Shown piece after piece: positions 1 to 64,000 of a stretch of DNA of 64,000 bases. The notes beneath the pieces are model-generated. The model did no database searches, was not told where the DNA came from, and worked only from the letters and a program-made list of their open reading frames with translations. Each line of letters begins with the position of its first letter. Position 1 is the first letter of the stretch. This DNA comes from an uncultured Thermoleophilia bacterium. GTDB taxonomy: Bacteria; Actinomycetota; Thermoleophilia; UBA2241. The position numbers were made by a program, and so were the translations under genes. The stretch covers positions 17,655-81,654 of the forward strand of contig CAWEHE010000007.1 in NCBI GenBank assembly GCA_963808735.1, in the 5' to 3' direction.

Positions 1-135
1 CGTACTAGATGCCCGCAGAACGTACCGCCGTGCCTGCGCAGTGTCAAGGCGGCGCCCGGTGGTATACTCGAGGGCAGTCGAGGCCGGCGCCTGGCTGGGC
101 GCCGGCTTTCGCGCGAACGGTGACTGGAGGGCCAC

Positions 136-1092
136 GTGATCATCACCGTCACCCCGAACGCCGCGGTGGACAAGACGCTCACCGTGCCCAACTTCCAGAC
201 AGGGTTCCGCCACCGCGCCAGCGAGGGCCTCACGCTCCCGGGCGGCAAGGGCATCAACATCGCCCGGGCGCTCAAGACGCTGGGCGAGCCCGTGGTCGTC
301 ACCGGGCTGGTCGGCGGCCGCGCCGGGCAGCAGATCGTCGAGGGTCTGCAGCGCGAGAACGTCCTCAACGACTTCGTCCACATCGGCGGCGAGTCGCGTA
401 CTTCCACGGCGGTCGTCGACCCCACGACCATGACGCAGACCGAGGTCGTGGAGTACGGCCCCGTGGTCACCGAGCAGGAGACGGAGGCGCTCCTCGACAA
501 GACCGAGTACCTGGCCAAGGGCGCGCGCTTCGTCGTGCTCGCCGGATCGCTGCCGCGCAAGGTCTCGGAGGACTTCTACGCGGCGGTGCTCCAGCGCATC
601 CGCCGGCACCGCTGTTTCGCCGTCCTCGACAGCGACGGCGAGCCGCTGCGCCGCGGCGTGCGTGGGCGGCCCAGTCTGGTCATCCCGAACCTCCGCGAGG
701 CGGAAGATCTGGTCGGCCACGAGTTCCACGACGACCAGGACCTCGTCGACGCCACCGCCCTCATGTGCGAGATGGGCGCGCGCAACGTCATCGTCAAGAC
801 CCAGTACGGGTGCGTGGCGCGCTTCCAGCTGGGGCGCAAGCAGCGCGTGTTCCGCGCCTCCATCGCGCCCCTCCAGACGGTGGTGAGCACGGTCGGCTCC
901 GGCGACGCCTTCCTCGCCGGCTTCATCAGCGCCCGGTTCCGCAAGCTCGACCTTTCCGAGTGCCTACGCCACGCGCTGGCCGCCGGCGCGGCGAACACGC
1001 AGCGGTACGGCGCCGGCGTGCTCGACGCCGGCCTCGCCGCCGAGCTCGTCGAGAGCGCCGACGTCGAAGAGCTGAGCGGCCGCCGCGCCTGA
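136..1092 (+). CDS. PfkB-family carbohydrate kinase (1-phosphofructokinase-like)
   Basis: GTG start. N-term MIITVTPNAAVDKTL...GGKGINIARAL and C-term GSGDAFLAGF are typical of FruK/PfkB ribokinase-fold kinases. Confidence 0.8.
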   Translation: MIITVTPNAAVDKTLTVPNFQTGFRHRASEGLTLPGGKGINIARALKTLGEPVVVTGLVGGRAGQQIVEGLQRENVLNDFVHIGGESRTSTAVVDPTTMTQTEVVEYGPVVTEQETEALLDKTEYLAKGARFVVLAGSLPRKVSEDFYAAVLQRIRRHRCFAVLDSDGEPLRRGVRGRPSLVIPNLREAEDLVGHEFHDDQDLVDATALMCEMGARNVIVKTQYGCVARFQLGRKQRVFRASIAPLQTVVSTVGSGDAFLAGFISARFRKLDLSECLRHALAAGAANTQRYGAGVLDAGLAAELVESADVEELSGRRA

Positions 1093-1258
1093 GCGGCCGC
1101 CCGGCGCCCCGTCCGTCCGCGGACCTGCCGCCGCCCCCTTCCGCGGCGCGTCCCGGCCATGTCGCCGCGCTGTTGATTCCCCCCGGAGCCGCTGGTAGAG
1201 TCGGGGCACGTTGCCACCACAGACAGCAAGCTCCCAGAGAAGCGCCCCACAGAGTTCA

Positions 1259-1293
1259 AAGACCCCGGCAGTAGGTCCGTGCCCGGGTCTTTT
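1259..1293 (+). terminator. Putative intrinsic terminator after pfkB-like gene
   Basis: Imperfect GC hairpin GACCCCGGCA...TGCCCGGGTC followed by TCTTTTGTCT. Confidence 0.4.
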
Positions 1294-1380
1294 GTCTATA
1301 GTCGGCGAACCTGCGTCGCGCCGCCAGTTGACGCGGCTTCGCCGGTCAATCCCGTTTCGCGCCCCTGTCAGGAGGACGGC

Positions 1381-2538
1381 ATGGAAGTAGAGATCGGCCG
1401 CGGCAAGAAGGGCCGCAGGGCCTACGGATTCGACGACATCGCCATCGTGCCCAGCCGCCGCACGCGCGACGCCGAGGACGTCGACATCACCTGGAAGCTC
1501 GGCCCGCACACGCAGCCGCTGCCGTGCCTCGCCTCGGCGATGGACGGCGTGGTCGATCCCGCGTTCGCCGTCACCATGGGCAAGCTCGGCGGCCTCGCCG
1601 TGCTCAACCTCGAGGGCGTCCAGACGCGCTACGAGGACGCCGGCGAGCAGCTCGACCGCATCGCGTCGCTCCCCAACGACACGGCGACGCGCACGATGCA
1701 GGAGATCTACAAGGAGCCCATCAAGGCCGAGCTCGTCGCGAAGCGCATCAAGGAGATCAAGGACGGCGGCGTGCTCGCCGCCGCGTCGCTCACGCCGCAG
1801 CGCGTGGAGGAGTACTACCAGGTCGCGCTCGACGCCGGCCTGGACGTGCTCGTCATCCAGGGCACCGTCGTCTCCGCGGAACACGTGAGCACCAGGGTCG
1901 AGCCACTCGATCTCAAGAAGTTCATCTCCGGCTGTGAGGTGCCGGTGATCGTGGGCGGCGTGGCCAGCTACGCCACCACGCTGCACCTCATGCGCACCGG
2001 CGCCGTGGGCGTGCTCGTCGGCGTCGGCCCCGGCCACGCCTGCACCACGCGCGGCGTGCTCGGCATCGGCGTCCCGCAGGCCACGGCCATCGCCGACGCC
2101 GCCGCGGCGCGCGTCCAGCACGTGCTCGAGACGGGCGAGTACTGCAACGTGATCGCCGACGGCGGCATGCGCACCGGCGGCGACGTCAGCAAGGCGATCG
2201 CCCTCGGCGCCGACGCCGTCATGATCGGCTCGCCGCTGGCCACCGCCAAGGAAGCGCCGGGCCGCGGCTACCACTGGGGCATGGCGACCTTCCACCCCGA
2301 GCTCCCGCGCGGCACGCGCGTCAAGGCCGGCACCAAGGGCACGCTCGAGGAGATCCTCCTCGGCCCGGCGCACGAGAACGACGGCACACGCAACCTGTTC
2401 GGCGCGCTGCGCACGAGCATGGCCACCTGCGGGTACGAGACGCTGAGCTCGTTCCAGAAGGCCGAGGTCATGGTCGCGCCGGCGCTGATGACCGAGGGCA
2501 AGAAGCTGCAGAAGGAGCAAGACGTCGGCATGGGCTGA
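1381..2538 (+). CDS. guaB3: IMP dehydrogenase family protein, GuaB3-type (no CBS pair)
   Basis: [40 protein letters not shown] matches actinobacterial GuaB3 N-terminus. IMPDH TIM-barrel motifs present; lies directly upstream of guaA. Confidence 0.75.
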
Positions 2539-2548
2539 GGGAGGCGAC

Positions 2549-4105
2549 GTGGCACCAGGTACGCCGGAGATCAAGGGGTTCGACACCGTCCTCGTCCTCG
2601 ACTACGGGGCGCAGTACGGCCAGCTCATCGCGCGCCGCGTGCGCGAGTGCCGCGTCTACTCGGAGCTGATCCCGCACGACGCGTCGATCGAGCGCATCAA
2701 GAGCTACGACCCCAAGGGCATCATCCTCTCCGGCGGGCCCATGAGCGTCTACGTCGAGGACGCGCCCAGGGTCGATCCGGAGATCTTCGCGCTCGGCGTG
2801 CCGGTGCTCGGCATCTGCTACGGCGCCCAGGGCATCGCCCTCGAGCTCGGCGGCACCGTCGCGCGCACGGGGCTCAGCGAGTTCGGCAAGACGACGCTCA
2901 ACGTCTTCAAGCAAGGGCTCATCCTCGACAGCATGCGCGGCGAAGAGCAGTGCTGGATGAGCCACCGCGACAGCATCACCGAGCCGCCGCCCGGTTTCGA
3001 AGTGCTGGCGGCGACCCAGGGCGCTCCCGTGGCCGCCATGGAAGACCGGGAGCGCGGCTTCTACGCGGTGCAGTTCCACCCTGAGGTAGTCCACACGCCC
3101 AAGGGCATGGACGTACTCCGCAGCTTCCTCTACAAGGCCTGCGGCTGCGCCCCGGCCTTCACGCCCGAGTCCATCATCGAGGAGTCCATCCGCAAGATCC
3201 GCGAGCAGGTCGGCGAGTCCAAGGCCATTCTCGGGCTGTCGGGCGGCGTCGACTCGTCGGTCGCCGCGCTGCTCATGTACAGGGCCATCGGCGACCGGCT
3301 CACCTGCGTGTTCGTCGACCAGGGCATGATGCGCATGCGCGAGGCCGACCGGGTGGTCGAGACGTTCTCCGGCACGTTCGGCATCCCACTGGTCTCGGTC
3401 GACGCCAGCGACCGCTTCCTGGGCAAGCTCGAGGGCGTCACCGAGCCCGAGCGCAAGCGCAAGATCATCGGCGAGGAGTTCATCCGCTGCTTCGAGGAGG
3501 AGGCGCGCAAGCTCACCGACGCCAAGTTCCTCGTGCAGGGCACGCTCTACAGCGACGTCATCGAGAGCGGCACGCGCCAGGCCGCCAAGATCAAGAGCCA
3601 CCACAACGTGGGCGGCCTGCCCGAGAAGATGGACTTCGAGCTGGTCGAGCCGCTGCGCTGGCTGTTCAAGGACGAGGTCCGGGCGGTCGGCGAGGAGCTG
3701 GGGCTGCCGGAGCACATCGTCTGGCGGCAGCCCTTCCCGGGTCCCGGCCTCGCCATCCGCATCATCGGCGAGATCACCCGCGAGCGCGTGGACGTACTGC
3801 AGCGCGCCGACGCGATCGTCCAGGAGGAGATCCGCAAGGCCGGCCTGTACCGCGAGCTCTGGCAGTGCTTCGCCATCCTGCCCGTCATCCGCAGCGTCGG
3901 CGTGCAGGGCGACGAGCGCACCTACGGCTACCCGATCGCCATCCGCGCCGTCACCAGCGACGACGCCATGACCGCCGACTGGGCGCATCTGCCCTACGCG
4001 CTGCTCGAGACGCTCTCCTCGCGCATCATCAACGAGGTTCCCGAGGTCAATCGCGTCGTCTACGACGTCTCGAGCAAGCCGCCGAGCACCATCGAGTGGG
4101 AATGA
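2549..4105 (+). CDS. guaA: GMP synthase (glutamine-hydrolysing)
   Basis: GATase-1 domain ([13 protein letters not shown]), ATP-PPase SGGVDSSV motif and conserved C-terminus. Confidence 0.9.
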
Positions 4106-4149
4106 CCGCCGCAGGCGCGCCGTCAGGCGTCCGCCGAAGGTGAGTCATC

Positions 4150-4177
4150 GTGCGGTGCGCCGCAAGGCACACCGCAC
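4150..4177 (+). terminator. Possible terminator hairpin after guaA
   Basis: Perfect 8-bp stem GTGCGGTG/CACCGCAC with 12-nt loop; weak T-tract. Confidence 0.3.
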
Positions 4178-4241
4178 TGTAGGGTAGCCCAGCGCTGCTC
4201 CGGCGCTGAACCGGGCTGCGCTCCGGCGCGTCCCGGGTATC

Positions 4242-4991
4242 ATGGAGACGACCATGCTGCCGCGCCGCGCCCTGATCTTCCTCGCCGTCGCCTGGATCCT
4301 CGTGATGCTCTATCCGGATCCGGGCATGCTGGTGCGCAGCGTGCGCAACACGGCGCGTCCGCGGATCCAGCCCGAGGCCGTCGCGGCGCTGGCCGCACGC
4401 CTGCCCGACGATCCCCGCGCGATCGAGGCCTACGTGCTGGACGAGCAGGTGCCCTACGCCTACGACTGGCAGTCGGCCGGCGTGCCCTGGTACTTCCCGA
4501 CCACGGCCGAGGCCGTGCGCTCCGGGGCCGGCGACTGCGAGAGCAGGGCCGTCGTGCTCGCGAGCATCCTCACGGCCAAGGGCATCCCCAACGAGCTGCG
4601 CCTGAGCCTCGACCACATCTGGGTGGACTACCCTGGCAAGCAGGCGAACGCGATCGAGAACGCCGGCGTGCAGTTCGCCGGCCGCGAGAACGGCCGCTTC
4701 TTCCTGCACTGGCCCGAGGACTTCCAGCTGGGCCAGGAGATCTCCGACCAGCTGGCGATCTACTGGACGCCGGCGCCGGCGTGGCGCGTGCTGCTGCTCG
4801 TCGCCGGCCTCTCGCTCATCGTGCTCTGGAACGCCGTCGCCCGGCGGCTCGGCGCCGGCCGTCTCTCGGGCGATGGGCTGCTCTCGGGCGAGCGCGGGCG
4901 GCGTGGGCGCCGGGCGCCCCGGCGGGTCCCAGGCGCAGCCCCGGCGGCGCCCGCCCGCTCCGGGGCCGTCGCCGGGCCGCAGCGGGCCTGA
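4242..4991 (+). CDS. Transglutaminase-like superfamily membrane protein
   Basis: N-terminal TM helix, Cys motif GDCESRAV and His motif DHIWVDY (transglutaminase-like Cys/His core), second TM near C-terminus. C-terminal Arg-rich tail may be over-extension. Confidence 0.45.
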   Translation: METTMLPRRALIFLAVAWILVMLYPDPGMLVRSVRNTARPRIQPEAVAALAARLPDDPRAIEAYVLDEQVPYAYDWQSAGVPWYFPTTAEAVRSGAGDCESRAVVLASILTAKGIPNELRLSLDHIWVDYPGKQANAIENAGVQFAGRENGRFFLHWPEDFQLGQEISDQLAIYWTPAPAWRVLLLVAGLSLIVLWNAVARRLGAGRLSGDGLLSGERGRRGRRAPRRVPGAAPAAPARSGAVAGPQRA

Positions 4992-5110
4992 CGCCGCGGG
5001 CGCTGCCCGCTTCTTCCGCCGGCCGCCGGTTCTGTGCCGCCGCTTCTGTCCACCCCGCCGTGTGCGATACGCTCGTGCCGGCACTGGCCCGCCCCGGCGA
5101 AGGAGACCCC

Positions 5111-6149
5111 ATGAAGACGATCGACCTGCGCAGCGACACCGTCACGCGGCCGTCACCCGCGATGCGCGCGGCGATGCTCGAGGCGGAGGTCGGGGACGAC
5201 GTGCTCGGCGACGACCCCACGGTCGCCGCCCTGCAGGACTTCGCCGCGGACCTCCTGGGCAAGGAGGCCGCGCTCTACTTCCCGTCCGGCACCATGTGCA
5301 ACCAGGCGGCCGTGCGCGCGCTCACGCGGCGCGGCGACGAGGCCTTTCTCCACGCCCAGGCGCACATCGTGTTCTACGAGCAGGGCGCGGCGTCGGCGCT
5401 CAGCCAGGTGCAGCTGCGCGTGTTCGACTCCCCGGACGGCACGCTCGACCTCGAGAAGATGGAGGAGTACGTCCACACCGACGCCGACGTGCACTGGGCG
5501 CCCACGCGGCTCGTGTGCCTCGAGCAGACGCACAATCACTGCGGCGGCGTGGTGCTGCCGATGGAGCACATCCTGGCCGTGCGCGACTTCTGCGACGGGC
5601 ACGGCCTGAAGATGCACCTCGACGGCGCGCGGCTGTTCAACGCCGTGGCGGCCACCGGCGTGAGCGCCGCAGAGTACGCGGCGCCCTTCGACACCGTCAG
5701 CATCTGCCTGTCGAAGGGCCTCGGCGCGCCCGTCGGCTCGGTACTCGCCATGGACGCCGCCACGCTGCCGGCGGCGGCCCGCGCCCGCAAGGTCCTCGGC
5801 GGCGGCATGCGCCAGGCCGGCATCATCGCCGCCGGCGGGCTCTACGCCCTCGAGCACAACGTCGAGCGGCTCGCCGACGACCACCGCCGGGCGCGGCGAC
5901 TGGCGGAGGCGCTCGCCGCGCTGCCCGGGGCTGGCCGTCGACCTCGAGACGGTGCAGACGAACATGGTGTTCGCCGGCACGCGCGGGACGGGGATGCCTG
6001 CGGCCGAGTTGGTGGAGCGCCTCGCCGCCGAAGGCGTGCTCTGCCTCGACGAGGCGCCGTGGTCGATCCGCTTCGTCACGCACCTCGACGTGGACGACGA
6101 CGGCCTCGAGACCGCGATCGAGGGCGTGGCGAGGGCGCTCGGCGCCTGA
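5111..6149 (+). pseudogene. ltaE: Low-specificity L-threonine aldolase, interrupted by +1 frameshift near 5927-5930
   Basis: MKTIDLRSDTVTRPS... is diagnostic of LtaE. Frame breaks after ...LAEALAALPG at a GGGG run; C-terminus LAVDLETVQTNMVFAG...EGVARALGA continues in another frame (ORF 5952..6149). Confidence 0.7.
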
Positions 6150-6215
6150 CGCGCGGCCGGGCGGGCGTCACCTGCGGTGCACACCGGGCGCCGCCGCGCT
6201 CCGCCGCCGAGGGGC

Positions 6216-6899
6216 CTAGCCGCGCAGGGACGCGACCGGGTTGCGCAGCACGCCGATGCCCTCGACCTCGACCTCGACCACGTCGCCGTGCCGCAGTGGC
6301 ACCTTGGGGTCGCGGAAGATGCCCACGCCCGCGGGCGTGCCCGTGAGGATCAGGTCGCCGGGCAGCAGCGTCAGCGCGTGCGAGATGAACGAGACCAGGT
6401 CGCGCACCCCGAAGAGGAGCCGGCTGGTGCGCGAGTCCTGCAGCGTCTCGCCGTTGAGGCGCTGCTCCACGCGCAGGTCGCCGGCGTCGCCCAGCTCGCT
6501 CACGGGCACGATGACGGGACCAATGGGGCAGAAGGTGTCCTGGCTCTTGCCGCGGAACCACTGCCCGTCGCCGAACTGCAGGTCACGCGCGCTCACGTCG
6601 TTGCCGCACAGATAGCCGTGCACCACCTCGAGGACGTCGTCGGCCGCGACGTCGTGCGCCTCGCGGCCGATGACGACGGCCAGCTCGGCCTCCGCGTCGA
6701 CATGTCCGATCTCGCGCGGGAGGACGATGTCCTCACCGTCTCCGCACAGGGCGTTCGCGAACTTGGCGAACAGCATGGGGTTCGCCGGCAGCCGCACGCC
6801 CTGCTCCGCCGCGTGGTCCGTGTAGTTGAGACCCACGCAGACGATCTTCGGCTCGGTGCGCCCGAACCGGGTCAGCCAGTCATCGCGCCAGTCGTACAT
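6216..6899 (-). CDS. Fumarylacetoacetate hydrolase (FAH) family protein
   Basis: KIVCVGLNYTDHAAE...LILTGTPAGVG is typical of the FAH/HpcE/MhpD family. Confidence 0.8.
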   Translation of the reverse strand: MYDWRDDWLTRFGRTEPKIVCVGLNYTDHAAEQGVRLPANPMLFAKFANALCGDGEDIVLPREIGHVDAEAELAVVIGREAHDVAADDVLEVVHGYLCGNDVSARDLQFGDGQWFRGKSQDTFCPIGPVIVPVSELGDAGDLRVEQRLNGETLQDSRTSRLLFGVRDLVSFISHALTLLPGDLILTGTPAGVGIFRDPKVPLRHGDVVEVEVEGIGVLRNPVASLRG

Positions 6900-7089
6900 G
6901 GTCGGCCCTCCTCGGGCGCAAACCTACCAGATGCGGGGGCGGGGGGGCTCCGTCACAACCGCTCGTCCCGGGTCGGGCATGATACCGCGCTCCCACCCGT
7001 GCTGTCCCGCTTCTTTGGTACTTGACATCCACTGGCTGACGGCCAAGCTCTTTCCACCTGGGTGGATACCGGCCGGGACGGGAGGACTC

Positions 7090-8460
7090 ATGACGGATCA
7101 AGAGCAGCAGGCGGGCGGCGCGCTTCAGCAGGACTTCCTCGGCCACCTCTGGCCGCCGTTCACGCAGATGCAGGGCCTCAAACCGGTGATCATGGAGCGC
7201 GCCGAGGGCGCGCTCGTCTACGACTCGGACGGCAACGAGTACATCGACGCCTTCGCCAGCCTCTGGACCGTCAACGTCGGCCACGGCCGCCAGGAGATCT
7301 ACGACGCCATCAACGCCCAGATGCAGAAGCTGGCCATCTACCACATCTTCCAGATCGCCAACGAGCCGGCGATCAAGCTCGCCGCCAAGGTGGCGGAGCA
7401 CATGCCCGGCGACCTCAACCACGTGTTCCTCACGCTGGGCGGAGGGGAGTCGGTGGAGACCGCCGTCAAGATGGCGCGACAGTACTGGCGCAACAAGGGC
7501 AAGGGCACCAAGTACATGGTCATGTTCCGCGACCGCTCCTACCACGGCACCACCATGACCAGCGTCAGCGCCCAGGGCCTCACCGTGAACCGCGCCAAGT
7601 TCGAGCCGCTGTTGCCCGGCTTCATCAAGCTCGGAGCGCCCTACTGCTACCGCTGCGCCTGGAACAAGACCTACGGCGACGACTGCAAGATGGAGTGCGC
7701 CACGCAGGTCGCGCAGGAGATCGCCTTCTACGGCCCCGAGAACGTGGGCACCATGCTCGGCGAGACGATGATCGGCACCGGCGGCGTGATCCCGCCGCCG
7801 CCCGAGTACTGGCCGATGGTGAACGAGATCTGCAAGGCCAACGAGGTGCTCGTGATCAACGACGAGGTGATCACCGGGTTCGGCCGCGCCGGCACCTGGT
7901 TCGGCTTCGAGCAGTTCGGCTCCGACCCCGACCTGATCACGCTCGCCAAGGGGCTCTCGTCCGGCTACCTGCCGCTCGGCGCCGTGGGCGCCAGGGACCA
8001 CGTCTTCGACGCCTTCCTCGGCGGCCCCGGCGAGGCCTTCATGAGCGGCGCCACCTATATGGGCCATCCGCTCTGCTGCGCCGCCGGCATCGCCAACCTC
8101 GAGATCGTCGAGCGCGAGAACCTGGTCGAGCGCTGCGCCGAGCTCGGCCCGTACCTGCAGGGCGGCCTCGCGACGCTGCTCGCGCACCCCATCGTCGGCG
8201 ACGTGCGCGGCGTCGGCCTCGTGGCCGGCATCGAGTACGTCAAGGACAAGGGGACGCGCGAGTGGTTCGCGCCGGCGCAGGGCGTCGCCGCGAAGATCCG
8301 CGACGAGGCCTTCAAGCGCGGCGTCTTCGTGCGCCTGCTCGGCGGCGGCCACGTACACGCGGTCGCGCCGCCGTTCATCATCAGCAAGGAGCAGATCGAC
8401 ACCGTCGTCAGCGTGCTCGACGAGGCCATCGGAGTCGTCGAGAACGAGCTGGGGTACTGA
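7090..8460 (+). CDS. Class-III (omega) aminotransferase, candidate 4-aminobutyrate/beta-alanine-pyruvate aminotransferase
   Basis: PLP fold type I class III: SLWTVNVGHG, VINDEVITGFGRAGTWFG. Faces the 4-hydroxybutyrate cluster. Confidence 0.8.
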   Translation: MTDQEQQAGGALQQDFLGHLWPPFTQMQGLKPVIMERAEGALVYDSDGNEYIDAFASLWTVNVGHGRQEIYDAINAQMQKLAIYHIFQIANEPAIKLAAKVAEHMPGDLNHVFLTLGGGESVETAVKMARQYWRNKGKGTKYMVMFRDRSYHGTTMTSVSAQGLTVNRAKFEPLLPGFIKLGAPYCYRCAWNKTYGDDCKMECATQVAQEIAFYGPENVGTMLGETMIGTGGVIPPPPEYWPMVNEICKANEVLVINDEVITGFGRAGTWFGFEQFGSDPDLITLAKGLSSGYLPLGAVGARDHVFDAFLGGPGEAFMSGATYMGHPLCCAAGIANLEIVERENLVERCAELGPYLQGGLATLLAHPIVGDVRGVGLVAGIEYVKDKGTREWFAPAQGVAAKIRDEAFKRGVFVRLLGGGHVHAVAPPFIISKEQIDTVVSVLDEAIGVVENELGY

Positions 8461-8541
8461 AGCGGCCGCACGAACGAAAGGGCGGGCGGGGCGCTGGTGC
8501 GCCCCGCCCGCCCTCGGCTCTTGCGGCCGGCGCGAGGCCGG

Positions 8542-9768
8542 CTACTTCTTGGCGGCGGCCTTCTTGGCCGGCGCCTTCTTCTCCTTGACCGGCTCGGTGC
8601 CGGGCTTGACGGCCATGTTGCGGTAGACCTGCTCCATGTCCTCGGCGGTGAACTTGCGCGGGTTGTTGTTCCACAGGCGGGCCTGCGTGAGGGCGCCCTT
8701 GACCAGGTCCGGGATCGCCGACTCGGGGATGCCGACCTCGTTGAGGTACTGCGGCACCTCGAGGTCTTCGGCCAGCGTGCGCAGCGCCTGCACCGTGACC
8801 TCGCAGCCCTCGCGGTCGCTGAGACCTTCCATGTTCTCGCCCATGTACTCGCCGATCTCGCGGAAGAACTGCGGGCAGGCCAGCATGTTGTACTCCATGA
8901 CCCACGGGAGCATGAGCGTGTTGGCGATGCCGTGCGGCACGTGGAACATGCCGCCGATGGGGTAGCTCATGGCGTGCACCGCGCCCACTCCGGCGTTGCC
9001 GAAGGAGATGCCGCCGAGCAGGGAGCCGATGGCCATGTTGTGACGCGCCCAGGCGTTGTTGCCGTCGAACACGGCGGTGCGGATGCTCTTGCTGATCAGC
9101 TTGATGCCCTCGGCGGCGAGCGGGTCGGTGTGCATCGTGGCGTTCACCGAGATGTAGGCCTCGATGTTGTGGATCAGGGCGTCCATGCCGCTGGCGGCGG
9201 TGACGCCCGCCGGGCAGCTGTAGGTGAGCACGGGGTCGACGAGCGCGATGTTGGGGATGAGGTGGGGGCTCACGACGCCCTGCTTCACGTTCAGCTTCTC
9301 GTTGCTGAAGATGGCGATGGCCGTGACTTCGGTGCCGGTGCCGGCGGTGGTGGGCACGGCGATGAAGGGCAGACCCTTGTGCGGCACCTGGTCGATGCCC
9401 ACGTAGTCCTCGAGCCGGTCGTCGTTGGGGGCGAGGACGGCGACCACCTTGGCGACGTCGATGGCGGAGCCGCCACCGAAGCCGACGATGAGGTCGTACT
9501 TGCCCTCCTTGGCGAGATCGACGATCTCGTGCACGCTGCCCATGGGCGGCTCGGGGACGGCCTTGTCGTAGATGCCGACCTCCATGCCTGCCGCGCGCAG
9601 CGGGTCTTCCACGCTGGAGACCGTGCCGCAGCACGCGACGCCGGGGTCGGTGATGATGAGCACCTTCTCGGCGTGCAGCTTCTTGGCCTCGGCGCCGATC
9701 TGGGCGACGCAGCCGTTCCCCGTGATCAGGGTCTTCGGCGCCCTGTGGACGCGGATCTTGGTATCCAT
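8542..9768 (-). CDS. Iron-containing alcohol dehydrogenase, candidate 4-hydroxybutyrate dehydrogenase / succinate-semialdehyde reductase
   Basis: Fe-ADH family (GGGSAIDVAK; His metal ligands AVHAMSYPIGGMFHVPHG). C-terminal Lys/Ala/Pro-rich tail PVKEKKAPAKKAAAKK. Confidence 0.75.
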   Translation of the reverse strand: MDTKIRVHRAPKTLITGNGCVAQIGAEAKKLHAEKVLIITDPGVACCGTVSSVEDPLRAAGMEVGIYDKAVPEPPMGSVHEIVDLAKEGKYDLIVGFGGGSAIDVAKVVAVLAPNDDRLEDYVGIDQVPHKGLPFIAVPTTAGTGTEVTAIAIFSNEKLNVKQGVVSPHLIPNIALVDPVLTYSCPAGVTAASGMDALIHNIEAYISVNATMHTDPLAAEGIKLISKSIRTAVFDGNNAWARHNMAIGSLLGGISFGNAGVGAVHAMSYPIGGMFHVPHGIANTLMLPWVMEYNMLACPQFFREIGEYMGENMEGLSDREGCEVTVQALRTLAEDLEVPQYLNEVGIPESAIPDLVKGALTQARLWNNNPRKFTAEDMEQVYRNMAVKPGTEPVKEKKAPAKKAAAKK

Positions 9769-9794
9769 GGCTTCTCTCTCCTCCGTTGGGTCTG

Positions 9795-11114
9795 CTAGCG
9801 CGTGACGCGGCCGGGGCCGTAGACGGCGGCCGCGTCCTCGCGGATCTGGTCTCTGAATGCCGGGTCGGCGATCTCGAGGAGCGCCTCGGCGCGCTCGCGC
9901 AGCCCGAGGCCGCGCAGGTGGGCGACGCCGTGCTCGGTGACGACGTAGTCGACGTCGGCGCGCATGGTGGTCACCGCGGTGCCCGGCTCGAGCGCCGCGA
10001 CGATGCGGGAGACGGCGCCCTTCTTCGCCGTGCTCGGCAAGGCGATGATCGCCTTGCCGTCGCGGCTGCGGGCGGCGCCGCGCACGAAGTCGACCTGGCC
10101 GCCGATGCCGGTGAACTGCGCCGCGCCCATGGAGTCGGCGACGACCTGGCCCATGAGGTCGACCTGGATGGCCGAGTTGATGGCGACCACCCGGTCGTTC
10201 TGCGCGATCACGTAGGGGTCGTTGACGTAGTTGACCGGGTACATGTTCACGGCCGGGTTGTCGTCGACGAAGTCGTACAGGCGCCGCGTGCCCATGAGGA
10301 AGTTGGCGACCATCTTGCCGGTGTGGATGGTCTTGAGGCTGTTGGTGATGACGCCCTCGTTGTACAGGTCGACGACGCCCTCGCTGAACATCTCGCTGTG
10401 GATGCCCAGGTCGTTCTTCTCGTGCAGGAAGAGCAGGACGGCGTCGGGGATGCCGCCGATGCCGAGCTGCAGGCAGGAGCCGTCGTCCACGAGGCCGGCG
10501 ATGTGCTTGCCGATGGCCTCCTCGATGGGGCCGATCCGCGGCGGTTGCAGCTCGATGATGTCCTGATCGCTCTCGACGATGCGGTCGATCTCGGAGACGT
10601 GGATGAACGCGTCACCGTGCGTGCGCGGCATCTTGGGGTTCACCTGGGCGACGACCGTCCTGGCCACCTGGGCCGCCGGCTTGGTGTAGTCGACGGAGAT
10701 GCCGAACGAGCAGAACCCGTGCTTGTCGGGGGGTGAGACGTGGATGAGCACCACGTCCGGAGTCAGGTACCCCTCGCAGAACAGCTTGGGGATCTCGTGG
10801 AAGAAGACCGGGACGTAGTCGCCGCGGCCGTCCTTGACCGCCTCGCGGGTCGAGGCGCCGACGAACAGCGACTTGTGGTAGAAGGCGTCGGCGTACTCGG
10901 GCCTGGCGTACTCGCCTTTGCCCATCGCCACCATGTGGTTGATCTCGACGCGCTCGAGCTCGCCGGCGCGCGCGACCAGCGCGTCGACCAGGTCGAGCGG
11001 CTCGCCGCAGGCGTGCGCGAAGACCACTCGGTCCCCCGACTTCACGCACGCGAGAGCCTCGGCGGCCGTGGTGCGTTTGGCGGCGTAGTCGGTCGTCCAG
11101 TCCATCCCTCTCAC
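9795..11114 (-). CDS. 4-hydroxybutyrate CoA-transferase (acetyl-CoA hydrolase/transferase family)
   Basis: MDWTTDY...VKSGDRVVFAHACGEP matches Cat2/AbfT N-terminus. GTG at 11114 overlaps upstream stop (GTGA); alternative ATG at 11105. Confidence 0.8.
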   Translation of the reverse strand: MRGMDWTTDYAAKRTTAAEALACVKSGDRVVFAHACGEPLDLVDALVARAGELERVEINHMVAMGKGEYARPEYADAFYHKSLFVGASTREAVKDGRGDYVPVFFHEIPKLFCEGYLTPDVVLIHVSPPDKHGFCSFGISVDYTKPAAQVARTVVAQVNPKMPRTHGDAFIHVSEIDRIVESDQDIIELQPPRIGPIEEAIGKHIAGLVDDGSCLQLGIGGIPDAVLLFLHEKNDLGIHSEMFSEGVVDLYNEGVITNSLKTIHTGKMVANFLMGTRRLYDFVDDNPAVNMYPVNYVNDPYVIAQNDRVVAINSAIQVDLMGQVVADSMGAAQFTGIGGQVDFVRGAARSRDGKAIIALPSTAKKGAVSRIVAALEPGTAVTTMRADVDYVVTEHGVAHLRGLGLRERAEALLEIADPAFRDQIREDAAAVYGPGRVTR

Positions 11115-11452
11115 TCCTTGATCTTGCGCGTCACGGTGGGGGCGATCTCAGTGGACGGCGTCGGTACGCCGTCGACGAGCTCGCCCGCGATCACGACCAC
11201 AGGTGCCTGGTCGCGGCCGGCGGGGGCGCCCTCCGCGCCCTCTCCGGCCGGCTCACCGCCTTCCGCGACGAGCTGGTGCCCGGAGGCACACGCCCTGGGA
11301 CAGCCGCTCAGATGCACGGTCGTCCCCGGGGGTACGTCCGGGTCGTCGACGGGCAAGTCGGCGGCGACGGCGGCGCGGTCGATGTGGGGGTTGCAGCCCC
11401 CGCAGTACACGACCTCCACGCGCTTCTCCGCCGGCGTGCCGTCTTCGGTCAT
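11111..11452 (-). CDS. Small Cys-rich protein, thioredoxin-like [2Fe-2S] ferredoxin / CGGC-motif-like (113 aa)
   Basis: MTEDGTPAEKRVEVVYCGGCNPHIDRAAV...HLSGCPRACASGHQLV: C-x2-C...(32 aa)...C-x3-C spacing and GCxxxCxxG motif. ATG overlaps AbfD stop (ATGA). Confidence 0.5.
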   Translation of the reverse strand: MTEDGTPAEKRVEVVYCGGCNPHIDRAAVAADLPVDDPDVPPGTTVHLSGCPRACASGHQLVAEGGEPAGEGAEGAPAGRDQAPVVVIAGELVDGVPTPSTEIAPTVTRKIKE

Positions 11453-12954
11453 CGTGGGTGCGTGGTCACCGCGGTCGGCGACTTGACCTTCGTCTTGTCC
11501 CACGGCCTGCCGACCTCGGCGATGGCCTTGGCCAGGTCCTTCTTGTGGTTCAGGTTCGACTGGCGGGCGATCATGATGCGCTGCGCCTGCGGTGAGCCCG
11601 CGCCGTGCATGGACTCGGTCCGGTAGCCGACGGCGCCGGCGCCGATGGTCAGGTTCTCGATCAGGCGCAGGATGCGCATGCGGTCGATGGTGGGCGTGTC
11701 GCACTGGCCGGCGAAGTACTTCTCGACGATGGGCCCGATCTTCTCGTCGGCGAGGTCCTGGGCCGACGGCATCGTGACCATGAGGCCGCCGGCGATGTCT
11801 TCGGCGAGGCGGGCGATCTCGTAGGGGAAGCGGGTCACGTTCTGCTTGCAGACGTTGGCCAGCAGCATGTCGATCTGGTAGTTGCCCGCCGGCATCTTGA
11901 CGCCCTCGTAGGAGCAGGCCAGCCCGCACGAGAACAGCGTCTCGTTGAGGTGGGTCATCTCGATGAGCTTGTCCTTGATGTGGCTGGCCTTGGCGACGCC
12001 GTTCATGTCGGCGGCCGTCGCGGCGGCGCCGATCAGCACATCGCCGACGCCGACCTTGCAGCCGCCGTAGCTCTGGCGGTGGAAGCCGGCGAAGCGCTCG
12101 ACGAGCGCGCCGGAGAACTCGATCTCGCCGCACAGGAAGACGCGGTCCCAGGGGACGAACACGTTCTCGAACACCATCAGAGCTTCCTGGCCGCCGAAGC
12201 GCATGTTGCCGACGTCCAGGTCTGACTCCTCGAACTTGCGCGTGTCGCAGCTCTGACGGCCGTAGATGTAGTAGACGCCCTCGGCGTTGGCCGGGCAGCT
12301 GAAGCTGACGGCGAAATCTTCGTCACCCTCGCGCATCGCCACGGTGGGCATGACGATGATCTCGTGCGAGTTGCAGGCGCCGGTCTGGTGGGCCTTCGCC
12401 CCGCTCACCACGATGCCGTCGTCGCGCTTCTCGACGATGTGCACGTAGACGTCGGGGTCGGGCTGCTGGTGCGGCGGCAGGGAGCGGTCGCCCTTGGGGT
12501 CGGTCATGGCGCCGTCGGCGACGAGGTCGTTGTCCTGCAGGTACTGGACGTACTTCTTGAAGCGCGCGTGGTACTCCGTGCCGCGCGCCTGGTCGGTCTC
12601 GTAGGTGACCGAGTACAGCGCGTTGATCGCGTCCATGCCGACGCAGCGCTGGAAGCACGAGCCGGTCTTCTGGCCCAGCAGGCGCTGCATCTTGACCTTC
12701 TTGGAGAGGTCCTCGGTCGACTGGTGGATGTGCGAGAAGCGGTTGATCCGCTTGCCCGTGAGATGGCTGGTCGCCAGCATCAGATCCTCGTACTCGGGCT
12801 GGGCCGCGAGCTCGTAGGTCATGGCGATGCAGTTGATGCTGGGGCGGATGAGCGGGTGGTGGACGTAGTCCTCGATCTGCTCGCCGAACAGGTAGATCTG
12901 CAGGTGCAGATCGGCGAGGCTCTGGACGAACTCCTCGGGCGTTCTGAGAGCCAT
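11449..12954 (-). CDS. abfD: 4-hydroxybutyryl-CoA dehydratase / vinylacetyl-CoA delta-isomerase (HpaB-fold)
   Basis: 4-HPA hydroxylase-like fold with AbfD-type [4Fe-4S] ligand motifs CFQRC and H-x6-C (HLNETLFSC). Clustered with a CoA-transferase and Fe-ADH. Confidence 0.75.
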   Translation of the reverse strand: MALRTPEEFVQSLADLHLQIYLFGEQIEDYVHHPLIRPSINCIAMTYELAAQPEYEDLMLATSHLTGKRINRFSHIHQSTEDLSKKVKMQRLLGQKTGSCFQRCVGMDAINALYSVTYETDQARGTEYHARFKKYVQYLQDNDLVADGAMTDPKGDRSLPPHQQPDPDVYVHIVEKRDDGIVVSGAKAHQTGACNSHEIIVMPTVAMREGDEDFAVSFSCPANAEGVYYIYGRQSCDTRKFEESDLDVGNMRFGGQEALMVFENVFVPWDRVFLCGEIEFSGALVERFAGFHRQSYGGCKVGVGDVLIGAAATAADMNGVAKASHIKDKLIEMTHLNETLFSCGLACSYEGVKMPAGNYQIDMLLANVCKQNVTRFPYEIARLAEDIAGGLMVTMPSAQDLADEKIGPIVEKYFAGQCDTPTIDRMRILRLIENLTIGAGAVGYRTESMHGAGSPQAQRIMIARQSNLNHKKDLAKAIAEVGRPWDKTKVKSPTAVTTHPR

Positions 12955-13422
12955 GCGTGCACTCCTTCCTGGCGCCCTCGGAGGGTCGGGCGCGGCCGCT
13001 GGCCTGGCGGGCGCGGGCGCGCGCAGATGCGGGAGCGCTCGCGCGTTGGTTCGATGCGGTGAGGGCGGAAGCCGTCGCGATGGCTCCTAGCGCCCTCGTG
13101 AATCACTATAGAAGCGAGCAGGGGCTTAGTCAATGAGGGCGAGGGGAGAGCCAACCGGGCACCCTCCACTTATACGGAATGTCCAACACGCGATGGACGA
13201 ATGTGGCGGGTTCGGAAGGCTTGGCCCGCCACTTGCGGTAGACACGGCAGCCGGTCACTGCGGTCTGTTCGGGCTTCGGTTCGCCACGGTGTACCAAGTT
13301 GCCCACCTGGTCCACCCAAGTTTGGCCCGGATGTCGACTGCGGGGGACGGGGCGAGGGCGTATACTCCGGGCGCCTCGCGCCCCGTCTCGGTTCACACGC
13401 GCGAGGCGTGAGCGGAGCCTGA

Positions 13423-14826
<1,404 letters not shown>

Positions 14827-14924
14827 GCCACCTTCTGGGTAAGTACGACGCAGCACAAGCTTGAGTATCAGTTGAGCGCATCCCGCCGGGTCACAAGCCC
14901 GGGGGGCTGAAAGGAGCGGCGAGC

Positions 14925-15266
14925 ATGAAGAAGATCGAGTGCTACATCCAGCCGTACAACCTCGACACCGTGGCCGAGGCCCTGGCGGTCGAGGGCGTGG
15001 TCGGTATGTCGGTCGCCGAGGTCAAGGGCTTCGGCGTCCAGAAGGGGTTCACGCGCGGCGAGGACGTCAAGGTACACGAGTACCGCTTCCACCCCAAGAT
15101 GAAGGTCGAGATGGTCGTGCTCGAGAAGGACGTCGAGCGCATCGTGGCCGCCATCACGGAGTCCCTCAAGAGCAACCAGATCGGCGAGGGCAAGATCTTC
15201 GTGCTCCCGATCGACGACGCCGTGCGCACGCGCACCGGCCAGCGCGGACGCGACGCCATCACGTGA
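14925..15266 (+). CDS. P-II family nitrogen-regulatory-like protein (non-canonical T-loop)
   Basis: MKKIECYIQPYNLD...VKGFGVQKGF...IGEGKIFVLPIDDAVRTRTG matches P-II fold. T-loop reads RGEDV instead of RGAEY (no Tyr51). Confidence 0.7.
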   Translation: MKKIECYIQPYNLDTVAEALAVEGVVGMSVAEVKGFGVQKGFTRGEDVKVHEYRFHPKMKVEMVVLEKDVERIVAAITESLKSNQIGEGKIFVLPIDDAVRTRTGQRGRDAIT

Positions 15267-15308
15267 GCCGCCCGCGGCCGTGAGGCCGTAGAGCAAGACG
15301 TACGTGAC

Positions 15309-15368
15309 GAGGGGCCCGGCGAACGCCGGGCCCCTCGCGCGAAAGGGGGCGGCCGCGCGGCCGCCCCC
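15309..15368. terminator. Two consecutive GC-rich hairpins between convergent P-II gene and trxA (bidirectional terminators)
   Basis: GAGGGGCCCGGCG-aa-CGCCGGGCCCCTC and palindrome GGGGGCGGCCGCGCGGCCGCCCCC. Confidence 0.5.
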
Positions 15369-15453
15369 TTCGCTTGACGCCGGCGGCCTCGCGGCCGCCC
15401 ATTTCGCTGTCGAACGGTCCCGTCGCGCTCCACGCCTGCGACAGGCGACGCGC

Positions 15454-15777
15454 TCAGGCCAGCTCGAACTCCTTGAGGAAGTCGGCCTTGGAGCGGGCGC
15501 CGATGACCTTCTTGGCCGGCTCGCCGTCCTTGAAGAGGATGATCGTCGGGATGCTCATGATGCCGTACTTCTGCGCGGTCGCCGGGTTCTCGTCGACGTT
15601 GACCTTGCCGACGCTCACCTTGTCGCCGTGCTCCTGGGCGATCTCGTCGATCACCGGGCCGACCATGCGGCAGGGGCCGCACCACGGCGCCCAGAAGTCG
15701 ACGATCATCGGCGTACCGGCATCCGCGACCTCGGTGTCGAACGTCGCGTCGGTCAGGGTCTTCACTTCGCTGGCCAC
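15454..15777 (-). CDS. trxA: Thioredoxin
   Basis: WCGPC active site; 107 aa. Confidence 0.9.
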   Translation of the reverse strand: MASEVKTLTDATFDTEVADAGTPMIVDFWAPWCGPCRMVGPVIDEIAQEHGDKVSVGKVNVDENPATAQKYGIMSIPTIILFKDGEPAKKVIGARSKADFLKEFELA

Positions 15778-15832
15778 GTGGTCTCCTCCTTGGGGTGGCA
15801 GGTTCTGACCCTGCCCATTGGTCGTGATTGTC

Positions 15833-16225
15833 TCACAGGCTTTCGAGGACGCGGTCCAGGCGCTTCTGGACCTCCTCGGCGATCGGCTCGAGGCGCTCGT
15901 TGCCCACCATGCCCATCATCGCGCCGGCGTTGATCGCCGTGACGCGCGTGCCCTTGTCGGTCGCATAGACGACCACGTTGCAGGGGAGCAGGACGCCGAG
16001 GTCAGGCTCCACCTCGAGCGCCGCGTGGGCGAGCTTGGGGTTGCAGGCTCCCAGGATGGTGTGCGGCGGGACGTCGACGCCGAGCTTCTCCTTCATCGTC
16101 GCCTTGACGTCGATCTCCGTGATGACGCCGAAGCCCTCGGCCTTCAGCGCCTCGACGACCCGGGCCCGGGCGGCCTCATAGGGTTCATCGAGAGAACGGC
16201 CGACGCCGTACTCCATTCCTTGCAT
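15833..16225 (-). CDS. DUF302 domain protein
   Basis: MQGMEYGVGRSLDEPYEAARARVVEALKAEGFGVITEIDV... is typical of DUF302. Alternative upstream start at 16270. Confidence 0.65.
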   Translation of the reverse strand: MQGMEYGVGRSLDEPYEAARARVVEALKAEGFGVITEIDVKATMKEKLGVDVPPHTILGACNPKLAHAALEVEPDLGVLLPCNVVVYATDKGTRVTAINAGAMMGMVGNERLEPIAEEVQKRLDRVLESL

Positions 16226-16262
16226 GGCAAACCTCCTCGTAGCTGGGGGGACTGCGACGCAT

Positions 16263-16278
16263 ATACCCACTGGGGTAT
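16263..16278. promoter_or_regulatory. 16-bp palindrome ATACCC-N4-GGGTAT upstream of DUF302-trxA operon (candidate operator)
   Basis: Perfect 6-bp inverted half-sites; located 38-53 bp upstream of the DUF302 start codon. Confidence 0.35.
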
Positions 16279-16500
16279 GAGGTCATGCTTCCGTCCCTCC
16301 TCGGCACTCACGACCAACATGCCCGCCTGTTGCGGCCGCCAATCGCCCGCCGGCCGCGGCCGGCGCCGCTCCCGCCGGGCTGCCGGCCGGACTGCCGGCA
16401 ACTCCCCCCAAGAACGGTGTTTCCGCTATCATCTGGGGTTCACGGCCGCCGCCCGCAGCGGGGGCGGCCGGCCTGTCGGCGACGAGGAGAGTGGAGTGCC

Positions 16501-18158
16501 GTGAGAAGCGACGAGATCAAGCGTGGTCTGGCCCGTGCGCCTCACCGCTCGCTGCTGCGTGCGCTCGGCGTGAGCGACGCGGAGATGGACCGGCCGTTCA
16601 TCGGCGTCGCCAACGCCTTCAGCGAGGTCGTCCCGGGCCACGCGCACCTGCGGACCATCGTCGAAGGCGTCAAGGCCGGCGTGCGCTCGGCCGGCGGCGT
16701 GCCCATGGAGTTCGGCGTGATGGGCATCTGCGACGGGCTCGCCATGAACCACCTCGGCATGAACTACTCGCTGCCCAGCCGCGAGCTCATCGCCGACACC
16801 GTCGAGTCCATGACCATCGCCCACGCCTTCGACGCGCTCGTGCTCGTGCCGTGCTGCGACAAGATCGTGCCCGGCATGCTCATGGCCGCGATGCGGCTGA
16901 ACGTGCCGGCGATCATGGTCGGCGGCGGGGCGATGCTCGCCGGCCACCTGGGCGGGCGCACCATCGACCTGAACAGCGTCTTCGAGGCCGTCGGCCAGCA
17001 CCAGGCCGGCAAGCTCGACGACGAGGGCCTCAAGGCCATCGAGTGCAGCGCCTGCCCCACCTGCGGCTCGTGCTCCGGCATGTTCACCGCCAACTCGATG
17101 AACTGCCTCGCCGAGGTCATCGGCATGGCGCTGCCCGGCAACGGCACGATCCCCGCCGTCTACAGCGAGCGCGTGCGCTTCGCCAAGGACAGCGGCGAGA
17201 AGGTCATGGAGGTGCTCGCCGCCGACCTCAAGCCCCGGGACATCCTGACCGACGCCGCGGTCGGCAACGCCCTCGCCGCCGACGCCAGCCTCGGCTGCAG
17301 CACCAACACCGTGCTCCACCTCACCGCCATCGCCACCGAGGCGGGGCTCGACTTCGACCTGCGGCGCATCAACGAGGTGGCAGCCAACGTGCCGCACATC
17401 TGCAAGATCGCCCCCGCCGGCACGCATCACATGGAGGACCTCTACCATGCCGGCGGCATCCAGGCCGTGATGAAGCAGCTGATCGCCGCGGGTCTCATGG
17501 ACGGCTCCGCGCTCAGCGTCGCCGGCGGCACCGTGGGCGAGGCCGTGGCCGGCGCCCGCGTCGTCGACGACGACGTCATCCGGCCCCTAGATCGCGCCTA
17601 CCACGCCACCGGCGGCCTCGCGGTGCTCTTCGGCAACCTCGCCCCGCTCGGCGCCGTGGTCAAGGAGGGCGCCGTCGCCGACGAGATGCTGCGGCACACC
17701 GGGCCCGCGCGCGTCTTCGAGTGCGAGAAGGACGCGGTGGCGGCCATCTCGACCGGCGACATCGCCACCGGCTCGGTGCTCATCATCCGCGGCGAAGGCC
17801 CCAGGGGCGCGCCCGGCATGCCCGAGATGCTCAGCGCCACGTCGATGCTGGCCGGTCAGGGCCGGGACAAGGATGTGGCGCTCATCACCGACGGCCGCTT
17901 CAGCGGCGCGACGCGCGGCGCGGCCATCGGGCACGTCGCGCCGGAGGCCTACGCCGGCGGTCCCATCGGCATCGTCCACGACGGCGACACGATCAGCATC
18001 GACATCCCCGCGCGCACGCTCACGCTCGACCTCCCGGAGGAGGAGATCGCGCGGCGTGCGGCGGCGCAGCCGCCCATCGCGCCGCGCGACGGCGTAACCG
18101 GGTACCTGGCCCGTTACGTCAGACTCGTCTCCGGCGCGGAGAAGGGAGCAGTGCTGCA

Positions 18159-18162
<4 letters not shown>
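16501..18162 (+). CDS. ilvD: Dihydroxy-acid dehydratase
   Basis: IlvD/EDD family: CDKIVPGMLMAA, [2Fe-2S] Cys motif CPTCGSCSGMFTANSM, SGATRGAAIGHV. Confidence 0.9.
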
Positions 18163-19882
<1,720 letters not shown>

Positions 19883-19886
<4 letters not shown>

Positions 19887-20362
19887 AGCACACCCTCTCC
19901 ATCGTCGTCGAGAACAAGCCCGGCGTGCTCACGCGGGTCGCCGGGCTCTTCGCCCGCCGCGGCTTCAACATCGAGAGCCTGGCGGTCGGGCTCAGCGAAG
20001 ACCCGCGGCTCTCCCGCATCACCATCGTGATCGACGGCGACGAGCACCCGGTCGACCAGGTCACGAAGCAGCTGCACAAGCTCATCAACGTGCTCAAGAT
20101 CCGCGACCTCGAGGCCGGCAACGCCGTGTCGGCCGAACTGCTCCTCGTGCGCGTCGCCGGCGAGGGTGACAAGCGCACCGAAGCGCTGCAGATCGCCGAG
20201 ATCTTCAAGGCCAAGATCGTCGACGTCGACCGCCGCGCGCTCACGCTGCGCGTCGTCGGCACCAACGACAAGCTCGAGGCGCTCCTCGAGCTGCTCCAGC
20301 CCCTCGGTGTGCTCGAGGTGGTGCGCACCGGCACGATCGCCATGGGGCGCGGCCGGGGCTGA
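19883..20362 (+). CDS. ilvN: Acetolactate synthase small (regulatory) subunit
   Basis: ACT domain [33 protein letters not shown]. ATG overlaps ilvB stop. Confidence 0.9.
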
Positions 20363-20391
20363 GGCCCCGCGTCCGCACTGAAGACGCCGCG

Positions 20392-20436
20392 AGGGGCGGG
20401 TCCGGCTGTGCCGGACCCGCCCCTCGGCGTTTCTGC
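20392..20436. terminator. Bidirectional terminator hairpin between ilvN and convergent Kelch-repeat gene
   Basis: 16-bp perfect stem GAGGGGCGGGTCCGGC/GCCGGACCCGCCCCTC followed by GGCGTTTCTGC. Confidence 0.55.
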
Positions 20437-20481
20437 TGCCCGCCGCCGGAACCCCCGGCCGCAGGCGCCGTCAGCGTCGAG

Positions 20482-21691
20482 CTACCAGGGCCAGAGACGC
20501 GGCGTGGCGCGCCAGACGTCGTCGTCGACGAGCGACGGATCGGGGTTCACGAACGAGATCTCACGGTCGCCGCCGAACGTGTAGATCGACTCGCGCAGCC
20601 CGAAGAGGCCGGTCCTGACCATGAGCGAGTCGAAGTCGTACTTGACGTCCGCGGCGCTGGACGCGTTCCACGGGCTGCCCGGGAGCCGGGTCCAGTTCTT
20701 GCCGTCGCGGCTCGACCACTGGTCGGTCGGATGGCCGGGGAGGAACGGGTTGGTGGGTCCGGGCGGCTGCGTGGGATCCGCGAGCGACGGCCAGCCGAAG
20801 CCGCCGAACACGACGATGGACCCGTAGAGCACCTGGGCCTGATGTCCGGGGCGGGGGCTCCAGGCCGCGGACGGCGTCACCAGCTCCCACGCGGCGCCGT
20901 TGCGCGAGCGCCACACGTCGTTGAAGTAGGGGCACTGCAGGCCGGCCGGGCCCACCGTGCAGAGGAAGCCGTCCTCGCCGCCGAGGAGGTACAGGTAGCC
21001 GTCCTTCTTGACCACGGCCGCTCCGGCGCGCGGCGACCAGGCGGCGTCGGCGGTGACCTGCTGCCACGACTTGCCGTCGCGAGGAGCGCCAGACGTCGTT
21101 GAACAGCTCGCGACCGCTGCCGCCGATGGCGACGTCGTCGCCGTTGCTGCCGCCCATCACGTAGATGTAGTCGCCGAACACGATGGCGCTGAGGCCGGCG
21201 CGGCCCTTCCACGGAGCGCTGGGGGTCAGCTGCTTCCAGTTCTTGCCGTCGTACGACTTCCAGACGTCGTTGAAGAACTGGGACGGCTGTCCCGGTCCTG
21301 CAGACAGATTCTGGCCGCCGAGCACGTACATGGCGCCATCCTTGGTCACCGCCTGGAAGTAGCCGCGTGCGGCCCACGGCGCCGTGCCGAGAGCCCGCCA
21401 GGAATGCCCGAGGTCGCTGCTCTTCCACACGTCGTTCCACAGGATGCTGCCGAACGGGTTGAACTGCGTGGGGTCCGGCGTGCGGCCGCCCATCACGTAG
21501 AAGTCGCCGCGCAGCTGGACTGCCTGAAGACCGGCACGGCCGGTCCAGCCCGAGGGATCGTCGCCGTAGACCTTCGTCCACGACAGCGACGGGCTGAAGC
21601 CGCCGCCGGTGGCCCCCGCGATGGGGACGGCGACGAGCAGTGTGAGCAGGGCGAGCGCCGCGACGAGCGGCGCGAGGTGGCTGCGTCTCAT
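20482..21691 (-). pseudogene. Secreted Kelch-repeat (beta-propeller) protein, frameshifted near 21081-21086
   Basis: Signal peptide MRRSHLAPLVAALALLTLLVAVPIAGA. Repeated motifs FNDVWRS/FNDVWKS, YVMGG, YLLGG. The reading frame breaks after GSGRELFNDVWRS and continues in another frame (ORF 20482..21015). Confidence 0.6.
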
Positions 21692-22124
21692 GGTCTCTCT
21701 CTCCTTGGGAGGGTGGTCGCCGGGGCCCCGTTGAGGTACCTCGACGATTTGATCTGCTTCTCTACCCAGAGGTCGCCCTGCTGACCCCCCTCACCGTCGC
21801 CGGTGCGCGCCGTCGGCGTTGTCCGTGCTGACAACGAGCGGTGGCGGCCTGGAGCTTGAGCTGGCGTCTTCCGGACCGGCCGCGGGCCCTCGAGGGGCTT
21901 GTCGTCACGGGCCTGCGGTGTGTCGCGGCCGACCACGGTCGCCTCTCCGTATCGTGGACTCGTGCGCTATCCTGTCCCGGCGAGAGGCGGTTGAGCGCGA
22001 CCTTCGGAGTGCGGAGGCCCGCGTACGCCGAGGAAAGAAGAGGCCGCCCGATGCACGACGCCAGACGCTACGTGGACGTGAGACGCCGTCGGCGCCGCAA
22101 GTGGGCGCCGGCGCCGTGAGCGCG

Positions 22125-23336
22125 ATGCAGGGGAACGGTGGCGAAAGGGAGGCCTTCGACGAGGCCGTCCTGGAAGCTGCCGAGGAGAGCGGTCGCCACG
22201 CCACGAACCTCGAGCTGTTCCTCGATCTCGTCTTCGTCTTCGCGGTCACGCAGGTTGCCGGCATGCTGGCGTCCGACATGAGCGTTTCCGGCTTCGGCAG
22301 GGGGCTCCTCCTGGCGTGGCTGGTGTGGTGGCTGTGGTCGCAGTTCACCTGGCTGGGGACCGCGATCGACCTGGGCGGCCGCTCGGCGACCCAGTTCCTG
22401 GTGCTGGCCACGGTGCCGCTCACCCTGCTCATGGCGGTCGCCCTGCCCGGCGCCTACGGAGCGTCAGGGCTCGAATTCGCCGGCGCGTATCTCGCCGTGA
22501 ACCTTTGGGCGCTGGCGATCCAGGGCTGGGGCCTGTGGCGCGAACCCGCGACCCGGTCAGCCTGGCTCCGCTACGCGCCGCTCGCGGCGCTGGCGCCGTT
22601 GGTTCTGTTTGCCGGCGCGTTCCTGCCAGGAGGCGCGCGTTTCGGCGTGTGGTGCGCGGTCGCGGCGTTCAGCGTCGCCAGCGCCGTGGCCGGCGGCAGA
22701 GGCCAGGAGGGGAAGATCGTCTGGACGGTCGATCCCGGGCATTTCACCGAACGGCACGCACTCTTCGTCATCATCTCTCTCGGTGAGATCCTGGTCGCCG
22801 TGGGCGCCTCCGCCGCCGGGGTACGCCTCACCCCGGCGGTCGGTGTCGGCCTGCTGGGCGCCGTCGCCGTCGCCTGCGTGTTCTGGTGGACCTACTTCGC
22901 CTTCGTGCCCGAGGCGGTAGAGCGGGCGTTGCGGCTCGCCAAGCCCTTTGACCGCGGACGCGTCGCCCGCGACCGCTTCACGTTCGGTCACTTCCCGATC
23001 GTCTTCGGCCTGGTCCTCTACGCCGTGGTCGCCAAGCACGTCGTCGCGCACCCGGCGGACCCCCCGGCCGGCGGCGACCTCGTAGTACTGACCGGCGCCG
23101 TGGCTTTCTTTGTCGGCGGCCTTCTGGGCTTGCAGTGGCAAGCGATGCATCGCCTGGCGCCGGAGCGCCTCGCGGCCATCGCCGCGGTAGCGGCGCTGTG
23201 CTGGGGCGCTGGGCCGCAGGTCCCAGGAGCGGCGCTGGTCGCCGTGGTCGCCGTCATCGTCGCGATCATGCAGGTGATCACGTTGCGCCGCTACGATCGG
23301 CTCGTCGCCGAGCGGACGCGGCGCGAGGACGGCTGA
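22125..23336 (+). CDS. Low-temperature-requirement A (LtrA) family membrane protein
   Basis: NLELFLDLVFVFAVTQ motif and ~10 predicted TM helices. Confidence 0.7.
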   Translation: MQGNGGEREAFDEAVLEAAEESGRHATNLELFLDLVFVFAVTQVAGMLASDMSVSGFGRGLLLAWLVWWLWSQFTWLGTAIDLGGRSATQFLVLATVPLTLLMAVALPGAYGASGLEFAGAYLAVNLWALAIQGWGLWREPATRSAWLRYAPLAALAPLVLFAGAFLPGGARFGVWCAVAAFSVASAVAGGRGQEGKIVWTVDPGHFTERHALFVIISLGEILVAVGASAAGVRLTPAVGVGLLGAVAVACVFWWTYFAFVPEAVERALRLAKPFDRGRVARDRFTFGHFPIVFGLVLYAVVAKHVVAHPADPPAGGDLVVLTGAVAFFVGGLLGLQWQAMHRLAPERLAAIAAVAALCWGAGPQVPGAALVAVVAVIVAIMQVITLRRYDRLVAERTRREDG

Positions 23337-23467
23337 GAAGGCCTGCCGGCACTCGCCGCTCCTCGTCTCGCGACGACGGTTGGGTCCGGAGCCTGCGCGG
23401 GCACGTCATGCGAAAGACGGCCGGCGGAGCCGCCCCACGCGGGGCGGCGGATCGTGAGGAGGTTGTG

Positions 23468-23845
23468 ATGATCGACGAGGCCAGGATCCGCGACTGGCTG
23501 ATGGCGTACCGGCACGCCTGGGCCGCCGACGACCCCGCCGAGGTCGCGGCACTGTTCAGCGAGGACGTGCGCTACTTCACCGCGCCGTATAGGGCGCCGC
23601 TCGAGGGCATCGAGGCGGTGACCGCCTACTGGATCGGCGAGGACGAGGGCGGGATCTCGTGGTCGTTTGAGTATCAGGTCCTGGCGCAGGAGGGCGATCT
23701 CTTCATCGTCCGAGCGGTGACCACCTATCCTGAGGGCGGGACTGATGACCACGACCCCGCGCAGTTCCACAACCTCTGGCTGGTCACGCTGGGTTCCGAC
23801 GGACGCGCGAGCGAGTTCGTCGAGTACTTCATGCTCGTGGAGTGA
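23468..23845 (+). CDS. SnoaL-like / NTF2-like domain protein
   Basis: MIDEARIRDWLMAYRHAWAADDPAEVAALFSEDVRYF is the typical N-terminus of SnoaL-like polyketide cyclase-fold proteins. Confidence 0.55.
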   Translation: MIDEARIRDWLMAYRHAWAADDPAEVAALFSEDVRYFTAPYRAPLEGIEAVTAYWIGEDEGGISWSFEYQVLAQEGDLFIVRAVTTYPEGGTDDHDPAQFHNLWLVTLGSDGRASEFVEYFMLVE

Positions 23846-23935
23846 GCCGGTTGAGGAGGCGGCGCGCAGGCGGGCAGACGGGTCGCGTAGACTCACCGGC
23901 GGTCCATACACGCGCGAGCGCACGAGGTGAGCACG

Positions 23936-25181
<1,246 letters not shown>

Positions 25182-25217
25182 TGCCGGCGCCGCGGAGAGC
25201 GCACGGAGGGGAGACGG

Positions 25218-26346
25218 GTGGACCCTGACGCGGGCAGGGATATCGTCGCACGCCGGCTGCGCGCGCAGCGCCTGACCGGCGTGCCCTGCGCGACGCCCGA
25301 GGAGGCCGTCGGCCTCCTCGGGGCGGTCCAGGCCCAGGACTACGGGCCGGCCAAGTGGTCCCTGGGCACGCGCGTGGCCGGCGCTACGGACGAGCAGGTG
25401 GAGCGCGCCCTCAGCGCCGGCGCGATCCTGCGCACGCACGTGCTGCGGCCGACGTGGCACTTCGTGCTGCCGGCCGACATCCGCTGGCTGCTGACCGCGA
25501 CCGCGCCGCGCGTCCGCGCACGGGACGCGCGCCGGTACGCCCAGCTCGGGCTGGACGATGAGACGCTGCGGCGGAGCGCCGGCGCCCTCTTCGCGGCGCT
25601 GCGCGGCGGGAACCGGCTGACCCGCGCCGAGGCCGCCGGCGTGCTCAGCGCCGCCGGCGTCGGCGTCGAGGGGCAGCGGCTGCCGTACCTCCTCATGGCC
25701 GCCGAGCTCGACGCGCTCGTCTGCAGCGGTCCGCGGATCGGCAAGCAGCACACGTACATGCTGCTCGAGGAGCGAGCGCCCGGCGCGCGCGACCTGCCTC
25801 GGGACCAGGCGCTGGCGGAACTGGCGCGGCGCTTCGTCACCGGTCACGGGCCTGCGACGGCCAGGGATTTCGCCGTCTGGGCGACGCTGACCATGGCCGA
25901 GGCGCGCGCCGCTCTCCAGGCGGCGGGGCCGGATCTCGAGGCCGAGGACCGGGGCGGTCTGCGCCTCTGGGCGCCCGCGGCGGGGCCGGGGAGCGGGGGA
26001 GAGCATCCCTCAGCGCCGCGGGGGCCTTCGCGTCCACCTCGTCCAGGGCTACGACGAGATCGTCATGGGCTACACCGAGACCAAGCCGTTGCTGGCCCGG
26101 CCCGGCTCGCCCTGGGAGCCGGCGACGCCGCCGGTCTTCCGGCTCGTCGTGCTGCTGGACGGCGGCGTTGCCGGCTACTGGCGCCCGCGCCCGAAGAGGG
26201 ATCGCGTGTTCGTCGAGGTCGCCCTCATGGAGGCGTTCAGCGGGGCCGCCATGGCGGCGCTCGAGATGGAGGCCGCGCGCTACGGCGCGTTCCTGGGTCT
26301 GCCGGCGGAGGTCCGGATGGTCGAGCCGCCGCACGGGCCGGGGTGA
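25218..26346 (+). pseudogene. Winged-helix DNA glycosylase AlkZ/YcaQ-like protein, frameshifted near 25990-26015
   Basis: RTHVLRPTWHFV motif is typical of YcaQ/AlkZ (HTH_42). C-terminus continues in another frame (ORF 26065..26346, VHLVQGYDEIVMGY...). Break lies in G5 runs. Confidence 0.55.
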
Positions 26347-26367
26347 CCCTGGCCCGGAGCCGGCAGC

Positions 26368-26697
26368 CTAGGCGAAGACGAGATTGACGAGGAGCACGTA
26401 GACGGCGGTGCCGCCGAGGATGCTGACCACCGCGTTGCGCCTCGCGAGGTGCAGGATCACCGTGGCCGCGATGGCCAGCGCCTCGGGCAGCCCGTGCGGC
26501 GTCTCGCCGAGCGAGACGCCGCGCAGGGTGTACACCACGAGGATGACCATGATGCCGGCCGGCATGTGGCGGCTCAGGTAAGCGACCAGCGCTGAGTCCC
26601 GCAGCGGCCGCAGGATCGCGAACGGCACGGCGCGCAGGGCGAAGGTGACGGCGAACATCGTCAGCGACGCGGCGAGGAGATAGGCGTTGTCAGGCAT
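26368..26697 (-). CDS. azlD: Branched-chain amino acid transport protein AzlD
   Basis: 109-aa hydrophobic protein typical of AzlD; 4-nt overlap with upstream azlC. Confidence 0.65.
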   Translation of the reverse strand: MPDNAYLLAASLTMFAVTFALRAVPFAILRPLRDSALVAYLSRHMPAGIMVILVVYTLRGVSLGETPHGLPEALAIAATVILHLARRNAVVSILGGTAVYVLLVNLVFA

Positions 26698-27424
26698 CCG
26701 CGACGCCTCTGCCGCGTGGCCCTCGCAGAAGGAACCGGACGACCAGCGCCGCCACGAACAGCCCCATGCCGGTGAAGAGCAGCTGTCCGGGAGCCACGAC
26801 CAGCGCGAGCAGCGCGCAGATGAACGCGAGCACCGGGCTGGGCAGGTCGCGCTCCACGCGAGCCGCGTCCATGGCGAGCACGACGAAGAGCGCCGTGAGT
26901 GTGAACGCCAGACCCACGAGATCCAGCGCCAGCCAGCTCCCCAGGAGCGCGCCGGCGACGCTGCCGGCCACCCAGTACCCCTGGCAGAACGCCTGCAGCC
27001 AGAGCACGCGGGCGCTGCTCAGCGAGACGCCGGGCCGGCCGGCGGTGAGCGCGTAGGCCTCGTCGGTCAGGGCGTACATGCTGTACGTCTTGCCGGCGCG
27101 ACCGCGCACTCTGTCCAGAGGAAAGGACAGGGCGTAGAACACGTGGCGGAAGTTGACGAGGAAGGTGGTCAGGGCGAGCTGCGGAAGCGGCGTGACCGCG
27201 ATCACCAGCCCGACGGCGAGGAACTCCATGGAGCCGGCGTAGACCAGCACCGAGAAGATGAGCGCCCACCACCAGTCCAGTCCCGACTGCACGACCAGGA
27301 GGCCGAACGCGGCGCCCAGCGGGAACATGCCGACGCCGACGGAGATGGTGTCGACGAAGGCGGCGCCGAGGGCCGAGTCGTGCGGGGCGGCCTTGCCTGC
27401 CGCGTCGGAAGATGGTCTGCTCAC
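26694..27424 (-). CDS. azlC: AzlC-family branched-chain amino acid permease
   Basis: Multi-TM protein with AzlC-like motifs (GSMEF, RHVFYALSF). GTG start assumed; the ORF is open further upstream. Confidence 0.65.
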
Positions 27425-27465
27425 GGCGCGATGATACCGGCACGGCGAGGCGGGACGACAACGGC

Positions 27466-27915
27466 ATGAAGGCGACGTACAGACACACGAACATCGTGGC
27501 CGCGGATTGGCGGGCGCTGGCGGCGTTCTACGAGGACGTCTTCGGGTGCACGCCCGTGCCGCCGGTACGCGACCTCTCGGGAGCGTGGCTCGACCTGGGT
27601 ACGGGCGTGCCGGACGCACACCTGACCGGGGTCCACCTGCGGCTGCCCGGCCACGGAGAGGGCGGACCGACGCTCGAGATCTACGGCTACTCCGTCACGA
27701 AGCCGCGGCCGGCCGTGGCTGCGAACCGCGAGGGCATCACCCACATCGCCTTCGAGGTGGACGACGTCGTCGCGGCGACCCGTCTTGTGCTCGAGCACGG
27801 CGGGAGTCTCGTGGGCGACGTGACGTCTGCGGAGGTCCCGGGGGTCGGCCTGCTCACGTTCGTGTACGTCGCCGACCCCGAGGGCAACATCGTCGAACTG
27901 CAGGCGTGGACATGA
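27466..27915 (+). CDS. VOC/glyoxalase-bleomycin-resistance family protein
   Basis: Paired beta-alpha-beta-beta-beta modules (HIAFEVDDV ... DPEGNIVELQ). Confidence 0.6.
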   Translation: MKATYRHTNIVAADWRALAAFYEDVFGCTPVPPVRDLSGAWLDLGTGVPDAHLTGVHLRLPGHGEGGPTLEIYGYSVTKPRPAVAANREGITHIAFEVDDVVAATRLVLEHGGSLVGDVTSAEVPGVGLLTFVYVADPEGNIVELQAWT

Positions 27916-28481
27916 AGCGTCAGCAGGACGCGGCGCGGCTCGTGGTGCTCGTCGTCGCGCCCGCGATCGTCCTGCTTCTCGCCGGAGGCTGTGGCTCAGC
28001 CGGCGACGTCGGCGGCTCCTCGTCGGGCGCCGCCGGAGCGCCAGCGCCCGGAGCCGGGGACGCGGCGCTCGCCAAAGCCTTCGACGACCGTGCCTCCGAC
28101 CTCGAGGTCGAGGGCGCCGGCACAGTCGATCGCCTGCTCCCGGATGACGAGGAGGGCAGCCGGCATCAGCGCTTCATCCTCAGGCTTGCGTCCGGCCAGA
28201 CGCTGCTCGTCGCGCACAACATCGATATCGCCCCGCGGATCGCCGGTCTGCACGCCGGCGACGTGGTCACCTTCCGCGGCGTGTACGAGTGGAACCCGGA
28301 GGGCGGCACGATCCATTGGACGCACCATGACCCATCGAGCGACCACCCGCCGGATGGCTGCTGCACGGCGGCAGGGTCTACGAATGACGCGCCGCGGGCC
28401 GGCCCGGATGGCCGCGGGCCGGCCCCGAACGCTCCTTACGGCATCGGCATCGACGGGTCCCAGTTCGAGAAGCCCTGGTGA
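27912..28481 (+). CDS. DUF3465-family lipoprotein
   Basis: Lipobox LLLAGGC and IHWTHHDP motif. ATG overlaps the VOC stop (ATGA). Confidence 0.55.
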   Translation: MKRQQDAARLVVLVVAPAIVLLLAGGCGSAGDVGGSSSGAAGAPAPGAGDAALAKAFDDRASDLEVEGAGTVDRLLPDDEEGSRHQRFILRLASGQTLLVAHNIDIAPRIAGLHAGDVVTFRGVYEWNPEGGTIHWTHHDPSSDHPPDGCCTAAGSTNDAPRAGPDGRGPAPNAPYGIGIDGSQFEKPW

Positions 28482-28651
28482 TGGACGCCGGGGTTCATGG
28501 TGCCGGAGAACCCGCCCATTTCCTGTGCCATCGCGGCGTGGTGCTGGCCGTACGCCCGGCCGGCCCCGTTGGCCCCGGTGGCGGCGAAGGCGGGGGCGGC
28601 GACCGCCAGGGTCAGCGCCAGGACGGCGACCGCGGTGAAGATGTGTCTCAT
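28436..28651 (-). CDS. Small secreted His/Met-rich protein (71 aa)
   Basis: Clear signal peptide MRHIFTAVAVLALTLAVAAPAFA. Mature part rich in His/Met (HHAAMAQEMGG...MNPGVHHQG...PSMPMP). Overlaps the 3' end of the convergent DUF3465 gene by 46 bp. Confidence 0.4.
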   Translation of the reverse strand: MRHIFTAVAVLALTLAVAAPAFAATGANGAGRAYGQHHAAMAQEMGGFSGTMNPGVHHQGFSNWDPSMPMP

Positions 28652-28858
28652 TGCGACTGCCTTTCATGGATACCCGGGCTTTCGGGGCCGCGGGATAGTG
28701 GACTGACGCAGTCCTCATTCCCCGGGCGCCCTCGCCTCACCCATGGAATGCCGACCGGGGTCGTCCGCGCCTACGTTGCCGGGCGCGGCGCGACTTAGTA
28801 GAGTCCTACGTTCCGAATACCCACGGCCCGACGGGCCGTCCAGAGGAGGAGACACCGC

Positions 28859-29863
<1,005 letters not shown>

Positions 29864-29883
29864 GCCCGGCTTCATCGCAAAGA

Positions 29884-29920
29884 CCCGGGGCGGCCGGGGC
29901 GCTGAAGGCGCCCCGGCCGC
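29884..29920. terminator. Bidirectional terminator between ilvC and convergent VOC gene
   Basis: 16-bp perfect stem GGGGCGGCCGGGGCGC/GCGCCCCGGCCGCCCC with loop TGAAG. Confidence 0.55.
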
Positions 29921-29959
29921 CCCGTTCACGTGCTGCCGGCGGACTCGCGATCTGTCCGC

Positions 29960-30367
29960 TCAGGCTGCTTTGCTGAGGTACTTCCTGATGTCCGTCGACA
30001 CCGCGATCGTGTTGCCCTCGCTGTCCTTGAACCACGCGGTCTGGCCGAAGTCGCCCAGGCTCACCACTCCGTCCTCGGTCTTGAGGCCGGGGAGGTCGTA
30101 CTCCTCGAACGTGATGCCGCGGTCGCGAAGCTCGCGGACCGTGGCCTTCACGTCATCGACGAGGAACGAGGCCACGGTGTTCTCGCCGCGCCTGAAGTCG
30201 GTCTTGTAGATGAGCAGGTAGTTCGCGCCTATCTGGACGATCGCACCGTCCGGCATGCGCTCGTCCTCGCGTACGGTGAAGCCGAGCTTGTCTCTGTAGA
30301 AGGTCGTCGCGCGGTCGAGGTCGTCGACGGCGAGGACCGGCATGATGTATGTATCCTTGAAGCTCAT
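29960..30367 (-). CDS. VOC/glyoxalase family protein
   Basis: 135 aa; LGFTVREDE ... DSEGNTIAVS typical glyoxalase modules. Confidence 0.6.
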   Translation of the reverse strand: MSFKDTYIMPVLAVDDLDRATTFYRDKLGFTVREDERMPDGAIVQIGANYLLIYKTDFRRGENTVASFLVDDVKATVRELRDRGITFEEYDLPGLKTEDGVVSLGDFGQTAWFKDSEGNTIAVSTDIRKYLSKAA

Positions 30368-30539
30368 AGCTGATCACTCCCTTTCCGGTACAGGGTGACG
30401 ATTCCCGGTAGGGCGCCGGCGCACACCGTAACGACGCCGCGCCGACCGCGGGGAAGAAGGGCGCGGTGCAACTGGACGGCGACCGGCGCTGTGGTCTAGC
30501 CTTGCTCACAGTCCGGACCTTCAGCCTGGGAGCCGTCAG

Positions 30540-32126
30540 ATGAGCACCAAGAAGATCCTCGTCGCGGGGCGTCTCGCTCCCGAGGGCATCGCCCGTCTGG
30601 AGGCGGAAGGCTTCCAGGTCGACGTGGCGAGCGAGAGCGCTGCCGCCGGGCTCGCCCGGCTGGTCCCCGGCTATCATGGCCTCGTCGCGGGCGCCTCGGT
30701 CGGCGTGCCGTCCGAGGTCATCCGGGCGGCCGACGTGCTGGAGGTCATCGGCCGCACCGGCGCCAGCGTCGACGACATCGACCTGCGCGAAGCGACGGCG
30801 CGCGGGATCATCGTGACCGACGCGCCGCAGAGCGATCGCGTGTCGGCCGCGGAAGTGGTGCTGGCGGCGCTCCTCGCCTGCGCCCACGAGATCGTGCGCA
30901 CGCACCGGGCGCTCGGGGCGCCCGCGGCCGGCTCCGGCCCGCTCCCGCACGGCGTCGAGGTCCGCGGCAAGACCCTCGGCCTGATCGGACTCGACGATGC
31001 GGCGCTGCTCGTGGCCGAGGCCGCCCAGGCACTCGGCATGCGAGTGATCGCCTGGGATCCCGGCCAGCCCGTCAGGGGTCTCGAGCCTCTCCTGCAGCGC
31101 ACCGACGAGCTCGCGGACGTCTGTCGCGAGGCCGACTTCATCAGCGTGCACCTCGCGGAGCTTCCCGGGAACGCCGGGCTCGTCGGCGACGCGGAGTTCG
31201 CCGTCATGAAGCCCGGCGTCAGGCTGATCAGCGTTCTCTCGGGGGGCGTCGTCGACGAAACGGCCTGGGCGCGCGCGGTCCGGTCCGGCGTCGTCGCCGG
31301 CTCGGCGGTCGTCGCCGCGGCGGACGGCGCCGCTGGTCCGCTTGCGGCACTGGACGGCGTTGTCCTCGTCGACCGCGCCGCCGCCCAGACCCTCGACGCG
31401 CAGGTGCGCGCCGCCGAGACGGTCGCCGGTCAGGTGGCCGCGGCGCTTCGGGGAGAACTGGTGCGCAACGCGGTCAACGTGCCCGCCGCGCTCGACGACG
31501 AGGCGGAAGAGCTCATGCCGTACGTGGGCCTCTGCGCGCAGCTCGGGAGCCTCGTCGTGCAGTTGGCCGACGGGCCAGTCGAGTCCCTCGATGTGCTGTA
31601 CGGGGGGAGCTTCGCGTTCTACGACACGCGCATCCTCTCGCTGGGCATCCTGCAGGGCGCCCTGGAGCGACGCGCCGAGGGCAAGGTGAACCTGGTGAAC
31701 GCTCAGGTCCTCGCCGACGCCGCCGGCCTGAGCGTCACCGAGACGAGCGACCCGGCGGCCTCGGACTTCCCGCGGCTCGTTTCCGTCTCGGCCAGGGGGG
31801 CATGGGGGGAGGTGTCGGTGACAGGGACGTCGCTCGGTCCGGAGCACAAGCCGCGCCTCGTCGAGGTGTTCGGCGACGCGATCGACATCGGCCCGGCGCC
31901 GCGCATGCTCTTCCTGCGCTACGAGGACCTGCCCGGCGTGGGAGGCAGACTGGGGACCATGCTCGGCGAGTGGGGTGTCAACATCGGCAACATGTCGGTG
32001 GGGCGCGGCGCCGTCGAGCGCCACGCGGTGATGGCGCTCACCCTCGACCAGCCGCTGACCGACGAGCAGTTGCGCGCGCTCGTCGAGCACTGCGGCCTCG
32101 ACGCCGGCAAGAGCGTCGCGATCTAG
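30540..32126 (+). CDS. Degenerate D-3-phosphoglycerate dehydrogenase paralog (predicted catalytically inactive, ACT domain retained)
   Basis: Colinear with the canonical SerA at 33864. GxGxxG is replaced by GLIGLDDAA, catalytic Arg by Ser (VLSGG vs VARGG) and catalytic His by Arg (VLVDRAAAQT vs VATPHLGAST). Substrate-binding N-terminus, ASB and ACT C-terminus are conserved. Confidence 0.7.
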   Translation: MSTKKILVAGRLAPEGIARLEAEGFQVDVASESAAAGLARLVPGYHGLVAGASVGVPSEVIRAADVLEVIGRTGASVDDIDLREATARGIIVTDAPQSDRVSAAEVVLAALLACAHEIVRTHRALGAPAAGSGPLPHGVEVRGKTLGLIGLDDAALLVAEAAQALGMRVIAWDPGQPVRGLEPLLQRTDELADVCREADFISVHLAELPGNAGLVGDAEFAVMKPGVRLISVLSGGVVDETAWARAVRSGVVAGSAVVAAADGAAGPLAALDGVVLVDRAAAQTLDAQVRAAETVAGQVAAALRGELVRNAVNVPAALDDEAEELMPYVGLCAQLGSLVVQLADGPVESLDVLYGGSFAFYDTRILSLGILQGALERRAEGKVNLVNAQVLADAAGLSVTETSDPAASDFPRLVSVSARGAWGEVSVTGTSLGPEHKPRLVEVFGDAIDIGPAPRMLFLRYEDLPGVGGRLGTMLGEWGVNIGNMSVGRGAVERHAVMALTLDQPLTDEQLRALVEHCGLDAGKSVAI

Positions 32127-32247
32127 CCGGCGCTCCCCCCGACCCGCGCAGGCGCCGCAACGCCGGGTGCTTGTGCAGCTGGACACAAGGCCACGTCGTG
32201 CGCTATGCTCCGCGCCATGCGGAGCTCTTCACATCGCCCGTCGTGAC

Positions 32248-32289
32248 GGCTGGTGCGGCGCGGTCCATCCGGACCGCGCCGCACCAGCC
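32248..32289 (+). terminator. Very strong hairpin (19-bp perfect stem) downstream of the degenerate serA paralog
   Basis: GGCTGGTGCGGCGCGGTCC-atc-CGGACCGCGCCGCACCAGCC. Confidence 0.5.
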
Positions 32290-32582
32290 GGCTCCGTCTC
32301 TTCCTGACTCCAGCCTCGGCGCCGTGGCGTGCCCGCGTCCCGCAACGGTGCTCGCGACCGTTCGCGCAGGGACCCGGACCCCCGGCGTCGCCGCGCGACG
32401 TCACGGTCGAGGCCGCCCGTGCCCGCGGCGCCTGCGCTTCGCGCGGCTGCAGCCGCGCCTCGCCATCGCGCGATCGCGGCCGGCGACGCTCGTCACGAGG
32501 CGCCTCCGTCGCCCGCGGGAGTGACCTCCGCGGCGGCCGGGCATGCATCTGTGTGCAGCCCCGCCTGACCGAGCGTTCAGTG

Positions 32583-32612
32583 TTTGTGATGGGCCGCACA
32601 GGTTCTCTACAA
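32583..32612 (+). promoter_or_regulatory. Candidate sigma-70-like promoter for aminotransferase-serA operon
   Basis: -35 TTGTGA, 18-bp spacer, -10 TACAAT, ~78 nt upstream of the ATG. Confidence 0.35.
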
Positions 32613-32689
32613 TAGGCGGCTTGCATCGCTACTCGGATGGTCCCGCCGGCCGACGCCGGCAGCCGAACACCCAAGAAAGGAACGACAAG

Positions 32690-33850
32690 ATGCAGAAGCG
32701 CTTCCTCATCACTCCCGGCCCCACGCCCGTGCCGCCGGAGGTGCTCTCGGCCCTGGCCGAGCCGGTCATCCACCACCGCGCGCCGCGCTTCACCGAGATC
32801 CTCAAGCAGGTCGTCGCGGGGATGAAGTACATCTACCAGACCGAGAACGACATCATGGTGTACGCCGCCAGCGGCACCGGCGCCATGGAGGCCGCGGTCA
32901 CCAACGTCGTGAACCCGGGCGACCACGTCCTCGTCGCGTCCATCGGCAACTTCGGCGAGCGCTGGAAGAAGCTGAACACCACGTGGGGCGCCGAGGTCAC
33001 GGCGCTCGACTACGCGTGGGGCACCAAGGCCGACCCGGCCGACATCGAGAAGGCGCTCGCCGCCGACCCGGCGATCAAGGCCGTGTACGTGCAGCACAGC
33101 GAGACGTCCACCGGCGTCGTCAACGACATCAAGGCGATCGGCGAGATCGTCGCCAGGACGCCGGCGATCCTGGTCGTCGACGCCATCAGCGGCCTCGGCG
33201 CCAGCGACCTCCAGACCGACGCGTGGCATGTGGACATCTGCGTGGCCGGCTCCCAGAAGGCGCTCATGGTGCCGCCGGGCCTCGCCTACGCCGCCGTCAG
33301 CGAGAAGGCCTGGGCCGTGATCGCGCAGTGCAAGACCCCGCGCTTCTACTTCGACTTCGTCGCCATGCGCGAGAAGATGACCGGCGATTCCGCCCAGACT
33401 CCGTACACGCCGGCCGTGAACCTCATGGTGGCGCAGAACGCCGCCATCGACCTGATCAAAGAAGAGGGCCTCGAGAACGTGTTCGAGCGGCATCGCGTGC
33501 TCGGCAAGGCCGCACGCGAGGGCGTCAAGGCGCTCGGCCTCGAGCTCTTCGCGGTCGAGGATCCGGAGGCCAATTCCGTGACCGCCGTCAAGGTGCCCGA
33601 GGGCGTCGACGGCGGCAAGATCGGCAAGATCGCCCGCGACAAGTACGGCGTGTGGCTCGCCGGCGGCCAGGGCGCCGTCAAGGGCAAGATCTTCCGCTTC
33701 GGCCACTGCGGCTACTTCGGCCACAGCGACATCGTGGTCGGCCTCAGCACGGTCGAGATGGTACTGGCCGAGCTCGGGTACGACGTCAAGTTCGGCGCCG
33801 GCGTCGGCGCCGCCGAGCAGGTGTTCATGACGAGCACCGTGCTGCTGTAG
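32690..33850 (+). CDS. Class-V aminotransferase (AGXT/serine-pyruvate family), probable phosphoserine aminotransferase
   Basis: LITPGPTPVPPEV N-terminus; PLP Lys context GSQKALMVPPGL; lies between two serA genes. Confidence 0.75.
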   Translation: MQKRFLITPGPTPVPPEVLSALAEPVIHHRAPRFTEILKQVVAGMKYIYQTENDIMVYAASGTGAMEAAVTNVVNPGDHVLVASIGNFGERWKKLNTTWGAEVTALDYAWGTKADPADIEKALAADPAIKAVYVQHSETSTGVVNDIKAIGEIVARTPAILVVDAISGLGASDLQTDAWHVDICVAGSQKALMVPPGLAYAAVSEKAWAVIAQCKTPRFYFDFVAMREKMTGDSAQTPYTPAVNLMVAQNAAIDLIKEEGLENVFERHRVLGKAAREGVKALGLELFAVEDPEANSVTAVKVPEGVDGGKIGKIARDKYGVWLAGGQGAVKGKIFRFGHCGYFGHSDIVVGLSTVEMVLAELGYDVKFGAGVGAAEQVFMTSTVLL

Positions 33851-33863
33851 GGGGCGAGAGGAC

Positions 33864-35465
33864 ATGACCGAACTGAAGAAAGTGCTCGTCAAGGAGAAGC
33901 TCGCCCCCGAGGGCGTCAAGTACCTCGAGGACCTCGGCTTCCAGGTCGACATCGGCACCGAGTGGGACGCCGACGAGCTCCTCCAGCGCATCCCCGAGTA
34001 CCACGGGCTCATCATCCGCTCCGCGACCAAGGTGACCGCCGATGTGATCGCCGCCGGCGAGAACCTGCAGGTGGTGGGCCGCGCCGGCGTCGGCGTCGAC
34101 AACGTCGACGTCAAAGAGGCGACCAAGCGCGGCGTCATCGTCGTCAACGCGCCGCAGAGCAACGTGCTCTCCGCCGCCGAGCAGACGATCGCCCTGCTCA
34201 TGGCCTGCGCCCGCAACCTGGCCCAGGCCCACGCGGACCTCAAGGCCGGCGAGTGGACCAAGGGCAAGTGGGGCAAGGGCGGCGTCGAGGTGCGCGGCAA
34301 GACGCTGGGCATCATCGGCCTCGGCCGCATCGGGTTCCTCGTCGCCGAGGACGCTCGCGGCCTCGGCATGGACGTGCTCGCCTACGACCCGTTCGTGCCG
34401 GCCGAGAAGTTCCACGAGCTCGGGCTCGAGCGTGCCGACAGCCCGGACAAGATCTACCGCGAGGCCGATTTCATCACCGTCCACCTGCCCAAGAACGCCG
34501 AGACCCTCGGCTTCATCGGCGACGAGGAGTTCGCCAAGATGAAGGACGGCGTGCGCGTCATCAACGTCGCTCGCGGCGGCATCATCGACGAGGAGGCCTG
34601 GGCGCGCGCCATCGAGAGCGGCAAGGTCGCCGCCTCGGCCGTCGACGTGTACCCCAAAGAGCCGACCATCGAGAGCCCGCTGTTCAAGTACGACAGCGTG
34701 GTCGCCACGCCTCACCTCGGCGCCAGCACGGTCGAGGCGCAGCTGCGCGCCGGCACGATCATCGCGGAGCAGGTCGCGGCGGTGCTGAAGGGCCAGTTCG
34801 CGAGCAACGCGGTCAACATCCCGCTCGCGCCCGGCGAGGACGCCGACGAGCTCATGCCGTTCCTCGGCCTCTGCGAGCAACTCGGCAAGCTCATCGTGCA
34901 GATCGCCGACGGCCCGGTCGACGCCTTCGAGATCGCCTACGGCGGCGGTATCGCCCGCTACGACACGCGCATCCTCACGCTCGGCGTTCTCCAGGGCATC
35001 CTCGCCGACAAGGTCGACGGGCCCGTCAACTTCGTCAACGTGCAGAACATCGCCGAGGAGCGCGGCATCTCAGCCAAGGAGAGCAAGCAGCCGGCGGCGG
35101 TGGACTTCCTCAACCTGATCACGGTGACCACCCACGACTCGCGCGGCGAGCTCTCCGTCTCGGGCACCACCCTCGGCCCCAAGCATCGGCCGCGGCTCGT
35201 CAAGGTGTACCGCCAGGACGTGGACATCGAGCCGGCGCCGCACATGGCGTTCCTGCGCTACGCCGACGTGCCCGGCATGATCGGCAAGATCGGCACCAAG
35301 GTCGGCGAGTTCGGCGTCAACATCGGCCAGATGGGCGTGGGCCGCGAGGTCACCGACCAGAAGGCGGTCATGGGACTCACGCTCGACGAGCCCATCACCC
35401 AGGAGCAACTGCGCGACCTCGTCGAGAGCTGCGGGCTCACGGACGGCAAGCGGGTCGAGCTGTAG
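33864..35465 (+). CDS. serA: D-3-phosphoglycerate dehydrogenase
   Basis: Intact GIIGLGRIG, catalytic Arg/Glu/His and C-terminal ASB+ACT domains; 533 aa. Confidence 0.9.
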   Translation: MTELKKVLVKEKLAPEGVKYLEDLGFQVDIGTEWDADELLQRIPEYHGLIIRSATKVTADVIAAGENLQVVGRAGVGVDNVDVKEATKRGVIVVNAPQSNVLSAAEQTIALLMACARNLAQAHADLKAGEWTKGKWGKGGVEVRGKTLGIIGLGRIGFLVAEDARGLGMDVLAYDPFVPAEKFHELGLERADSPDKIYREADFITVHLPKNAETLGFIGDEEFAKMKDGVRVINVARGGIIDEEAWARAIESGKVAASAVDVYPKEPTIESPLFKYDSVVATPHLGASTVEAQLRAGTIIAEQVAAVLKGQFASNAVNIPLAPGEDADELMPFLGLCEQLGKLIVQIADGPVDAFEIAYGGGIARYDTRILTLGVLQGILADKVDGPVNFVNVQNIAEERGISAKESKQPAAVDFLNLITVTTHDSRGELSVSGTTLGPKHRPRLVKVYRQDVDIEPAPHMAFLRYADVPGMIGKIGTKVGEFGVNIGQMGVGREVTDQKAVMGLTLDEPITQEQLRDLVESCGLTDGKRVEL

Positions 35466-35495
35466 GAGCCTCGCGCACAGGCGCACCAGTCGCAG

Positions 35496-35530
35496 AAGGG
35501 GCGGCGGGCCGGCAGGCCCGCCGCCCCTTC
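35496..35530 (+). terminator. Terminator hairpin after serA
   Basis: GGGGCGGCGGGCC-ggca-GGCCCGCCGCCCC perfect 13-bp stem. Confidence 0.5.
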
Positions 35531-35593
35531 GCGCGTCGGTCGCGCGCACGGTGCTTGCGCCTGCGCGCGCCGCTGACGTAGACTCTCCGGACC

Positions 35594-35700
35594 ATGCGTC
35601 GCCGTGCGACAAGCGAGTCCAGCCGGGAGGCCCACATTGGGGTACGCGCCCGCGACCTCTCCCTCTTCGGCTGCCTGCTCCTCCTCCCCCCCGGGGGGAT
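35594..35700 (+). promoter_or_regulatory. Candidate leucine leader (four consecutive Leu codons) upstream of leuA
   Basis: ORF from ATG 35594 contains CTG CTC CTC CTC (35675-35686), immediately followed by a C7/G6 self-complementary tract. Confidence 0.3.
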
Positions 35701-35799
35701 GCGTAGACACCTGCGGCCTGCACGGCCACCTCTTGGATCACATCCGGATCCGCTGCTCCAACTGACGACGACGCGTGCCTTGGGAGGTGTGGGTGACTC

Positions 35800-37334
<1,535 letters not shown>

Positions 37335-37335
<1 letters not shown>

Positions 37336-38633
37336 TGAGTTCGACGATCACCGAGAAGATCCTCGCTCGCGCCGCGGGGCGCGACGAGGTCCACGCCGGC
37401 GACATCATCGAGGCGAAGGTCGACCTCGCGCTGGCCAACGACATCACCGCGCCGCTGGCGATCGCCGAGTTCGAGAAGGCCGGGTTCACCAAGGTCTGGG
37501 ACCCGGCCCGCATCGCCCTCGTGCCCGACCACTTCGCGCCCAACAAGGACATCAAGGCGGCGGGCCAGGCGGCGAAGATGCGCGACTTCGCCCGCAAGCA
37601 CGAGATCGTCAACTACTTCGAGGTCGGGCGCATGGGCATCGAGCACGTGCTCCTGCCCGACACCGGCATGGTGGCGCCGGGCGACGTCGTCATCGGCGCC
37701 GACAGCCACACCTGCACCTACGGCGCCGTGGCCGCGTTCAGCAGCGGCGTCGGCAGCACCGACTTCGCCGCCGCCATGGCGTGGGGTCACGTGTGGCTGC
37801 GCGTGCCCGAGAGCATCAAGTTCGTGTACTCGGGCCGCCCACAGCAGTGGGTCACCGGCAAGGACCTGATGCTGCACACCATCGGCCTCATCGGCGTCGA
37901 CGGCGCCCTGTACCAGGCCATGGAGTTCACCGGCGAGGCCATCGAGACGCTGTCCATGGACGAGCGCTTCACCCTGTGCAACATGGCGATCGAGGCCGGC
38001 GGCAAGAGCGGCATCGTCGGCTTCGACGAGAAGACGACGCGGTACCTCCAGAGCCGGCCCGACGGCAGCCGCGCGCGCAGCGTGAGCAAGGTGTTCGCCA
38101 GCGATGCGGGCGCCGAGTACGCGCGCATCCTCGAGATCGACGCTTCCGCGGTGCAGCCGACCGTGAGCAAGCCGCACCTGCCCAGCAACACGGCCGCGGC
38201 GGCCGACTGCGGCGACATCACCATCGACCAGGTCGTCATCGGCAGCTGCACCAACGGCCGCCTCGAGGACCTGCGCCAGGCGGCGAGCATCCTGCGCGGC
38301 AAGAAGGTCCACCCGGACGTGCGCTGCATCATCCTGCCCGGCACCCAGCAGGTGAGCCTGGACGCCATCGCCGACGGCACCATGCAGACGCTCATCGAGG
38401 CCGGGTGCGCCTTCAGCACGCCCACCTGCGGCGCCTGCCTGGGCGGCCACATGGGCGTCCTGGCCGACGGCGAGCGCGCCGTGGCCACCACCAACCGCAA
38501 CTTCGTCGGGCGCATGGGCCACCCGGGCGCCGAGGTCTACCTGGCGAGCCCCTACGTGGCCGCGGCATCGGCGCTGGCCGGCCACGTCGCCACGCCCGAA
38601 GAAGTCGGCGCGGACGCGGGAGGCTCGCGATGA
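37335..38633 (+). CDS. leuC: 3-isopropylmalate dehydratase large subunit (short, archaeal-type)
   Basis: Aconitase-family Cys ligands (GSCTNGR, CGACLG); 432 aa. Confidence 0.85.
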
Positions 38634-39133
38634 TCTTCGAGGGCACGGTCCACAAGTACGGCCGGGACGTCGACACCGACGTCATCATCCCGGCCCGCTA
38701 CCTCAACACCAACGACCCGGCGGAGCTCGCCAAGCACGCCATGGAAGACATCGACGCCGACTTCGTGAACCGGGTCCGGCCCGGTGACATCATCGTCGCC
38801 GACGAGAACTTCGGCTGCGGCAGCTCGCGCGAGCACGCGCCGGTCGCCATCAAGGAGTCCGGCGTGAGCGTCGTCGTCGCGGCGTCGTTCGCGCGCATCT
38901 TCTACCGCAACGCCATCAACACCGGGCTGCCGATCGTCGTGTGCCCGGCCGCGGCGGCGGACGCGAAGATGGGCGACCGCCTCAAGGCCGACCTGGCCGC
39001 CGGCACCGTGGAGAACCTGACGCAGGGCAAGACCTACGAGTCCGAGGCCTTCCCGCCGTTCATGCAGGAGCTCATCGACCGCGGCGGCCTGCTCGAGTAC
39101 GTCAAGACCCGCGTGAGCGGGCAAGGCGAGTGA
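38630..39133 (+). CDS. leuD: 3-isopropylmalate dehydratase small subunit
   Basis: Aconitase swivel domain; ATG overlaps leuC stop. Confidence 0.85.
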
Positions 39134-39177
39134 CGACAGACACACTGCACACGCATCCAGCATCGGAGAGAAGGACA

Positions 39178-40260
39178 ATGGGCAAGACCTACAAGATCGC
39201 GGTGATGCCGGGCGACGGCACCGGGCCCGAGGTGGTAGTCGAGGGAGTCAAGGTCCTGCAGGCGGCCGCCGCCAAGCACCGGTTCGGGCTCGACCTCACG
39301 CACTACGACCTGGGCGGCGAGCGTTACCTGGCCACCGGCGAGATCCTGCCGGAGTCGGTGCTCGACGAGCTCAGGGAGTTCGACTCGATCTACCTGGGCG
39401 CCATCGGGCACCCGGACGTCGCGCCGGGCATCCTGGAGAAGGGCCTGCTCCTCCAGTTGCGCTTCGAGCTGGACCAGTACATCAACCTGCGTCCCGTGCG
39501 GCTCTACCCCGGCGTCGAGACCCCGCTCAAGGACAAGGGCCCCGCGGACATCGACTACGTCGTGGTCCGCGAGAACTCCGGCGACGTGTACGCCGGCGGC
39601 GGCGGCGCCATGATGCCGGGCTCGCCGCACGAGGTCGCCACGCAGATCATGGTGTACAGCCGCGCCCAGGTGGACCGCTGTCTGCGCTGGGCGTTCCAGT
39701 ACGCGCGCCAGCACGGCAAGAAGGCGCGCGGCGTCGGCGACGACAACACCCTCGGCCTGGTCGGCAAGACCAACGTGCTCACCTACGTGTACGACCTCTG
39801 GTTCCGCGCCTTCAACGAGATCGGCGAGGCGGAGTTCCCGGACGTCAAGCGCGAGTACTACCACGTGGACGCCACCTGCATGTGGATGGTCAAGAGCCCG
39901 GAGTGGTTCGACGTGCTGGTGACCGGCAACATGTTCGGCGACATCATCACCGACCTCGGCGCGATCACCCAGGGCGGCATGGGCGTCGCCGCCGGCGGCA
40001 ACATCAACCCCGAGGGCGTCAGCATGTTCGAGCCCATCGGCGGGTCGGCCCCCAAGTACACCGGCATGGGCGTCATCAACCCCGTGGCCGCCATCGCGGC
40101 CGGCGCGATGATGCTCGAGACGCTGGGTGAGGACCAGGCGGCGCAGGACGTCGAGCACGCGATCACCGAGGTGACCGGCACCAGGATGAAGAGCATGGCC
40201 TCCGGCCAGATGGGCTACTCGACGAGCGAGGTCGGCGACCTCGTGGCCGAGCGCGTCTGA
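39178..40260 (+). CDS. leuB: 3-isopropylmalate dehydrogenase
   Basis: Isocitrate/isopropylmalate dehydrogenase family (MPGDGTGPEV, NMFGDIITD). Confidence 0.8.
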   Translation: MGKTYKIAVMPGDGTGPEVVVEGVKVLQAAAAKHRFGLDLTHYDLGGERYLATGEILPESVLDELREFDSIYLGAIGHPDVAPGILEKGLLLQLRFELDQYINLRPVRLYPGVETPLKDKGPADIDYVVVRENSGDVYAGGGGAMMPGSPHEVATQIMVYSRAQVDRCLRWAFQYARQHGKKARGVGDDNTLGLVGKTNVLTYVYDLWFRAFNEIGEAEFPDVKREYYHVDATCMWMVKSPEWFDVLVTGNMFGDIITDLGAITQGGMGVAAGGNINPEGVSMFEPIGGSAPKYTGMGVINPVAAIAAGAMMLETLGEDQAAQDVEHAITEVTGTRMKSMASGQMGYSTSEVGDLVAERV

Positions 40261-40343
40261 CCGGTGCGGGAGGCTCCACCAGCCAAGGTCGTAGAGGTCG
40301 AAGCTGCCGCGCGGAGCCCGCGCGAGAGGACAGGAGGAAGACG

Positions 40344-41267
40344 ATGGCCCCGATCCCCGAGATGGACACGATCTGGATGGACGGCCGGCTGGTCCCGTGG
40401 GCCGACGCCAAGATCCACGTGCTCACGCACGCGCTGCACTACGGCTCGGGGGTCTTCGAGGGCATCCGCGCCTACAAGACCGATCGCGGCGCGGGCGTGC
40501 TGCGTCTGGAAGAGCACCTCAAGCGCCTGGTGCGCTCGGCCAAGCTCTACTACATGCCCGTGCCGTACAGCGTCGAGGAGCTCTACGACGCCACGTTCGA
40601 GGTGCTGGAGTCCAACAAGCTCGACGCCGGTTACATCCGCCCGCTGATCTTCCGCGGCTACGGCGAGATGGGCCTGAACCCGATGGACGCGCCCGTGCAG
40701 GCCGTCATCGCGGCGTGGCCGTGGGGCACCTACCTCGGCGAGGAGGGCGTGCTGCACGGCGTGCGCGCCAAGACCTCCAGCATCCAGTCGCTCGACCACA
40801 CGGCGCTGGCCCGCGCCGCCAAGGCCACGGGCCAGTACCTCAACAGCATCCTCGCCAAGATCGAGGTGCTCAACGCCGGCTACGACGAGGCGATCATGCT
40901 CACCGAGCACGGCCACGTGGCCGAGGGCTCGGGCGAGAACATCTTCGTCGTGCGTGGCGGCGTGCTCATGACGCCGCCGCCGAGCGACGGCGTCCTTGAG
41001 GGCATCACCCGCGACATCGTCATGAACCTGGCGAAGAGTGAGGGCATCGAGCTGCGCGAGCGTACGCTCTCGCGCAGCGACCTCGTGATCGCCGACGAGT
41101 TGTTCTACACGGGCACCGCTGCCGAAGTCGTGCCGATCCGCGAGGTCGACGACCACCTCATCGGCGAGCCCGGGCCGGTGACGCGGCGCATGCAGGAGCG
41201 GTTCAAGGCCATCACCGAAGGTCGCGATGAGGAGTTCGGCGGCTACATGGAGTACGCCAGGAAGTAG
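40344..41267 (+). CDS. ilvE: Branched-chain amino acid aminotransferase (class IV)
   Basis: Fold-type IV PLP enzyme (EGSGENIFVV, GITR). Confidence 0.75.
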   Translation: MAPIPEMDTIWMDGRLVPWADAKIHVLTHALHYGSGVFEGIRAYKTDRGAGVLRLEEHLKRLVRSAKLYYMPVPYSVEELYDATFEVLESNKLDAGYIRPLIFRGYGEMGLNPMDAPVQAVIAAWPWGTYLGEEGVLHGVRAKTSSIQSLDHTALARAAKATGQYLNSILAKIEVLNAGYDEAIMLTEHGHVAEGSGENIFVVRGGVLMTPPPSDGVLEGITRDIVMNLAKSEGIELRERTLSRSDLVIADELFYTGTAAEVVPIREVDDHLIGEPGPVTRRMQERFKAITEGRDEEFGGYMEYARK

Positions 41268-41298
41268 CGATCCGGCAGTCCGGCGCGGGGAGGACCCG

Positions 41299-42876
41299 AT
41301 GCACGAGCGGCAGGTACAGCTGTACGACACGACGCTCCGCGACGGCATGCAGCAGGAGGGCATGTCGGTCTCGGTCGACGAGAAGGCGCGCATCGCGCTC
41401 AAGCTCGACGAGCTGGGCATCGGCTTCATCGAGGGCGGCTTCCCGGCCTCCAACCCCAAGGAGATCGAGTTCTTCCGCAGGATGCGCGACGAGCGGCTGG
41501 AGAACGCGGAGCTCGTCGCCTTCGGCATGACCCGGCGCAAGGGCGTGCCGGCGGAGGCCGACGACAGCCTGCGCGTGCTCGCCGAGATCTTCACGCCCAC
41601 GGTCGCCATCGTCGGCAAGACCTGGGGCCTGCACCTCAGCAAGGTCATCCGCGTGAGTCGGGACGAGAACCTGCGCATGATCGACGAGTCGGTCCGCTTT
41701 CTCACGACGCAGGGCAAGCGCGTCGTGTACGACGCGGAGCACTTCTTCGATGCGTGGCGCGACGACCGCGCGTACGCGTTGCGCTGCGCGACCGCGGCCG
41801 CCGAGGCGGGCGCCGCGGTCGTCTGCCTCTGCGACACCAACGGGGCGTCGCTGCCGCCGTTCGTCGCGGACGTCGTCCGCGAGGTCACGGCGGCGCTGCC
41901 CGGCGCACTCGTCGGCATCCACGCGCACAACGACAGCGACTGCGCCGTCGCCAGCAGCCTCGAGGCCGTCGGGGCCGGCGCCCGCCACGTGCAGGGCACG
42001 ATGAACGGGTACGGCGAGCGCTGCGGAAACGCCAACCTCGTGAGCATCATCCCGGCGCTCCAGCTCAAGATGGGCTACCCAGTGGTGAGCGACGGGCAGC
42101 TCGAGCGCCTCACCGAGACGTCGCACTTCGTCGCCGACGTGGTCAACGCGGCCATCTGGGCGCACGCGCCCTACGTGGGCCGCTCCGCCTTCGCCCACAA
42201 GGGCGGCATGCACGTCGCCGCCGTGGAGAAGGCGCCGCAGACGTTCGAACACGTCGACCCTGCGAGGGTGGGCAACGAGCAGCGCATCGTCGTCTCCGAG
42301 CTCTCGGGCAAGGGCGCGGTGGTGCGCAAGGCGCAGGAGCTCGGGCTGCGGCTCGAGGGTGACGACGCCCGCGTGGCGACCGTGCTCAGGCGCCTCAAGA
42401 CCCGCGAGCACGAGGGCTACCACTACGAGGCCGCCGACGCCTCGTTCGACCTCCTGCTGCGCGAGGAGCTCGCGCCACACGAGCCGCTGTTCCGCCTCGA
42501 GAGCTTCCGCGTGATCGTCGAGAAGCGCGAGGACGGCAAGGCCGTCGTGGAGGCGACCATCAAGATCCACGTGGGCGGCGAGCGCATCATCAGCACCGCC
42601 GAAGGCAACGGCCCCGTGAACGCCATGGACGCCGCCCTGCGGCAGGCGATCGTGAGCAAGTACCCGCACCTGGCCGACATCGAGCTCGTCAACTACAAGG
42701 TGCGCATCCTCGACGAGAACAAGGGCACCGGCGCCGTCACCCGGGTGCTGCTCGACGCCAGCGACGGCGACGACACCTGGGGCAGCATCGGCGTGAGCGA
42801 GAACATCATCGAGGCGAGCTGGGAGGCCCTGGTCGACTCGATCGAGTTCGGGATGCTGCGCGGCCGGGAGGCGTGA
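41299..42876 (+). CDS. cimA: (R)-citramalate synthase (LeuA-family type 2)
   Basis: LYDTTLRDGMQQEG and EGGFPASNPKEIEFF N-terminus, HAHNDSDCAVA, LeuA_dimer C-terminal domain; 525 aa. Confidence 0.7.
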   Translation: MHERQVQLYDTTLRDGMQQEGMSVSVDEKARIALKLDELGIGFIEGGFPASNPKEIEFFRRMRDERLENAELVAFGMTRRKGVPAEADDSLRVLAEIFTPTVAIVGKTWGLHLSKVIRVSRDENLRMIDESVRFLTTQGKRVVYDAEHFFDAWRDDRAYALRCATAAAEAGAAVVCLCDTNGASLPPFVADVVREVTAALPGALVGIHAHNDSDCAVASSLEAVGAGARHVQGTMNGYGERCGNANLVSIIPALQLKMGYPVVSDGQLERLTETSHFVADVVNAAIWAHAPYVGRSAFAHKGGMHVAAVEKAPQTFEHVDPARVGNEQRIVVSELSGKGAVVRKAQELGLRLEGDDARVATVLRRLKTREHEGYHYEAADASFDLLLREELAPHEPLFRLESFRVIVEKREDGKAVVEATIKIHVGGERIISTAEGNGPVNAMDAALRQAIVSKYPHLADIELVNYKVRILDENKGTGAVTRVLLDASDGDDTWGSIGVSENIIEASWEALVDSIEFGMLRGREA

Positions 42877-43014
42877 GTGGTGGGACAGCTGCGCCCGGCG
42901 CATCGTCGAGCATCCGGAGGCCTGCGCTTCGCCGCTGTCAGTCCTCGCGGGGAGTGACCGGGGCTTTCCTGGGCCGGCAGGACCATTCCGACCTCCCAGG
43001 GCGGCAGCGGCGCA

Positions 43015-43518
43015 TCACGTGCGGGGCGCGGAACCGGTCCCGGCCGTGTCTACAGGTGGCTTGGGAGCGGCCTGGCCGGGTCCTTCAGCGCGGGTCTCGA
43101 CTGAGCAGTCCGGAGTGGTCTGGGACCGAAACACCCAGCGCGACGAAAGAAGGTAGTTGACGCAGAGGGCGCCGACTACGGCGGCGGCCTCGATGGCGTT
43201 CAGCGCGGTCGCGGAGAGGGCTGCTCCCCGCGACGGCGCGAGGGCGGCGTGCAGTGCGGCAAGGATCAACGTGCTCACGCCCAATGCGAGCGCGTTGACC
43301 ACCGCGAACCTCACGAGGGTCTCCGGCAGGGAGCCCGACTTTCGGTCGGCGAACGTCCAGAGTCGGTTCCAGAAGAACGAGTTGGCGAAGCCAGCCGCCC
43401 ATCCTGCCGCATTCGCCCACAGCGGCGGAACGCCAAGTCCGAGGGCCGCGAGATTGAACACTGCGAGAGTGACCGCGGTATTGACTGCGCCAACGATGGC
43501 GAACTTCACGAAGCGCAC
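43015..43518 (-). CDS. GtrA-family membrane protein
   Basis: MRFVKFAIVGAVNTAVTLAVFNL...; 4 predicted TM helices. Confidence 0.7.
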   Translation of the reverse strand: MRFVKFAIVGAVNTAVTLAVFNLAALGLGVPPLWANAAGWAAGFANSFFWNRLWTFADRKSGSLPETLVRFAVVNALALGVSTLILAALHAALAPSRGAALSATALNAIEAAAVVGALCVNYLLSSRWVFRSQTTPDCSVETRAEGPGQAAPKPPVDTAGTGSAPRT

Positions 43519-43597
43519 GCCGCCTCCAGTAGAGAAGTCCTCCCGAGCGGTGCAATACTACACACTCGCATGGCGTGGGAACGCAGATCGGGAGACG

Positions 43598-44320
43598 ATG
43601 GACGAGGCGCTGTTGCTCAGCTTCGCGCAGGTGGAGAGAGCGCACTGGTGGTTTGTTGTGCGCCGCCGCCTTGTGCTCGAGCAGGCGAGGCGCTGGGCGC
43701 CGCCGCACCTTGAGGAGATCCTCGAAGTTGGCAGCGGCACAGGGGCCACGCTGCGCGACCTTGGCGCTTGCTTCCCGGGCGTGACCGTCAGGGGTGTGGA
43801 ACCATCCCCTGCGGCTCGGCAGGTCGCCGCCGCCGCGGGTTCCCAGGTCGTGGCCGGGTCGTTCGAGCAGCTGCCGATCGCCACCGACACGATCGATATG
43901 CTGCTGGCTCTCGATGTGCTCGAGCACCTGGACGACGATAGCGTCGGGCTCCTCGAGGCCGCACGCGTTCTTCGGCCGGGCGGCCGTCTCATCCTGACGC
44001 TGCCGGCGCTGCCGGCGCTGTGGGGACCGCACGACGACCTGAACGGGCATCGACGCCGGTACTCTCGTGCTGCGGTCCGCGAACGCACGCTCGCCGCAGG
44101 TTTCGGAATCGAGCGACTGACCTCCTTCAATACAGTACTGCTGCCCTTGGCAGTCGGCGAACGCTCAGTCGCCCGGCTTCGCGGCAGAGTCTCCCCAGTC
44201 ACGGAGCCGGCGCCTCTGGTGAATGAAATCCTGCTGCGCGCTTTCGCGCTCGAACTGCACGTATTGCGCAAGACCGACCTGCCCATCGGGCTGTCGCTTC
44301 TGCTGGTAGCGACACGGTGA
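43598..44320 (+). CDS. Class I SAM-dependent methyltransferase
   Basis: Motif I ILEVGSGTGA and post-I LDVLEHLDD (Methyltransf_11/23-like). Confidence 0.7.
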   Translation: MDEALLLSFAQVERAHWWFVVRRRLVLEQARRWAPPHLEEILEVGSGTGATLRDLGACFPGVTVRGVEPSPAARQVAAAAGSQVVAGSFEQLPIATDTIDMLLALDVLEHLDDDSVGLLEAARVLRPGGRLILTLPALPALWGPHDDLNGHRRRYSRAAVRERTLAAGFGIERLTSFNTVLLPLAVGERSVARLRGRVSPVTEPAPLVNEILLRAFALELHVLRKTDLPIGLSLLLVATR

Positions 44321-45348
44321 GTTGCGTGGAGTCAGGAGGCGCCGGTCGGCCGCTGCACTCCGTCGTCGCGCCCGTGTTCAATGAGGCCGATGGCATCCTG
44401 GCGTTTCACGAACGGTGCACCTCCGCCATGTCGCCGATTGGGGACGCGTACGAGATCATCTACGTCGACGACGGGAGCCGCGACGAATCGTGGTCACGCC
44501 TCTTGGCGATCGGCGAACGTGATCCGCACGTGCGTCTCGTTCGCCTGTCGCGCAACTTCGGTCACCAGATCGCCATCTCGGCTGGGATCGAGCATGCCTT
44601 CGGCGACACCGTGACGGTGATCGACAGCGACCTCCAGGACCCGCCGGAGACCATCACAGCCATGGTCGATTGCTGGCGTGGTGGAGCGGACATCGTCTAT
44701 GGCCTTCGCGCGGTCAGGCACGGCGAAACCTGGTTCAAGCGGGGGACCGCATCGTTGTTCTACCGCGTGTTGAAGCACCTCTCCGACATCGAGATCCCTG
44801 TGGATGTGGGTGATTTCAGGCTCCTGAGCCGCCGGGCCAGGGACGGGCTGGTGGCGATGCCCGAGCACCACAGGTACGTGCGCGGCATGGTCGCATGGCT
44901 GGGGTACGAGTCGGCGACGGTCGCCTATGAAAGGGATCCGCGCTCCGCCGGTGAGACGAAGTACCCGCTTGCCAAGATGATGCGGTTCGCGCTGGACGGG
45001 ATCCTGTCGTTCTCGATCCGGCCGTTGCGCATCGCCACCTGGATCGGGGTGCTGACCTCCATCGCCGCGATCGTGACCGCCTTCATCCTCATCTTCCTAC
45101 GCCTGTTGGGCGACGTCCCCGTGCAGGGCTGGACCTCACTGGCAGTCTTGGTCCTTCTCACCTCCGGCGTGCAGCTCGTCACCATCGGCGCGCTGGGTGA
45201 GTACATCGGACGCATCTGGACGGAGGTTCGAGGGAGGCCTCTGTACCTTGTGCGTGCGACGCGTGGATTCGCGCCCCGGGAGCGCCCGGACGAGGAGCCG
45301 AGCGCCGGTCGCCTAGCGGGGGACGAGGACAACGAGAGGCGTGGATGA
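44317..45348 (+). CDS. GT2 polyprenol-phosphate sugar transferase (GtrB/ArnC/Ppm-like)
   Basis: GT-A with DDGSRD and DSDLQD motifs plus two C-terminal TM helices. GTG overlaps the methyltransferase stop. Confidence 0.75.
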   Translation: MSCVESGGAGRPLHSVVAPVFNEADGILAFHERCTSAMSPIGDAYEIIYVDDGSRDESWSRLLAIGERDPHVRLVRLSRNFGHQIAISAGIEHAFGDTVTVIDSDLQDPPETITAMVDCWRGGADIVYGLRAVRHGETWFKRGTASLFYRVLKHLSDIEIPVDVGDFRLLSRRARDGLVAMPEHHRYVRGMVAWLGYESATVAYERDPRSAGETKYPLAKMMRFALDGILSFSIRPLRIATWIGVLTSIAAIVTAFILIFLRLLGDVPVQGWTSLAVLVLLTSGVQLVTIGALGEYIGRIWTEVRGRPLYLVRATRGFAPRERPDEEPSAGRLAGDEDNERRG

Positions 45349-46947
45349 GTCGACGACCCGATAGTCTCGCTTGAGGGCCGCGACCAGCGGATCCGCTGGC
45401 GCGCCGGGTTCCAGCAGGCCGTGCGAGACGAAGGCGACGTCAGGCCAGGAGCGTCGGTCGAAGTACTCCACGGCGTAGTGGTCCGAGGGTCCACGGGCGA
45501 GCCATGCGGCGTTTGTCGTGATGTCGCCCCCGGCAAGCAGATAGGCGAGCGGGGCGTTGAAGACAAGCACTCGGTCGTCTGGCCGGACCCACCGTCGGGC
45601 CACGTCTTGGACAGCCTCGATCTTCGCCGCTTGCTCATCTGAGGTGGCGATGCCAGCAAGCGGACCAGTCGTGAAGCGATGGTCGAGTCGGAGCGGCGCT
45701 CCCTCTTTGAAGGAGACGCTCCAGAGCAGGAACACGGCGATGAAGGCGACACTCACGGCGGCCGCGATGAGAAGCCAGCGGCCGCAGTCGACCCTCAGGA
45801 TCGATGCCCACGCGACGAGGACGGCGACGGTGAGCGGCGCCAGCCCCGTATACGCCACATCCCAACTCCAGCCGGATCGCGTCATGACCGCGACGATCAC
45901 CCAGTTGACCATGGCCATAGGCGCCGCGAGAAGGAGCAGGCGTCTGATGTCGTGGTGCTTTCCTCGAGCGGCCCGGACGATGACCGCGGGCAGGATCCCC
46001 AGGGTGCTCAGGGTGAGCCACGCCGTCCCGATGCTGAACCAGAGGTCACGCTGTCCGCGGGTCAGCGCGTCCGGGATGAGCTGGCGGAACGCGGCCAGCG
46101 GAACCAGGGCAAGCACGATGGCGCGCCAGCGAGGACGCATCCACGGCAAGCAGGCGATCGCGGAGAGCAGCCACATGAGCAGCAGCCAATCGCGCGTCAG
46201 GGTCTTGCGCAGACGTCGCATCACGATCGAGGCACGCTGGAGCGGGGATCGCGCCGACTGCCAGATCTCGCCCGAGTAGGCCAGTGCCTGCCGGACGTCG
46301 TGAGCGGAGACGGTGACCGCGAGCCACGCGACGACGACGAGACCCGATGCCGCGCCGCCGACGACGAACCACACGAGGAGACGCCGGTCGCTGGTGGTGA
46401 GGGCGAACGTGATCGCGAAGATGAGGGCTCCGACGCTGAGGGGAGGGTACGACAGCGCGCCGATGAACGCGGCGACGCCCGCGGCGGCAGCCTTGGCGCG
46501 ATTGCCGTCACGTTGTGCCGCGAAGCCGAGAGCGGTCGCCGCAGACAACGCGAGGATCGCAGACGTGTTGTAGCTCACCCCGATGATGTTGTACGGGGGT
46601 GCGAGCAGGGGTACCCAAGCCCCGAGGCCCGCGACCAGTGCACCGAACGACGGGCGCAGGGACCGGTAGATCACGTAGCCGACTGCGATCGCGAGCGCGA
46701 TGTAGAAGAGGCGCAGAGCGAGGACGATCCCCGTCGTGCCGAACAGCGCGGTCCACACCCGCGTGAACGGCACGGCTGCGAGGAAGCCCAGGGCCTGCGA
46801 CGTCATCTCATCTGCGAAGACACGCGCACCGTGCGCGAGGCGCAGGGTGATGACCGCGTAGTGGGCATCGTCGACGAACGTGATGCCGTAGGTTGCCCGC
46901 CATGCGGTGAGAAGGCCCAATGCCGCGACGGTGACGACCACGGTCAT
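45313..46947 (-). CDS. GT-C fold integral-membrane glycosyltransferase (ArnT/PMT-like)
   Basis: ~13 predicted TM helices; FVDDAHY acidic motif in the first extracytoplasmic loop; C-terminal soluble domain. Start could extend to 47056. Confidence 0.5.
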   Translation of the reverse strand: MTVVVTVAALGLLTAWRATYGITFVDDAHYAVITLRLAHGARVFADEMTSQALGFLAAVPFTRVWTALFGTTGIVLALRLFYIALAIAVGYVIYRSLRPSFGALVAGLGAWVPLLAPPYNIIGVSYNTSAILALSAATALGFAAQRDGNRAKAAAAGVAAFIGALSYPPLSVGALIFAITFALTTSDRRLLVWFVVGGAASGLVVVAWLAVTVSAHDVRQALAYSGEIWQSARSPLQRASIVMRRLRKTLTRDWLLLMWLLSAIACLPWMRPRWRAIVLALVPLAAFRQLIPDALTRGQRDLWFSIGTAWLTLSTLGILPAVIVRAARGKHHDIRRLLLLAAPMAMVNWVIVAVMTRSGWSWDVAYTGLAPLTVAVLVAWASILRVDCGRWLLIAAAVSVAFIAVFLLWSVSFKEGAPLRLDHRFTTGPLAGIATSDEQAAKIEAVQDVARRWVRPDDRVLVFNAPLAYLLAGGDITTNAAWLARGPSDHYAVEYFDRRSWPDVAFVSHGLLEPGAPADPLVAALKRDYRVVDSSTPLVVLVPR

Positions 46948-47340
46948 CACCTCGCGTCGCCGCGCCCTGACTGACTGCGAGGAACCGGGTGATGCCGCAG
47001 TCGGAGATGACTCAGCGGTAGGACTTGCCCTCTCGGAATCGCGCGGTTCGGGCATATGACTCCATTCGATCTGGAACGTTGGGGGATGATACATCGGCGA
47101 CCATGCAGGGGTCGGGAGAGCTGCGCCCGTCAGCCCCATGGCCGTGCCTTGGGATGCGACGACCTCTTGGAGGTACGTCAGGCCGACCTCGCTGTCTGTG
47201 AGCATGGTGTTCGACGCGGTCGATCCCTCGCCGCGCCCCCAGGGCTCTCGTCTGCCGTTGGCATCGCACTCGCCGCCGGCCGCTCTGCATCCGGCACGTA
47301 CGCTCCCGAGACGACACGGGGTGCTAGAATCCGGCCACCG

Positions 47341-50300
47341 ATGACCCCCGACTTCGTCCATCTCCACGTGCACAGCGAGTACTCGCTGCTCGACGGCGCC
47401 TGCCGCGTGATGCAGCTCGTCCAAAGGGCGAAGGAACTGGGCATGCCGGCCGTGGCCCTCACCGACCACGGCACGCTCGGCGGCGCCGTGAAGTTCTACC
47501 GCGCCGCCCAGGAGGAGGGCATCAAGCCCATCATCGGCCTCGAACTCTACGTCGCCACCGACCGACACAGCCGCGCCGGCGTCAAGGAGAAGAACGCCCA
47601 CCTCACGCTGCTCGCCCGCGACGAGGCCGGCTACAAGAACCTCGTCAAGCTCTCGACCACGGCCTATCTCGAAGGCTACTACTACAAGCCGCGTGCCGAC
47701 TGGGAGCTCCTCAGCCAGTATCACGAGGGCCTCATCGCGCTCACCGGCTGCATGAGCGGCAAGACGTCGATGCTGCTCCGCGACGGCGACGACACGGCCG
47801 CCCTGGCCGAGGTCACCCGGCTCGCCGAGCTGCTCGGCCCCGAGAACGTCTACGTCGAGCTCCAGGACGCCGGCCTGCCCGAGCAGCGCGAGCTGCTGCC
47901 GAAGCTCGCGCAGCTCGCCGAGAAGGCCGGCCTCAAGACCGTCGCCACCAACGACGTCCACTACCTGCGGCACGAGGACGCGTACGCGCACGACGCGCTT
48001 CTCTGCATCCAGACGCAGAGCAACATCGCCGACGAGAAGCGCATGCGCTACGGCAGCGACGAGTTCTACCTCAAGTCGGCGGACGAGATGTACGAGCGCT
48101 TCAAGGACTACCCCGGCGCCTGCGAGGCGACCGCCGAGATCGCCTCGCGCTGCGACGTCAGCCTCGACTTCGGTGACTACAAGCTGCCCACGTACCCTGT
48201 ACCGGACTGCTTCACCGAGGACAGCTATCTGCGCGAGCTGTGCGAGCAGGGCATCGCGCGCCGCTACGGCGGCGAGCCCGGCGCCGAGGTGATCGAGCGC
48301 CTCGACTTCGAGCTCGGGGTCATCGGTGAGATGGGGTTCGACGCCTACTTCCTGATCGTCTGGGACTACGTGAAGTTCGCCAAGGACAACGGCATCGCCG
48401 TCGGACCCGGCCGTGGGTCCGCCGCCGGGTCCATCGTCAGCTACGCGCTCGGCATCACCGACATCGACCCGCTCAAGTACGACCTGCTCTTCGAGCGCTT
48501 CCTCAACCCGGGGCGCAAGAGCATGCCCGACATCGACATGGACTTCAGCGTGGCCCGCCGCGAGGAGGTCATCGACTACGTGGCCGACAAGTACGGCCGC
48601 GACCGCGTCGCCCAGATCATCACCTTCGGCACCATGGCGGCGCGGGCGGCCGTGCGCGACGCCGCCCGCGTGCTGGGCAAGCCCTACGCCGCCGGCGACA
48701 AGATCGCCAAGATGATCCCCGAGCAGGCGCCGCCGGCGAGCTTCGAGGATGCGATGAAGCCGGGCTGCGAGCTCAGGCAGGCCTACGACGCCGACGAGGA
48801 GATCAAGGAGGTCGTCGACCTCGCCAGGAGCCTCGAGGGCCTCATCCGCAACGACTCCATCCACGCGGCCGCCGTGGTGATCAGCGACAAGCCCCTCACC
48901 GAGTACCTGCCGCTGCAGCAGAAGGGCGAGGCCGAGCTCGTCACGCAGTTCGACATGAACGACGTCTCCAAGCTCGGCCTGCTCAAGATGGACTTCCTCG
49001 GTCTGAGAAACCTCGACGTCATCGAGGCCGCGCTCGAGATCATCGAGAAGACGCGCGGTGTCTGCATCGAGATCGACCGGCTGCCGCTCGACGACGAGAA
49101 GACCTACAAGATGCTCGCGCGCGGCGACTCCACCGGGGTGTTCCAGTTCGAGAGCCCCGGCATGAAGGAGGCGCTGCGCGACATCGGCCCCACGGAGTTC
49201 GAGGACCTCATCGCCATCGTCGCCCTGTACCGGCCGGGGCCGATGCAGTACATCCCGACGTATGCGCGCAACAAGAAGGACCCGGCTTCGGTCGTCTACG
49301 ACCACGAGTCTCTGCGCCCCATCCTGGAGCCGACCCACGGCGTGACCATCTACCAGGAGCAGTACATGGCCATCGCCCGCCGGGTCGGCGGCTTCAGCCC
49401 GGCCCAGGCGGACGATCTGCGCAAGGCCATCAGCAAGAAGAACCACCAGCTGATGGCCACCCTCAAGGAGCCCCTGATGGGAGGCCTCGCCGAGCAGGGC
49501 GTGCCGCCGGCGGTCGCCAACAAGATGTGGGCCAACTTCGAGGCCACCGGCGACTACTCGTTCAACAAGAGCCACGCCGCCTGCTACGCGCTGATCAGCT
49601 ACCGCACCGCCTGGCTCAAGGCCAACTACCCGGTCGAGTACATGGCGGCCCTGGTCTCGAGCGTGATGAGCACCAAGGACAAGGTGCCGTTCTACGTCAA
49701 CCAGTGCCACGAGATGGGCATCGAGGTGCTGCCTCCGGACGTCAACACGAGCCTCGTCGAGTTCACCGTGGTGGAGGGCAAGATCCGCTTCGGCATGAAC
49801 GCCGTGAAGGGCGTCGGCGTCGGCGCCATCGAAGCCATCGTCGCGGCGCGCGACGAGGGCGGACCGTTCGAGTCGGTCTTCGACTTCTGCGCCCGCGTCG
49901 ACTCGCAGATGGCCAACAAGCGCGTGCTCGAGGCGCTCGTCCGCAGCGGCGCGTTCGACAGCACCGGCGACCCGCGCCGCGGCATGATCGAGGTGCTCCC
50001 CCTGGCGATGTCCGACGGGGAGCGCAAGCGCAAGGACGCGGCCAACGGTCAGGGCGGGCTCTTCGACGCCGCCCCGTCTGAGGACGGCGGCCACCCGCGT
50101 CCCACGGTGCCGCAGGTCGAGTGGGACCAGGCGACCTTGCTGCGCTACGAGAAGGAGGCCCTCGGCCTGTACGTCTCGGCGCACCCGTTGCAGGGCCTGC
50201 GCGAGCAGTTGCACGACGAGATCGAGGTCCCCGTGGCTCAGCTCGACCGCGTCGGCGACGGGGCGGTCACCTGGACGGGCGGCATCGTCACGAGCGCGCA

Positions 50301-50754
50301 GAAGAAGGTCAGCAAGAACGGCGGCGTGTGGCTCGCGTTCCGCCTCGAGGACATCGACGGCGGCATCGAGTGCCGCGCCTGGCCCAAGGTCTACGAGCAG
50401 AACCGGGAGCTCCTCGCCGAGGACGCCATCATCAAGGTCAAGGGCCGCATCGAGCGCCGCGCCGAGGGCGACAGCATGCTGGCCGCCATCGAGGTCGTGC
50501 CGTTCAACGGCGTGAGCGAGTACCATCCGCTCACCGTGGTGATCGACGCCGCCTGCGTGCCGCCCACGGTCATCGACGACCTGCGAAGGGTGCTGACCGA
50601 CTTCCCCGGCCAGGTGCCCGTGGTGCTGCAGATGGTGCGCGGCGACGAGCGCGCCAGGCTGCGCGTCGGCGATGGGCTGCGGGTGGATCCCGTCGCCGGT
50701 CTGTACGCCGAGCTCAAAGCGTTGCTCGGGGAGAGCTGTATCGGGGTCGGCTGA
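47341..50754 (+). CDS. dnaE: DNA polymerase III alpha subunit
   Basis: PHP domain HLHVHSEYSLLDGA, polymerase core and OB fold; 1137 aa. Confidence 0.9.
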   Translation: MTPDFVHLHVHSEYSLLDGACRVMQLVQRAKELGMPAVALTDHGTLGGAVKFYRAAQEEGIKPIIGLELYVATDRHSRAGVKEKNAHLTLLARDEAGYKNLVKLSTTAYLEGYYYKPRADWELLSQYHEGLIALTGCMSGKTSMLLRDGDDTAALAEVTRLAELLGPENVYVELQDAGLPEQRELLPKLAQLAEKAGLKTVATNDVHYLRHEDAYAHDALLCIQTQSNIADEKRMRYGSDEFYLKSADEMYERFKDYPGACEATAEIASRCDVSLDFGDYKLPTYPVPDCFTEDSYLRELCEQGIARRYGGEPGAEVIERLDFELGVIGEMGFDAYFLIVWDYVKFAKDNGIAVGPGRGSAAGSIVSYALGITDIDPLKYDLLFERFLNPGRKSMPDIDMDFSVARREEVIDYVADKYGRDRVAQIITFGTMAARAAVRDAARVLGKPYAAGDKIAKMIPEQAPPASFEDAMKPGCELRQAYDADEEIKEVVDLARSLEGLIRNDSIHAAAVVISDKPLTEYLPLQQKGEAELVTQFDMNDVSKLGLLKMDFLGLRNLDVIEAALEIIEKTRGVCIEIDRLPLDDEKTYKMLARGDSTGVFQFESPGMKEALRDIGPTEFEDLIAIVALYRPGPMQYIPTYARNKKDPASVVYDHESLRPILEPTHGVTIYQEQYMAIARRVGGFSPAQADDLRKAISKKNHQLMATLKEPLMGGLAEQGVPPAVANKMWANFEATGDYSFNKSHAACYALISYRTAWLKANYPVEYMAALVSSVMSTKDKVPFYVNQCHEMGIEVLPPDVNTSLVEFTVVEGKIRFGMNAVKGVGVGAIEAIVAARDEGGPFESVFDFCARVDSQMANKRVLEALVRSGAFDSTGDPRRGMIEVLPLAMSDGERKRKDAANGQGGLFDAAPSEDGGHPRPTVPQVEWDQATLLRYEKEALGLYVSAHPLQGLREQLHDEIEVPVAQLDRVGDGAVTWTGGIVTSAQKKVSKNGGVWLAFRLEDIDGGIECRAWPKVYEQNRELLAEDAIIKVKGRIERRAEGDSMLAAIEVVPFNGVSEYHPLTVVIDAACVPPTVIDDLRRVLTDFPGQVPVVLQMVRGDERARLRVGDGLRVDPVAGLYAELKALLGESCIGVG

Positions 50755-50784
50755 GGCCGGCCGGAGCGGGGAGGAGGACGCACG

Positions 50785-51984
50785 ATGATCCCGGAGGGTA
50801 TGCGCGACGTGCTTCCGCCCGAGACGGGCCGGCTGCGAGCGGTCGAGGATGGGCTGCGCGCGCGCTTTGCCTCCTACGGATACGGCGAGGTGCGCACGCC
50901 GTGGCTCGAGTTCGCCGGGACGCTCGAGGCCGCCGAGGACGACACGCTCGCCGCCGGCTACCGCCTCCACGACGAGCGGGGCCACGAGCTCATGGTCCGC
51001 ACCGACATGACCGTCCCGGTGGCCCGCATGGCCGCCGACCGCTGTGACGACGACCCGCTGCCGTTGCGCTTCTCCTACGTCGCCCCGAGCATCCGCCCGT
51101 GGGCGCCCCAGCGTGGCCAGGACGGCGAGTTCCTGCAGGCGGGGGCCGAGCTGCTGGGCCTGGACTCGGCCGGCGCCGACGCGGAGTGCGTCACGCTGCT
51201 CTGTGACGCGCTGTCCGGCCTCGGCCTGCGCGACTTCACGGTCACCCTCGGCACGGTCGCCTTCCAGCGGGCGCTCATCGACTCCCTCGGCCTGTCGGCG
51301 GACGACCGGGAGACCTTCACCGAAGCGCTCGCCGAGCGGGACTACCCGCTCGTCGAGAGCATCGCCGGCAACGCCGAGGTCGATCAGCGGGCGCTCACGG
51401 CGCTCTGGCGCATCCTCGAGCTCAGCGGGGGCGAGGACACGCTGGCGCAGGCGCGCAAGCTCGCGCGCAACGACGTCATGGAGGCCGCCGTGGCGCGCCT
51501 CGCCCAGGTGCGCGATCTCGTCGAGGAGGCGGGCCACGGCGCGCGCCTGGCCTTCGATTTCGGGCTGATGCAGGACCTCACGTACTACACGGGACTCATC
51601 GTGGAGGCCTACGCCCCGGGCGTGGGTCTGCCGCTGGCATCCGGCGGTCGCTACGACAGCCTGCTCGGGCGCTTCGAGTGGGACATCCCCGGCGTCGGCT
51701 TCGCGATCGCCGTGGACCGTGCCGCGGACGCGCTGGACGAGGCAGGCGTGGAGCTGCGCGGCGCGCCCGAGGCGATCGCGTTCCCCGGCGGCCTCGAGTC
51801 GCCGGCGCGGGCGGCGGAGCTGCGCCGCGCCGGTATCGCCGTGCGCGCGCTGCCGGAGGACGCCGCCGGCGTGGAGCCGCCGCTGCTGCGGCGGCGCGGC
51901 GGCTCCTTCGTCCTGCGGCTCGCCGACGGCCGCGAGGTCGCGGGCGGGGCCCGCGAGATCGCCGAGGCGCTGGAGGCGGGATGA
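50785..51984 (+). CDS. hisZ: ATP phosphoribosyltransferase regulatory subunit (HisRS paralog)
   Basis: MIPEGMRDVLPPE is the typical HisZ N-terminus; class-II aaRS-like core without anticodon-binding domain; directly precedes short-form hisG. Confidence 0.8.
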   Translation: MIPEGMRDVLPPETGRLRAVEDGLRARFASYGYGEVRTPWLEFAGTLEAAEDDTLAAGYRLHDERGHELMVRTDMTVPVARMAADRCDDDPLPLRFSYVAPSIRPWAPQRGQDGEFLQAGAELLGLDSAGADAECVTLLCDALSGLGLRDFTVTLGTVAFQRALIDSLGLSADDRETFTEALAERDYPLVESIAGNAEVDQRALTALWRILELSGGEDTLAQARKLARNDVMEAAVARLAQVRDLVEEAGHGARLAFDFGLMQDLTYYTGLIVEAYAPGVGLPLASGGRYDSLLGRFEWDIPGVGFAIAVDRAADALDEAGVELRGAPEAIAFPGGLESPARAAELRRAGIAVRALPEDAAGVEPPLLRRRGGSFVLRLADGREVAGGAREIAEALEAG

Positions 51985-52604
51985 GGATCGGGATCGCCTG
52001 TGACGGCGAGCCGCCTCCAGCCGAGCTCCTGGACCTCCTCGAGGCGGCCGGCCTGCCCGCCGCCCTGCTGCGCGGGCGACGTCCGCCGGCGCTGCTGCCC
52101 GACGGGGGCGGCGTGTGGCTGCTCGCAGCGGGCAGTGACGTGCTCCGCGCCTGCGACCGCGGGGGGCTCGATCTCGGCGTCGTCGGCCGCGATCTCCTGC
52201 TCGAAGGCCGCCGCGGCGCGGCCGACTTGCTGGACCTGCGCTGCTGTCGCGACGAGCTCGTCTACGCCGTGACGGCCGCCGCGGACCGCCCCGGACGCAG
52301 GCTCCGCGTGGCCACTCGTCACCCCGAGACGACGCTTCGCCACTTCGCCGCGGCGGGTCTGCAGCCGGAGATCATCACCCTGGACGAGCCGGCGCTCGCG
52401 CCGGCGCTGGGGCTCGCCGACGGCGTGGTGGAGCTGGGCTCGCGCCTTGCCGTGGGCGCCCCGGGCGCTCCGCCTCTGGAGGTGCGAGCGGTCGTCGCCG
52501 CCTGCAGCGCCCGGCTCGTCGCCGCGCGGGCCGCACGCGTGCTGCGCCGGGGCGACATCGACGCGCTCGTCAAACGCCTGCGTGCTGCCCTGGAGGACCG
52601 ATGA
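51981..52604 (+). CDS. hisG: ATP phosphoribosyltransferase, short form
   Basis: 207 aa; ATGA overlap with hisZ. Confidence 0.75.
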   Translation: MRIGIACDGEPPPAELLDLLEAAGLPAALLRGRRPPALLPDGGGVWLLAAGSDVLRACDRGGLDLGVVGRDLLLEGRRGAADLLDLRCCRDELVYAVTAAADRPGRRLRVATRHPETTLRHFAAAGLQPEIITLDEPALAPALGLADGVVELGSRLAVGAPGAPPLEVRAVVAACSARLVAARAARVLRRGDIDALVKRLRAALEDR

Positions 52605-53860
52605 GACAGCTGCCGTGGAACGACGACGTCGCCGCGACCGTTGCGGCGCTGCGCGACCTTGCGCCTGCGGCGGCCGGGGTGCGGAAGGCTGCGGAGGCTA
52701 TCGTGGCGGACGTGCGCGCCCGCGGCGACGACGCCGTGCGCGAGCAGACGTCGCGGCTCGACCGCGTCGAGCTCCCGGTGGAGTACGCCGTCCCGGCGGC
52801 CGAGCTGGCCGCGCGGCTGGCCGACCAGACGCCGGAGCTCCGCGCGGCGCTGGAGACGGCGGCCGCCAACATCCGCGCCTATCACGAGCGCGAGGCGGTC
52901 ATCCCGTGGCGCGAGACGCTGGCGCAGGGCCAGGTCGTCGGCCAGGAGGTCGTCCCGCTCGCCGCCGCCGGGCTCTACGTGCCCGGCGGCCTCGCCGACT
53001 ACCCGTCCTCGGTGCTGATGACGGCCATCCCCGCCCAGGTGGCCGGGGTCGAGCGCGTCGTCGTGTGCTCGCCGCCGCGTCCCGGCGGCGGCGCGGCCGC
53101 CGGCGTGGCCGCCGCGTGCGCGCTCCTCGGCATCGAGCGTCTGTACCCCATCGGCGGCGCCCAGGCCGTGGCCGCCATGGCGCTGGGCACAGCCTGCGTG
53201 CCCCGCTGCGACGTGATCGTCGGCCCCGGCAACGCCTACGTCACCGAGGCCAAGCGCCTGCTCGTCGGCGAGGTCGGCATCGACAGCCTCGCCGGGCCGA
53301 GCGAGGTCCTCATCGTCGCCGACGAGTCCGGCCGGCCGGAGTGGCTGGCGGCGGATCTTCTGGCGCAGGCCGAGCACGGCTCCGGGGCGATGGCGTGCCT
53401 CGCCGACGTCGGCGGCTCGCTGTGCGCTGCAGTCGCGGCCGCCGTCGAGCGGCTCTCAGCGGAGCTCGGCGTCGCCACGGACAACGTGGTCATCGTCGCC
53501 TGCCCGGACCGCGCCGCCGCGCTCGCACTGACCAACGCGTTCGCGCCCGAGCACCTCGAGCTCCACTGCGAGGGCGCCCGGGACCTGCTGCCCGGCGTGC
53601 GCAGCGCCGGCGCCGTCTTCCTCGGCCCGTACGCGGCCACGGCCTTCGCCGACTACGCCGCCGGCACCAATCACGTGCTTCCCACCGGCGGCTCGGCGCG
53701 TTTCGGCCAGGGCCTTTCCGTGGATTCTTTCCGCAAGCGCATGGCTGTGGTAGAACTCGACGGCCCAGCCGCCGCCGCGCTCGCCCCGGCGGTCGCGACC
53801 ATCGCCGACGAGGAGGGCCTGCGCGCACACGCGCTCTCGGCCCGCCTCCGCGCCGACTGA
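52601..53860 (+). CDS. hisD: Histidinol dehydrogenase
   Basis: HisD motifs (AGPSEVL, QAEHG, Zn ligands). Confidence 0.9.
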   Translation: MRQLPWNDDVAATVAALRDLAPAAAGVRKAAEAIVADVRARGDDAVREQTSRLDRVELPVEYAVPAAELAARLADQTPELRAALETAAANIRAYHEREAVIPWRETLAQGQVVGQEVVPLAAAGLYVPGGLADYPSSVLMTAIPAQVAGVERVVVCSPPRPGGGAAAGVAAACALLGIERLYPIGGAQAVAAMALGTACVPRCDVIVGPGNAYVTEAKRLLVGEVGIDSLAGPSEVLIVADESGRPEWLAADLLAQAEHGSGAMACLADVGGSLCAAVAAAVERLSAELGVATDNVVIVACPDRAAALALTNAFAPEHLELHCEGARDLLPGVRSAGAVFLGPYAATAFADYAAGTNHVLPTGGSARFGQGLSVDSFRKRMAVVELDGPAAAALAPAVATIADEEGLRAHALSARLRAD

Positions 53861-53870
53861 GGAGGCGTCC

Positions 53871-54461
53871 ATGACCGAGCGTCGCGCAGAGGTCAAGCGC
53901 ACCACCAACGAGACCGACATCACCCTGTCGCTCGCGATCGACGGCGCCGGGACGGCCGACGTCGCCACGGGCATCGGCTTTCTCGATCACATGCTGACGC
54001 TGTTCGCCCACCACGGCCGCTTCGACCTCACGGTGAGGGCCAGCGGCGACCTCGAGGTCGACGGTCACCACACGGTCGAGGACATCGGCCTCGCTCTGGG
54101 GCAGGCGCTGCGCGAGGCGCTCGGCGACAAGCGCGGCATCCGCCGCTACGGCTCCTTTCTGCTGCCGATGGACGAGGCCCTCGCGATGGTGGCGCTCGAC
54201 CTCTCCGGACGCCCGTTCTTCGCCCACGACCTGCAGCTGGCCGGGGTGCGCCTCGGGGAGTTCGACGGGGACCTCACGCCGCACTTCCTGCGCTCGCTGG
54301 CGACGCAGTGCGGGATGACGCTGCACGTGCGCCTGCTGGCCGGCAGCGACGCCCACCACATCATCGAGGCTGTGTTCAAGGCGTTCGCCCGGGCGCTCTC
54401 GCAGGCCTGCGAGCGGCACGGGCGCGACGACGAGGTGCCCTCCACCAAAGGCACGCTCTGA
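53871..54461 (+). CDS. hisB: Imidazoleglycerol-phosphate dehydratase
   Basis: RTTNETDI, GFLDHML, HHTVED motifs. Confidence 0.9.
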   Translation: MTERRAEVKRTTNETDITLSLAIDGAGTADVATGIGFLDHMLTLFAHHGRFDLTVRASGDLEVDGHHTVEDIGLALGQALREALGDKRGIRRYGSFLLPMDEALAMVALDLSGRPFFAHDLQLAGVRLGEFDGDLTPHFLRSLATQCGMTLHVRLLAGSDAHHIIEAVFKAFARALSQACERHGRDDEVPSTKGTL

Positions 54462-54466
54462 CCGGC

Positions 54467-55108
54467 ATGGCGGTCCTTCCGCGAGTCGTCGTCGTCGACT
54501 ACGGCATGGGCAACCTCGCGAGCGTCGCCAAGGCGCTGACGCGCAGCGGGGCCGACGTGCGCGTCACGCAGAGCGCCGCCGCGGTGCGGGGCGCCGCGGG
54601 CGTCGTGCTCCCCGGCGTGGGCGCCTTCCGCGACGCGGCCGCGCGGCTCGAGGAGAGCGGCCTGGGGGCCGCCGTCCTCGAGCGGATCGCGGCCGGCACG
54701 CCGTTTCTCGGCGTGTGCCTCGGCCTGCAGCTGCTCTTCGAGAGCAGCGCCGAGGGCGGCCGCCGGCCGGGCCTCGGCGTGCTGCCCGGCACCGTCGAGC
54801 GCCTCAGCACGGGCCTCAAGGTGCCGCACATCGGCTGGAACGACCTGGACTGGGGGCCGGCCGGCGCGGGCATGGCCCGCGGGCTGCCGGCCCCGGCCAC
54901 CGTCTACTTCGTCCACTCGTACGCGGCCGTTCCCGCGGACCCCGCCGTCGTCGCCGCGACGACGGACTACGGCGGGCCCGTCGTCGCGGCAGTGGCGCGC
55001 GACAACGTCTGGGCGGTACAGTTCCACCCGGAGAAGAGTTCCCGCGTCGGGCTCGCGCTGCTCGCCGCGTTCGTCGCCAACGTCCAACGGGAGGCGAGCC
55101 CCTCATGA
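54467..55108 (+). CDS. hisH: Imidazole glycerol phosphate synthase glutaminase subunit
   Basis: Class-I GATase (GVCLGLQ, FHPE). Confidence 0.9.
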   Translation: MAVLPRVVVVDYGMGNLASVAKALTRSGADVRVTQSAAAVRGAAGVVLPGVGAFRDAAARLEESGLGAAVLERIAAGTPFLGVCLGLQLLFESSAEGGRRPGLGVLPGTVERLSTGLKVPHIGWNDLDWGPAGAGMARGLPAPATVYFVHSYAAVPADPAVVAATTDYGGPVVAAVARDNVWAVQFHPEKSSRVGLALLAAFVANVQREASPS

Positions 55109-55830
55109 TCGTGTTCCCCGCCGTCGACATCCAGGCCGGCAAGGCCGTCCGTCTCCGCCGTGGTGACTTCGACGACGTCACCGTCTTCAGCGACGACCCC
55201 GTCGAGCTCGCGCGGTACTGGCAGGACCAGGGCGCGGAGGCGTTGCACGTCATCGACCTCGACGCCGCGCGGACGGGCGAGCTCACCAACTTCGAGATCG
55301 TCGAGCGCATCGTCAAGACGCTCGACATCCCCGTGCAGTACGGCGGCGGTATCCGCGATGCCAAGGCCCTGGCGATGATGGCCGGCATCGGCGTCCACTG
55401 GGTCGTGATGGGGACCGCCGCGGTCACCTCACTGGACATCCTCGACGACGCCGTGAACTGGATGGGCGAGCGCCTCGTCGTCGGGGTCGACTGTACGGAC
55501 GGGATGGTCGCCACGCACGGCTGGCAGGAGCGCTCCCAGATGAGCGCCATCCGCTTCGTCAAGATCCTCGCCGAGCACGGCGTGGGGCGCGTCGTCTACA
55601 CCGACACGGCCCGCGACGGCATGCTGGGCGGCCCCAATCTCCCCGGCCTCGCCGATCTCGCCGAGGTCTCGCCGCTCGAGATCATCCTCTCCGGCGGCAT
55701 CGCCCTGCTCGACGACCTGCGCCGCGTGAAACGGATGAACGCGCCCACCGTGGTCGGCGTCATCGTCGGCCGGGCGCTCTACGAGAAGTCGTTCACGCTC
55801 GCCGCCGCGCAGGCGGTCTTCGCCGAATGA
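55105..55830 (+). CDS. hisA: ProFAR isomerase
   Basis: MIVFPAVDIQAGKAVRL N-terminus; TIM barrel. Confidence 0.9.
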   Translation: MIVFPAVDIQAGKAVRLRRGDFDDVTVFSDDPVELARYWQDQGAEALHVIDLDAARTGELTNFEIVERIVKTLDIPVQYGGGIRDAKALAMMAGIGVHWVVMGTAAVTSLDILDDAVNWMGERLVVGVDCTDGMVATHGWQERSQMSAIRFVKILAEHGVGRVVYTDTARDGMLGGPNLPGLADLAEVSPLEIILSGGIALLDDLRRVKRMNAPTVVGVIVGRALYEKSFTLAAAQAVFAE

Positions 55831-55841
55831 CCTGCGTAGCC

Positions 55842-55935
55842 TCGTCAACGAGCGGGGCGCCGCGAGGTGCACCGCTCAATGACCGGCGTAGCTGGATCAA
55901 CGAGGGGTGCCCCGTGAGGCGCACCGCTCTCTGAC
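55842..55935. repeat. Imperfect tandem direct repeat (~52-bp period, 2 copies) in hisA-hisF spacer
   Basis: TCAACGAGCGGGGCGCCGCGAGGTGCACCGCTCAATGAC vs TCAACGAGGGGTGCCCCGTGAGGCGCACCGCTCTCTGAC. Confidence 0.5.
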
Positions 55936-55945
55936 GGCGGCCCTC

Positions 55946-56791
55946 GTGCACCGCAAGCGCATCATCCCGTGCCTCGACGTGCGTGACGGCAGGGTGGTCA
56001 AGGGCGTCAACTTCGTGGCCATCCGCGATGCCGGCGACCCCATCGAGCTGGCGGCCCGGTACGACGCCGAGGGCGCCGACGAGCTCATCTTCCTCGACAT
56101 CACCGCCTCGCACGAGCGCCGCGACATCATCCTCGACCTCGCGGCGCGCTGCGCCGAGGAGGTCTTCATCCCGTTCACGATCGGCGGCGGGCTGGCGAGC
56201 GAGGACGACGTGCGCGCCATCCTCGCCGCCGGCGCCGACAAGGTGACCATGAACACCGCGGCGGTGGAGGACCCGGAGCTCGTCCGCCGCTGCGCCGAAC
56301 GGTTCGGCTCGCAGTGCATCGTCGTCGCCGTCGACGCCCGGCGCGTCCCGGGGAGCGGGGAGGAAGGTGGTCCGCCGCACTGGGAGGTGTTCGTCCACGG
56401 CGGCCGCACCCCCACGGGCCTGGACGCGATCGCGTGGGCGGCGCGCGCGGCGGAGCTGGGCGCCGGCGAGTTCATGCTCACCAGCATGGACCGCGACGGC
56501 ACCCTGGACGGGTACGACCTCGAGCTCACGCGCGCTGTGGCCCGCGAGGTAGGGGTGCCGGTGATCGCCTCCGGCGGCGTCGGCACGCTCGAGCACCTCG
56601 CCGCCGGGCTGACGGAGGGAGAGGCGGACGCCGTCCTCGCGGCGAGCATCTTCCACTACGGCACGTATACCATCGCCGAGGCCAAGGAGTACCTCGCCGC
56701 CCGCGGCGTTCCCGTGCGCCCGGTGGCCGGCGCCGAGCCGGGCGGCGCGCCGGCGCCGGACGCGGGGCCGGGCGCAGACGCCGCACCGTGA
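55946..56791 (+). CDS. hisF: Imidazole glycerol phosphate synthase cyclase subunit
   Basis: RIIPCLDV...[10 protein letters not shown] motifs. Alternative GTG at 55907. Pro/Ala-rich C-terminal extension. Confidence 0.85.
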
Positions 56792-57492
56792 CCGGCGCGC
56801 GCCGCATCGACCTCGCCGCCGCGGACGCCGGCGCGGCCGCACTGTCCGAGCTGGTCGCCGCGGCCCGGCTGGTCTGCTTCCCGACGGACACCGTGTACGG
56901 CGTCGGCGGCATCGTCACCCCGGCCGTCCTGGAAGCCGTGACCGCCGCCAAGGGCCGTGAGGCCGGCAAGCCGCTCCAGGTGGTCTACCCGACGGTGGAG
57001 CTGCTCGAGGCGGCGGTCACGCTCGGGCCCCGGCTGCTCGGCGCCGTGCGCCGCCTCCTGCCGGGGCCGTTCACGCTGCTGCTGCCGTATCCCCCGGAGC
57101 TGCGCTTCCCGCCGGCCGGCCAAGTGGTGCACGCCCCCCGCGAGCGGCAGGCCGGCGAAGCCACCGCCGTCGCCACCCTCGGCGTGCGCGTGCCCGCGTG
57201 GCCTGCGGCCGCGCGGGCCCTCGCCGGCCTCCCGTTCCCGCTGCTGGCCTCCAGCGCCAACCCGAGCGGCGGCGCGGCGCCCCGGTCGGCCGGCGAGGTG
57301 GACGCCGGCCTGCTGGCCGCCTGCGACCTCGTGCTCGACGCCGGCCCGGTGAGCGGCGAGGCGTCCACGATCGTCGACCTGAGTCTGTACGCCGGCGACG
57401 GCCCGTGGCGCATCCTTCGCCGGGGGACCGTCGACGAGGACGGCGTCGCGGCGCTCCTGGCCGGCGACGGGCAGGAGCCACCGACGCCGTGA
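56788..57492 (+). CDS. tsaC: L-threonylcarbamoyladenylate synthase (YrdC/Sua5 family)
   Basis: [13 protein letters not shown] motif. GTG overlaps hisF stop (GTGA). Confidence 0.7.
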
Positions 57493-57607
57493 GGACGCTG
57501 CCGATCCGCCAGGTGGACGTGTTCACCGACCGCCTGTTCGTGGGCGACCCGCCGGCCGTGTTCCGGCCGGAGGGCGCCGGCCCGGAAGGGCCCCGCGGCG
57601 CACGTAC

Positions 57608-57616
57608 TGATACAAT
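57608..57616 (+). promoter_or_regulatory. Candidate extended -10 promoter (TGaTACAAT) for rpiB
   Basis: TGATACAAT lies ~100 nt upstream of the rpiB ATG; no clear -35. Confidence 0.3.
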
Positions 57617-57716
57617 CTGCGGCCTGTAGTCCACGTCGCCGAGCCGGCCCGGGACCGCGTCTCTCGCGCTTGCCCACACCGGCCCCCTGCGCCCTCAAGA
57701 CGAGAAGGAGCCTGTC

Positions 57717-58160
57717 ATGAAGATCGCCGCCGGTGCCGACCACGGAGGGTTCGCACTCAAGCAGGCCGTCGTCCGCCGCCTCCGCTCTCTCGGTCACGAG
57801 GTCGTCGACGTCGGCACCGACTCCGAAGAGGTGTCCGTCGACTACCCCGTGTACGGGCACAAGGTCGCGGAGATGGTGGCCTCCGGCGAGGTCGAACGCG
57901 GTGTGCTCGTGTGCGGCACGGGCCTCGGCATCTGCATGTCGGCCAACCGCCACGCAGGCGTCCGCGCCGCCGATTGCTTCACCCCGTATCTCGCCGAGAT
58001 GGCGCGGCGGCACAACGACGCCAACGTGCTCTGCATGGGTGGCCGCGTCCTCAGCGAGGACGAGGCCTGGGCGATCACCGAGGTCTGGCTGGACACGCCC
58101 TTCGAAGGTGGCCGGCACGAGCGCCGCGTCGCGCTCCTCGACGGGGAGGAGCCTGCTTGA
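57717..58160 (+). CDS. rpiB: Ribose-5-phosphate isomerase B
   Basis: MKIAAGADHGGFALK, GVLVCGTGLGICMSANR (RpiB/LacAB family). Confidence 0.85.
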   Translation: MKIAAGADHGGFALKQAVVRRLRSLGHEVVDVGTDSEEVSVDYPVYGHKVAEMVASGEVERGVLVCGTGLGICMSANRHAGVRAADCFTPYLAEMARRHNDANVLCMGGRVLSEDEAWAITEVWLDTPFEGGRHERRVALLDGEEPA

Positions 58161-59425
58161 GCCCCGTTGGTCGCGAGTGGCGGCGCGAACCCCTCTACCA
58201 CCTCGATCCCGAGCTCAACGAGCTGCTGCGCAGCGAGCTGATCCGCCAGCAGGAGACGCTCGAGCTGATCGCCAGCGAGAACTTCGCCAGCCGCGCCGTC
58301 CTCGAGGCCACCGGCTCCGTGCTCACCAACAAGTACGCCGAGGGCACGCCGGGCGCGCGCTACTACGGCGGGTGCGAGGTCGTCGACCAGGTCGAGCAGC
58401 TCGCCATCGACCGCTGCAAAGAGGTGTTCGGCGCCGAGCACGTCAACGTGCAGCCGCACTCGGGCTCATCCGCCAATCTCGCGGCGTTGTTCGCGCTGCT
58501 CGAGCCGGGTGACACGATGATGGCCATGGAGCTCGCCCACGGCGGGCACCTCACGCACGGGCTCGGCATCAACTACTCGGGGCGCACGTACGACGTGGTC
58601 CCATACCACGTGCGCCCCGACACCGAGCTCGTCGACATGGACGAGGTCCGCGCCCTGGCCCTGGAGCACCGGCCGAGGCTCATCATCTGCGGCTACAGCT
58701 CCTACCCGCGCATCGTCGATTTCGCCGCGTTCCGCGAGATCGCCGACGAGTGCGGCGCCATGCTCCTCGCGGACATCGCCCACATCGCCGGCCTCATCGC
58801 CGCCGGCGTGCACCCCAACCCGGTCCCGTACTGCGACGTCGTCACGAGCACGACGCACAAGACGCTCACGGGTCCGCGCGCCGGCATCATCATGTGCCGC
58901 GAGGAGTACGCGCAGGCCATCGACCGGGCGGTGTTCCCGGGCATGCAGGGCGGCCCGCTCATGCACGTGATCGCCGCCAAGGCGGTGTGCCTGCGCATCG
59001 CGCAGAGCGACCAGTTCCACAAGCTGCAGCGGCAGATCGTCAAGAACTGCGCCGTGCTCGCCGAGACCTTGGCGGAAGGCGGCCTGCGTCTCGTCTCCGG
59101 CGGCACCGACGTCCACCTGGCGCTCATCGACCTGCGCAGCACCGGCCTGAGCGGCCTGGAGTGTCAGGACCTGCTCGAGAGCGTCAACATCACCGCCAAC
59201 CGCAACGTGGTGCCGTTCGAGGATGCGTCGTTCAACGTGGCGAGCGGCCTGCGCGTCGGCTCGCCGGCGGTCAGCACGAGGGGGTTCATGGAACCCGAGA
59301 TGCGCCAGACCGGCGAGCTCATGCTGCGCGCCATCGCCGTGCGCGGCAACGACGCCGCGCTGGCCGAGATCCGGCGCGAGGTGATCGGCTTGCTCGACCG
59401 CTTCCCCCTGTACGAGTTCCTGTGA
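58157..59425 (+). CDS. glyA: Serine hydroxymethyltransferase
   Basis: LIASENF, TNKYAEG and the PLP-Lys motif [13 protein letters not shown] start assumed. Confidence 0.9.
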
Positions 59426-59916
59426 TGACGCCTCGGGATCCTGTCGGGGCGCCGCAGCGCCGGCCGAGCTGGGACGAGTACTTCCTCCAGCTCGCCCGTC
59501 AGGCGGCGACCCGCTCCACCTGCCTGCGCCGCCAGGTGGGCGCCGTCCTCGTGCGCGACAAGCGCATCCTCGCGACCGGATACAACGGCGCCCCGCGCGG
59601 CGTGGCCCACTGTCTCGACATCGGCTGCCTGCGCGACCAGCTGGGCATCCCGTCGGGCGAGCGCCACGAGCTCTGCCGCGCCATCCACGCCGAGCAGAAC
59701 GCCGTGATCCAGGCGGCCATCCACGGCGTCGCCATCGAGGGCGCGACGCTCTACTGCACCCACCATCCCTGCATCCTCTGCGCCAAGATCCTCATCAACT
59801 GCGGCGTGAGCGAGATCCACTACCTCGAGGGCTACCCCGACGACCTGTCGCGCGAGATGCTCGCGGAGGCAGGGCTCGTCCTGCGCAAGGAGGAGCTGCC
59901 ATCGGCGGGCCGCTGA
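59425..59916 (+). CDS. dCMP deaminase (CMP/dCMP deaminase zinc-binding family)
   Basis: HAEQNA and PCILCAKIL zinc-binding motifs. Confidence 0.8.
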
Positions 59917-59972
59917 GCCTTTCCAGCCCGCTGCGCACAGCGATCCTGGGGTTTCTCATCGCGGCGTTCATC

Positions 59973-61037
59973 GTGTACGTCCTCACGCCGCTGATGGGCC
60001 GGCTGGCCCACCGCACCGGCGCCGTCGACACGCCCAGCGACGACCGGCGCATGCACGTCATGGCGACACCGCTGCTCGGCGGCCTCGGCATGTACATCGG
60101 CTGGATGATCCCGGTGATGCTGCTCGTGGAAGTGGACCGCGCCGTGTGGGGCATCATCGGCGGCGCCACCATCGTCGTCGCCGTCGGCCTCTTCGACGAC
60201 CTCTACGAGCTCGAGCCGATCGTCAAGTTCATCGGCCAGCTCCTCGCCATCGGCGTGGCCATCTACTTCGACACACGCGTCACGCGCATCGGCATCCCGT
60301 TCACGGAGGTCATGTGGCATCTGCCACTCGTCGCGTCGATCCTGGTCACCGTGTTCTGGATGGCGATGATCATCAACATGGTGAACTTCATCGACGGCCT
60401 CGACGGCCTGGCCGCCGGCGTGTGCGGCATCTCGGCGCTCACGTTCTCGATCATCGCGCTGGCGACCAACTTCCCCGAGATGGCCGTCCTCGCCGCGGTC
60501 CTCGCCGGAGCGACCTTCGCCTTCCTGCGCTTCAACTTCCACCCGGCGAGCATCTTCATGGGGGACGCGGGGTCGATGCTCCTGGGGTTCGTGCTCGCCT
60601 GCATCAGTGTGCAGAGCGTCATGAAGGGGACGGCGGCCGTCGCTCTCGTCCTGCCGCTCCTCGTGCTCGGCGTGCCCTTCGTCGACCTGTTCCTCATCGT
60701 GTGGCGGCGCTGGCGGCGCGGGGTGCCGTTCTACTCACCCGGGCAGGACCACGTGCACCACGACCTCGTGCTCGTGCACGGCTTCTCGCAGCGCAAGAGC
60801 GTCCTGCTGCTCTACACCTGGTGCATCTGCCTCAGCGGCCTCGCCATCGCCACGCAGCAGCGGTTCTGGCCGGCGATCGTCGCTTTCGGCGTCGCCGCGA
60901 TCGTCTCCACCGTGTACATGGCGCGCCTCCTCAGCCGCTACCGTGCGCGCCGGCACGGCCTGCCGGATCCGCTGGCCCCCGGTGTGGGGAACAACCCCGG
61001 TGGGGAGAGCGACCAGCAGGGCGGCAGTCGTGGGTGA
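59973..61037 (+). CDS. wecA: UDP-GlcNAc:undecaprenyl-phosphate GlcNAc-1-phosphate transferase (WecA/TagO-like, MraY family)
   Basis: MraY-family motifs NMVNFIDGLDGLAAG and FMGDAGS. The true start is probably upstream (TM1 encoded from ~59916 in frame). Confidence 0.75.
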   Translation: MYVLTPLMGRLAHRTGAVDTPSDDRRMHVMATPLLGGLGMYIGWMIPVMLLVEVDRAVWGIIGGATIVVAVGLFDDLYELEPIVKFIGQLLAIGVAIYFDTRVTRIGIPFTEVMWHLPLVASILVTVFWMAMIINMVNFIDGLDGLAAGVCGISALTFSIIALATNFPEMAVLAAVLAGATFAFLRFNFHPASIFMGDAGSMLLGFVLACISVQSVMKGTAAVALVLPLLVLGVPFVDLFLIVWRRWRRGVPFYSPGQDHVHHDLVLVHGFSQRKSVLLLYTWCICLSGLAIATQQRFWPAIVAFGVAAIVSTVYMARLLSRYRARRHGLPDPLAPGVGNNPGGESDQQGGSRG

Positions 61038-61145
61038 GTGGGCCGCGTTGCAGGCCCTTTTGACGGCAGGTATAGTTTGACGCCGGGATCACCCGAAGAC
61101 GGAGACAAGGGCGGCGGCCATCGTTCGGCTGCTTCCGCCGAGTCG

Positions 61146-61298
61146 ATGGCGTTTCTGCTTCTGGCAGGCTTGGCCGTCGGGCTCGGATTCGGCGCCGGCG
61201 TCGACTGGCTGGCCGGCACGTCCCCCGTGTTCCTGGTGATCGGCGTGTTCGCCGGCTTCGGCCTGGCGCTGTACGCCATCTATCTGGAGACGAAGTGA
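61146..61298 (+). CDS. AtpZ/AtpI-like small membrane protein preceding the atp operon
   Basis: MAFLLLAGLAVGLGFGAGVDWLAGTSPVFLVIGVFAGFGLALYAIY resembles the AtpZ family. Longer ORF from 61038 is possible. Confidence 0.5.
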   Translation: MAFLLLAGLAVGLGFGAGVDWLAGTSPVFLVIGVFAGFGLALYAIYLETK

Positions 61299-61353
61299 CG
61301 GATTCAGGAGGACGAGGCGTATCCACAGGCCGCTCGTAGCACCGCTCCTGCTC

Positions 61354-61698
61354 GTGGCCGCCACGCTCGCCTGCGCGACCGTGGCGGCGTTCCTCGATCA
61401 GCCCGTGTGGGCGGCCGCCGCGGGGGCGGGCCTCGTACTCGTCTACTGGGCGCTCGAGGCTCTCACGTGGCGGCGCGCCCGTGACCGGCAGGACCTCGCG
61501 CTGGGGATCGCCATCAGCGGCATGTTCGTGCGCCTCCTGGTGATGCTCGCCGGGCTCGTCGTCATCGGCCTGCTCGACCGGCCGGCGTTCCCGACGGCGG
61601 CCCTCTCCTTCCTCGCCGCGTTCACGCTCTACATCGTGATCCGTCCCACCACCTACCCGCCGGCCTCGAGGCCGGCGGGCCAGGCAGGACTGCAGTGA
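61354..61698 (+). CDS. atpI: ATP synthase protein I
   Basis: Hydrophobic 114-aa protein immediately upstream of atpB, overlapping it (GTGA). Confidence 0.55.
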   Translation: MAATLACATVAAFLDQPVWAAAAGAGLVLVYWALEALTWRRARDRQDLALGIAISGMFVRLLVMLAGLVVIGLLDRPAFPTAALSFLAAFTLYIVIRPTTYPPASRPAGQAGLQ

Positions 61699-62549
61699 AA
61701 CACCCCTGGCGCTGGATCATCGGACTCCTCGTCCTCGGCTTCCTCATCATGCTCGCGCTCATCCCGGGCGGCGAGAAGCTCGAGTTCGAGGTCGCCGGCG
61801 AGTTCGACCGCCACGTCCTGATCGAGCTGCCGACCATCGGCCCGTTCGACCTGTCGATCACGAAGACCGTGGCCTACCTCTGGATCGCCGTGGCCGTCAT
61901 CGTCGTCGCCACGATCGTCGTCGCCCGGTCGCTCAAGGTGAAGCCGGGCCGCTTTCAGTACGCGATGGAAGCCCTCTACGAGCTGGCGCGCGACGGCATC
62001 GTCGCCTCGGTGATGAAGAGCGGCAAGAAGCAGTGGTTCCCCTACATCGGCGGAGTCTTCGTCTTCATCCTCGTCAGCAATCTCATCGGCCTGCTCCCGC
62101 TGCCCTTCGGCGAGGAGAACCAGCCGGCCTTCTACGCGGCCACGGCCAATCTCAACGTCACCCTGATGCTGGCGCTGTTCACCTTCGTGTTCACGCACTA
62201 CGCCGGCATCCACAAGAACGGTGCGGCGCGCTACGTCAAGGCGTGGGCGCCCTCCGGGGCTCCGCCCGTCCTCAAGCAGGTCATCTGGTTCATCCACGTG
62301 GTCAGCGAGATCTTCCGCCTGATCTCGCTCTCCGTCCGTCTCTTCGCCAACATGGTGGCCGGGCACGCCATCCTCGCGGTGTTCTTCGCCATGGCGCTCA
62401 TCTTCCAGAGCTACCTCGTGGGCCTCGCCCTGCAGGGGGCCTCGGTGCTCATCTACATGTTCGAGATCTTCGTGGCCTTCATCCAGGCCTTCATCTTCGC
62501 CATCCTCTCCGCCGTGTACATCGGCGGCGCTCTCGACCAGGACCACTGA
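61695..62549 (+). CDS. atpB: F0F1 ATP synthase subunit a
   Basis: Conserved RLxANMxAGH motif (SVRLFANMVAGH). Confidence 0.9.
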   Translation: MKHPWRWIIGLLVLGFLIMLALIPGGEKLEFEVAGEFDRHVLIELPTIGPFDLSITKTVAYLWIAVAVIVVATIVVARSLKVKPGRFQYAMEALYELARDGIVASVMKSGKKQWFPYIGGVFVFILVSNLIGLLPLPFGEENQPAFYAATANLNVTLMLALFTFVFTHYAGIHKNGAARYVKAWAPSGAPPVLKQVIWFIHVVSEIFRLISLSVRLFANMVAGHAILAVFFAMALIFQSYLVGLALQGASVLIYMFEIFVAFIQAFIFAILSAVYIGGALDQDH

Positions 62550-62576
62550 CCCGTCACGTGACGACAATCTCTGTAG

Positions 62577-62831
<255 letters not shown>

Positions 62832-62877
62832 TCGCCCGGGACTGACGTTCGCGAGGCAGGCAGGAGAGGAAGACCGT

Positions 62878-63387
62878 ATGCTGAATCTCGATCCCGGCTT
62901 GATGATATGGACGCTGATCACGTTCGGCATCGCCGTGTTCATCCTCTGGAAGTACGCCTTCGGGCCGATCCAGACGATCATCGACCAGCGGCGTGACGGC
63001 ATCCAGGAGAGCATGGACGTGGCCGAGGAGACGCGCGCCGAGGCGCTGCGCCTGCTCGAGGAGTACAAGGCCACGCTCGCCAAAGTGCGCGGCGAGTCCG
63101 AGGAGATCCTCGAGCGCTCGCGCACGACCGCAGAACACGCCAAGGTCGAGATCATGGCCGAGGCCAAGGCCCAGTCGGAGCGCGTGCTCGAGAAGGCGCA
63201 CGAGCAGATCGAGCGCGACACGCGCGCCGCGCTCCGCGACATCAAGGGCCAGATCGCCGAGCTCACGGCGCTCGCCACCGAGAAGGTCGCCGCGAGCAGC
63301 CTGAGCGCGGCCGACCAGCAGCGTCTCATCGACGAGGCGCTCGCCGAGCTCGACGTCGAGAAGCTCGGCGCGGAGGGCAACGGGTGA
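62878..63387 (+). CDS. atpF: F0F1 ATP synthase subunit b
   Basis: Single N-terminal TM helix followed by a long charged coiled-coil. Confidence 0.85.
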   Translation: MLNLDPGLMIWTLITFGIAVFILWKYAFGPIQTIIDQRRDGIQESMDVAEETRAEALRLLEEYKATLAKVRGESEEILERSRTTAEHAKVEIMAEAKAQSERVLEKAHEQIERDTRAALRDIKGQIAELTALATEKVAASSLSAADQQRLIDEALAELDVEKLGAEGNG

Positions 63388-63938
63388 GCGAAGAGCAGAT
63401 AGCCCGGGTCTACGCCCAGGCCCTGTTCGACGCCGCCAAGGAGGCCGGCGTCGTGGAGGAGGTGCGCCGCGAGCTGGGCGACTTCGTCGCCGCCCTCGCG
63501 GCCTCGGCGTCGCTCCGCAACGTGCTGGCAGACCCGCAGGTCGAGACGGCCGCCAAGCACCGCGTGCTCGCCGAGATCACCAGCGGCGGGCAGCCGCTGC
63601 TCGCCAATGTCCTGCTCCTCATGCTCGAGCGCGGCCGGTTCGCCGCCGTGCCCGACCTGCACAGGGCCTACGACGCCCTCGCGATCGTCGAAGAGGGCGT
63701 GGTCGAGGTCGAGGTCGTCTCGGCTGCGGAACTCTCGCCCGAGACCGAGAAGAAGATCGCCGCCCGTGTCCAGGAGGCCACCGGGCGCCGGGTCGAGCTG
63801 GCCCGGCGCGTCGACCCGGCCATCCTCGGCGGGCTCGTCCTGCGCATCGGCGACATCATCGTCGACGGCAGCGTCAAAGCACGTATCCGCCAGCTGCGCC
63901 GCCGGCTGGCTACCGCAGAAGTGAGAGGTGACGTCTAG
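63384..63938 (+). CDS. atpH: F0F1 ATP synthase subunit delta
   Basis: OSCP/delta family (YAQALFDAA). Confidence 0.85.
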   Translation: MSEEQIARVYAQALFDAAKEAGVVEEVRRELGDFVAALAASASLRNVLADPQVETAAKHRVLAEITSGGQPLLANVLLLMLERGRFAAVPDLHRAYDALAIVEEGVVEVEVVSAAELSPETEKKIAARVQEATGRRVELARRVDPAILGGLVLRIGDIIVDGSVKARIRQLRRRLATAEVRGDV

Positions 63939-64000
63939 TGAAGCTGCGACCCGAAGAGATCGCCTCCGTCCTCAAGGCCCAGATCCAGGACTACCAGGCC
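63938..64000 (+). CDS. atpA: F0F1 ATP synthase subunit alpha (5' partial, runs off window)
   Basis: VKLRPEEIASVLKAQIQDYQA is the conserved AtpA N-terminus. Confidence 0.7.
   Translation, partial: MKLRPEEIASVLKAQIQDYQA

Follow-up and report, generated by a model that had tools for sequence, protein, structure and literature searches.

The canonical ilvBNC operon of Actinomycetota, as in Corynebacterium, Streptomyces and Mycobacterium, places ilvC some 60-200 bp after ilvN. In the stretch of DNA analysed here, 64,000 nucleotides from an uncultured Thermoleophilia bacterium (hereafter the window), the two genes are separated by 8,496 bp of other genes, several of them frameshifted. A first-pass annotation had proposed that this interval is a decaying, horizontally acquired island. 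We find that the interval is accessory and does interrupt ilvBN-ilvC, as that annotation held, and that it is probably an old, flexible gene slot of this Thermoleophilia lineage, bearing private one-base indels that most likely stem from the assembly.

The flanks of the slot are those of the canonical operon. The left core flank, ilvB (acetolactate synthase large subunit, 18159-19886), aligns to relatives in a single HSP at 82-99% identity and overlaps, stop to start, with ilvN (small subunit, 19883-20362), which forms the left boundary and is 100% identical to that of the related contig L081. The right boundary is ilvC (ketol-acid reductoisomerase, 28859-29863), and the ilvB-ilvN-ilvC order is kept, with all three genes on the forward strand. 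What departs from the canonical arrangement is the contiguity: instead of a short spacer allowing co-transcription, ilvN and ilvC have antisense genes and hairpins in the 8.5 kb that part them. That direct adjacency is the norm was borne out by the roughly 60 other taxa sampled, nearly all of which show an ilvN-ilvC gap of 19-300 bp.

All of the genes named previously for this interval were matched by Pfam and NCBIfam profiles. A secreted Kelch-repeat beta-propeller protein (20482-21691, reverse strand) is followed by a 433-bp gap (21692-22124) with no recognisable gene, which parts it from the divergent gene for an LtrA-family membrane protein (22125-23336, forward). Further forward-strand genes encode a SnoaL_2/NTF2-like protein (23468-23845), the tryptophan synthase beta subunit TrpB (23936-25181), which scores as a TIGR00263 equivalog in NCBIfam (534.8 bits; cut-off 392), and an AlkZ/YcaQ-like DNA glycosylase family protein (25218-26346). 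On the reverse strand, azlD (26368-26697) and azlC (26690-27424) form a pair predicted to export branched-chain amino acids. A VOC/glyoxalase-fold protein (27466-27915, forward) and a DUF3465 lipoprotein (27912-28387, forward) come next, and the last slot gene before ilvC encodes a 71-aa His/Met-rich secreted protein with a signal peptide (28436-28651, reverse), a homologue of which, at least 90% identical, occurs in contig L084 in a different context.

We compared the slot among eight contigs, all from related Thermoleophilia (the window, L081, L082, L083, L001, L002, L003 and L004), and found eight different contents between conserved flanks. The seven related contigs carry subsets of the window's genes at the same position, down to none at all in L003, and their slots measure 0.6 to 6.1 kb against 8.5 kb in the window. 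The largest, the 6.1-kb slot of L081 (96-97% nucleotide identity to the window), reads Kelch-trpB-alkZ-azlDC-VOC-DUF3465; the others hold Kelch-trpB-azlDC-DUF3465-Coa1 in L082, Kelch-azlDC-VOC-DUF3465 in L083, trpB-MBL-LtrA-DUF3465 in L001, SnoaL-trpB-alkZ-DUF3465 in L002, SnoaL-trpB-alkZ-DagK in L004 and 600 bp with none of the window's slot genes in L003. Kelch, azlCD and alkZ are each found in 4/8 contigs and LtrA in 2/8, with a further copy in L085, a short-read contig 96.3% identical to the window that reads LtrA-SnoaL-trpB. Apart from their presence in the window, azlCD recur in L081, L082 and L083, VOC also in L081, L083 and L084, and LtrA, which has no counterpart in L081, in L001 (87% identity); a SnoaL-like gene also lies 5′ of trpB in L002, L004 and L085. 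An intact DUF3465 copy adjoins ilvC in L001, L002, L081 and L083, and in L082 the Coa1 gene intervenes.

Two of these genes, trpB and DUF3465, are nearly fixed (6/8 contigs each), with core-like divergence. TrpB of the window is 90-92% identical to that of L001, L002, L004 and L082, a level similar to that of IlvC (91-93%) and IlvN (92-94%), which argues for vertical inheritance. The differences from L081 consist of two separate internal segments missing in that contig, 21837-23993 (LtrA-SnoaL) and 28335-28764 (around the His/Met-rich gene). We propose that the ilvN-ilvC junction is an old, vertically inherited slot in this lineage at which modules may enter, leave and swap, probably via recombination between relatives. 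The modules would be Kelch, LtrA-SnoaL, trpB, alkZ, azlCD-VOC, DUF3465 and the His/Met-rich gene, and the window has nearly all of those seen in its relatives combined.

Next, we considered the frameshifts. The three reported earlier are all present in the sequence: Kelch has one base too many at 21081, and trpB and the alkZ-like gene have one surplus C each, at 24014 and 26029, respectively. The accompanying count of three in the slot and one elsewhere holds for the latter (ltaE, at about 5927-5930, the only further frameshift found when the whole window was scanned with a codon model) and falls one short for the slot, the DUF3465 gene having been missed: a G is lost from a G-run at 28352-28353, leaving the conserved C-terminus GWLLHGGRVYE* in another frame. 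Each slot gene concerned carries one 1-bp indel, and repairing that single base restores the complete protein and its full Pfam match (402 aa for Kelch, 414 aa for TrpB, 375 aa for the AlkZ-like protein and 158 aa for DUF3465). Two of the five indels, in DUF3465 and ltaE, are G-run length changes, and the remaining three insert a C or G at sites that are not homopolymers. The Kelch and AlkZ insertions may have a motif, T[C]GCG, in common, but two cases establish no systematic error motif. Programmed frameshifting was rejected, as the sites lack slippery heptamers and their contexts are unrelated.

L081 has no frameshift in common with the window, and intact copies of every affected gene occur in relatives. 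The trpB gene is intact in L081, and L085 is in frame across the window's trpB site; intact alkZ orthologues are found in L002 and L004; and the short-read MAG L083 shows 22 full-length genes. For Kelch, a 95%-identical homologue of 402 aa represents a 64-member cluster (at least 90% identity), and all 15 members among the matches listed (of 64) measure 399-402 aa and so appear intact. An exact look-up in the sequence collection returned no identical protein for the repaired Kelch, TrpB, AlkZ and DUF3465 or for the unmodified LtrA; intact alleles are shown for relatives at 95-96% identity. Furthermore, Kelch and TrpB are under strong purifying selection (dN/dS 0.09 and 0.02, respectively, against L081); values for AlkZ (0.3-0.5) and for AzlC, VOC and DUF3465 (0.27-0.34) are higher, on small counts. 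Contrary to the earlier reading, the same genes thus stand between ilvN and ilvC in relatives with their frames intact, and the private, single lesions and the low dN/dS of Kelch and TrpB speak against decay.

The long-read relatives carry lesions of their own. In L081, Kelch and AlkZ are frameshifted at other positions and the core gene serA carries one frameshift, and those of L082 lie in ilvD and an aminotransferase, all outside the slot, so that enrichment in the slot is no general property. The nearest named relatives of the window are Microflora Danica long-read MAGs. Those MAGs were assembled with Flye and polished with one Medaka round, without short-read polishing (PMC12313526), and metagenome assemblies made from Nanopore reads alone and polished with Medaka are described as retaining indel errors (PMC12313526; PMC9262707). 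The pattern seen here resembles such errors in that the single-base indels are private to the assembly, two of them fall in G-runs, core genes of sister contigs are hit in a comparable way and the short-read relatives have intact genes; it differs in that three of the five lie outside homopolymers and that the errors are locally clustered. Judging from sequence comparison, the four slot indels and the ltaE indel are most likely errors in the consensus of what is presumably a Nanopore-only metagenome assembly.

The slot has four frameshifts in 8.5 kb and the remaining 55.5 kb have one (binomial P ~0.001, a post hoc hand calculation); that 4/5 fall in 13% of the window counts against an artefact, since uniform random error does not predict it. 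Local clustering requires something more, for instance a mixture of strains or locally low coverage. Consensus errors may concentrate in the slot because it is strain-variable.

The same clustering in an accessory interval is what would be expected if the slot genes were dispensable and had suffered four real one-base frameshifts, too young for substitutions to have followed. Such genuine recent pseudogenisation would also agree with the independent lesions of L081 in Kelch and AlkZ, with the three indels that are not homopolymer errors and with the somewhat raised dN/dS of AlkZ, VOC, AzlC and DUF3465. However, Kelch and TrpB remain under strong constraint, no lesion is common to two contigs as close as the window and L081, each gene has precisely one, sister long-read contigs are lesioned likewise in serA, ilvD and an aminotransferase, those of L082 all spare the slot, and the short-read relatives are intact. 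We therefore regard pseudogenisation as unlikely. One form of it, in which the frameshifts are real and Kelch and AlkZ were inactivated independently, at different positions, in two strains of 96-97% identity, is in our view doubtful. If true, gene function would be lost repeatedly and in parallel at a recombination hotspot, for example through selection against the secreted Kelch protein, in genes that had been under purifying selection until very recently.

We also examined whether the slot could form a functionally coherent extension of the ilv operon, in which trpB, azlCD and adjoining genes would have been taken up to serve amino-acid metabolism or export under common regulation, the frameshifts being incidental. 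The presence of trpB in 6/8 contigs and of a predicted branched-chain amino-acid exporter in 4/8 is in line with this idea, as is L002, whose slot genes are all co-directional with ilvBN and ilvC. Yet none of the genes is present throughout (trpB is missing from L083, and L003 has none of them), the DNA glycosylase, VOC, NTF2-like protein and lipoprotein are unrelated to ilv chemistry, and the reverse-strand genes (Kelch, azlCD and the His/Met-rich one) run antisense and are set apart by hairpins.

These hairpins were located by direct inverted-repeat search. The first (20390-20426), a perfect 17-bp stem with a 3-nt loop, lies where ilvN and Kelch converge, is conserved in L081 and is likely a bidirectional terminator; the second (28396-28425, 11-bp stem) separates the DUF3465 and His/Met-rich genes, likewise convergent; and the third (29886-29924) is again a perfect 17-bp stem. 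The two 17-bp hairpins had been taken as flanks of the island, and both exist; the latter, however, sits 3′ of ilvC, about 1 kb outside the interval, and thus terminates ilvC and flanks no island. A consensus terminator scan gave no match at either, because it demands a T-run, which the hairpin at 20390-20426 lacks. As convergent genes and hairpins part ilvBN from ilvC, the latter would have to use its own promoter, and co-transcription of ilvBN with ilvC is unlikely given the intervening antisense genes and hairpins. An extended operon appears very improbable.

Hallmarks of a mobile island were not found in the slot. Its GC content (0.712 versus 0.697) and tetranucleotide distance (14th of 56 sliding windows of 8.5 kb each) are indistinguishable from the core, and the true compositional outliers of the window lie at 39-50 kb and 49-59 kb. 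No integrase, transposase or other mobility gene was detected among the interval proteins and spare ORFs by Pfam, NCBIfam and PADLOC. The whole window contains no tRNA or tmRNA and an Rfam scan of it was empty, no att-like repeats were found (the only direct repeats are those within Kelch itself and short, GC-rich matches due to chance), and the PADLOC scan of slot proteins for defence genes was empty, which means that the slot is no defence island. Recent gain of foreign DNA, inserted as one unit between ilvN and ilvC as first proposed, would explain why genes adjacent in most bacteria are separated here, the strong hairpin at the left edge and the miscellaneous cargo, but is extremely improbable in view of the typical composition, the lack of integrase, transposase, tRNA or direct repeat, the subsets of the same genes with core-like divergence in the relatives' slot, and the two separate internal segments, rather than a single unit, by which L081 differs. 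The slot resembles classical tRNA-associated genomic or pathogenicity islands insofar as a miscellaneous accessory block breaks a conserved locus, and lacks their tRNA, integrase, direct repeats and compositional deviation.

A closer parallel to the flexible slot proposed here is offered by integration hotspots, or flexible genomic islets between conserved core genes, a general concept of comparative genomics. The likeness lies in the conserved flanks (ilvD-ilvB-ilvN and ilvC-serA) with different gene sets in relatives, and in a mosaic divergence with a recombination breakpoint at the window's LtrA-SnoaL segment; the slot differs in having no visible mobile-element machinery and in that trpB and DUF3465 are old and nearly fixed in the clade. 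It is an ordinary, lineage-specific variable hotspot of an unsurprising kind.

Taken together, these results carry a caution, as frameshifts clustered in an accessory stretch of long-read-only MAGs can mimic island decay; here, close relatives and short-read contigs reveal the genes as conserved, selected and intact elsewhere. For this uncultured soil Thermoleophilia clade, they indicate that the normally tight ilvN-ilvC junction is a stable gene-exchange slot, usually with a canonical trpB, which is of use for annotation and pangenome studies of the group.

Genes were called from a GC3 frame plot and a codon-model Viterbi scan of the window, which has a GC content of about 70%. Both place ilvD (16501-18162), ilvB (18159-19886) and ilvN (19883-20362) on the forward strand, and 8.5 kb separate ilvN from ilvC (28859-29863, forward). 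This slot holds genes for a Kelch protein (20482-21691, reverse), LtrA (22125-23336, forward), a SnoaL-like protein (23468-23845, forward), TrpB (23936-25181, forward; above the TIGR00263 equivalog cut-off), an AlkZ-like protein (25218-26346, forward), AzlD (26368-26697, reverse), AzlC (26690-27424, reverse), a VOC protein (27466-27915, forward), a DUF3465 protein (27912-28387, forward) and a His/Met-rich secreted protein of 71 aa (28436-28651, reverse), whose His/Met content suggests that it may bind metal. The gene list of the first-pass annotation is thus right, because Pfam and NCBIfam support each assignment. The 433 bp from which Kelch and LtrA diverge (21692-22124) show a weak coding-like signal and no recognisable gene, and presumably contain the promoters of both. 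Two hairpins have perfect stems of 17 bp: the first (20390-20426) stands where ilvN and Kelch converge, and the second occupies 29886-29924. A shorter one, with a stem of 11 bp (28396-28425), is located between DUF3465 and the His/Met-rich gene. Both strong stems, previously described as flanking an island, exist; however, the second comes after ilvC and is therefore no boundary of the interval.

A gene-filled junction is unusual, as had been proposed: among the roughly 60 further taxa retrieved with IlvN, almost all have ilvN and ilvC 19-300 bp apart. The nearest IlvN relatives are uncultured Thermoleophilia MAGs, and in the related contigs that we compared the slot reads trpB-MBL-LtrA-DUF3465 (L001), SnoaL-trpB-alkZ-DUF3465 (L002), SnoaL-trpB-alkZ-DagK (L004), Kelch-trpB-azlDC-DUF3465-Coa1 (L082), Kelch-azlDC-VOC-DUF3465 (L083) and, in the nearest relative L081, Kelch-trpB-alkZ-azlDC-VOC-DUF3465, while L003 has 600 bp only. 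The slot of the window is approximately the union of every module seen among these contigs. On a further contig (L084, 102-4315), a homologue with at least 90% identity to the 71-aa His/Met-rich protein is flanked on one side by an ECF sigma factor and a 437-aa protein of unknown family and on the opposite side by VOC-azlCD, so this module travels in another context too.

These observations argue against a foreign island, the origin first proposed for the interval, as the slots of relatives are filled by subsets of the same genes. TrpB is 90-92% identical to the TrpB of relatives, which equals the values for IlvC (91-93%) and IlvN (92-94%), and was therefore co-inherited with the flanks. The GC and tetranucleotide composition of the interval, expected to deviate from the flanks, is ordinary (rank 14th of 56), and a search for tRNAs, Rfam families, att-like repeats, mobility genes and defence genes found none. 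Together, these results identify the slot as a variable region that is old and specific to the lineage. The stretches of the window that do stand out in composition lie elsewhere, at 39000-50000 and 49000-59000. The lower-GC stretch (0.65-0.68) encodes, at about 43-47 kb, GtrA-like, glycosyltransferase-like and large membrane proteins, named from their translations alone, and the very high-GC stretch (0.74-0.78) includes hisG-hisD at about 52-54 kb, where the codon signal is poor.

L081 matches the window at 95-97.5% identity across 22.8 kb and lacks two internal segments, 21837-23993 (LtrA and SnoaL) and 28335-28764 (the His/Met-rich gene). SNP density rises from about 1-2% (11.5-21.8 kb) to 3-9% (24-32.7 kb), with the step exactly at the LtrA-SnoaL presence/absence (window 21837-24000 versus L081 11952-12063), and dS is a mosaic. 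This step and the mosaic dS point to recombination, and the step marks a breakpoint at the LtrA-SnoaL segment. LtrA-SnoaL-trpB is arranged as in the window in L085, an independent contig from short reads (96.3% identity). The trpB frameshift of the window is just 20 bp inside the resumed homology with L081. Upstream, IlvD is 98% identical to L081 and only 61-77% identical to L001-L004 and L082, where IlvB, IlvN and IlvC reach 82-94%; the ilvD allele may have been replaced in the sub-lineage of the window. P-II/GlnB (14925-15266) differs from L081 by 8 aa, clustered at residues 50-53 and 74-79, with a dN/dS of 0.64 next to neighbours that are 99-100% identical; the pattern resembles a local patch of change, not drift spread evenly over the protein.

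Viewing all three frames and comparing the sequence with relatives located four indels of one base each within the slot. Kelch has one surplus base at 21081, trpB a surplus C at 24014 and alkZ a surplus C at 26029, and DUF3465 has lost one G from the run at 28352-28353; the repaired proteins have 402, 414, 375 and 158 aa, respectively. The first three had been noticed before, while that in DUF3465, whose conserved C-terminus (GWLLHGGRVYE-stop) is found in another frame as sequenced, had been overlooked. As sequenced, this ORF extends to 28481, into the convergent His/Met-rich gene. A codon-model census of the window recovered all four and flagged, in agreement with the single case counted earlier outside the interval, ltaE alone (5111-6149), a low-specificity threonine aldolase in which the G-run at 5927-5930 is one base over length and whose repaired 345-aa product matches Beta_elim_lyase end to end. 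The density is therefore 4 in 8.5 kb versus 1 in 55.5 kb elsewhere in the window (P about 0.001, binomial, hand calculation, for a region picked because of the cluster).

The slot does not resemble a pseudogene cluster on the criteria tested. Relative to L081, dN/dS is as low for Kelch (0.09) and TrpB (0.02) as for the core flanks, and is 0.27-0.5, on small counts, for AlkZ, AzlC, VOC and DUF3465. None of the indels of the window is present in L081, which has its own frameshifts in Kelch and AlkZ at other positions. The short-read MAG contig L083 carries 22 full-length genes over the same locus, and the trpB site of L085 is in frame. These results speak against the decay that had been proposed. 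Furthermore, the repaired Kelch protein has a 402-aa homologue (95% identity) that stands for 64 clustered sequences drawn from many samples, and all 15 listed members measure 399-402 aa.

Our best reading of the frameshifts is that they are indel errors of the consensus, or at the very most segregating lesions of very recent origin. Among named relatives, the closest are Microflora Danica long-read MAGs, which are Nanopore-only Flye assemblies with one round of Medaka polishing (PMC12313526); the contig names of L081, L082 and L084 follow the Flye style, and the source contig of the window presumably comes from the same platform. Judging by the sister long-read contigs, assemblies of this kind carry some 0.1-0.15 frameshifts per kb as background: the core gene serA is frameshifted in L081 (18296-19878), as are ilvD (13478-15135, three frames) and an aminotransferase (1257-2548) in L082, with none in the L082 slot. 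Mixed reads or reduced coverage in a strain-variable, recombining slot could concentrate polishing errors there. The explanation is weakest at this clustering step and in the sequence context of the indels, since no more than two of the five alter a homopolymer; the rival reading, a real recent inactivation of the slot genes, is unlikely.

Among the tested features of a classical genomic island, the locus shows at most the patchy distribution of modules, and this does not extend to trpB and DUF3465, which are near-fixed with core-like divergence. It behaves like a chromosomal integration/recombination hotspot between core genes, it is an interrupted version of the ilvBNC operon, and it is nothing new in kind. 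The Thermoleophilia ilvN-ilvC slot as such, mostly with a canonical trpB, seems to be undescribed, and its interest is purely local.

Follow-up and report, generated by a model that had tools for sequence, protein, structure and literature searches.

A four-gene cassette for a probable Gtr/Arn-type extracytoplasmic glycosylation pathway with a coupled methyltransferase in an uncultured Thermoleophilia bacterium

Four neighboring genes of an uncultured Thermoleophilia bacterium probably encode an extracytoplasmic glycosylation pathway of the Gtr/Arn type, in which a methyltransferase (MT) would tailor a lipid-linked sugar before it is flipped. The genes are found at positions 43015-47055 of the window, that is, the whole stretch of 64,000 nucleotides that was analysed. 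They encode a GtrA-family protein, a class I SAM-dependent methyltransferase, a GtrB-type GT2 and a GT-C glycosyltransferase. The cassette thus contains the parts of a three-component system: a GT2 synthase with a DxD motif, a GtrA-family flippase candidate and a polytopic GT-C with an acidic motif. O-antigens, teichoic acids and mycobacterial lipoglycans are shaped by extracytoplasmic glycosylation from polyprenyl phosphate (Pren-P) sugars, as is drug resistance via Arn. The sugars of the described systems are either unmodified or tailored by deformylation or epimerisation. Methylation does not take place outside the cell because SAM is absent there. A conserved MT joined to a lipid-sugar synthase would explain methylated side-branch sugars at the surface, and a methylated lipid-linked sugar would offer glycoengineers a new type of donor. 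If the MT methylates Pren-P-hexose, the cassette would be a four-component route to extracytoplasmic O-methyl sugars that has not been described before. The basic scheme is well known; the family of the final transferase and the built-in methyltransferase are not described before. The significance is moderate, since the general logic was already known and the bacterium that carries the genes is uncultured. The analysis further delimits an ArnT-like GT-C family in which a DD motif and a C-terminal domain are both conserved.

The GtrA-family gene (43015-43518, minus strand) is divergent from an MT-GT2 operon. The 79 bp between them (43519-43597, read from the sequence) are presumably the site of promoters in both directions; no sigma-70 consensus site was found in this interval, which is a weak test in an actinobacterial-type genome of 69% GC. 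The MT gene (43598-44320, plus strand) encodes a soluble protein of 240 aa. Its true start is the ATG at 43598, with GGGAG just upstream, and the start at 43157 of the listed open reading frame was rejected, as it lies antisense within gtrA. The GT2 gene (44317-45348, plus strand) encodes a GT-A fold protein of 343 aa. Its start overlaps the MT stop as GTGA at 44317-44320, and the GTGA overlap given in the original prediction is thereby confirmed in the sequence. The GT-C gene (45313-47055, minus strand) is convergent with the GT2 gene, and their 3' ends overlap by 36 bp. It encodes 580 aa from the ATG at 47055. A divergent intergenic region of 285 bp (47056-47340), in which no Rfam family was found, separates it from dnaE. 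The true start of dnaE is the ATG at 47341; the protein read from there is covered by the NCBIfam DnaE model from residue 2-3 onward. The cassette is flanked by leuB-ilvE-cimA on one side and by dnaE-hisZ-hisG on the other. A four-gene module had been predicted between cimA and dnaE, and all four genes are present there at essentially the predicted positions.

The GT-C gene comprises the 3' 580 codons of an open frame of 2074 codons that extends over the whole of dnaE on the opposite strand. This arrangement invites the reading that the GT-C frame is a non-coding by-product and that the module has three genes only, which we regard as practically excluded. Coding-type GC3 (0.84) is seen only in the GT-C part (45313-46947), whereas the part antisense to dnaE has a mirror pattern (GC1 0.965, GC3 0.67). 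Homologues form 35 clusters at 37-100% identity, a profile search gave 2770 hits, and the GT-C fold is confident. An artefact of the antisense frame was rejected on the strength of these homologues, the coding-type composition and the fold. A public gene call (P0001) starts the gene at the GTG at 46941 (542 aa). The RRRE stretch before the first transmembrane segment (TM1) is kept in 79%-identical homologues, and the ATG at 47055 is therefore favored. The predicted FVDDAHY motif is present after TM1. Its DD lies nine residues past TM1, and among 30 homologues D26 and D27 show a conservation of at least 90%. RARRRE at the N-terminus places this end in the cytoplasm by the positive-inside rule, and the DD loop would then lie outside the cytoplasm. 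The original prediction had 13 TM segments; hydropathy gives eight strong ones, and the structure model shows 19 helices up to residue 408. These are followed by a conserved C-terminal alpha/beta domain of ~135 residues.

The GtrA-family protein (167 aa, 3-4 hydrophobic segments) matches PF04138 GtrA_DPMS_TM with an E-value of 1.8e-26 (93 bits against a cut-off of 26). It is a putative flippase or helper for a polyprenyl-phosphate-sugar; the flippase function of GtrA-family proteins is only proposed so far (PMC11127046). The GT2 matches PF00535 (E 1.5e-30). It aligns without gaps to Synechocystis GtrB (PDB 5EKP), a structurally defined Pren-P glucosyltransferase (PMC12690121), with 44% identity over 303 residues (15-317; E 3.4e-87), and also matches ArnC (E 1e-42). 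Its DSDLQD motif aligns with 94-DADLQD-99 of GtrB, and its GDFRL with the segment of GtrB that probably contains D157 (GtrB numbering from PMC12690121, residue assignment by the present analysis). Two hydrophobic or TM segments (243-261 and 275-293) are at the C-terminus. The GT2 is below the NCBIfam equivalog cut-offs of PgfS (262 bits against 500) and ArnC (160 bits against 529), and hence its sugar specificity is not assignable.

The MT belongs to an 'HWWF' subfamily of soluble class I SAM-dependent methyltransferases. It matches Methyltransf_11/12/25/23 of Pfam (E 7e-17 to 8e-12) and combines a Rossmann-like class I fold with motif I (GxGxG) for SAM binding. Neither a signal peptide nor a TM segment was found in it. 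The fold is of the type of small-molecule methyltransferases. Beyond the SAM motifs it has several invariant Arg and His residues, which would suit an anionic substrate. Its structural neighbors are too generic to point to sugar O-methyltransferases in particular: they include sugar and lipid methyltransferases together with polyprenyl-quinone and isoprenoid-diphosphate enzymes (Coq5, UbiG and the GPP/FPP C-methyltransferases). No NCBIfam equivalog cut-off was passed, the best being the DVU_1556 family (54 bits against 155). The one line of evidence that suggests a sugar substrate is the linkage of the MT gene to that of the GT2. The identities originally given to the GtrA-family protein, the MT and the GT2 are borne out by sequence matches in Pfam or the PDB, and that of the GT-C by a fold that matches ArnT and other GT-C enzymes with high confidence.

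The relatives of the cassette are found in Actinomycetota MAGs. GT-C, GT2 and MT genes are adjacent in at least nine distinct loci (L001, L005, L009, L010, L012, L013, L018, L045 and L046), which lie in three different neighborhoods (dnaE/his, cbb3 oxidase/cytochromes, and others). GtrA was detected in seven of the nine, and its homologues, 49-73% identical, occupy the same position in L001, L005, L009, L010, L012, L045 and L046. L013 and L018 have another gene order and no GtrA match. A check of gene co-occurrence had been proposed with the original prediction, and it found that the genes stay linked in relatives whose GT-C proteins are 41-79% identical and whose neighborhoods vary. The tight coupling of MT and GT2 is kept across loci as an overlap of 4 bp or 8 bp or a gap of 2 bp; no MT-GT2 fusion was found. 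The pairing extends beyond the cassette. In 37 metagenome loci an MT homologue has at least 1.1 kb of flank to either side, and in 21 of these a GtrB-like GT2 lies within 300 bp of it. MT-GtrB pairs occur in both gene orders and also convergently, and are seen from Actinomycetota to Sphingomonadales. The large membrane protein beside the pair varies between loci. L042 has the GtrA/MT-GT2 layout with a different GT-C family (PF04188), L043 has the same layout with a PMT_2 protein, and L044 has an MT-GT2 pair without an adjacent large membrane protein. Several families of large membrane proteins seen beside MT-GtrB pairs are without a Pfam model.

These data are combined in the following scheme. 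The GT2, anchored by its two C-terminal TM helices, would load polyprenyl phosphate with a hexose-type sugar, donated by a nucleotide sugar, at the cytoplasmic face. The MT, made from the same coupled message, would methylate the lipid-linked sugar while it still faces the cytoplasm; the nucleotide precursor is a less likely substrate. Methylation is placed on the cytoplasmic side because SAM is available only in the cytoplasm. The GtrA-family protein may then move the lipid-linked sugar to the outer leaflet, where the GT-C would use the conserved DD motif after TM1 to transfer it to an envelope acceptor. Candidate acceptors include a glycopolymer, a lipoglycan or a protein. ArnD of the Arn pathway sets a precedent for the tailoring of a lipid-linked sugar before flipping (PMC12690121). 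With the three-component core working as proposed, the MT may instead act on the acceptor or its cytoplasmic precursor, as in a chain-terminating methylation of the WbdD type (PMC11127046), on a nucleotide sugar or on an unrelated lipid or quinone, and be co-transcribed for co-regulation. We regard this as somewhat unlikely. The quinone and isoprenoid methyltransferases among its structural neighbors would suit it. So would the 16 of the 37 well-flanked loci (about 43%) that lack a nearby GtrB-like GT2, and the Cupriavidus plasmids in which MT homologues adjoin a PAP2 phosphatase and a lipid A phosphoethanolamine transferase. Both findings show that Pren-P-sugar synthases are not the invariable partners of this MT family. 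However, the pairing is specific to the GT2: it survives a change of family in the large membrane neighbor and persists in L044, and the stop/start overlap is conserved. In addition, neither the cassette nor its three neighborhoods contain acceptor-synthesis genes. Methylation of the lipid-linked sugar remains our preferred reading. A broader proposal is offered tentatively, as one that is possible but has the balance somewhat against it: the 'HWWF' MT would methylate polyprenyl-phosphate-hexose in the cytoplasm and form, with GtrB-type synthases, a widespread four-component route to O-methyl sugars in which the final membrane partner is interchangeable. That partner is a confirmed GT-C in three cases (the GT-C family of the cassette, PF04188 and PMT_2).

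The GtrA/GtrB/GtrC systems of Shigella and Salmonella phages likewise consist of a GtrB-family synthase, a GtrA protein and a polytopic GT-C that are encoded together. In Gtr cassettes the sugar comes from a monophosphoryl lipid and is added on the extracytoplasmic side (PMC11127046). The likeness to Gtr and Arn systems in the original prediction holds for the mechanism but not for a prophage Gtr cassette, nor is the GT-C a GT83, GT39 or PMT_2 protein by curated thresholds. In contrast to phage Gtr cassettes, the present genes are without prophage context, lie on both strands (gtrA divergent, GT-C convergent) and include a translationally coupled methyltransferase. The GT-C is unrelated in sequence to the GtrC type, with a weak GtrII match in only one of 30 family members, and the host is an uncultured Actinomycetota-like bacterium, not an enterobacterium. 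It is very improbable that the cassette is the remnant of a prophage serotype-conversion (gtrABC) module. The GC3 of the four genes (0.77-0.84) does fall well below that of every core gene of the window (0.93-0.97), and an imperfect direct repeat of 16 nt brackets the cassette. Yet about 11 such repeats are expected by chance in the region, and this one is absent from all 127 loci fetched, the syntenic L045 included. No tRNA (in 38000-53000), integrase or phage gene was found; the flanks are leuB-ilvE-cimA and dnaE-hisZ-hisG. In a relative whose GT-C is 79% identical, the cassette sits at this same position. The genes differ in order and strands from the one-direction gtrA-gtrB-gtrC, and no match to the GT-C was found in plasmids.

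The cassette differs from the ArnC/ArnD/ArnE-F/ArnT system in its tailoring enzyme (a SAM methyltransferase, where Arn has a deformylase) and in its flippase candidate (GtrA-type, where Arn has the ArnE/F pair), and its proteins miss the curated thresholds of ArnC and ArnT. Lipid A would not be expected in Actinomycetota, the phylum of the relatives, and the acceptor would therefore have to differ from that of Arn. The same three protein classes make up CsbB/GtcA/YfhO and GtlA/GtcA/GtlB, whose targets are teichoic acids and secondary wall polysaccharides (PMC8035078). Unlike the genes of the present cassette, theirs are often dispersed. A methyltransferase is part of none of the described Gram-positive multi-component systems, and the word 'methyl' is absent from the review that covers them (PMC8035078). 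In mycobacteria, the GtrB-like synthase MtxS (Rv0539) makes a decaprenyl-P-linked donor that bears a methyl group and the GT-C MtxT transfers it outside, in the methylthioxylose capping of lipoarabinomannan (PMC12088412, PMC11127046). This likeness is by description only, and the methyl group comes ready-made from methylthioadenosine, so that no SAM-dependent methyltransferase is needed. AglP of Haloferax volcanii N-glycosylation is a SAM-dependent methyltransferase in the assembly of a lipid-linked (dolichol phosphate) glycan (PMC3871713). It is comparable by role; it is archaeal and acts on an oligosaccharide in an oligosaccharyltransferase (AglB) pathway, whereas the cassette would be a Gtr-type side branch with a monosaccharide.

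The GT-C belongs to an ArnT-like family of ~2770 representative clusters without a characterised member; none was found in homologue, PDB and profile searches, and the PDB profile search gave no match at E <= 10. The classification by HMM that had been proposed was run, and the curated thresholds of GT39 and GT83 were not reached. Membership in ArnT/GT83, PMT/GT39 and PMT_2 was rejected because the sequence scores below the curated cut-off (PMT_2, PF13231: 15.9 bits against a gathering cut-off of 26.1), and the protein is filed as ArnT-like in fold only. Weak PMT_2 matches are nevertheless found in 24 of 30 family members (best E 2.2e-07), with two of ten family representatives above the cut-off. 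One clade of the family sits between ispE and ksgA-rpfB-tatD, a region that we take to be near pmt in mycobacteria. Both observations would suit PMT-type O-glycosylation of secreted or membrane proteins by the GT-C. This is a reading of the acceptor only, compatible with the pathway proposed above, and we consider it unlikely. Structurally the protein comes closest to ArnT, which modifies lipid A and is not a PMT, and neither a MIR domain nor any other hallmark of PMTs was detected. GT-C proteins that modify glycopolymers, such as GtlB of Listeria, can carry PMT_2 domains as well (PMC8035078). More distant members of the family lie among NTP-transferases, epimerases and GT2s in clusters of the polysaccharide type. 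In L007, L008, L016 and L017, more distant members stand without an adjacent MT or GT2.

The four-gene cassette lies between cimA (citramalate synthase, 41296-42876) and dnaE (47341-50754), both identified by NCBIfam equivalog matches. Because the GC content of the window is ~69%, long spurious open reading frames abound; genes were delimited by codon-position GC together with homology. The gtrA gene (43015-43518, minus strand) scores 93 bits with PF04138, whose cut-off is 26. The methyltransferase (MT) gene (43598-44320) starts at ATG 43598, has GGGAG upstream, and matches the Methyltransf_11, 12, 25 and 23 families. It is followed by a GtrB-type polyprenyl-phosphate glycosyltransferase (GT2) gene (44317-45348), which starts with GTG and matches PF00535. 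The MT stop codon (TGA) and the GT2 start codon (GTG) overlap within GTGA (44317-44320). The fourth gene encodes a membrane glycosyltransferase (GT-C); its 3' end (45313) overlaps that of the GT2 gene convergently by 36 bp. A scan for promoter and terminator consensus sequences gave nothing useful; that no sigma-70 consensus site turned up says little for an actinobacterial-type genome of 69% GC. An Rfam search of 42000-48000 found no family. The C-terminus of GtrA (43015-43119) is a Pro/Ala/Thr-rich tail of ~35 residues that is kept in the 167-residue homologue of the syntenic closest relative (L045) and absent from 136-142-residue homologues (L001, L005).

The GT-C gene makes up the final 580 of the 2074 codons in an open frame (45313-51537, minus strand) that spans all of dnaE in antisense, and it could have been an artefact of that frame. 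The GC content by codon position is coding-like in 45313-46947 (0.68/0.52/0.84), while the portion antisense to dnaE (0.965/0.40/0.67) is the mirror image of dnaE. This composition alone speaks against an artefact, which is therefore excluded; homologues of the protein also exist. The real gene in this frame comprises only its last ~580 codons, and the frame as a whole exemplifies the giant spurious ORFs created by high GC. An RARRRE motif encoded upstream of the first transmembrane segment (TM1) is kept in 79%-identical homologues, and therefore ATG 47055 is favoured as the GT-C start.

The window GT-C protein has no above-threshold Pfam or NCBIfam match. PMT_2 (PF13231) is weakly matched by 24 of 30 homologues, and its cut-off is passed by only two of ten representatives; by curated criteria, the protein belongs to none of GT83, GT39 or PMT_2. 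A word-indexed search found 35 clusters of homologues (37-100% identity), the closest named relatives being Actinomycetota/Coriobacteriia MAGs, and plasmid records gave no match. An HMM scan of 1.84 billion representatives with the family profile yielded 2770 matches at E <= 1e-3 and 350 at E <= 1e-30, mostly full-length with the C-terminal domain included. The same profile has no match among all PDB sequences even at E <= 10, and by the PDB and profile searches no member of the family has been solved or characterised. From a 30-sequence alignment AlphaFold2 gave a confident model (pLDDT 90.8, pTM 0.91), and the first 31 PDB matches that this model retrieves with Foldseek are all GT-C enzymes. 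The fourth protein is thus, as modelled, a GT-C in fold and ArnT-like, in agreement with the original prediction. The acidic FVDDAHY motif that had been picked out in this protein is also borne out by the alignment: its aspartates D26 and D27, nine residues past TM1, are nearly invariant. They are followed by a conserved ADEMTxQxLGFL stretch and by invariant R79, P99, Y126, R146 and Y167. By the positive-inside rule the RARRRE stretch would place the N-terminus inside and the aspartate loop outside, as is the corresponding loop of ArnT, PMTs and PglB.

The GT2 aligns with Synechocystis GtrB (5EKP) over residues 15-317 without gaps (44% identity, E 3.4e-87) and with ArnC at E 1e-42; its scores stay under the PgfS and ArnC equivalog cut-offs. 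Its DSDLQD motif corresponds to the metal-binding 94-DADLQD-99 of GtrB. Its GDFRL motif aligns with the GtrB segment that is thought, by our own residue assignment, to hold D157 (GtrB numbering), the proposed catalytic residue (PMC12690121). Hydrophobic segments 243-261 and 275-293 match the two C-terminal TM helices of GtrB. The earlier assignments of a GtrA-family protein, a SAM methyltransferase and a GT2 with C-terminal TM helices that is GTGA-coupled to the methyltransferase therefore all hold. The MT carries an N-terminal E-x2-HWWF-x2-RR signature followed by DVLEH, W-x2-HD-x4-H-x-RRY and a conserved C-terminal LPxGxS.

Among the fetched loci of relatives (L001-L127), the arrangement GT-C> <GT2 <MT GtrA> is found again in five more species-level loci (L001, L005, L009, L010, L012), with identities of 41-47% for GT-C, 67-70% for GT2, 49-57% for MT and 49-54% for GtrA. 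In at least two of these (L001, L005) the cassette has a cbb3 oxidase operon on one side and multihaem cytochrome genes on the other, a neighbourhood wholly unlike that of the window. In L045 (79% identity) it adjoins dnaE, as it does in the window, and L046 also carries it. The order differs in L013 and L018 (<MT GT2> GT-C>), and in L014 only the GT2 lies beside the GT-C. The proposed linkage was upheld when co-occurrence was checked, with GT-C, GT2 and MT adjacent in 9/16 distinct actinobacterial loci. More distant GT-C homologues (L004, L007) lie within sugar-nucleotide and polysaccharide clusters. Two tandem paralogues, ~43% identical to the window protein, occur in L008 (7001-12217) and L015, where their neighbours are a third GT-C, of the PMT_2 type, and a gene resembling GT9 heptosyltransferases. 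Distant relatives of the GT-C family occur in Ruminococcus and other gut Clostridia (L021-L027); their identity of 24-32% is found chiefly in the N-terminal half. Six loci have a GtrB-like GT2 ~1.4 kb upstream, and MT homologues were not detected there. Three loci (L016, L017, L019) have no GT2, MT or GtrA within 8 kb of the GT-C homologue. In L017 (3516-14844), the one of the three whose neighbouring genes were scanned, the homologue (~40% identity) is flanked by ispE and ksgA-rpfB-tatD; glmU and prs are close by, and the adjoining gene encodes another protein, of 521 residues, without a Pfam match. In mycobacteria this conserved actinobacterial region is near pmt.

The GC3 of the four cassette genes is 0.77-0.84 compared with 0.93-0.97 in the other clearly coding genes of the 64-kb window, as would fit genes that were acquired horizontally or that belong to another expression class. 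The low GC3 together with the unrelated neighbourhoods in relatives suggests that the cassette moves as a unit. No tRNA, integrase or phage genes lie near it. A 16-nt imperfect direct repeat, GGGA(C/G)AGCTGCGCCCG, brackets the cassette from both flanking intergenic regions (42882-42897 and 47114-47129), and these are its only two copies in the window. It was rejected as evidence of insertion because it is absent from all 127 fetched loci, including the syntenic L045, and because about 11 repeats of this size arise by chance in the 4.75-kb region, which holds 11 repeat families of 14-18 nt. The repeat is probably due to chance.

The MT-GT2 pair extends beyond this GT-C family. Scanning metagenomes with the MT alignment brought up more than 535 MT relatives. 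Pairing was counted in the best 80 of these, of which 37 are flanked by 1.1 kb or more on each side. A full-length GtrB-like GT2 lies within 300 bp of the MT homologue in 21 of the 37 well-flanked loci: on the same strand upstream in nine, on the same strand downstream in six, convergent downstream in five and divergent upstream in one. The gaps are often 3-24 bp, and no fusion protein was found among 21 same-strand pairs checked. The membrane partner varies. In L042 the MT is 53% identical and the GtrA / MT-GT2 layout is kept, and the next gene encodes a PF04188 (GPI-mannosyltransferase-2-type) GT-C. The partner in L043 is a PMT_2 protein, and the L044 pair is without any large membrane partner. 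Elsewhere the neighbours of the pair are proteins of 500-600 residues with 8-12 hydrophobic segments. These proteins are without a Pfam match, form at least five unrelated families and carry acidic motifs (DTDDN, WLDEAYS, PPLxDL) directly past the first TM segment. When the GT-C profile was compared with three families of flanking membrane proteins by hhalign, probabilities were < 1%; the Pfam-less polytopic proteins may be undescribed GT-C families. Seven metagenomic loci with MT-GT2 pairs (L056, L062, L067, L074, L100, L110, L113), possibly alphaproteobacterial, have up to three different polytopic-protein families alongside. On a plasmid of Sphingobium sp. TomTYG71 (L127), a cultured carrier, the same overlapping GT and MT pair lies between such large membrane proteins.

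The synthase, flippase and GT-C logic is established in Gtr, Arn and Gram-positive teichoic-acid systems (PMC11127046, PMC8035078, PMC13390465). It fits every feature tested in the cassette, and a three-component core is very probable. The MT is soluble and requires SAM, and therefore it acts in the cytoplasm. If the delivered sugar is its substrate, it would be modified as a nucleotide sugar or as a polyprenyl-phosphate (Pren-P)-linked sugar before flipping. The main rival explanation is that the MT modifies an acceptor precursor or another lipid. The pairing is widespread and specific to the synthase, not to any particular GT-C; translational coupling is conserved, and invariant Arg and His residues lie outside the SAM site. 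These features point to the GT2 product as the MT substrate. The MT would then act on that product at the cytoplasmic side, ahead of flipping. Methylation of the lipid-linked sugar is nonetheless a tentative assignment, to which we give somewhat less than an even chance. Tailoring at this point has a direct precedent in ArnD, which removes the formyl group from Und-P-Ara4FN after the ArnC step and before the flippase (PMC12690121), and AglP is an MT that takes part in a lipid-linked glycan pathway (PMC3871713). Mycobacterial methylthioxylose (Rv0539-Rv0541c) offers an analogy but does not explain the cassette, since a SAM MT is not the source of its methyl group.

The overall glycosylation scheme is already well known. 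A full-text literature search found no described methyltransferase partner for GtrB/GT-C (Gtr-type) systems, and methylation is nowhere mentioned in the principal review on multi-component glycosylation systems (PMC8035078). An MT homologue of 34% identity occurs without a GT2 on the Cupriavidus sp. P-10 plasmid pMTS3 (L126, 96545-97423). It sits among czc-type metal-resistance genes and adjoins a lipid A phosphoethanolamine transferase and a PAP2 phosphatase, a setting that may point to another function, related to the envelope, in the Cupriavidus branch of the MT family.
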